A stretch of 16,895 bases of DNA, taken from the NCBI GenBank assembly GCA_947085205.1, contig CAMTVO010000046.1, positions 1-16,895 on the forward strand. Direction: 5' to 3'. Made by a program: the position numbers and the translations under genes. Of the stretch, positions 1-16,895 are shown in pieces. The number at the start of each line of letters is the position of its first letter. The stretch's first letter is position 1. The DNA is from an uncultured Nitrospiraceae bacterium. GTDB lineage: Bacteria > Nitrospirota > Thermodesulfovibrionia > Thermodesulfovibrionales > Dissulfurispiraceae. Below the pieces are notes generated by a model that saw nothing but the letters and a program-made list of their open reading frames with translations, searched no databases and was not told the DNA's origin.

Positions 1-2177
1 ACAGTCTCAATCTTCACAAAATTCACTCTCATCCCTGTCCCGCCCATTATAGGGTCAACTGCATATTTTGTTATCAAAGCTGTATCATCAGCGCCTCTTT
101 TATATGCCCTTTTTGTTTCTTTTGAATTATGACCAAAGCCGTGAACCATATAGACACAATCCTCTCTTATTCTTTCTGTCACTTTGAGTTTTATCTTATT
201 AGACTTTGCCCCATCCTGATTCACCAGCGTGACATAAGCGCCATGTTTGACGCCCAGTTCTCTTGCCTTCTTTGTGTTTATCCAGAGTGTATTCTCTCCG
301 AAGAGTTCATTCAGCAGAGGATTATTTACAGTCCTGCCAAAAGAATGAAGGGGATGTCTTCCATAAAGCAAACGGAAGTAGCCTTTCATCGCTGCCTTGT
401 GTCTTGTATATTTTGGCACCGGGTCAAAGCCGTTCTCTTTGAGGTAGTTTGAATATAGTTCAATCTTTCCCGACTCTGTGTTAAAAACAGGTTCTTTTTC
501 TGCCGTTATATATGGCGCAGCGGTCTCCGGAAAGACTATTGTGCCTTTTTCTTTAATCTCCCTTAGAGTAATTTTTCTGTTATCCAGTCTCTGCTGAAGG
601 TATTCCTCTATATTCTTCCATGGGAAATATTCATGAAGTCCGAGCTTGCTTCCAAGCTCCCTCACTATCTGCCACCCCGGCCGGCTTTCATACATGGGCT
701 GAACAACCGGTTGTCTTAAGCCTACTGCCATTGCCTTTCCTTTTCCTACTTTAAGGTCATCATACCTCTCAAGATATGTGCACTCAGGCAGAACAACATC
801 TGCCCACTCAACAACTTCGTAAGGCAGGACATCACATGCTACCATCAGGTCAAGTTTACGAATAGCATCAATTGTCTCCCGCGGCGCCGGAAGGGTTTTC
901 AGAATATTCATACTATAAATAAACCATCCCTTAACAGCGTATGGTTTTCCAGTGAGAGTCGCCTTCCTTATCTCCGTTGTCGTGGCGTCTGCCCCATAAG
1001 GATAACCAACTAATTTCGGTTTTTCAGGCTTTGGAGGCGGAACTTTATATTTATATCCCGGCAGTCCTGCCTCTGTAGGAATGTAGCAGCCGCCCTTTCT
1101 TCCGTAAGCGCCCATAAGCGCTGTAATAATCGCCATTGCCCTTGCCCTCTGTGTATCATCCCCATACCATACGACCTTCCTCCCGGGGTGTATTACAACT
1201 GATGGCTTATTGCGCGCCATCTCCCTTGCTGTCTCTACTATCAGTTTTGCATCAATACTTGTCTCTTTTGATGCCCATCCAGGGGTATAGTCCTTCACAG
1301 CGTCCATAAGTTCACGGAGTCCGACAGCATATTTGCTGATGTAATCTTTGTCATAGAGTCCTTCTTTCAGTATCACATTTATCCATGTGAGGAGAAGGGC
1401 TAAATCGGTTCCAGGCTTTATCGGTAGCCACCAATCAGCCTTTCCAGCAGCAGTAGAAAATCTCGGGTCCACTACACATAATTTTGCGCCCCTTGACAAC
1501 GCCTCAACAAAGTCCTGTATCTGACTGCTGTGCACATTCTCACCTAAGTGAGAGCCTATAAGCACAATAAAACGGCTTTCTGCAAGGTCAAGCGGCTCAG
1601 GTGATGGGAGCGCGCCATCTCCAAAGGTCAGGTCATAACCTACAGAAACAGCGCCGCGGCACTGCGCCCATGAAGCAGTCGCAAAATTAGGACTCCCAAA
1701 AGAGGCAAGAAGATGCTTCCAGAATACACCACCAGGGCCATGTGACATGCAGGCAATTGATTCAGCGCCGTATTTCTTCTTTATCATTTTCATTTTGTCG
1801 GCAATAAATCCAAGCGCCTCATCCCAGCTCACCTTTTTCCATTGAGGCTCACCCCTTTTACCCACATTCAGCATAGGATGCTTCAGCCTGTCAGGATCAT
1901 AAAGCAAACCTGTCCCTGCATTACCCCTTGCGCACAATCTACCCCTGCTCGCTGGGTCAGCGGGATTTCCATCAAGTTTGACTACTTGTCCATTCACTAC
2001 CTTTGCTATAATGCCGCAGTTCCAGAAACAAAGGTCGCAGAATGTAGGAACCAGCTTTGTCTCTCCAGACAATAATACTTTCTCATTTGCATCTACAAGG
2101 CTGGTGAGTCCTCCACTGATTCCGATTCCTCCAGCAATGGTAGCCGCTTTTAAAAACTCTCTTCTGCTTAATCCCAT
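1..2177 (-). CDS. psrA: Molybdopterin oxidoreductase catalytic subunit, polysulfide/thiosulfate reductase (PsrA/PhsA) type; Tat-exported; 3' end runs off the window
   Basis: Absent from the ORF track because there is no stop in the window. Manual translation from ATG 2177 gives MGLSRREFLK (twin-arginine signal), CDLCFWNC...LCARG ([4Fe-4S] motif), YDPDRLKHP, SWDEAL, ASWAQCRG (probable Mo-ligand Cys), VVDPRFS, PIKPGTDLAL, WADVVLPECTYLER and C-terminal VYMVHGFG. RBS AAGGAG overlaps the upstream stop. PsrA and PhsA cannot be distinguished by eye. Confidence 0.9.
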   Translation of the reverse strand, partial: MGLSRREFLKAATIAGGIGISGGLTSLVDANEKVLLSGETKLVPTFCDLCFWNCGIIAKVVNGQVVKLDGNPADPASRGRLCARGNAGTGLLYDPDRLKHPMLNVGKRGEPQWKKVSWDEALGFIADKMKMIKKKYGAESIACMSHGPGGVFWKHLLASFGSPNFATASWAQCRGAVSVGYDLTFGDGALPSPEPLDLAESRFIVLIGSHLGENVHSSQIQDFVEALSRGAKLCVVDPRFSTAAGKADWWLPIKPGTDLALLLTWINVILKEGLYDKDYISKYAVGLRELMDAVKDYTPGWASKETSIDAKLIVETAREMARNKPSVVIHPGRKVVWYGDDTQRARAMAIITALMGAYGRKGGCYIPTEAGLPGYKYKVPPPKPEKPKLVGYPYGADATTTEIRKATLTGKPYAVKGWFIYSMNILKTLPAPRETIDAIRKLDLMVACDVLPYEVVEWADVVLPECTYLERYDDLKVGKGKAMAVGLRQPVVQPMYESRPGWQIVRELGSKLGLHEYFPWKNIEEYLQQRLDNRKITLREIKEKGTIVFPETAAPYITAEKEPVFNTESGKIELYSNYLKENGFDPVPKYTRHKAAMKGYFRLLYGRHPLHSFGRTVNNPLLNELFGENTLWINTKKARELGVKHGAYVTLVNQDGAKSNKIKLKVTERIREDCVYMVHGFGHNSKETKRAYKRGADDTALITKYAVDPIMGGTGMRVNFVKIET

Positions 2178-2182
2178 AGTTT

Positions 2183-3550
2183 TTACTCCTTGCTTATCTC
2201 GTATTTTCCGGCTTTGTCTATCTCAATGATTGCATCAAGAAACCTAACTTTATAGCCTGCATCTCTCAATGTATGATAAGCCATTTCAGACCTGCTACCC
2301 ACTGCGCAGTGGATGATTACCTCTTTATCTTTTGGGATTTCTGCTAATCGTTTTGATATGTCCGGCGCCGGAATGTTTTTCGCTCCTTTAAGCATGCCTT
2401 GCTTTGTTTCATCTGCATCGCGCACATCAAGTATAAACTTATCCGGTGGAAGCGTCTCTACTATACGTTTAAATTCCTCAACTACAATCTCACCAGTCTT
2501 AGGCTTTGCAACATATACTATGGCAGTTTTGAGATTATCGGTTAAAACCGGATTCCCTGCCTTTTTCCATGCCTCTATACCGCCTCTAAGCGAAGAAGTG
2601 TTGGTGTATCCCCAGCCCCTGATAGTCTTAAATGCATCTGATGCGGTCTTATCATCAGCGGCGTAGAGGACTATGGGAGCCTTTTTATCTGCCGGGAACC
2701 TGTCCCGTGCAGCCGGGGCTGATAATTCTCTTACAGGCATTGATACGGCATCTTTTATATGTTCCTTTTTAGCATCGTCCACCGGTCTCAGATCAATAAT
2801 AACCTGCGGCATGTCTTTATCCATATTATCTTTTACATATCTTGGAGTAGAGAACACCATGTTGCCGGCTCTCTTCCATGCAGGCATGCCATCACGAAAG
2901 ACCTTTACATTTGTATAACCGAGTTTCTCCGCCTTACCGGCAGAGTCTGGGGAGAACATTCAAGTAGGGCCTCCGCAGTAGAAAATGAGCATCCTGTCCT
3001 TTTCCTTTGGAAGCTTATCTACATTCTTATCAAAATCTGCAAAGTATATTGAAATCGCTCCAGGGATATGTCCTTCATGGTATCTAGTCGCTGGTCTGGC
3101 ATCAATAATTAAAAAATTTCCTTTTTCAGCGCCCAGATCAACAAGCTTTGCCACTTCCGCAACCATTATCAGCTTTTCAGGCGCAACTGTTATCGGCTGT
3201 TTAACCGCTACTCTATCTGCATAAAGCTCGCCTTTTTTCTCTGTTATGGTTACAAAAATGTCACTGTCTTTTGGGATTCCATCCAGCGCCTTTGCGCCGA
3301 TAAGCTTTACTTCAGCAGGAACAAATTTAACCAGCCATGTTGCAGGACCTACCTGCATTTGAATAGTCGCTGCATCCATCAATACCCTTGTCATAGTCCC
3401 CATTAGAATCTTTTCGTCCGGCGCATGGCATGGTATGCAAGTAGGCGCTGCCTTTGGTTTTTGTGATTGTGCCATACCTGCAGTATTGAACAGGAATAGT
3501 CCTGCTGCCATAAGGATAGCGATTGTGATGAGCAATATCTTTTTACTCAT
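2183..3550 (-). CDS. Exported multi-rhodanese sulfurtransferase with N-terminal CxxCH heme-c motif; probable selenoprotein (Sec at UGA 2960-2962), about 455 aa
   Basis: ORFs 2960..3550 and 2183..2959 are in frame, separated only by TGA, which falls inside rhodanese domain 1 (IFYCGGPT-U-MFSPDSAGKAEKLGYTNVKVFRDGMPAW). Also seen: signal peptide MSKKILLITIAILMAAGLFLF, CIPCH, domain 2 without catalytic Cys (VLYAADD), and domain 3 IIHCAVGSRS. A hairpin follows the UGA. Confidence 0.88.
2927..2945 (-). promoter_or_regulatory. Bacterial SECIS-like stem-loop
   Basis: mRNA reads UGA-AUGUUCUCCCCAGA-CUCUGCC-GGUAA-GGCGGAG. This gives a 7-bp stem (one G-U pair) and a 5-nt loop starting with G, 21 nt after the UGA, which fits the bacterial SECIS consensus. 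Confidence 0.8.
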
Positions 3551-3578
3551 ATGTCACGTCCCCCTTTGTGGTTTATTT

Positions 3579-3595
3579 GCCCGCCAAAGGCAGGC
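3579..3595 (-). promoter_or_regulatory. 5'-UTR hairpin of the rhodanese-psrA transcript
   Basis: GCCUGCC-UUU-GGCGGGC lies just downstream of the predicted sigma54 start site and upstream of RBS AAAGGGGG. Confidence 0.4.
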
Positions 3596-3610
3596 TTGAT
3601 ATATATTTTT

Positions 3611-3628
3611 AAGCAAATACTATGCCTA
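3611..3628 (-). promoter_or_regulatory. Sigma54 (-24/-12) promoter for the rhodanese-psrA operon
   Basis: Minus strand TAGGCATAGTATTTGCTT has exact GG-N10-GC spacing, about 60 nt upstream of ATG 3550 and next to a divergent sigma54 activator gene. Confidence 0.85.
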
Positions 3629-3722
3629 ACATAACAGCCGAGGGACAGGAAGTTTTGTTGTTTAAAATCTTTTAAATTACATATAGTTTCGCTGAAGATA
3701 TTGCTAAGAGGTTATTTATGAA

Positions 3723-3752
3723 TTGACTATGGCGTTAAATCAATGCTAACAT
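3723..3752 (+). promoter_or_regulatory. Putative sigma70 promoter of the activator gene
   Basis: TTGACT (3723-3728), 18-nt spacer, TAACAT (3747-3752), with TGn extended -10. Confidence 0.5.
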
Positions 3753-3780
3753 TGTTAGCACCTTTAACAAAAACTTAACA
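3744..3780. promoter_or_regulatory. Putative upstream activator sequence / operator
   Basis: Perfect inverted repeat TGCTAACA-T-TGTTAGCA (3744-3760), overlapping TGTTA-N7-TAACA (3753-3769), and a further TTAACA at 3775-3780. Located about 120-150 bp upstream of the sigma54 promoter. Confidence 0.6.
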
Positions 3781-3783
3781 CAA

Positions 3784-5154
3784 ATGGAAAGATTCTTAAA
3801 AAATATACGCTTTCTGAAAAGCATACTCGAAACCATGACGGACGGGCTCATGGTAGTGGATAAGGAGGGGAATATCCTGTTCTTTAACAGTGCTGCCGAG
3901 GAGATAACAGGATATAAAAAGGAAGAAGTAACAGGCAGGCAGTGCATGATGCTGGATACAAGCACATGTGTGGTTTTGACCGATGCTGGAAAGCAAAAAC
4001 GGTGCAGCCTGTTTGAATCAGGTCATGTCTCTAAAAAGAAATGCCATATAAGGGCAAAGGATGGAAGGATTGTCCATCTGCTGAAAAATGCCGTTGTTCT
4101 AAAGGACAGCAGCGGCGAGGTCGTAGGAGGTGTGGAGGCAATGACGGATATAACATCCCTGTATATGAAGGAATTGGAAGTTGAAGAACTCAGAAGCGAA
4201 CTTCAGCAGGAATATGGGTTTATGGGCTTATTAGGCACAAGTCCTACAATGCAAAAGCTATATGAGCAGATACAGGATGCAGCTATGAGCGAGGCGCCTG
4301 TTGTGATATCCGGTGAAAGCGGCACAGGTAAGGAGTTGGTCGCCCATGCAATACACAGGCTCAGCAGGAGACAGGAAGGCCCTTTCATAAAGGTAAATTG
4401 TGCTGCATTGAATGATTTTCTCCTTGAGAGCGAGCTTTTTGGTCATGTAAAAGGGGCTTTTACCGGAGCCATGAGGGATAGACAGGGAAGATTTGAGGCT
4501 GCCGATAACGGAAGCATATTTTTGGATGAAATAGGAGATATGTCTCCGTCCATGCAGGTTAAGATCTTAAGGGCGCTTCAGGAAAATGAGATAGAGAAGG
4601 TGGGAGACCATCGTCCAATCCGTGTGAATGTGAGACTCATAACTGCCACGAATAAGGATATATGCGGTCTTGTGGAATCGGGCCGTTTTAGAGAGGACCT
4701 TTTTTATCGCATAAATGTTATTCCGATATATACCCCGCCTTTAAGGGAAAGGAAGGAAGACATTCCGATTATCATAGCCCATTTCTTAAAGAGGATAAGC
4801 CTTGTCAACCAAAGGAGTATTCAGAGGATTAGCCCAGATGCTATGGAGGCTATGGAGGCATATCACTGGCCAGGCAATGTCCGTCAATTAATAAATGCAC
4901 TTGAATATGCGGCAATAACATTCAAGAATGATATAATAGATATTAAAGACTTGCCTGAATACATATTTAAAAGTCCGGAGAAGACGGATTACAAAGAGAA
5001 ATCTTACAAAAGCCACGAACAGGTCATTTCTGCCTTATCAAAATGCAACTGGAACAGGACGCTCACAGCAAAACATCTCGGTATAAGCAGGGTTACCCTC
5101 TGGAAGATTATGAAAGAGTTCGATATTAATGCAGAGGGCAATATTAGCCGATAA
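3784..5154 (+). CDS. PAS-domain sigma54-dependent transcriptional activator (Fis-type HTH)
   Basis: N-terminal PAS (DGLMVVD...FFNSAAEEITGY), Walker A GESGTGKE, GAFTGA, FLDEIG, FREDLFYR, WPGNVRQL, and HTH NRTLTAKHLGISRVTLWK. Confidence 0.96.
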   Translation: MERFLKNIRFLKSILETMTDGLMVVDKEGNILFFNSAAEEITGYKKEEVTGRQCMMLDTSTCVVLTDAGKQKRCSLFESGHVSKKKCHIRAKDGRIVHLLKNAVVLKDSSGEVVGGVEAMTDITSLYMKELEVEELRSELQQEYGFMGLLGTSPTMQKLYEQIQDAAMSEAPVVISGESGTGKELVAHAIHRLSRRQEGPFIKVNCAALNDFLLESELFGHVKGAFTGAMRDRQGRFEAADNGSIFLDEIGDMSPSMQVKILRALQENEIEKVGDHRPIRVNVRLITATNKDICGLVESGRFREDLFYRINVIPIYTPPLRERKEDIPIIIAHFLKRISLVNQRSIQRISPDAMEAMEAYHWPGNVRQLINALEYAAITFKNDIIDIKDLPEYIFKSPEKTDYKEKSYKSHEQVISALSKCNWNRTLTAKHLGISRVTLWKIMKEFDINAEGNISR

Positions 5155-5172
5155 TCAAATCTGGAGGATTTT

Positions 5173-5643
5173 ATGGAACTTACCCATTTTGATGAGGAAG
5201 GCAAGGCGAGGATGGTGGATGTTTCGGAAAAGAAACCGACCCAGCGTGAGGCCGTAGCAGCAGGCTTTGTTTATATGAAGCAGGAAACATTGAAATTGAT
5301 AAAGGACAGGCAGATTTCAAAGGGCGATGTCCTCGGTGTTGCAAGGGTTGCAGGAATTATGGCTGCAAAGAAGACATCAGAGTTGATACCCATGTGTCAT
5401 CCTTTGAACATAACGTCTGTAAACATTGATTTCGATATCGATGAGGAGAAAAATAGGGTCGATATAAAAACGACGGTAAAGATTGTCGGTCAAACAGGGG
5501 TTGAGATGGAAGCGCTCACAGCAACGTCCGTAGCTGCTTTGACCATTTATGACATGTGTAAGGCTGCGGATAAAGAGATGGTGATTTCCAGCATAATGCT
5601 TATGGAAAAGCGCGGAGGAAAGAGCGGAGAATTTATCAGATGA
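5173..5643 (+). CDS. moaC: Cyclic pyranopterin monophosphate synthase MoaC
   Basis: [57 protein letters not shown]. Confidence 0.98.
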
Positions 5644-5670
5644 CAGACTCTGTTATATCTGCCTTCTGGA

Positions 5671-6180
5671 TTAATGATACCTCTCCACGGTGAATTTTAA
5701 TATCTCCATATCTTTATCATCGGGGTCTATACCAGCCTTCAACTTTGTAATCCGCAACTGTTCGTCAACGGTGCTGACTCCTTCAAGGTCTGGCAGCAGC
5801 AACCCTTTTCTGTGGTCTTTAACAACGATTATACCATATCGTTTTGGGTCGAGTTCGGAGATGTCTTTTATCTTCTCCGGCTCTGACAGTACATCTACCG
5901 AATATGTGATGTCCTGAAGTTCGTCTTCCTGAACAGGATAAAACCTCGGGTCTTCGGTAGCGGCGGCTACGGCATTTCTTACGATTTCTTTGTAGATATT
6001 CTCCTCGCATGGAAGGAATGTGCCGATGCATCCCCTCAATTCCCCATGCTTCTTTAATGACACGAAGACGCCTGCCTTTTTCTGCATCTCCGGTAGCAAT
6101 TCTTCAGGGCGGGAGAGGATTTTCCTGTTTTTTACATATTCATCGATGGCTTTTTTAGCGAGTTCAACATAAGGATGCAT
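5671..6180 (-). CDS. amrA: AMMECR1-domain protein (AmmeMemoRadiSam system protein A)
   Basis: GVFVSLKKHGELRGCIGT, AATEDPRF, GLLLPDLEGV. Start placed at ATG 6180 (MHPYVELAK) with GGAG RBS; the track's longer start overlaps the upstream gene. Confidence 0.9.
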   Translation of the reverse strand: MHPYVELAKKAIDEYVKNRKILSRPEELLPEMQKKAGVFVSLKKHGELRGCIGTFLPCEENIYKEIVRNAVAAATEDPRFYPVQEDELQDITYSVDVLSEPEKIKDISELDPKRYGIIVVKDHRKGLLLPDLEGVSTVDEQLRITKLKAGIDPDDKDMEILKFTVERYH

Positions 6181-6186
6181 TTTCAC

Positions 6187-6202
6187 TACTCCATTACTCC
6201 AT
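6187..6202. repeat. Octamer tandem repeat (TACTCCAT)x2
   Basis: Seen directly in the amrA upstream gap; on the minus strand it supplies the GGAG RBS. Confidence 0.6.
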
Positions 6203-6208
6203 GCCTTT

Positions 6209-7225
6209 TCACTTTTCCCTTTGCATTGCGTATTCGGCCATGGCAAGGAGGGCATCTTTTTCTTTGGAGTCTGGAAATACATCAAGTTCGGACTTTGCTT
6301 CCTCTACAAGTTCCCTTGCTGTTTTCAACGATTCGTTTATGGCGTTATACTTTGAAAATAGATTCTGCATTCGATTTAATCCGGAGTTCGTCTCCTGACC
6401 GCTGACTGCTGACTGCTGACTGCTTTTAATAATCTCCTTTATCTCGTCCTTTTCTGTCTCCGATGCCACTTTCAGAAGATAAATCAAAGGCATAGTGATC
6501 TTACCCTCTTCGAGGTCTTTGCCCAGTCTTTTCCCAAGCTCCTTCTGTTCTGCCACATAATCGAGCACATCGTCCGCAAGCTGAAACGCAATCCCTGCCT
6601 TTAAGCCAAAATTTGCAAGAGCAATCTCTTTTTCTTCAGGCGCATTTGCAAGTATTCCTGCAATCCTGCATGCTGCTGATATCAAAACACCTGTCTTTGC
6701 AGATATGATTTCAAAGTATTCTTCCTGTGTTATATCAGGCTCGCCAATCTTGTTTAGTTGTAATATTTCTCCTTCTGTCATGCCGGTTGTTGCGGATGAG
6801 AGCGCCTCCATAATCTTCTGATTTTTCTGATTAACAGCTATCTTCAGCGCATTGGAATAAAGGAAATCTCCAACAAGTATAACAGCCTGATTACCCCATA
6901 TGGAATGTGCTGCTGCCCTGCCTCTTCTCATATCCGCCCCATCAATAACATCGTCATGCAGGAGGGACGCTGTATGTATTGCCTCTATGATTGCAGCAAA
7001 TAAGGTGCGGTTTTCTCCTTTATAACCACAGAGGTCTGCGCTGAGCAGGAGAAAAAGCGGCCGTAATCTTTTGCCGCCGCTCTCAAGGAGATATTTGCCT
7101 ATCAGCGGTATAAGAGGAGCTTCGCTCCGGAACAGTCCTTCAAGTTTAGCCTCAACGAGACTTAATTCCTTTTCATACGCATCAAAAACCTTTTTAATGT
7201 CTATTGTCTGATTATAATTAATCAT
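6209..7225 (-). CDS. ispB: Long-chain polyprenyl diphosphate synthase (octaprenyl/heptaprenyl type)
   Basis: GGKRLRP, LLHDDVID...RRG, GDFLYS, FQLADDVLD, GKDLEEGKITMP. Confidence 0.92.
   Translation of the reverse strand: MINYNQTIDIKKVFDAYEKELSLVEAKLEGLFRSEAPLIPLIGKYLLESGGKRLRPLFLLLSADLCGYKGENRTLFAAIIEAIHTASLLHDDVIDGADMRRGRAAAHSIWGNQAVILVGDFLYSNALKIAVNQKNQKIMEALSSATTGMTEGEILQLNKIGEPDITQEEYFEIISAKTGVLISAACRIAGILANAPEEKEIALANFGLKAGIAFQLADDVLDYVAEQKELGKRLGKDLEEGKITMPLIYLLKVASETEKDEIKEIIKSSQQSAVSGQETNSGLNRMQNLFSKYNAINESLKTARELVEEAKSELDVFPDSKEKDALLAMAEYAMQREK
6395..6424. repeat. Heptamer tandem repeat (CTGACYG)x4 inside the polyprenyl synthase gene
   Basis: ctgaccg-ctgactg-ctgactg-ctgactg-ct, encoding SSQQSAVSGQ. 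Confidence 0.9.
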
Positions 7226-7232
7226 AGCTAAA

Positions 7233-7286
7233 TTAAGGCTGAGGCTGAGGTTAAAGCGAAGATTTTCTTAACCTAAACCTTAACCT
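7233..7286. repeat. Inverted pair of hexamer arrays between mtnA and ispB
   Basis: ttaaggctgaggctgaggttaaag (7233-7256) and cttaacctaaaccttaacct (7267-7286) are imperfect reverse complements. The right arm supplies the mtnA C-terminal VKV and stop. Confidence 0.7.
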
Positions 7287-8334
7287 GATACTCATCAAGA
7301 TTAACATCTTTCTTTGCCAATTTTCTAATGTCTTTCGGCCTGAATGCGCCCTTTTCAGTGATAATTGCCGTCACATATTTTGCCGGCGTAACATCAAATG
7401 CCAAGTTTATTACTTTTACCCCTTCAGGCGCAACCCTATGCCCCCAGATTGTTGTTACCTCTTCAGGATGGCGCTCTTCGATGGGGATAAGCTCTCCTGA
7501 GTTCATGCTGAAATCTATACTGCTTGTCGGTGCTGCAACATAAAAGGGTATGCCGTGCTCTTTGCACAGCACAGCAACAGTATATGTCCCTATCTTATTT
7601 GCCACATCCCCATTCCTTGTTGTCCTGTCTGTTCCCACAATTGCGAGGTCTATCATCCCCTTTTTCATCAATGCGCCTGCTGTATTGTCCGTTATCAATG
7701 TAACCGGAACTCCTGCCTGCATCAGCTCCCATGCGGTAAGCCTCGCTCCCTGAAGCACCGGCCTGGTCTCGTCTGCTATTACTTGTATTTTCTTGCCCTG
7801 TTCTATTGCGACAAATATCGGGGCTGTTGCCGTGCCGTATCCGCCTGTTGCAAGACTTCCTGCATTGCAGTGAGTGAGAACTGTATCGCCGTCTTTTATA
7901 AACTGCGCTCCCCACCTTCCTATTGCCTTATTAACTTCAATGTCTTCCTCATGTATTTTTTTTGCCTCTTCAATGAGAAGTTCCTTTAACCGATTAACCG
8001 ATTCACCCCTTCTCTCTTTCAAAAGCCTTCTTATCCTCTCAACAGCCCATTTTATATTTACTGCCGTAGGCCTTGTTGAAAGCATGACATCAAATATGGT
8101 CTCTATGCCTTTTATGAAGTCCCTGTAATTCTTTGCCGTTATATCCTGTGCGCCGAGAGCTATCCCCATCGCCGCTGCTATGCCGATTGCAGGCGCGCCT
8201 CTTATCCAGAGTTTTTTTATGCCCTCGGCAATGATATGATAATCAGCGCACTCAATGAACTTCACTTCCACAGGAAGCCTGCTCTGGTTAAGCATCATAA
8301 CTTTCCCGTCTTTCCACTCTATTGCTTTTACCAT
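7273..8334 (-). CDS. mtnA: S-methyl-5-thioribose-1-phosphate isomerase
   Basis: IRGAPAIG, TRPTAVN, LTHCNAGSLATGGYGTA, ETRPVLQGARLTAWEL, GDVANKIGTY, FDVTP. Start placed at ATG 8334 (GGAG 7 nt upstream). Confidence 0.97.
   Translation of the reverse strand: MVKAIEWKDGKVMMLNQSRLPVEVKFIECADYHIIAEGIKKLWIRGAPAIGIAAAMGIALGAQDITAKNYRDFIKGIETIFDVMLSTRPTAVNIKWAVERIRRLLKERRGESVNRLKELLIEEAKKIHEEDIEVNKAIGRWGAQFIKDGDTVLTHCNAGSLATGGYGTATAPIFVAIEQGKKIQVIADETRPVLQGARLTAWELMQAGVPVTLITDNTAGALMKKGMIDLAIVGTDRTTRNGDVANKIGTYTVAVLCKEHGIPFYVAAPTSSIDFSMNSGELIPIEERHPEEVTTIWGHRVAPEGVKVINLAFDVTPAKYVTAIITEKGAFRPKDIRKLAKKDVNLDEYQVKV
8309..8328. repeat. Left 20-bp direct repeat of the defence island (within mtnA 5' end)
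   Basis: tctttccactctattgcttt, identical to 16335-16354. Confidence 0.9.
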
Positions 8335-8425
8335 TAAAATCTCCATGAATTCATCATATTAAAACCGTCCTGTCTTTAATGAAAATAATATATATTTCTA
8401 TTTTAACTAATTCTTAATGTTTTAT

Positions 8426-8462
8426 CCTTCCAACCTCGCCTCAAGCTCTGATTTGAAATCCC
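8426..8462. repeat. 37-bp direct repeat, copy 1 (duplicate of res 3' end)
   Basis: ccttccaacctcgcctcaagctctgatttgaaatccc, identical to 10848-10884. Confidence 0.95.
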
Positions 8463-8467
8463 GAAGG

Positions 8468-8592
8468 AATTTCCGAGACAGCGTTTCGGAAATTCCAGAC
8501 ACTGTCTGGGAAATTGGAGTCAATTCTGCACGCAGTGTGTGCATTTTCTTTTGGATTTTTTCTGGCAATTCTGCACACGGTGTGTGCAGAAT
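8468..8592. repeat. Four tandem palindromes with 3-nt centres inside the DUF1016 fragment
   Basis: AATTTCCGAGAC-AGC-GTTTCGGAAATT (8468-8494), CCAGAC-ACT-GTCTGG (8495-8509), TGCACGC-AGT-GTGTGCA (8527-8543), ATTCTGCACAC-GGT-GTGTGCAGAAT (8568-8592). Confidence 0.88.
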
Positions 8593-8939
8593 CTCTTTAT
8601 AAGTAATATAGAACTGCCTCATATGCCAAAGATTTCTCTCTGTAAATCCCTTGCCAAATTGTGGGGTTAAGTCAGCCGATATCTTTTTAAGTAACGCCTC
8701 TCCATATTCTGCCCTTTCCTTACCCTTCTGCTCAAACTCCACAATCTCTCTGCCAATCTCATAATATGCAAGCACCTGCGACTTGTTGATCTGCCGAACA
8801 GCAGTTGCCCTTGCAGAATGGATAATTTCAGCAAGGCGTTTAAACAGCGTGCTATATTTGCTGTGTTTTATTTTTCCGGTCAAAACTTTTCTCCTGTGTC
8901 CGTCATCTCTCTCCCCTTATCCTGTAATCTTGCCTCAAC

Positions 8940-8987
8940 ATCCGAGCCGTGAGTTCAGGATAGGGTTGTCAACGGCAAGGGACATTA
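8940..8987 (-). repeat. 48-bp cassette-boundary repeat A (mini-ORF MSLAVDNPILNSRLGC*, 8935-8985)
   Basis: 41/48 identical to 9664-9711; preceded by RBS-like AAGGAAAGG. Confidence 0.88.
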
Positions 8988-8997
8988 GCCTTTCCTT

Positions 8998-9402
8998 CTA
9001 CGAGTATCTCTTTAAAAATTCATCAACAGTGATGATTTCAATTCCACTGTAGGTTTTCAGCTTCAGAAGATGGGAATCACCGCTCACAATAAGCCTTGCA
9101 TTTCCGTCTATCGCAAGATTTATAAATACATTGTCCGAAGGGTCATCATTTACAGGATGCTCTCTTGAAGAGACATCAATATTCTTTCCTAAACTTTCGA
9201 GGTCTAAAACGACATGGTATATCTCATCAGCATCGAGTCCGAACTTCTTTGATAAAACCCTGACAAGTTCATCCTTTGTCTCTTTGCAGATCAACAGCCT
9301 TAACTTGGCAGACTTTATGATCCGCAATGCTTGACGGGGTTTTCCCTTCCACAAATATCCCAATATAAGGACATTTGTGTCGAATACAATTGTTTCTTTC
9401 AC
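8998..9402 (-). CDS. PIN-domain toxin (PIN_3 / VapC-like)
   Basis: IVFDTNVLI, DDPSDNVFINLA, IVSGDSHLLKL; GTGA overlap with the upstream small gene. Confidence 0.92.
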   Translation of the reverse strand: MKETIVFDTNVLILGYLWKGKPRQALRIIKSAKLRLLICKETKDELVRVLSKKFGLDADEIYHVVLDLESLGKNIDVSSREHPVNDDPSDNVFINLAIDGNARLIVSGDSHLLKLKTYSGIEIITVDEFLKRYS

Positions 9403-9623
9403 TTGCTCTTTCTGACCTCACTCACTATCTTCTCGACTTCCTTCAAACTCATTGGTGCAATCTTTTTCCTTTTGGCCACCTCATCCATATAGGAAAAGAT
9501 ATCTCTTTCCTCTTTGGCTGGAAACACGATAACCTCAACCTTGCTTCCGGGTTTAAAAGGGAGGGGTTTAACGGTAACGCTTTTATCCCTCTCAACCTCT
9601 ATAAGTTTCTTTATTGCCTTCAT
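9399..9623 (-). CDS. Probable antitoxin of the PIN toxin
   Basis: 74 aa, RBS AAAGGAGG, 4-nt overlap with the PIN gene, LPFKPGSKVEVIV beta motif and EVEKIVSEVRK tail. Function inferred from position. Confidence 0.75.
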   Translation of the reverse strand: MKAIKKLIEVERDKSVTVKPLPFKPGSKVEVIVFPAKEERDIFSYMDEVAKRKKIAPMSLKEVEKIVSEVRKSK

Positions 9624-9663
9624 CTTTGGCCTCCTTTAATTTCTCTGTTTATATATTACCAGT

Positions 9664-9711
9664 ATCTAAGCCGTGATTTCAGGATTGGGTCATCAACGGC
9701 AAGTGACATTA
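9664..9711 (-). repeat. 48-bp cassette-boundary repeat B (mini-ORF MSLAVDDPILKSRLRYW*, 9656-9709)
   Basis: 41/48 identical to 8940-8987; its ATG overlaps the DUF86 stop (TAATG). Confidence 0.88.
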
Positions 9712-10050
9712 TTTGACCATACCCTTCAGTATTTCTTGAATAACCGGTTTAACCTGTGGAATAACATCTTTGATTGTATGCCATACGAGATCATATTTAA
9801 TACCGAAGTAAAAGTGGATTAATCTGTCCCTCATGCCTGCCATTTCTTTCCATGGAACTTGAGGATATTTATTTCTTATCGTTTCCGGCAATCCTTTTGC
9901 GGCTTCACCAATGATTTCAAACTTCCTGATAACAGCGCTTGATACCATATCGTTTTTCTGAAAGTCTTCAAAGTCCATGTTTTCAACAAACTTTTCAATG
10001 GCCTGCATTGCCTCTAAAATATCCTTTAGATAAAGGGCATAATCTCTCAT
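9709..10050 (-). CDS. hepT: DUF86 / HepT-like HEPN ribonuclease toxin
   Basis: YLKDILEA, AVIRKFEIIGEA, PWKEMAGMRDRLIHFYFG (RX4HXY motif). Confidence 0.93.
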   Translation of the reverse strand: MRDYALYLKDILEAMQAIEKFVENMDFEDFQKNDMVSSAVIRKFEIIGEAAKGLPETIRNKYPQVPWKEMAGMRDRLIHFYFGIKYDLVWHTIKDVIPQVKPVIQEILKGMVK

Positions 10051-10355
10051 AAATATGCCGCCTCTTTTAATATGCTGTCTTTAATTTCCATTCTGAGAGC
10101 GCTTTCAGGGACAACATCAACACTGCAACTCAATTTCTCCTCAAGGAATAAAGAGAGTCCTGTAAAATCTAAAAGGTTGGCTCCCTCATCGAATTCTACC
10201 AATACATCAATATCGCTCCCTTCTTTTTGCTCGCCTTTTACATAAGAGCCGAAAATGCCCTTTATCTCAGCCCTGTATTTCTGCCTGACCTCTGCTTTAA
10301 GTCCGTTTAGAACCTGAAGAATCTCGGATGCAGACATTGCCTTTACATCACTCAT
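10047..10355 (-). CDS. mntA: Minimal nucleotidyltransferase antitoxin (MntA-like)
   Basis: GIFGSYVKGEQKEGSDIDVLVEF (GSX10DXD), VDVV; ATGA overlap with the HEPN gene; RBS AAGGAGG. Confidence 0.93.
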   Translation of the reverse strand: MSDVKAMSASEILQVLNGLKAEVRQKYRAEIKGIFGSYVKGEQKEGSDIDVLVEFDEGANLLDFTGLSLFLEEKLSCSVDVVPESALRMEIKDSILKEAAYL

Positions 10356-10411
10356 TTTAGCCTCCTTAGTGTCGGCTTTATTTATAAATTTTAACCTTTC
10401 CCTTTCATAAT

Positions 10412-10440
10412 CTCAATATCTGAGCCTCTGCACCTTCAGG
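10412..10440 (-). repeat. Degenerate partial copy C of the cassette-boundary repeat
   Basis: ctcaatatctgagcc (10412-10426) matches ctcaacatccgagcc (8934-8948) at 13/15, followed by the shared ttcagg after a 3-nt indel. Confidence 0.55.
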
Positions 10441-10504
10441 TAATATGCATGTGCCCTTTTGATCTCGCCAGACAAAATAAATATACCTGTCCTATTTTTT
10501 ATTC

Positions 10505-10819
10505 TCACAGTGTGTAGCGTTTTTCAATATCTCCATAAATCAGATAAAACTGACGAATTGCTCTTAAGTGAGGTTCGCCCCAACCCTTGCCAAATTGTTT
10601 AGTCAAATCTCCAGAAAGACGCTTGAGCAAAGCCTCGCCATACTCTGCCCGTTCCTTCCCCTTCTGCTCATACTCCACAACCCTCCTTCCAACAAGCCAG
10701 TAAGTAGCCACCAGCGCGGTATTCACATACCGCACCGCTGTTCTGCGTCCCTGATCAATCAGCGATGCAAGGTCTGTGACAAGCGTGGAGTATTTATTGG
10801 TCTTTGTACTCTTTTTCAT
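10505..10819 (-). pseudogene. Truncated DUF1016 (YhcG-like) N-terminal fragment
   Basis: VNTALVATYWLVGRRVVEYEQKGKERAEYG...FGKGW...RQFY; stops abruptly at KRYTL. Confidence 0.82.
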
Positions 10820-10843
10820 TCACTGCCTTTTTCAATCATTTCT

Positions 10844-13354
10844 TCAACCTTCCAACCTCGCCTCAAGCTCTGATTTGAAATCCCTGTAAGTCTTTTCCCT
10901 TAAGGCCTTAAAAAACAAATCATAACTCATTGGGGATAGAAATTTGAAGTAATAATTGTGTTCTTTTTGCAGTCTATTAAGCCTGTTAAAATGTTCTTTT
11001 GCAAACTCAAGTTTTTTCCTGTTTTCATCCCCCGTAACCCCTTCATGTGCCTTGTCATCTTTAATTTCTACTATGAGGATATCATTCTTAACTTTGATAA
11101 AAAAATCAGGGTTAAAACTTCCTTGTTTTGGATGTTCTCCTTTTCTCCATGAATAATCTATTTTATAAAAACCTACATCAAGGGATTTTATCCATGTATC
11201 AATTGCTTTAGCGTTTTCTTCCTTAATCAAGCCCTGTATAAATTTTCTTTCAGGTTTATAGGATGATAAGACCACATTGAGAGGGGTTTTGAAGTTGTAA
11301 CGATTCTCGATCTTGACAATATCAATAAGTTCGCCATCCTCTTTCATTTCAACCAGTTCATTCAAGAGTTTTCTATCTCCTTCCTCTCCTGATAAGAGGG
11401 AGTAATCGTTCCAAAATACCGTGTTATCACCCCGTAAAGCTCTTATACCTACACTGTTCTTATTCATATTTTCAGTGCTGATTTTATAGGGTTCTTTCGA
11501 TTTTGGCACTATCCTTGGAAATGTGCTACTTTTCCTTTTAATAACACCAAAAGCCTGTAATGTTTTCTGTCTATTTTCTTCACTAATCATACCTGTCTTA
11601 TCGTTTACTTCTTGTAAAGATCGCAGGATAATCTTGGTAATTTTTTCTTTGGGCCATTCCCTGCAATAGTTAGTCCCTGCATCCTGATCAAAAATATATA
11701 GTCTATTAAAAATGTCGTTAGCCACCTCTTTAACTGGATACATTGTATGTGCAATGAAATATTCTTTTTTCTCTTTTATACCAGTTATCGCCATCTCATA
11801 CTCTGTCTCTTCCGAGATAATCTCAGCCTGACTGGAATAAGTAATATATCCTTTTTTAAGCAGTTCAAATTCACCTTCTTTCGGATATTCCTTGCTTTCT
11901 TCTATTATCTTTTCATAATCAATTTGGTACAGGTCAAAGTTATAATTCTCTTTCTTTTTTACTGGATACGATGATATTCGTTTCTCAATTTCCAAAACCT
12001 CATCTACCAGATGCTTAATACTATTTGACCATTTATCGTGATTGAAGACTGTAACAACCGGCTGTTCACCTTTATATATTTCCGGTATCCTTAAACCCCT
12101 TCCCAAAACCTGCGCAATAAGAAGTTTTGAATTAAATGCTCTCTCCTCGTGTGGGACAATCTGAAATACATTTTTAACATCCCAGCCTTCTGAAAGCATA
12201 CTGACTGAGGTAATCCACTCAACAGGATTATCCTTGTCATCAACTCTTTGTAATATCGGGATATTATTCTTGTGTTCATTGGCAGAAGTAACAATTAAAA
12301 CCTTCTCTGCTGCTTTATCTTTACTGATTTTTTCCTTTTTGGAAAGAAATGCAATTAGTTTATCAGTTAGCCGTTTGCATGCCGCAATGTTTTTTGTGAC
12401 CAAGATAGTGATAGGTTTTACCTTCCGGTATTTTACTTTCTTGTTCTCAATATGATTTTCGTAAATTTTCTGAAACTTCTCGTTTTCATTTCCTGATGAG
12501 TCCTCTGCAACATAACGGATGGATTTAACAAATTTTGTTTCTATGGAATCCCTCAGAGAAAAGCGATGAATGACATCGGTGAAATAATCATCGCCAATAT
12601 AACAGGTGCCTGAAAGATTAACGATATATTTAAAACCATATTTTGGGTCAAGCAAGAACTCCTTCCATTTTTTAAGCGCTGTATCAGATGGACTCATCAA
12701 ATGATGGGCTTCATCGTTTAATACCAGTGTCTGTTCGCCTTTTCCCGCAAGGCTGTCTTCAATAGCGGATTTAGTATTAATGTAAGTGGCATGGATGTTT
12801 TCAATGCAAATATCTTCCTTTTGAATAGTATTTGATGCATTGATAATGCGAGGATTGATTATCTTAGAATCAGATGGCAGGAGGTCTTTTAGTGTTCTGT
12901 CAGAAGAAAGACCTCGAAACTTTTCTGTTAAACCTGTTTCAATAGTATTTGAAGGGCAAAGAACTAAAACTCTATTAATCGCTCCTTCAGCAAGCATGAT
13001 GCGTGCGATGCCATACATTACATAACTTTTTCCAGTAGCTGTTGCATGCTCAAGAGAACAGGAAAGTTTATCTGGCAATTGCAGGTAACTTACAAAGTCA
13101 TCAAAAGATGAATATTTTTCCTGAAGTTTTGGATTCCTGTGATAATTTTCCTCTGCCAAGTCTTTGAGGTTTTTGTATTCACCGCCCAAAAAGTATCGCA
13201 GTGTCTCTCTGATTGCCTCTTTCTGATATTCCCTGTCACCGCAGAGGGCATCCAGAAAAGGCTCGTATTTGTTTGGCTCAAATTTGTTAGGATTGTAATT
13301 AGGGGATACTTTGAGGACTAAGTCTTTATTTTGAAAAGTCTGGCGGTCAAGCAT
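10844..13354 (-). CDS. res: Type III-like restriction endonuclease subunit (SF2 helicase plus PD-(D/E)XK nuclease)
   Basis: REYQKEAI, ATATGKS, DEAH, MLSEGWDV, QVLGRGLR, FNPDFF...VEIK. Start placed at ATG 13354, just after the upstream stop. Confidence 0.92.
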   Translation of the reverse strand: MLDRQTFQNKDLVLKVSPNYNPNKFEPNKYEPFLDALCGDREYQKEAIRETLRYFLGGEYKNLKDLAEENYHRNPKLQEKYSSFDDFVSYLQLPDKLSCSLEHATATGKSYVMYGIARIMLAEGAINRVLVLCPSNTIETGLTEKFRGLSSDRTLKDLLPSDSKIINPRIINASNTIQKEDICIENIHATYINTKSAIEDSLAGKGEQTLVLNDEAHHLMSPSDTALKKWKEFLLDPKYGFKYIVNLSGTCYIGDDYFTDVIHRFSLRDSIETKFVKSIRYVAEDSSGNENEKFQKIYENHIENKKVKYRKVKPITILVTKNIAACKRLTDKLIAFLSKKEKISKDKAAEKVLIVTSANEHKNNIPILQRVDDKDNPVEWITSVSMLSEGWDVKNVFQIVPHEERAFNSKLLIAQVLGRGLRIPEIYKGEQPVVTVFNHDKWSNSIKHLVDEVLEIEKRISSYPVKKKENYNFDLYQIDYEKIIEESKEYPKEGEFELLKKGYITYSSQAEIISEETEYEMAITGIKEKKEYFIAHTMYPVKEVANDIFNRLYIFDQDAGTNYCREWPKEKITKIILRSLQEVNDKTGMISEENRQKTLQAFGVIKRKSSTFPRIVPKSKEPYKISTENMNKNSVGIRALRGDNTVFWNDYSLLSGEEGDRKLLNELVEMKEDGELIDIVKIENRYNFKTPLNVVLSSYKPERKFIQGLIKEENAKAIDTWIKSLDVGFYKIDYSWRKGEHPKQGSFNPDFFIKVKNDILIVEIKDDKAHEGVTGDENRKKLEFAKEHFNRLNRLQKEHNYYFKFLSPMSYDLFFKALREKTYRDFKSELEARLEG
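10848..10884. repeat. 37-bp direct repeat, copy 2 (true res 3' end)
   Basis: Identical to 8426-8462. Confidence 0.95.
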
Positions 13355-13356
13355 AA

Positions 13357-14295
13357 CTAACAACTCTCTAAGAAATTCAGTTGGTCTTTATTACAGAAAG
13401 TTAGTATTCGTTCATCATAAAATTGATTCTTTTGTGTAAAAATACTTTTATTTATGATTTCTTTTTTGGCTAATTTGTTTTTAGGAAAAAAAGAAGCGGC
13501 ATATTTTTTATAATAAATGCTCTTAAATTTCCTACCACCCATAATTACTTTAGGAAGGTCGGCATTAACAAGTATCTCAGCAACTTTACACTTTCCCTCA
13601 TGATTTGAGGTATTATCTAACACTTGGCTGATACCACCGATAGTCAGGTCAACATATTGTATTATGTGGCTTTCGTCCTTATACTTTGCTTCGTCATCGT
13701 GATTAGAGTCCACTTCTGTAATTTCTAAGCTCTTGAAAGTAAAAGCAATGGGTTCACCTTGTATAACTGCTTTGAAATTTATTTCTGCAATGGGCTGTGA
13801 GTGGAATTTATCTTGTGGGGTTCTACTTTTTGTATCAGAAAAGATATTTTGTATCACAACTTTTTTAAAGCCAGCATTTTGATTTAGAAAAAACCATTTG
13901 ATTGCCCCATATAATCCTATTTGAAAAAAGCGATTGTAAATCTTAAAATCCTTTGTTTTTGTATTCCAAAGGTCTTTTGCAAGGTTGGTATAATTCACAC
14001 CTAAAAGGTAAAAGTAGGTACTGTTATGTAAAGAGTTACAAAATAGATTAGCCCATCTTATAGCGAGGTCATTCATAGTTCGTGTATCTTTTAAATTAGA
14101 AAAGCGTATCTCTTTTTCCCATGTGCTCGCTGCCCTTTCCTTCTCAAGTGTGTCTATTAGTTGTTTTTTAAACCCAATAGGAACGAATAAGAAACCATGA
14201 TATAGCCATCTCTTTGGAATTTCCCGTTCATCATGGTAAACAAAACATCTAATCTCTTTCGGCAAATTTACATTACCAAAAATATCATGGCTCAT
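13357..14295 (-). CDS. Hypothetical protein, DUF3800-like, between mod and res
   Basis: 312 aa, AT-rich. N-terminal FVYHDE, central FSD and C-terminal DS...IIQYVDL resemble the DUF3800 DE...QxxD pattern. ATGA overlap with mod. Confidence 0.7.
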   Translation of the reverse strand: MSHDIFGNVNLPKEIRCFVYHDEREIPKRWLYHGFLFVPIGFKKQLIDTLEKERAASTWEKEIRFSNLKDTRTMNDLAIRWANLFCNSLHNSTYFYLLGVNYTNLAKDLWNTKTKDFKIYNRFFQIGLYGAIKWFFLNQNAGFKKVVIQNIFSDTKSRTPQDKFHSQPIAEINFKAVIQGEPIAFTFKSLEITEVDSNHDDEAKYKDESHIIQYVDLTIGGISQVLDNTSNHEGKCKVAEILVNADLPKVIMGGRKFKSIYYKKYAASFFPKNKLAKKEIINKSIFTQKNQFYDERILTFCNKDQLNFLESC

Positions 14296-16292
14296 TTTGT
14301 TTTAAAGTCCTTTAATGTCTTCACTTCCCGCTTCTCGTTTCCAAATATATCTATGTAAATCACCATGATCTGCGCTTTGACCTTATCATCTGGAAATCTC
14401 ACTTCATAGCCATTCTTCTTTAAATCTTCGGCATAGAAGACCTCATCTAAATCAAAGACCTCTCCATTAAAATCATAATCAATCATTACCATAGAGAGGG
14501 TTTCAAGATTGGCAAACTCAACCGGCTTGCGGGAAATGACTTTGCTTTCAAACTTCTCAATTTTAATTACACATTCTTTTGTCTTCTGGTTAAGAAGGTC
14601 AGGATTTTTAGGGCTTTCTAAATAATACTTGCACTCAACCTTTGGCACTTGTATAAAATCAAAGCCTACAGCATCAACAGTATCGTTAACATCCATCTCA
14701 CTCACAGGTTGCTTGATTTTTGTAAAACCTCGATTGTGGATTTCTTCTATAATGGAATAAGGAATACGAAGGATAAAGTATTTTGCCTTGCCTTTCCCAA
14801 TGTAATCCTCAAGGAATTGAACAGAAGCAGCAGGAGCTATGATAAAAAATCTTCTTCCAATCTTATCCCCAAGATGTTTATGTAAATCATCAATAAAACC
14901 CCTGTCCATCATAGCATCAGAATATTTCTGATAATTGAAAACCATAACGCTGTCTGCTCCGAGATAACCGTCCAATTCAATTCTTGAAATCTCATATTTC
15001 TCATCTCGGCACTGAAAGAGCTTCAAAGCAAAGTCTCGATACTGCTCCCAATGAAGTTCTTTAATCATCTTGTAGTCATAAAGACCGGCATTGTAGAGGG
15101 TGAAGGGCTTGGGAGGCTTGCCGTATTTCTTCTTTGGATTTTCCAAATCCTTGCTCTCTGCAATGTTCAATAGCCGTTTTTGCATCGTATAGATTGCCAG
15201 CTTTCCACAATCCACACCAATCCACCGCCTGCCAAGTTTTTCAGCAACGGCAAGAGTAGTTCCTGAGCCAGCAAAACAGTCCATCACTATATCACCTTGA
15301 TTGGAGGAGGCTTTGATTATGCGACTTAAAAGCGCTTCTGGTTTTTGGGTTGGATAACCGATTCGTTCCTCTGCGGTACCTTGAACAAAAGGAATCTCAA
15401 AAATTTCCGTGGGCTTTCCCTCTTTCATATATGCCTTTCTAACCGTTCCATCATTATCGTAATAAAGTTTATATCGCCTCCCTTCCTTATCCATTTTGTC
15501 ATAGCGACGTATTGCCTTATCATCATATTGGATAAGTGTTGCTTCTTCATTGAAATTATAATTATCTGATTTTGTATAAAAGAAAAGAATATCGTGTTTT
15601 CTCGGAAAGTTTTTTTCTGTGCTTGTTGGCCCAAAGTATTTCCAAATAAGGTCATTTCTAAATTTTGTCTCCCCGAATACCTCATCCATCAGCACCTTCA
15701 CATAATGTGCCTTCTTCCAATCCAAATGCACATAAATACTTCCATCCTCACTCAACAACTCCCGAAGGAAAACTAATCTCTTTCTTAAAAACTCCAGAAA
15801 CCTTGCTCCTGCAATCTTGTCCTGATAAGCCTTTTGGTCTTGACTTCCTCTGAACTCCTGCTTTGTTGCAAAGGGCGGGTCAATATAAATTAGCCTTACC
15901 CCTGGCGTGCCATCAGCATTTTTGAGTTTGCCTTTTTCTTTCATCCGTAAGAGTTCCTTCAACACCTGAAGGTTGTCACCAAAGATGAGCATGTTCGTCC
16001 AGAAATCCCCCTCACCCTTGCCCTCTCCCGCAAGGGGAGAGGGAATTATTCCATTACGAAAAGTCTTGACCTTTTGCAATGGCACAGCCATAGTGTCGGC
16101 AAGAATATCTTCTTCACGCTCTTTATCGGCATAAATCAGTTCATATTCTTTCTTTGTATCAAAAAGGAGGGAATGTTTGAGCTTTCTGAGGTCGCTTATA
16201 AGAGCATCTTTGTAATGCTCAGGCAATGGCTTGCCCTTTTCTAAATAGCTTATGACCTTATCAATATGACTATCAGATAATTCTTTCATCAC
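14292..16292 (-). CDS. mod: Type III-like DNA adenine methyltransferase (beta class, Mod)
   Basis: GDNLQVL, IYIDPPF, YPTQKPEALL, DCFAGSGTT, RRWIGVD, C-terminal IDIFGNE. Start is GTG 16292 or ATG 16289. Confidence 0.94.
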   Translation of the reverse strand: MMKELSDSHIDKVISYLEKGKPLPEHYKDALISDLRKLKHSLLFDTKKEYELIYADKEREEDILADTMAVPLQKVKTFRNGIIPSPLAGEGKGEGDFWTNMLIFGDNLQVLKELLRMKEKGKLKNADGTPGVRLIYIDPPFATKQEFRGSQDQKAYQDKIAGARFLEFLRKRLVFLRELLSEDGSIYVHLDWKKAHYVKVLMDEVFGETKFRNDLIWKYFGPTSTEKNFPRKHDILFFYTKSDNYNFNEEATLIQYDDKAIRRYDKMDKEGRRYKLYYDNDGTVRKAYMKEGKPTEIFEIPFVQGTAEERIGYPTQKPEALLSRIIKASSNQGDIVMDCFAGSGTTLAVAEKLGRRWIGVDCGKLAIYTMQKRLLNIAESKDLENPKKKYGKPPKPFTLYNAGLYDYKMIKELHWEQYRDFALKLFQCRDEKYEISRIELDGYLGADSVMVFNYQKYSDAMMDRGFIDDLHKHLGDKIGRRFFIIAPAASVQFLEDYIGKGKAKYFILRIPYSIIEEIHNRGFTKIKQPVSEMDVNDTVDAVGFDFIQVPKVECKYYLESPKNPDLLNQKTKECVIKIEKFESKVISRKPVEFANLETLSMVMIDYDFNGEVFDLDEVFYAEDLKKNGYEVRFPDDKVKAQIMVIYIDIFGNEKREVKTLKDFKTK
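16007..16043. repeat. Small REP-like palindromic element in frame within mod
   Basis: ccccctcacccttg-ccctctccc-gcaag-gggagaggg has a perfect 9-bp stem, is GC-rich in an AT-rich gene, and encodes PSPLAGEGKGEG. Confidence 0.85.
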
Positions 16293-16334
16293 ACCTTTTT
16301 AAAAATAGCCGAAAACCAAACTCTAAACTTCTCA

Positions 16335-16354
16335 TCTTTCCACTCTATTGCTTT
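16335..16354. repeat. Right 20-bp direct repeat of the island; dead mtnA 5' remnant
   Basis: Minus strand after the mgtE stop: GGAG RBS then ATA-ATT-AAA-GCA-ATA-GAG-TGG-AAA-GAT (IIKAIEWKD), versus mtnA MVKAIEWKD. Confidence 0.9.
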
Positions 16355-16370
16355 AATTATATGGCTCTCC

Positions 16371-16895
16371 TCATATCAGGTATCTCATAAATATACTTGC
16401 CACTGTAAAATATATTGTTAATCCGAGTATATCATTGAACACTGTTACAAAGGGGCCTGCGGTAATCGCAGGGTCAATCCCGACTTTGTCTGCTATCGTT
16501 GGCGTCAGTATTGCGAGGATTGTGGAACTGCTGATTGCGAAAAACATTGAAACCCCGACAACCACGCCGAGCATCGGCATCCCTTTGAGGGCGCTTGCTG
16601 CTGCTGCAATAGCAATCCCTGTTATGCCTGCGATCATCAGTCCGGCAAGCAGTTCCTTTCCCACATACCTCCAGTAATTATTAATTGAATTAAGCCCTAT
16701 GTTACGGACCATGGTTGTGGAAACCTGCAGCCCTGCATTGCCTGCCATCCCCATTATTACAGGGACAAACGCTGCAAGCACGACCAGAGTAGTGAGAGTC
16801 TTTTCAAAGTGTCCAACTACAATGCTTGAGATTAGCCCACCGAGAAGACAGAGCAAAAGCCACGGAAGCCTGCTCTTAACTATATCTATTAGACG
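16371..16895 (-). CDS. mgtE: Magnesium transporter MgtE, C-terminal membrane domain (5' part outside the window)
   Basis: SRLPWL, FVPVIMGMAGNAGLQ, GIDPAITAGPFVTVFNDILG; the frame is open to the window edge. Confidence 0.95.
   Translation of the reverse strand, partial: RLIDIVKSRLPWLLLCLLGGLISSIVVGHFEKTLTTLVVLAAFVPVIMGMAGNAGLQVSTTMVRNIGLNSINNYWRYVGKELLAGLMIAGITGIAIAAAASALKGMPMLGVVVGVSMFFAISSSTILAILTPTIADKVGIDPAITAGPFVTVFNDILGLTIYFTVASIFMRYLI

Follow-up and report, generated by a model that had tools for sequence, protein, structure and literature searches.

The window analysed here, a stretch of 16,895 nucleotides from an uncultured Nitrospiraceae bacterium (contig CAMTVO010000046.1), carries on its minus strand a single frame of 455 codons at positions 2183–3550, which is broken only by a TGA at 2960–2962, as seen in both the ORF listing and the read-through translation. 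The gene begins with an ATG at 3548–3550 and ends with a TAA at 2183–2185. The ORF at 2960–3550 encodes 196 aa with the C-terminal end ...FYCGGPT, followed by the TGA (plus-strand "tca"), and the ORF at 2183–2959, which lies in the same frame, encodes 258 aa with the N-terminus MFSPD. When read through, the product has 455 residues with U197 as its single non-standard step, and the full-length model of this protein has a pLDDT of 93.6 and a pTM of 0.83. Pfam PF00581 recognizes the joined protein at 165 bits (cut-off 22.2) in three stretches, the best of which covers residues 140–227 and spans residue 197, so the TGA halves the first rhodanese domain. The two ORFs are one gene. The original prediction had described two adjacent in-frame ORFs with one TGA in the middle of a rhodanese domain, which is borne out by the ORF listing, the read-through translation and Pfam; the order it gave for the parts of the protein (signal peptide, CxxCH, beta-rich domain, C-x4-U rhodanese, Cys-less rhodanese and Cys rhodanese) agrees with the translation, the profiles and the models. 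As a correction to that description, the gene sits on the minus strand.

The in-frame TGA is very likely decoded as selenocysteine (Sec197). Column 197 holds Cys in at least 90% of the 79 aligned homolog rows, in keeping with the Cys that had been expected opposite the UGA. Of the motif proposed for related domains, the second Cys stood, but the form YCGGxxC did not, the usual form in homologs being YC[AG]G[PV]TC. All close MAG orthologs (6 of 6) have the TGA at the same column. Of 401 Nitrospirota genomes sampled, 87 have a match, and among the 98 matches listed, 81 contain exactly one TGA, one contains two and 16 contain none. In the 36 genome loci retrieved (33 distinct Sec forms and 3 Cys forms), the TGA is always located at C-x4-*, while 64 of 80 metagenome loci carry the TGA and 16 carry Cys. 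The two forms, Sec and Cys, are intermingled on the tree, where well-supported branches force at least six changes. The recurrence of the same TGA across many independent assemblies argues against an assembly error. The Sec machinery, on which the original prediction depended, is also present in the genome, with profile matches to selA (634 bits), selB (385 bits) and a Sec-type selD (330 bits, with an in-frame TGA of its own) as well as a tRNA-Sec.

Downstream of the TGA lies a SECIS-like hairpin (2927–2945, minus strand) with a 7-bp stem, CUCUGCC/GGCGGAG, which includes one G-U pair, and a GGUAA loop. The stem and loop are as predicted, and the distance of 21 nt given with them is that from the UGA to the start of the loop, the stem beginning 14 nt after the UGA. 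In the hairpin alignment 94.8% of 231 cells are paired, compared with 39–55% in slid controls, and 3 of the 7 pairs are changed on both sides, a covariation score reached by none of 500 shuffles; the claim of a SECIS therefore gains a hairpin with compensatory changes. In an independent set from metagenomes, an average of 6.45 of the 7 pairs is retained in Sec forms (n=55; mean dG -12.3), compared with 5.0 of 7 in Cys forms (n=15; mean dG -6.7). The folding energy of the hairpin is ordinary (z -0.76; 44 of 200 shuffles fold as well), so its support comes from conservation and the energy adds no weight. Rfam over positions 2700–3200 gave chance-level matches only. According to the rule in the bSECISearch literature, a bacterial SECIS is a stem-loop soon after the UGA, with G first in the apical loop and conserved among Sec forms, and the present hairpin agrees with this rule in its position, its loop-initial G and its conservation. 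SelB would read this hairpin, leading to insertion of Sec197.

The reading of the TGA as a true stop, whether as a boundary between two genes, a pseudogene, an assembly error or a genome-wide reassignment of TGA, is nearly refuted. Standard ORF calling does yield two ORFs with an ATG directly after the TGA, and public protein sets hold such halves as separate proteins: among the 120 matches listed there, 29 are about 255–300 aa long and cover 56–57% of the query, which is the splitting by automated annotation that had been foreseen. However, the break interrupts the active-site loop of one domain, which the model folds as a unit with pLDDT above 90; the same TGA is seen again in 81 genome matches and in 64 metagenome loci; and the hairpin downstream of it covaries. 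An ATG follows the TGA in just 7 of 33 distinct Sec forms (AGG, AGA, GCT, CGG etc. in the others), so the second half mostly has no start codon there. Against a genome-wide reassignment, TGA closes seven other genes in the window.

All three rhodanese domains have fold matches (Z 13.9–16.4), and a catalytic Cys stands at the start of the loop in domains 1 (Cys192) and 3 (Cys415) but not in domain 2. Domain 1 (residues 140–227; 2870–3133, minus strand) contains the loop FYC192-GGPT-U197-MFS and matches 3nhv_A with Z 16.4. Its Cys192 (codon at 2975–2977, minus strand) occupies the canonical rhodanese catalytic position and is invariant in 28 of 28 rows of the alignment. Domain 2 (residues 248–340; 2531–2809, minus strand) matches GlpE (1gn0_A, Z 13.9 over residues 228–339), and it is presumably inactive because Ala replaces the catalytic Cys (IVLYAADD). 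In domain 3 (residues 353–434; 2249–2494, minus strand), which has the classical loop HC415-AVGSR-S, Cys415 is found in at least 90% of the 79 aligned rows, and the fold matches the rhodanese domain of a persulfide reductase (3nt6_A; Z 15.5, rmsd 2.2, 93 aligned, 36% identity). With its CxxGxR loop, domain 3 may act as a classical sulfurtransferase site.

At the N-terminus, a Sec-type signal peptide is predicted from the sequence for residues 1–27 (...AGMA, followed by QS; 3470–3550, minus strand) on the basis of a basic N-terminus and a hydrophobic helix modelled as H2-23, and the protein would thus be exported. It is followed by CIPCH (Cys38, Cys41 and His42; 3425–3439, minus strand), a predicted haem c attachment motif that is invariant in 33 of 33 rows. 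A haem motif is found in every family N-terminus retrieved: 29 of 33 genome loci have CxxCH and 4 have Cx4CH, the two forms alternating, and all 56 distinct metagenome N-termini have CxxCH. Both Cx2CH and Cx4CH are known forms of haem c attachment. Cytochrome c maturation genes, whose presence was in question, are found in the genome as adjacent ResB and CcsA genes on contig C43 (the System II pair). Haem is probably attached to the exported protein at this motif, through Cys38, Cys41 and His42. Residues 48–116 (3203–3409, minus strand) form a six-stranded OB-like beta-barrel in the model (pLDDT 83.8). Fold search of this domain by VIA-align returned OB folds, with a top Z of 7.5 (rmsd 2.2, 74 aligned) and none reaching Z 8, and there was no cytochrome fold among the matches of the N-terminal domain. 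Pfam gave nothing significant for the N-terminal 125 residues or for all 33 N-terminal domains, and the N-terminal domain of one distant homolog had a sub-threshold match to DUF7283.

We regard it as improbable that the CxxCH motif works without haem, in which case it would be a thiol or metal site, carried on a flexible arm, for the exchange of electrons or sulfur with the Cys-Sec loop. For this reading, the domain that follows is OB-like, similar to the metal chaperones SilF/CusF of the periplasm (Z 6.4) and to YgiW (Z 6.2), with no cytochrome fold among its matches; no conserved Met or second His was seen as distal haem ligand in the aligned N-termini and homologs; and the arm is poorly modelled in the isolated domain, with a pLDDT of only 60–72. 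However, the His directly after the second Cys is invariant, the spacing alternates solely between Cx2CH and Cx4CH, the protein bears an export signal and ResB/CcsA are in the genome.

The gene of a PsrA/PhsA-like molybdopterin oxidoreductase (3–2177, minus strand) begins 5 nt after the stop of the selenoprotein gene. The enzyme has a twin-arginine signal, the 3' end of its gene runs off the contig, which thus stops short of any psrB and psrC of this operon, and it scores 559 bits on the NCBIfam model PhsA (below the cut-off of 694) and 160–170 bits on the models ArrA and YnfE/F. No psrB able to continue the selenoprotein-psrA operon was found on any other contig end of the genome. A Cys-type paralog in the same genome lies after psrA'-psrB-psrC on contig C39. 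In the metagenome set, psrA/B/C-like genes are on the same strand in 9 of 80 loci, all 9 of them Cys-type, and in none of the 64 Sec-type loci, many of whose contigs are short. Among the genome loci, psrA adjoins the rhodanese gene in 1 of 36, the present window, and adjacency to psrA was rejected on this count as a family-wide rule for Sec forms. In the Sec-type branch, the connection with Psr is accordingly a weak one.

Rhodanese-like selenoproteins have been catalogued in five forms (table in review PMC13188914), and the present family belongs to this already known class of selenium-containing rhodaneses. As given in the table, the five forms share with the present protein a PF00581 rhodanese domain, Sec in or beside the active-site loop, and prediction by genomics (PMC13188914). 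Form 1 (Geobacter sulfurreducens record) has the motif UxxS there, to which the present loop U-MF-S is likened by motif alone (PMC13188914), and U-x-x-S(P) also occurs in the metagenome loop sequences of the family. In forms 2 and 4 (UxxG), as tabulated, Sec is at the catalytic position, whereas the present protein has Cys there and Sec five residues on; form 3 is listed as CxU, whereas the present loop is C-x4-U. Compared by description, none of the five forms is given in that table with CxxCH, an OB-like domain or three rhodanese domains (PMC13188914). Membership in NF041203 (form 3, CxU) was rejected, with 80.2 bits against a cut-off of 115 and a C-x4-U loop. For Geobacter, no rhodanese selenoprotein is listed in the 2006 Genome Biology paper, and searching for homologs from a Geobacteraceae member as query yielded only Cys forms.

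Domain 1 has a homolog in the rhodanese domain of TsoB (NF045694), with 39% identity over 95 residues (E 1e-15). In a true TsoB (828 bits vs cut-off 805, with two TGA), the segment FY-U-DGLT-U-VRS aligns to FY-C-GGPT-U-MFS, placing the two Sec of TsoB in the columns of Cys192 and Sec197; the x4 spacing is shared, as is the Thr before the second position. This exact alignment suggests that Cys192 and Sec197 are a redox-active pair. Besides carrying Sec at both positions, where the present protein has Cys and Sec, TsoB combines a single rhodanese domain with a thioredoxin domain and a membrane core of the DsbD type, whereas the present protein has three rhodanese domains together with a haem motif and an OB-like barrel. 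Membership in TsoB was rejected (64.4 bits vs 805), the present protein having one Sec, no membrane or thioredoxin part, and only the loop in common.

MccSep/ExtKL is described as a characterised haem c and Sec enzyme of sulfur respiration (PMC13510729), and its gene cluster in Geobacter sulfurreducens is described as including the rhodanese ExtH (PMC5877670). By these accounts MccSep is periplasmic, combines haem c with Sec and acts in sulfur respiration, all of which is predicted for the present protein, and its cluster holds in ExtH a multi-domain rhodanese protein, the present rhodanese domains being likewise multiple. Both families occur in Desulfobacterota and Thermodesulfovibrionia. However, MccSep is described as a five-haem cytochrome without rhodanese domain, ExtH being a separate protein, whereas the present protein holds one haem motif, Sec and the rhodaneses all in one chain. 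Membership in ExtH (NF040901) was rejected (20.5 bits vs cut-off 200). The original prediction knew of no characterised protein that combines heme c, Sec and sulfurtransferase domains, a claim of novelty that is too strong in view of the five catalogued forms, of MccSep/ExtKL with ExtH as described in these sources, and of a family that is very common; about 1500 stored metagenome stretches are estimated to match the scan pattern. In the literature searched for haem-rhodanese proteins, none was found that describes the present architecture. PMC12998232 and PMC3543383, considered as accounts of the present family, both concern other proteins.

Two further rhodaneses are useful for comparison. 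The C-terminal rhodanese of Npsr, the NADH-dependent persulfide reductase (3nt6), matches domain 3 in sequence at E ~1e-13. In Npsr, a flavin-dependent enzyme of the cytoplasm, the rhodanese Cys and a redox cofactor act together on persulfide, whereas the present protein is exported by prediction and its redox partner would be haem. Sud is the periplasmic polysulfide-sulfur transferase serving PsrABC in Wolinella succinogenes. Like Sud, the present protein appears to be an exported rhodanese associated with a Psr-type molybdoenzyme, and it matches Sud (structure 1qxn) in fold (Z 11.8) and weakly in sequence (E 4.8e-4). Sud differs in being a single-domain, single-Cys homodimer without haem or Sec.

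The best explanation of the whole, which we hold to be probable, is a selenoprotein predicted to be exported and to have a haem-c/OB-barrel/triple-rhodanese architecture, whose likely role is to take up sulfane sulfur and to serve the PsrA/PhsA-type molybdoenzyme encoded downstream. For the role by itself, sulfane-sulfur handling linked to Psr/Phs-type enzymes, we lean slightly in favour. Cys192 and Sec197 would bind sulfur or act as a redox pair, as persulfide or selenenylsulfide, and the bound sulfur would be passed to the Psr/Phs-type reductase or be reduced on the spot by electrons arriving via the haem.

The protein could itself be a redox enzyme, although we consider this unlikely. Here the single c-type haem on the N-terminal arm would feed single electrons to the Cys192-Sec197 selenenylsulfide and reduce it, and the pair would cleave persulfide or polysulfide sulfur gathered by the classical rhodanese site, releasing sulfide. 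Such an enzyme would be a small equivalent, built on rhodanese domains, of MccSep, the polysulfide reductase with haem, Cys and Sec, and a one-chain convergent solution beside that five-haem enzyme and the DsbD-fed, double-Sec TsoB. The reading draws on TsoB, where the equivalent loop is joined to a module for electron delivery (DsbD membrane core and thioredoxin), on the conservation of both chalcogen positions, on the fusion of a haem motif to every family member retrieved, and on the full-length model, whose high pTM of 0.83, together with the gain in confidence of residues 31–50 over the isolated-domain model, suggests that the haem arm packs on the body. MccSep, as described, shows that haem, Cys and Sec can reduce polysulfide (PMC13510729). 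However, one haem gives one electron while an S-Se bond needs two, and the neighbouring Psr/Phs-type enzyme already provides a reductase. If haem does feed the Cys-Sec pair, it would be a new way of building a sulfane-sulfur reductase.

Selenium, tellurium or arsenic oxyanions as substrate in place of sulfur are less probable again. Rhodanese proteins are found alongside clusters for selenite/tellurite reduction, and oxyanion reductases occur among the PsrA-like enzymes; the rhodanese-like ExtH belongs to a cluster tied, as described, to selenite/tellurite reduction (PMC5877670), and the present protein matches the ExtH model weakly (E 1.9e-4, 20.5 bits), a score that is, however, far under the cut-off of 200. 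The molybdoenzyme is likewise picked up by the ArrA and YnfE/F models, but its score with PhsA is by far the best (559 vs 160–170 bits). There is also a fold match to the Leishmania As/Sb reductase, which has the rhodanese fold (Z 11.8). On the other side, MccSep, which belongs to that Geobacter cluster, was later reported to be a polysulfide reductase (PMC13510729), and the relatives are, by record names, sulfur-cycling Nitrospirota and Desulfuromonadales.

Within the family, Cys and Sec replace each other at one defined position of a rhodanese loop, providing a series of natural variants to which TsoB adds a double-Sec relative, so the role of the second chalcogen in a rhodanese active site becomes directly testable. 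The Sec forms appear as two fragments in gene calls and in the public protein sets searched, and the selenium demand and periplasmic sulfur chemistry of sulfur-cycling Nitrospirota are therefore under-counted.

Upstream of the selenoprotein gene, a sigma-54-type -24/-12 element (AGGCATAGTATTTGCT; 3612–3627, minus strand) lies 62 nt before the ATG with two mismatches. Consensus sites of this type are not above chance in the window (11 found, 8.7 expected), and the site is retained only for its position and its co-occurrence with an activator: the same GGCA-N7-TTGC element is found upstream of orthologs only where the activator is a neighbour. This activator is a divergent PAS / sigma-54 enhancer-binding protein (3784–5154, plus strand; Pfam Sigma54_activat 235 bits, with PAS and HTH_8), an ortholog of which (61–69% identity) adjoins the rhodanese gene in 10 of 36 loci.

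The Sec-rhodanese gene on the minus strand (2183-3550) is real. Its upstream open reading frame (ORF; 2960-3550, minus strand, 196 aa) ends in ...LIFYCGGPT followed by TGA, and the downstream ORF (2183-2959, minus strand, 258 aa) starts with MFSPDSAGKAEKLGY... directly after it. Both lie in one frame, and read-through gives 455 residues with a single non-standard step, U197, at the in-frame TGA (2960-2962, minus strand). The joined protein contains three rhodanese stretches (Pfam, 165 bits), placed by partial NCBIfam matches at residues ~140-229, 248-340 and 353-434. The TGA falls in the active-site loop of domain 1, five residues past Cys192, and therefore domain 1 is interrupted inside this loop. 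The catalytic position of domain 2 is Ala, and domain 3 has the classical loop HC415-AVGSR-S. The original prediction, two adjacent in-frame ORFs split by one TGA in mid-rhodanese and a C-x4-U, an inactive and a Cys rhodanese in one protein, is borne out in each of these respects.

This TGA very probably encodes selenocysteine (Sec). Cys occupies the TGA column in full-length homologs of ~450 aa, as had been anticipated: position 197 is Cys in at least 90% of 79 rows, and Cys192 is invariant (28 of 28 aligned rows). Annotation does split the gene, as also foreseen, since 29 of the 120 best database matches are proteins of ~255-300 aa (query coverage 56-57%) which represent C-terminal halves entered as proteins in their own right. 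At the DNA level, all close MAG orthologs (6 of 6) have TGA in the same column. With a threshold of E <=1e-40, 87 of 401 sampled genomes of the phylum contain a match, and among the 98 matches listed, 81 have exactly one TGA, one has two and 16 have none. In the 36 loci read (33 distinct Sec forms, three Cys forms) the TGA is invariably at C-x4-*, and a metagenome scan independent of the genome sample yielded 64 TGA and 16 Cys loci in the best 80. The family is thus widespread and systematically mis-annotated. A 112-row tree mixes Sec and Cys forms inside a Nitrospirota-type clade, with at least six Sec/Cys changes forced by well-supported branches. In its second clade (59 rows) there is no Sec form: 58 rows are Cys forms and the remaining one lacks the two-Cys motif. 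The tree is subject to sampling bias, as its Sec rows stem from searches of genomes and its Cys rows from the protein database. TGA terminates seven other genes of the window, so it has not been reassigned throughout the genome.

The predicted recoding hairpin, a 7-bp stem with a GGUAA loop (2927-2945, minus strand), is present; the stem begins 14 nt and the loop 21 nt past the UGA. Taken alone, its folding energy is ordinary (z -0.76), and an Rfam search returned no family matching it. Across the 33 distinct Sec forms, pairing is retained in 94.8% of cells, compared with 39-55% for a slid partner; three of seven stem pairs show both-sided changes, some at synonymous third positions, and the covariation score was reached by 0 of 500 shuffles. 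In the metagenome set, which was not used to define the stem, an average of 6.45 of 7 pairs is intact in Sec forms (n=55; mean dG -12.3 kcal/mol) and 5.0 of 7 in Cys forms (n=15; mean dG -6.7). The hairpin therefore covaries and is better kept in Sec than in Cys forms.

The genome carrying the window (G000; 1.89 Mb, 65 contigs, 89.7% complete) possesses the Sec machinery whose presence had been proposed as a check, with selA (634 bits), selB (385 bits), selD (330 bits) and tRNA-SeC. Its selD (contig C19, 28630-29544) is a selenoprotein gene too, with an in-frame TGA at the expected G-U-A-A-K site (RAAG-U-AAKMGP) and a hairpin, GGUCC-GGC-GGACC, 12 nt past the UGA. Cytochrome c maturation genes, likewise sought, are found as adjoining ResB and CcsA on contig C43.

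At the N-terminus, the predicted signal peptide, CxxCH motif and beta-rich domain were all seen, and haem attachment is predicted from the motif. Judged by its sequence, the stretch of residues 1-27 resembles a Sec-type signal peptide, and CIPCH occupies residues 38-42. A CxxCH/Cx4CH motif is invariant in aligned N-terminal domains (33 of 33): among the 33 genome N-termini retrieved, 29 have CxxCH, four have Cx4CH and none lacks it, and all 56 distinct metagenome N-termini have CxxCH. No conserved Met or second His that could be a distal haem ligand occurs in the aligned family rows. Residues 48-116, after the haem motif, were modelled as a six-stranded barrel (pLDDT 83.8), whose best structural matches are OB folds (top 1x54_A, Z 7.5, rmsd 2.2, 74 aligned), with periplasmic SilF at Z 6.4 and YgiW at Z 6.2; because none reaches Z 8, we call it OB-like at most. 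The model of the whole protein is compact and of high confidence (pLDDT 93.6, pTM 0.83), and residues 31-50 have higher confidence in it than in the isolated-domain model.

The protein belongs to a known class of selenoproteins. Two NCBIfam selenoprotein models matched below threshold, NF041203 (80 bits, cut-off 115) and the TsoB model NF045694 (64 bits, cut-off 805). One true TsoB was found in the phylum sample (locus L064, 1501-3207, in genome G366 of the same order; 828 bits, two TGA), in which a signal peptide and a single rhodanese domain are joined to a DsbD-type membrane core and a thioredoxin domain. Its loop FY-U-DGLT-U-VRS matches FY-C-GGPT-U-MFS of the Sec-rhodanese residue by residue, with 39% identity to domain 1 over 95 residues (E 1e-15). 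In TsoB, a two-chalcogen rhodanese loop with x4 spacing is wired to an electron-delivery module, and mainly for this reason we infer that Cys192/Sec197 would form a redox-active or sulfur-holding pair, to which the fused haem motif may act as electron donor. One match in another genome (G338:C102:4828-5535) has two in-frame TGA inside the first 240 residues and is possibly a double-Sec form.

A 2026 review (PMC13188914) gives five rhodanese-like selenoprotein forms: UxxS, UxxG, CxU, UxxG and UxxxxU of TsoB. The Sec-rhodanese loop fits UxxS, the motif of form 1, which goes back to a Geobacter record published in 2005 and may be the same family. It had been said that no characterised protein is known to combine haem c, Sec and sulfurtransferase domains. 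A haem-c / triple-rhodanese selenoprotein is indeed described in none of the papers found by literature searches; however, haem c, Sec and sulfur do come together in MccSep/ExtKL, a five-haem polysulfide reductase with Sec that has been characterised (PMC13510729) and whose gene cluster includes the rhodanese-like ExtH (PMC5877670). Among characterised systems it is the closest.

A PsrA/PhsA-like molybdopterin enzyme gene starts 5 nt from the Sec-rhodanese stop; it encodes a twin-arginine signal, scores best against PhsA among the NCBIfam models (559 bits, under the 694 cut-off), and is cut off by the contig end. A Cys-type paralog in G000 (43% identity, loop FYCVGGCS, CxxCH retained) lies on contig C39 downstream of psrA'-psrB-psrC and a 138-aa exported unknown, and a third psrACB set is on contig C38. 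Among the best 80 metagenome loci, psrA/B/C-like genes are on the same strand in nine, all Cys-type (9 of 16 Cys-type loci), and in none of the 64 Sec-type loci, many on short contigs; psrA is next door in only one of 36 genome loci, the window itself. The family as a whole thus has a real Psr link, one that is unusual in the Sec branch. The nearest structural match of domain 3 is the rhodanese domain from NADH persulfide reductase (Z 15.5, 36% identity), and Wolinella polysulfide-sulfur transferase Sud also matches (Z 11.8). From these matches and the Psr context, the Sec-rhodanese is read as a periplasmic protein that handles sulfane sulfur on behalf of a Psr/Phs-type reductase, acting as a carrier or, with lower probability, as a reductase fed by the haem.

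C39 (L062, 1-4769) starts inside a second psrA which, compared with window 1-1400, has 87% nucleotide identity to the window psrA over 1319 nt, in a mosaic of 65-97% per 100 nt. As each of the two contigs is interrupted in or at psrA, paralogs or strain variants may have been collapsed during assembly; psrB and psrC of the window's own operon were not found elsewhere.

A PAS / sigma-54 activator (3784-5154) is divergent from the Sec-rhodanese gene, and at 10 of 36 loci an ortholog of it (61-69% identity) adjoins the rhodanese gene. Of 33 distinct upstream regions, nine contain the element GGCA-N7-TTGC (3612-3627 in the window, 62 nt before the ATG); all nine belong to these 10 loci, and in seven the distance is consistent. 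The number of sigma-54-type sites across the window does not exceed chance expectation. Next to the rhodanese gene, the window (5173-8346) and locus L016 (1487-5373) of a related genome have the MoaC, AMMECR1, polyprenyl synthase and MtnA genes in identical order; at L016 the activator and psrA are absent, suggesting that both were added at the window locus. L016 5787-8658 (the L030 locus) holds two tandem gene copies, each with a same-column TGA and its own hairpin. The region 8422-16292 of the window resembles a mobile or defence island, containing DUF1016_N fragments (8422-8883, 10505-10819), a PIN toxin (8998-9402), a HepT/MntA-type pair (9709-10355), a ResIII-type helicase/restriction protein (10844-13363), a 312-aa protein without family (13357-14295) and an N6/N4 DNA methylase (14292-16292).

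Follow-up and report, generated by a model that had tools for sequence, protein, structure and literature searches.

A composite 8-kb defence island at the start of mtnA in an uncultured Nitrospiraceae bacterium, probably acquired through recombination in its flanking genes

The window analysed here, 16,895 nt in length, is the whole of contig C46 of a metagenome-assembled genome from the Dissulfurispiraceae (G000; completeness, 89.7%; 1,885,442 bases in 65 contigs). The contig ends inside mgtE, and all of the genes concerned lie on the − strand. Read in the direction of transcription, an island of 8.0 kb separates mgtE from mtnA and carries the following features.

16371..16895, − strand: 3′ part of mgtE, cut by the contig end (Pfam MgtE, 4.3e-28; TIGR00400)
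16324..16370, − strand: mtnA 5′ stub, with GGAG at 16370–16367, ATA in place of ATG at 16360–16358 and 12 mtnA-like codons to 16324
16289..16323, − strand: tail of the stub reading frame and 5′ leader of mod (TTTTTA.AAGGT leader common to the mod copy of genome G312)
14292..16292, − strand: mod, type III DNA methyltransferase (Pfam N6_N4_Mtase, 2.3e-51; PADLOC MTase_III and MTase_II models)
13357..14295, − strand: 312-aa gene of no known family, predicted fold RNase H-like
10844..13363, − strand: res, type III helicase-nuclease subunit (Pfam ResIII, 1.7e-15; PADLOC REase_III, 3.3e-10)
10505..10819, − strand: DUF1016a′, N-terminal stub (104 codons) from a nuclease gene of the YhcG/DUF1016 type (Pfam DUF1016_N, 2.5e-23)
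9709..10355, − strand: toxin–antitoxin pair, MNT (10047–10355) and HEPN/HepT (9709–10050) (Pfam NTP_transf_2, 3.3e-14; HepT-like, 7.9e-30)
8998..9623, − strand: PIN toxin (8998–9402) and 74-aa gene (9399–9623) (Pfam PIN_3, 1.2e-15; TIGR00305)
8940..8987, − strand: truncated second copy of a 48-nt element (85% identity to the first copy, 9664–9711)
8463..8883, − strand: DUF1016b′, second N-terminal stub, fused in frame to R′ (Pfam DUF1016_N, 9.3e-29)
8421..8462, − strand: R′, final 42 nt, with the stop, of an earlier res of the L079 type (40/42 to R)
8335..8420, − strand: 86-nt AT-rich spacer carrying a GGAG ahead of the live mtnA start; also present in contig L079, which bears an island
7273..8334, − strand: live mtnA, full length and mosaic (TIGR00512, 432 bits; cutoff, 279)

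Judged by its Pfam and PADLOC matches, mod followed by res is a type III restriction-modification system, which would methylate its own DNA and cut unmodified incoming DNA. Systems of this type pair mod, for a beta-class N6/N4 methyltransferase, with a following res, for an SF2 helicase that carries a C-terminal nuclease, as a two-gene operon. Mod is 76–79% identical in amino acids to its counterpart in genome G272, where res adjoins mod directly, and Res is 83% identical to that of G272 and 81% to that of L079, an independent metagenome contig. The window does not hold the two genes alone: the 312-aa gene separates them, the stops and starts overlapping, in the place occupied in L079 by AbiEi/AbiEii. 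Its product found no match in Pfam, NCBIfam, PADLOC or PHROGs, and the 64 other proteins that match it are named, where shown, 'hypothetical protein' or not at all, with no Pfam domains listed. The AlphaFold2 model of the protein (pLDDT, 89.9) resembles RNase H2 (Z, 9.4) and RNase H3 (Z, 8.9) more closely than Argonaute PIWI domains (Z, about 7) or the retroviral integrase core (Z, about 6). Between mgtE and mod, the − strand showed no terminator-like site; mod is likely to be read through from mgtE, and it is plausible that the island uses the transcription of the host operon, as the preliminary description had suggested as a possibility.

Downstream of res, a 2.4-kb toxin–antitoxin block lies between the two DUF1016 stubs, which share 55/98 amino acids (56%). 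DUF1016a′ is 70.5% identical to the gene of genome G036 over residues 1–95, and the YhcG_C part was not found among the window frames. The MNT/HepT pair also matches the NCBIfam MntA and HepT models, at scores below their cutoffs; the family-less 74-aa gene is likely to encode the antitoxin partner of the PIN toxin. Abortive or stabilising functions would be predicted for the two pairs. The 48-nt element, of which the first copy precedes the PIN pair, occurs only twice in the genome; elsewhere it lies between small-gene cassettes in G241 (contig C3, three copies) and downstream of res in G259 (contig C42). R′ closely resembles R, the last 42 nt of the resident res (10843–10884), and matches the L079 res end at 41/42 positions, whereas the resident res as a whole matches that of L079 at only 1949/2523 nt (77%). 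R′ and the spacer together align with L079 at 119/128 columns (93%). Among the matches listed, the spacer is absent from 11 genomes (81–94% identity), whose matches begin at query positions 127–139, with the ATG at 137. No consensus promoter was found on the − strand of the spacer, and translation of mtnA would be predicted to start from the GGAG and ATG on the island side. The island is composite, made up of the type III genes with the RNase H-fold gene, the nested toxin–antitoxin block between DUF1016 stubs and the 42-nt res stub. It reflects at least three nested events rather than the single insertion that had initially been proposed.

The starting point of that proposal, an exact 20-bp repeat at the island ends, holds: AAAGCAATAGAGTGGAAAGA (as read on the − strand) occurs at 8309–8328 and 16335–16354, exact both times and with a copy spacing of 8,026 nt. 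These are the only two matches in the window at up to three mismatches (at least two matches were seen in 0/200 shuffles) and the only two in the whole assembly at up to two mismatches, so that the 20-mer is not a dispersed repeat, the outcome that the preliminary description had named as fatal to its reading. Extended without gaps, the repeat spans 31 nt at 87% identity (8298–8328 and 16324–16354); in frame it spans 37 nt, of which 30 are identical, with mismatches at positions 3, 4, 6, 27, 29, 33 and 34. All seven thus fall outside the 20-nt core (run of at least 20 given 7/37 mismatches, P = 0.015), a pattern more readily explained by a crossover in the core than by blunt illegitimate joining where the stub ends. 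The exact core is present in only 2 of 41 relatives and is the g96 allele (genus g96 belongs to family f11 of the same order), while the stub arms differ from the best of the known alleles at 5 of 17 positions. As first described, the right copy follows the mgtE stop (TGA, 16373–16371) with a GGAG of its own and a start decayed to ATA: it begins ATA ATT AAA GCA and, from 16360 to 16324, encodes IIKAIEWKDEKF, for which the live mtnA encodes MVKAIEWKDGKV. The stub frame runs for 23 codons from the ATA to a TGA (16291–16289) that overlaps the mod ATG (16289–16287) by one base (TGATG). Placed where mtnA starts in relatives, the 37-nt stub is, on its sequence, a true mtnA 5′ end. A pattern for the mtnA start matches 47 of 317 genomes and occurs twice only in the genome of the window, although decayed copies escape it.

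Comparison with relatives agrees with the suggestion that mgtE once directly preceded mtnA. This order is seen at 4 of 29 loci in relatives; G021, the nearest relative at the locus, shows it; among 14 other genomes of the order that match this mgtE end, mtnA lies no more than 165 nt away in at least ten; and the DNA alignments of five of these, with adjacent genes, extend across the mgtE stop and the stub as far as 16335–16324 of the window. A recipient-type site, with mgtE followed directly by mtnA, therefore exists in relatives. Alternative cargo, for which a search had been advised along with the empty junction, is found at the same spot. The mtnA start is preceded by mod fragments, AIPR and DUF1016 in G036; by mod, AbiEi/AbiEii, res and the same spacer as in the window in L079; and by Nramp, a methyltransferase, a DpnII-like restriction enzyme and a second methyltransferase in G237, whose island has a repeat of only about 9 nt (AGATTTRAT). 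G246 carries the same methylase and proximal sequence beside mtnA as G237, and an Nramp-type C terminus stands immediately before mtnA at 7 of 11 loci. The left donor junction lies outside both of the most similar contigs, as L079 starts and the G036 contig ends inside mod.

The flanking genes are themselves mosaics. The first 565 nt of mtnA (8334–7770) are g96-like, and nt 566–930 (7769–7405) resemble the genome's own family. At nt 931 a second g96-like stretch begins, which runs to 7080 in the next gene; the switch points lie near 7745–7770, 7404 and 7065–7080 of the window. Nucleotides 1–565 are identical to L079 at 540/565 positions (96%), to five g96 species at 92–93% and to six own-family genomes at 70–74%. 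The corresponding values for g96 and for the own family are 72–74% versus 80–86% for nt 566–930, 81–86% versus 56–61% for nt 931–1255 and 65–67% versus 70–78% for nt 1256–2300, and the informative sites divide 60:0, 2:43, 46:5 and 17:105 (g96-like:own-family-like) over the four blocks in order. An order-wide DNA search returned six g96 genomes at 92–94%, with family f1 at 68–75%. Given that the third block is only 81–86% g96-like, more than one import or donor is possible. On the other side, the last ~350 nt of mgtE are 96–98% identical to G241 (g96) and 70–81% to G021 in windows of 100 columns, whereas for the 5′ third G021 is nearest; the end of a second contig, C30, overlaps the mgtE end of C46 by 191 nt with four mismatches. 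In a whole-protein MtnA tree, G000 grouped with G036 and G034, and an approximately unbiased test did not reject a tree uniting the six outside-family rows without G000 (p = 0.305); the import proposed here is grounded in the block analysis and not in this tree.

With g96-like sequence beside the island and own-family sequence further out, entry was likely by homologous recombination in the flanks. We favour, with moderate confidence and from sequence comparison, an explanation in which the composite island arrived together with ~350 nt of mgtE and ~565–590 nt of mtnA by homologous recombination with g96 (family f11) DNA; the donor would belong to a different family of the same order, and recombination would have taken place inside both flanking genes. 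The preliminary description had placed entry in the first mtnA codons, with the island supplying a replacement start. The start is indeed supplied, but the foreign stretches of mtnA and mgtE indicate that the recombination which brought the block took place far out in the flanks, and the stub may have arisen in a donor lineage. The island itself would likely have grown in steps as host recombination acted on diverged island variants. At each step, one side would be joined through homology and the other through short homology or an illegitimate join, and a stub of the gene displaced would stay behind: the 37-nt piece of mtnA after mgtE, the pair of N-terminal DUF1016 stubs, the truncated cassette element and the 42-nt L079-type res end. 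On the homologous side, g96-like sequence runs 565–590 nt into mtnA and ~350 nt into mgtE; the DUF1016b′/R′ and stub/mod-leader joins, as they stand in the window, show no evident homology. The exact 20-nt core would likely be a place of short homologous crossover or conversion and is unlikely to be a recombinase site. Homology-facilitated illegitimate recombination was put forward for serial displacement in which orphan genes are left behind (PMC5361080, in the part of the text consulted), and one transformation event can leave several discontinuous donor segments (PMC13344027, likewise in part).

Could the 20-mer instead be the att core of an integrative element whose integrase gene has since been deleted? 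The identical core at both ends and the heavy internal decay and nested deletions of the island would suit such a history, yet, as first described, no recombinase is encoded: none of the known families was found, either in the ten main frames of the island or in another 56 stop-to-stop frames of at least 45 aa, nor did searches of NCBIfam, PADLOC and PHROGs return one. No fragment of an integrase or transposase occurs in these 66 frames, and no integrase or transposase in the visible parts of the related islands of G036, L079, G237 and G241; the 10 kb upstream of mgtE (contig C30) hold housekeeping genes only. The sole remaining candidate is the 312-aa RNase H-fold gene, the only sizeable unassigned gene, which is nearer to RNase H2/H3 than to integrase cores, and the other 316 genomes contain no second copy of the core. 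We regard such a decayed element as the least probable of the explanations considered, and very unlikely. Barely less doubtful is an assembly artefact, in which C46 would be a chimera of g96-like and own-family populations that share the sample. The genome is metagenome-assembled and incomplete, the contig breaks inside mgtE, and the four mismatches in the overlap with C30 imply that more than one strain is present. A chimera would, however, need three or more switches in the mtnA flank and further ones in that of mgtE. Informative sites of opposite type are 2 nt apart at the second switch (positions 931 and 933), leaving no shared long word for an assembler to jump on, and the g96-like blocks are 92–98% identical to every reference and never 100%. 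The junction of res stub, spacer and mtnA recurs in the independent contig L079, and the left junction cannot stem from a jump at the 20-mer, because the mod leader follows there and not mtnA.

A more serious alternative, although still an unlikely one, is that the island targets itself: it would bring its own 37-nt copy of the mtnA start along with a spacer, ribosome-binding site and ATG as replacements, integrate at the 20-nt core through one Campbell-type crossover by host RecA or a recombinase acting in trans, and leave by recombination between the two copies, as a member of the class of insertions with long target duplication. The exact core between diverged arms and its g96 allele speak for this, as do the internal pair R and R′ with the same geometry at the res 3′ end, the spacer and start shared with L079, and the resemblance to published units (a restriction and a modification gene, an insert below 20 kb, no mobility gene and a duplication just above 30 bp, as set out in the available part of PMC2853133). 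Mod–res modules elsewhere, on the other hand, end at the res stop without an mtnA-like end. In five other contexts (L064–L068) the sequence downstream of mod–res is unrelated to the spacer, and the upstream mod leaders read in other copies bear no relation to the stub. A duplicated mtnA start occurs in only 1 of 317 genomes, the G237 island occupies the same site with its much shorter repeat, and a crossover in the core leaves the foreign stretches of both flanking genes unexplained; a second step of flank recombination would be needed in any case. A stronger version, in which a recombinase-free unit uses the 37-nt mtnA sequence as a decoy for RecA entry at the core, exits between the copies and has its methylase wired to the host, we consider improbable; its wiring would consist of the TGATG overlap of the stub frame, with mgtE transcription and weak ATA/ATT initiation setting methylase levels.

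Import by recombination in the flanking genes, the reading we prefer, would make the locus a clearly resolved case of defence-gene movement without a mobility gene, in which an entire island of 8 kb appears to have passed between families of the Thermodesulfovibrionales on a few hundred bases of flank homology. Such recombination is already known as a route for the spread of these islands, and the locus opens no new kind of biology. Defence hotspots are intervals that lie between conserved core genes and differ from strain to strain in the systems they hold. Similarly, the mtnA start is empty in some related genomes and in others holds a type II system, a type III system with AbiE, AIPR with DUF1016, or the present island, but the comparison here is among genera and families of one order rather than strains of one species, and the proposed transfer crossed a family boundary. 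Relatives hold other systems or none at this spot, and the row of gene stubs would serve as a record of the order of events. In islands and prophages mediated by integrases, the end of the target gene, such as a tRNA 3′ end, is restored by attP; the present island likewise has direct repeats with an identical core at its ends and keeps its target whole by island-side sequence, but no integrase was found in it, its core has no second copy in other genomes and what it targets is a protein gene's 5′ end. Site-specific integration need not lie behind a short 'att-like' repeat next to an island, a point that matters for the automatic calling of islands and integrase sites.

Restriction-modification units inserted with long target duplication are treated by Furuta, Abe and Kobayashi (2010; PMC2853133), who cite Nobusato et al. 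(2000), and, as far as the available part of that paper goes, the present island resembles its units in having restriction and modification genes in an insert below 20 kb without a mobility gene, in direct copies of more than 30 bp of a unique target that overlap a gene end, and in a target that is single-copy in other genomes, with five empty-site genomes aligning through the stub. The duplication here is only just above the 30-bp threshold, and its copies (30/37, with all differences outside the core) are not near-identical as are those of the published cases (44/46). Against the units described there, the flanking genes here are mosaics with imported sequence, several events are stacked in the insert and, because the stub is the 5′ end of its gene, the insert must supply a new start region. 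Comparable in manner of assembly are the type VI secretion effector–immunity arrays and Rhs orphan ends of Vibrio cholerae, for which serial displacement by homology-facilitated illegitimate recombination is proposed (PMC5361080, in the text available): both have a one-sided homology anchor, displaced residents, orphan pieces in a row and no dedicated recombinase, and in both the mechanism is read from scars only. The cargo here consists of restriction-modification and toxin–antitoxin genes, and the orphans are short non-coding stubs, whereas those of the V. cholerae arrays are, in the same source, working immunity genes. The island also differs from its surroundings in base composition, with a G+C content of 0.34–0.41 against 0.42–0.48 in the flanks.

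The source assembly is a metagenome-assembled genome (65 contigs, 1.89 Mb, estimated 89.7% complete), and the window covers one of its contigs, C46, over the full length of 16,895 nt. All relevant genes lie on the minus strand, in the following order:

stop codon at 16373–16371, minus: mgtE, first in minus-strand order, cut by the contig end
16360–16324, minus: stub copy of the mtnA start, after mgtE
14292–16292, minus: mod (N6_N4_Mtase), after the stub
13357–14295, minus: 312-aa gene without a family, between mod and res, start and stop codons overlapping at both joins
10844–13363, minus: res (ResIII; weak PADLOC match to REase_III)
after res, minus: first DUF1016 N-terminal stub, 104 codons
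after the first DUF1016 stub, minus: MNT/HEPN pair
after the MNT/HEPN pair, minus: 74-aa gene and PIN toxin
ending at 8421, minus: second DUF1016 N-terminal stub, fused to 42 nt (R', 8421–8462) that repeat the end of res
between R' and mtnA, minus: AT-rich spacer, 86 nt
7273–8334, minus: full-length mtnA (TIGR00512, 432 bits against a cutoff of 279), then polyprenyl synthetase and AMMECR1 genes

The 20-mer AAAGCAATAGAGTGGAAAGA occurs at 8309–8328 and 16335–16354. With up to three mismatches allowed, the window contains no further match (at least two matches in 0 of 200 shuffles), and the genome as a whole holds two at up to two mismatches, both inside the window. Similarity extends over 31 nt at 87% identity and, in frame, over 37 nt with seven mismatches. 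The stub copy follows the mgtE stop and a GGAG (16370–16367) and reads ATA ATT AAA GCA ... (IIKAIEWKDEKF); the live mtnA start reads MVKAIEWKDGKV. Window and whole-genome matching thus confirmed the repeat pair and the mtnA-like copy after mgtE reported in the preliminary description. Neither viral contigs scanned with the 20-mer nor metagenome contigs scanned with an exact 28-mer spanning the mgtE stop gave a match. A search of G036, a genome of the same order, for the left junction returned no mgtE match, and its sole extra 20-mer-like match lay inside an unrelated regulator gene.

The stub frame runs for 23 codons from ATA, and its TGA stop (16291–16289) reaches one base into the mod ATG. 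On the minus strand, neither the mgtE–mod interval nor the region before mtnA showed a terminator-like site, and a consensus promoter scan of the 86-nt spacer on that strand was negative; transcription of mgtE could plausibly continue into mod. G+C content is 0.34–0.41 in the island versus 0.42–0.48 in the flanks. Rfam gave no match in the whole window at E values up to 1.

In some relatives mgtE stands directly before mtnA. The mgtE end lies 10–30 nt upstream of mtnA in 4 of 29 relatives' mtnA loci (G021, G011, G007 and G023); about 17 have a Nramp-type transporter instead (called from shared C-terminal sequence, with Pfam Nramp confirmed solely for the G237 protein), and in four the contig ends 141–669 nt upstream of mtnA. 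Order-wide, the window's mgtE end was matched in 14 of 316 other genomes. Ten of these have mtnA on the same strand at most 165 nt away (G021, G020, G055, G007, G011, G051, G056, G023, G259 and G270), which runs counter to the refuting condition of the preliminary description, that the two genes are never neighbours in relatives; G241 has it about 600 nt from mgtE, and its position is not listed for G053, G057 and G085. Five of the 14 alignments cross the mgtE stop, continue over the stub and end at window positions 16335–16324, the end of the stub. Because alignments with mgtE–mtnA relatives run through the stub and stop where it stops, sequence comparison identifies it as a genuine mtnA start at its native place. 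The spacer between mgtE and mtnA is 165 nt in G259 (L111, G259:C7 6617–6782), with a tandem GTGCAAATCTGTGCAAATCTGTG motif, and 15 nt in G270.

Both genes flanking the island are mosaic. On the mtnA side, sliding comparison, informative sites and block counts were concordant in dividing the sequence between a type shared with the independent metagenome contig L079 and genus g96 of family f11, and a type shared with the genome's own family, f1.

Mosaic on the mtnA side (block in nt from the mtnA start; identity; informative sites, g96:own)
1–565; 540/565 (96%) to L079, 92–93% to five g96 species, 70–74% to six f1 genomes; 60:0
566–930; 72–74% to L079/g96 versus 80–86% to six f1 genomes; 2:43
931–1255 (mtnA end, spacer and start of the next gene); 81–86% to L079/g96 versus 56–61% to f1; 46:5
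1256–2300; 65–67% to L079/g96 versus 70–78% to six f1 genomes; 17:105

An order-wide DNA search likewise gave 92–94% for six g96 genomes and 68–75% for f1 genomes, and the matches of the 11 best genomes (81–94%) all begin at query 127–139, the ATG being at query 137. On the other side, G021 is nearest to the first third of mgtE, whereas a middle part and the last ~350 nt are 84–98% identical to G241 (g96) and G259 versus 66–82% to G021. Since the foreign-type block enclosing the island ends within both flanking genes, the island appears to have come by homologous recombination in the flanks, of which the block would be the footprint; single transformation events are reported to give mosaic donor tracts (PMC13344027). 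The preliminary description is partly right: the island lies at the mtnA start, but a single simple entry at the first codons is not supported, given foreign flanks and a nested island.

The whole-protein MtnA tree grouped G000 (the source genome) with G036 and G034, and the AU test did not reject the alternative (p = 0.305), a result we read as expected of a mosaic gene and not as support for import. Transfer of the whole mtnA gene was set aside, with vertical descent unrejected by that test and the block analysis showing the gene to be foreign in parts only. Beyond mgtE, window positions 16705–16895 overlap the last 191 nt of L110 (G000:C30) inside the gene with four mismatches in 191 nt, and the assembly break there is probably due to strain variation at the locus. 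The next 10 kb, on contig C30, carry SelA, aminotransferase, serA-like, purA, ComF-like and GGDEF genes.

The mtnA start holds other cargo in relatives. L079 carries the end of mod, AbiEi, AbiEii and res (81% amino acid identity), and after these the shared spacer and mtnA (91%); R' and the spacer are identical to it in 119 of 128 alignment columns. In G036, mod fragments, two unknown genes, an AIPR gene and a split DUF1016 gene stand directly before mtnA, and the contig ends inside mod. G237 has the order Nramp, methyltransferase, DpnII-like restriction enzyme, methyltransferase and mtnA, with a ~9-nt repeat (AGATTTRAT) at both joins; G246 shares its methylase and proximal sequence. In G241, mgtE is followed by a 170-nt Nramp 3' remnant extending to the initial two bases of the former start codon; ~410 nt including the tail of a G237-type island come next, and then mtnA. 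Relatives thus offer both the empty junction (mgtE–mtnA neighbours) and the alternative cargo (L079, G036, G237 and G241) for which the preliminary description would look, and the mtnA start is a hotspot of recombination whose defence cargo varies. A Nramp-type C terminus lies directly before mtnA in 7 of 11 loci examined, its stop overlapping the mtnA ATG (TAATG). An insert that keeps both genes functional must duplicate or replace this overlap, which may explain the gene-end repeats around islands. Empty sites (g96 loci L085, L088, L090 and others, and L097 8270–8285) show the TAATG overlap, with the mtnA ribosome-binding site inside the Nramp end.

The island itself is nested. Because mod and res are directly adjacent in G272 (76% and 83% amino acid identity), the 312-aa gene is an extra, in the slot that AbiE occupies in L079. 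This mod–res gap is a variable slot: empty in G272 (L064 2197–2200), filled by AbiEi/AbiEii in L079 (181–2355) and by an RNase H-fold gene at window positions 13357–14295. Sixty-four other proteins in the protein collection match the 312-aa gene, the names shown being 'hypothetical protein' or none, and Pfam domains being listed for none; among the invariant residues are H21, D22, E23, R24 (HDER), D216 and D227. No solved structure matched the protein in sequence, and its confident structure model (pLDDT 89.9) predicts an RNase H-like fold (RNase H2, Z 9.4; RNase H3, Z 8.9; Argonaute PIWI, Z 6.5–7.5; retroviral integrase cores, Z ~6). The gene likely encodes a nuclease accessory. With RNase H2/H3 nearest in fold, and the gene's three distant homologs in the order all in unrelated contexts, a hidden transposase is unsupported.

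Further layers lie behind res. R' matches the end of the L079 res at 41 of 42 positions, whereas the resident res matches that gene at 1949 of 2523 (77%); R' is therefore what remains of an earlier res of the L079 type. Between R' and R (10843–10884, the last 42 nt of the resident res) lie 2.4 kb with the two DUF1016 stubs, which are identical at only 55 of 98 positions and so stem from two alleles rather than a single duplication. Five stubs stand in a row in total. Such a row is reminiscent of the serial displacement through homology-facilitated illegitimate recombination described in PMC5361080, and the geometry agrees with the published criteria for restriction–modification 'insertion with long target duplication' (PMC2853133), save that the repeat copies here are less alike. 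Deletion derivatives of the mod–res module occur in G152, G312 and G198; in these (L065, G152:C39; L066, G312:C109; L067, G198:C67) the first 60–101 codons of mod are joined, in unrelated contexts, to a res tail starting at residue 208, 733 or 737. When plasmids were scanned with a mod-to-res query, all that matched were methylases and helicases, weakly and over at most 9% of the query.

We weighed whether the island might instead bring its own copy of the mtnA start, as a decoy, and cross over in the 20-nt core. A crossover in the core is favoured by the finding that none of the seven mismatches falls within the 20-mer (a run of this kind has P = 0.015), by the restriction of the exact core to 2 of 41 relatives, both g96 like the live copy, and by the stub's arms, to which the best known allele still shows 5 mismatches in 17. 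A dedicated recurrent system of this kind is opposed by several observations. A degenerate mtnA-start pattern matched 47 of 317 genomes, and twice in G000 alone. No recombinase, integrase or transposase family was detected in 66 island frames (10 main frames and 56 further stop-to-stop frames of at least 45 aa, both strands), in line with the earlier statement that no recombinase is encoded. The mod–res module carries no mtnA mimic, the sequence downstream of res being unrelated in the modules of G272, G152, G312, G198 and G259, and the breakpoints differ in G237 and G241. We hold a carried decoy to be rather unlikely, if far from negligible. Host-recombination scars, with the core as the likely site of a short homologous exchange, are the likely origin of the stub, and the island is likely a patchwork moved by flank recombination.

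Two smaller repeats lie among the toxin genes and stubs. Behind the PIN gene lies a 48-nt element, a truncated version of a cassette leader also present between small genes of G241:C3 and after res in G259:C42. The element, ~50–80 nt (...CCAATCCTGAAATCACGGCTCGGATAYTGGTAAGATATA...), occurs at window positions 9664–9711 and 8940–8987, at 1009, 1501 and 2314 of L113 (G241:C3) and at 1501 of L114 (G259:C42); in several genomes it is placed between small toxin–antitoxin-like cassettes and runs on into the following ribosome-binding site. Its appearance is that of a shared cassette leader or promoter. As integron attC sites the 48-nt repeats were rejected: they fold no better than shuffles (z −1.5 to 0.0), and the element extends into the leader of the cassette that follows. 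The second DUF1016 stub contains a 32-nt segment twice, at 8521–8552 and, at a distance of 45 nt, at 8566–8597 (81% identity), each copy with a hairpin TGCACxCxGTGTGTGCA; compared with the G036 gene, the segment is inserted.

Follow-up and report, generated by a model that had tools for sequence, protein, structure and literature searches.

The window, by which we mean the whole 16,895-nt stretch of DNA analysed here, contains an island of about 8 kb that holds a mod and a res gene and no integrase. Read along the minus strand, the order is mgtE, a dead mtnA start, mod, a 312-aa gene, an 839-aa type III res gene, a DUF1016 fragment, the boundary sequence C, an MNT gene, a HEPN gene, repeat B, a presumed antitoxin gene, a PIN gene, repeat A, a DUF1016 fragment with a copy of the res 3' end, and an intact mtnA. 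The features are as follows.

8421..8462, minus strand: 3'-end remnant derived from the 839-aa res gene (second copy at 10843-10884)
8422..8883, minus strand: DUF1016 N-terminal fragment fused to the res 3'-end copy, from sequence
8935..8985, minus strand: repeat A, a 33-nt res 5' remnant (8985-8953) fused to the core leader, with a mini-ORF of 16 codons
8998..9402, minus strand: PIN-family toxin gene (PF13470, TIGR00305)
9399..9623, minus strand: presumed antitoxin gene, 74 aa, without family match
9624..9709, minus strand: repeat B, a 32-nt res 5' remnant (9709-9678) with the core from 9688 and a leader
9709..10050, minus strand: HepT-like (DUF86) HEPN gene (PF01934)
10047..10355, minus strand: minimal nucleotidyltransferase (MNT) gene (PF01909)
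10385..10498, minus strand: C, a separate recurrent boundary scar and the left edge of the MNT-HEPN unit, from sequence comparison
10505..10819, minus strand: second DUF1016 N-terminal fragment, from sequence
10844..16292, minus strand: resident type III R-M operon (mod 14292-16292, the 312-aa gene, res 10844-13363)
16324..16354, minus strand: dead mtnA start in its native place after mgtE, duplicating 8298-8328; the intact mtnA follows the island

An earlier note on this DNA had described duplicated termini at three nested levels of the island, and the two outer duplications are present, one from the res 3' end and one from the mtnA 5' end (31 nt, 20 exact). A similar 3'-end remnant follows the res gene of another locus, L080. 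In two of 29 relatives' mtnA loci (L223 and L233) mgtE is joined directly to mtnA, giving an empty site; four of the 29 were unparsed, most others have a different upstream gene, and L223 and L233 belong to other genera, at about 72-74% identity to the window, rather than to the same species. Judged by this empty junction, the island probably sits in the mtnA start, with a 31-nt duplication.

Within the resident operon, the 312-aa gene between mod and res (13357-14295, minus strand) has no Pfam, NCBIfam or PADLOC match and is a candidate embedded defence gene. The mod gene start (16003-16047) matches many foreign contigs that then diverge, and is probably a small dispersed repeat. The DUF1016 linker region holds a direct repeat with palindromic arms (8521-8597; 32 nt, 81%), and depth in run X1 is reduced over 8433-8867. 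Two RNA runs contained 5-7% of the short sequence words. The 74-aa gene is called an antitoxin from its position, since it has no family match; it is paired with a PIN gene in L028, L078 and L099 as well.

A (8940-8987) and B (9664-9711) form a real repeat, as had been claimed: they are identical at 41 of 48 positions, are spaced 724 nt apart and enclose the antitoxin-like and PIN genes. The runner-up 48-mer match in the whole 1.89-Mb genome reaches 29/48, and the best 48-mer matches in 20 shuffles of 8401-10900 reach 28-32/48. A and B differ at repeat positions 8, 20, 21, 26, 35, 44 and 45, and the reported excess at third codon positions is confirmed (five of the seven). Each contains a minus-strand mini-ORF, reading MSLAVDNPILNSRLGC and then a stop in A (8985-8935) and MSLAVDDPILKSRLRYW and then a stop in B (9709-9656). 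The claimed coupling of both ATGs to the preceding toxin gene holds for B, whose ATG shares bases with the upstream HEPN stop (TAATG), but not for A, whose ATG lies 12 nt past the PIN stop without overlap.

C had been read as a degenerate copy of the repeat bounding the MNT-HEPN pair. It does form the left edge of that unit, but it is not a third copy: it has no gene-start half, and its local score against B is equalled by 255 of 2000 shuffles. Over 77-112 columns C aligns to a scar in L021 and L022 with scores of 97 and 134, versus 20 against B and 27 against A. A search of 301 genomes returned no parent gene for C and only three further copies of the scar at E<1e-9.

The two halves of repeats A and B

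A and B are two-part chimeras in which a short microhomology marks the join between the start of a res gene and a recurrent leader that we call the core. For the left half, the suspected likeness to a type III-like res N-terminus was correct, and that gene start is found intact in relatives. The intact parent genes in L075 and L072 score 1034 bits on NF046055 (BPTD_3080 family restriction endonuclease; cut-off 800) and begin MSLAVDNPILNNPFEEP; A follows the parent DNA for 33 nt and B for 32 nt. The window's own 839-aa res gene, with 78 bits on the same model, is not the parent of A and B. When 401 genomes of the phylum were searched with a pattern of the first 32 nt, 11 gave a match, every one of them in the window's order, and the reversed control gave none; the 11 places found outside the window's own genome comprise one intact gene and ten remnants of 30-124 nt.

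Intact BPTD_3080 operons are arranged mod-cargo-res, with changing cargo directly 5' of the res start. Five intact loci have five distinct upstream cargo sets and differing chromosomal neighbours, the cargo being DUF1016, DUF433-DUF5615, an MNT and PemK pair, a Schlafen-type gene, or an AAA group (a label assigned by eye). Cargo and res start are inherited together: five of the nine intact/remnant pairs tried align in one unbroken piece through both (relative to the ATG, L073/L084 from -637 to +56, L073/L136 from -619 to +113, L076/L085 from -1006 to +38, L072/L077 from -1218 to +230 and L072/L173 from -1099 to +80), and the other four align in separate pieces only. Breakpoints in the res start vary. 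Across 50 copies, which include near-identical strains, five are full, 21 are core chimeras broken at nt 30-33, and 24 end elsewhere at 32-230 nt, one of these at a contig end; because the loci behind the core, breakpoint and context counts were partly fetched with the core, chimeras are over-counted.

The right half recurs with left halves other than the res start. In 709 kb of loci that had been selected for the core, it occurs 53 times and its reverse not at all. A 161-nt query containing it matched 37 of 301 genomes of the order, seven of them in the upstream part only, so about 30 touch the core; the named records with a core belong to Nitrospirae and Thermodesulfovibrionia. The core leads either into Schlafen-start remnants or into a ribosome-binding site, that of an MNT, antitoxin, DUF433 or addiction-module gene. 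Among other boundary pieces, one goes back to the terminus of an L152 gene of 1025 aa that has Methylase_S matches, another goes back to the start of a Schlafen/AlbA gene in L085, and a third is what we take to be an Eco57I-like C-terminus.

Pattern, blastn, profile and order-wide searches did not find the parent gene of the core, and no long ORF ends in it. The res 3' end was rejected as its source, as intact 3' ends differ, and so was an ATPase C-terminus, for which a back-translated pattern run over the genome collection gave three matches, all of them scars in loci of the set already analysed. An origin in the hsdS 5' end, suggested by a motif, gave no significant match by blastn or profile in 30 hsdS loci, and the order-wide search for it returned further scars only. 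There was no exact core in viral contigs and no match in plasmids, which does not in itself prove absence from phage or plasmid carriers. Some core copies have insertions of about 20-24 nt at one place, some of them palindromic (L096 from 3926, L081 from 1618, L102 at 2068, and run X2).

The earlier note had offered as an alternative that the repeat encodes a conserved peptide of 16-17 aa, to which a translation-coupling leader under selection may be added. Of 23 chimeras, 21 retain the ATG, the DPILKSRLGYW frame is mostly open, and variation over codons 1-10 of the 23 chimeras, whose copies are not independent, is 23/9/56 by codon position. A coding parent explains this third-position bias, however, and the native res gene accounts for both the start codon and where it lies; moreover, the core half shows stops, frameshifts and non-synonymous changes, and many core copies lack the ATG half. 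We therefore regard selection on a peptide or leader as very unlikely. The bias fits a res half that would be renewed from coding alleles.

Arrays, unit exchange and filled and empty loci

Elsewhere in the order the repeat bounds different cargo. Among 25 chimera contexts, 16 classes can be distinguished upstream and 12 downstream; one of the upstream classes is only a short contig end. Cargo followed by 38-230 nt of res start lies stranded at other places, up to four times per array. Four res starts, each closing a cargo unit, are present in L090 and in L098/L144, two to four boundaries are present in each of L021, L096, L135, L136, L139 and L141, and two boundaries or remnants are present in L173, which lies on a 590-kb contig of a genome made up of four contigs.

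In the window itself, two units that other genomes carry separately are joined within B. Its MNT-HEPN unit with C and a res start (10498-9684) is present at 87% in L022, inserted in a duplicated start of a gene that we take to be pilD (prepilin peptidase), and its unit of core, antitoxin, PIN and res start (9690-8964) is present at 83% in L099. The stretch shared at this junction in B is about 13 nt, and the B leader carries the ribosome-binding site of the next gene. As a separate observation, the pilD start is a common insertion site that holds different cargo in three genomes (L022, L026 and L028). In contigs of run X4, the antitoxin-PIN unit (9111-9686, five differences) and the MNT-HEPN unit (9657-10367) have other neighbours at B, with breaks at 9657 and 9686, and contigs of run X3, from another study, do the same at 9691. 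A back-joint in run X2 (9660 to 8940 plus 24 other letters) was considered as a circle and rejected; it consists of 22- and 31-nt pieces only, and we read it as another core copy. No excised A-B joint occurred in four runs, although these are contigs and carry no weight on the point. The first 101 nt of L238, in a genome of another family, match the PIN end and repeat A at 99% and then continue into different genes, which reflects either recent transfer or a binning error.

It could be asked whether an assembly artefact has strung strain variants together in this way, given that the window comes from a metagenome-assembled genome and that many related loci lie near contig ends. We find this scarcely credible, since contigs of run X5 (from what is possibly the source study) bridge A (8700-9004) and B (9631-9810) with no differences, the same chimeric junction recurs in diverged form in many genomes, the shared exact stretches are only 13-15 nt, and two remnants lie on the 590-kb contig of the four-contig genome.

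Crossovers inside the core can be read from pairs of loci. L095 lacks the 852-nt unit that L139 carries between two core copies, and the flanks are 99.8-99.9% identical; the single core copy of L095 combines the left part of the first L139 copy with the right part of the second, the crossover falling in an exact stretch of 15 nt. The filled form of this locus is also present in L097. Similarly, L024 lacks 1.3 kb that L096 carries between core copies, with flanks at 98.6% and 91.5%. Neither pair gives a direction of change.

The main rival to recombination at the repeat is pure decay by deletion, in which whole R-M islands would arrive repeatedly at one place and erode, addictive TA pairs surviving with a few res-start bases, the core being a passive fossil and repeat-to-repeat deletion acting only in loss. 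Internally deleted res genes that keep both ends (L031/L085 and L077), a locus with decayed mod and res and cargo between them (L028), and the L095 junction, which is compatible with simple deletion between direct repeats, all speak for such decay, and it probably contributes. Nevertheless, the arrays of four res starts would need four full cycles, all ten remnants from the res-start pattern search are at most 124 nt long, and cargo that does not look addictive (Pycsar, HerA, LmuB-like and DUF1016) also lies flush with a remnant. As such, decay as the entire explanation seems unlikely to us.

Integron tests and the proposed mechanism

Integrons and CALIN consist of co-oriented small cassettes, rich in TA genes, with a repeated boundary and with units lost between repeats. 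The integron attC site is an imperfect palindrome with R'' and R' boxes that forms a bottom-strand hairpin. The island resembles these systems in its co-oriented TA-rich cassettes, repeated boundary and unit loss between repeats, and differs from them in that attC folds and boxes, attI and a linked integrase are lacking, the breakpoints vary and the boundary comes from coding sequence. In the folding check suggested for attC-like structure, A, B and C gave no stable fold beyond that of shuffles on either strand (z +1.1 to -1.7). A crude box-and-fold scan with a box consensus, run without a positive control, found 0 attC sites in the genome, and there was no Rfam match at E<=0.1. Neither an integrase nor attI is present in the window, and no linked recombinase was found among 88 neighbouring protein representatives from 142 clusters, the other clusters being judged by eye as housekeeping genes or short or antisense frames. 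One IS4-type fragment lies in L021.

The crossover position is likewise not fixed, as res remnants end anywhere from 30 to 230 nt and only the chimeric subset clusters at 30-33. With no attC structure, no linked recombinase and variable breakpoints, we conclude that this is not an integron. The earlier proposal of cassettes shuffled at remnants of R-M gene termini without attC or integrase is upheld insofar as units are gained and lost at the repeat, but its integron-like mechanism is not. Neither circumstance that the note named as refuting applies, since the repeat does match a gene start and does bound variable cassettes at other loci.

A related possibility is that an unlinked site-specific recombinase, such as a solo integron-type integrase, uses the core as its genuine site, which would make the system integron-like with a new type of site. 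Across the order, copies of the core come with a ribosome-binding site for the gene that follows, the 21 chimeric junctions cluster at nt 30-33, a full integron-type integrase gene lies on another contig of the window's own genome, and such a gene scores above cut-off in three of five genomes tested. However, the fold is no better than chance and the crude scan and neighbour survey above gave neither attC boxes nor a recombinase, in 24 of 50 copies the unit closes with a res remnant and lacks a core, substitutions and insertions are tolerated along the whole length of the core, and a genome with two remnants (G528) has no integrase match above cut-off. The unlinked integrase keeps this in-trans model in play, at low odds. 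The gene itself (own genome G000, contig C28, 38384-39682, minus strand) encodes 432 aa with a long N-terminal extension and scores 414 bits on TIGR02249; a divergent 267-aa ORF lies beside it near the contig end, where the crude scan found no attC.

The reading we favour, with a confidence of roughly 0.68, is that A and B are recombination scars, each composed of the first 11 codons of a BPTD_3080-family res gene and a recurrent leader, that illegitimate recombination with a homologous anchor likely produced them during gene transfer, and that they are likely reused as short homology for the gain and loss of cargo. In this mechanism, proposed from sequence comparison, incoming DNA, perhaps taken up by natural transformation, would pair at one conserved end and join by microhomology soon after the res start; such a one-sided join would add a unit and push older cargo downstream. 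With a longer res piece, pairing would proceed normally and the cargo would be replaced rather than added to, which would explain the short remnants. The chimera would offer about 33 nt of homology to an incoming cargo-res end and 30-50 nt to other copies, and for this reason could have become widespread as a shared joint. Stranded units may be retained through TA addiction.

Several observations bear on how far this mechanism can be taken. All five genomes tested have the genes comEC and dprA, as do 10-11 of 14 controls, and the two genes therefore only permit the model. The exact crossover stretch of 15 nt is short for RecA, and homology-facilitated illegitimate recombination is described as rare in the part of Kirchberger et al. 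2017 (PMC5361080) drawn on here. The variable joins and the stretch of about 13 nt shared at B are compatible with it. Nearly all the loci come from metagenome assemblies. A more ambitious version, which we consider improbable, would make the joint a domesticated universal docking site in an order-wide, integrase-free cassette system that captures defence genes before BPTD_3080 res and supplies the ribosome-binding site of the next unit; a dedicated enzyme of short-homology or site-specific type, with its gene at another locus, would act on the joint.

Relation to known systems

R-M insertions that leave long, variable duplications of the target have been reported for types I-IV, mostly in naturally competent species, in the sections of Furuta et al. 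2010 (PMC2853133) used here. The island resembles those insertions in containing R-M genes without another mobile element and in being flanked by what is probably a duplicated piece of the target (the mtnA start, or the pilD start in L022). Such insertions are recognised by R and M genes within less than 20 kb and an empty site in a relative, and the mtnA duplication is at the lower limit of the >30-bp criterion of that paper. Unlike the whole R-M units in the sections used, the nested duplications here are res gene starts that close each cargo unit and persist without the R-M gene.

Arrays of T6SS effector-immunity genes in Vibrio cholerae, and Rhs/CDI orphan arrays, are described, in the part of PMC5361080 noted above, as integrase-free products of sequential displacement with gene-end remnants, for which homology-facilitated illegitimate recombination is proposed. 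The arrays studied here are likewise integrase-free stacks with gene-end remnants. In contrast to what that part describes, their cargo is made up of TA and anti-phage genes from an R-M slot, each unit is followed by a remnant in the form of a gene start, and one chimeric remnant is common across families and loci and is itself a crossover site. TgvAB, according to the excerpted account in PMC11411939, are defence genes embedded in the type I cluster of VPI-2. The likeness there is a slot just before the restriction gene with changing defence cargo; the differences are that boundary scars and stacking are absent from that excerpted account and that the restriction gene here is the type III-like BPTD_3080.

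R-M insertion with target duplication, displacement arrays and defence genes in R-M operons are thus already known and each cover a part of what we describe. To these the locus adds a chimeric scar that has become separated from its R-M operon and recurs in different families and at different loci, with crossovers inside it traced through filled and empty pairs. The literature searched, which did not extend to subscription papers and supplements, contained no description of the A/B repeat. The loci bear on how defence genes come to be embedded in R-M operons and stacked in integrase-free islands, and because each step has left readable scars, in the form of intact donors, stranded units and filled and empty pairs, the mechanism is testable. 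The repeat also serves as a search handle for defence cargo, as Pycsar, LmuB-like, HerA and SIR2 proteins, a defence-type reverse transcriptase and several proteins without family match adjoin it.

Two further observations were made along the way. Another pair of recurrent boundary scars, without the core, lies in the window's own genome on contig C21 (7502-7580, plus strand), and reverse transcriptases best matching PADLOC RT_UG21 lie directly before a core copy in L147 (2513-3940) and L152 (8326-9945).
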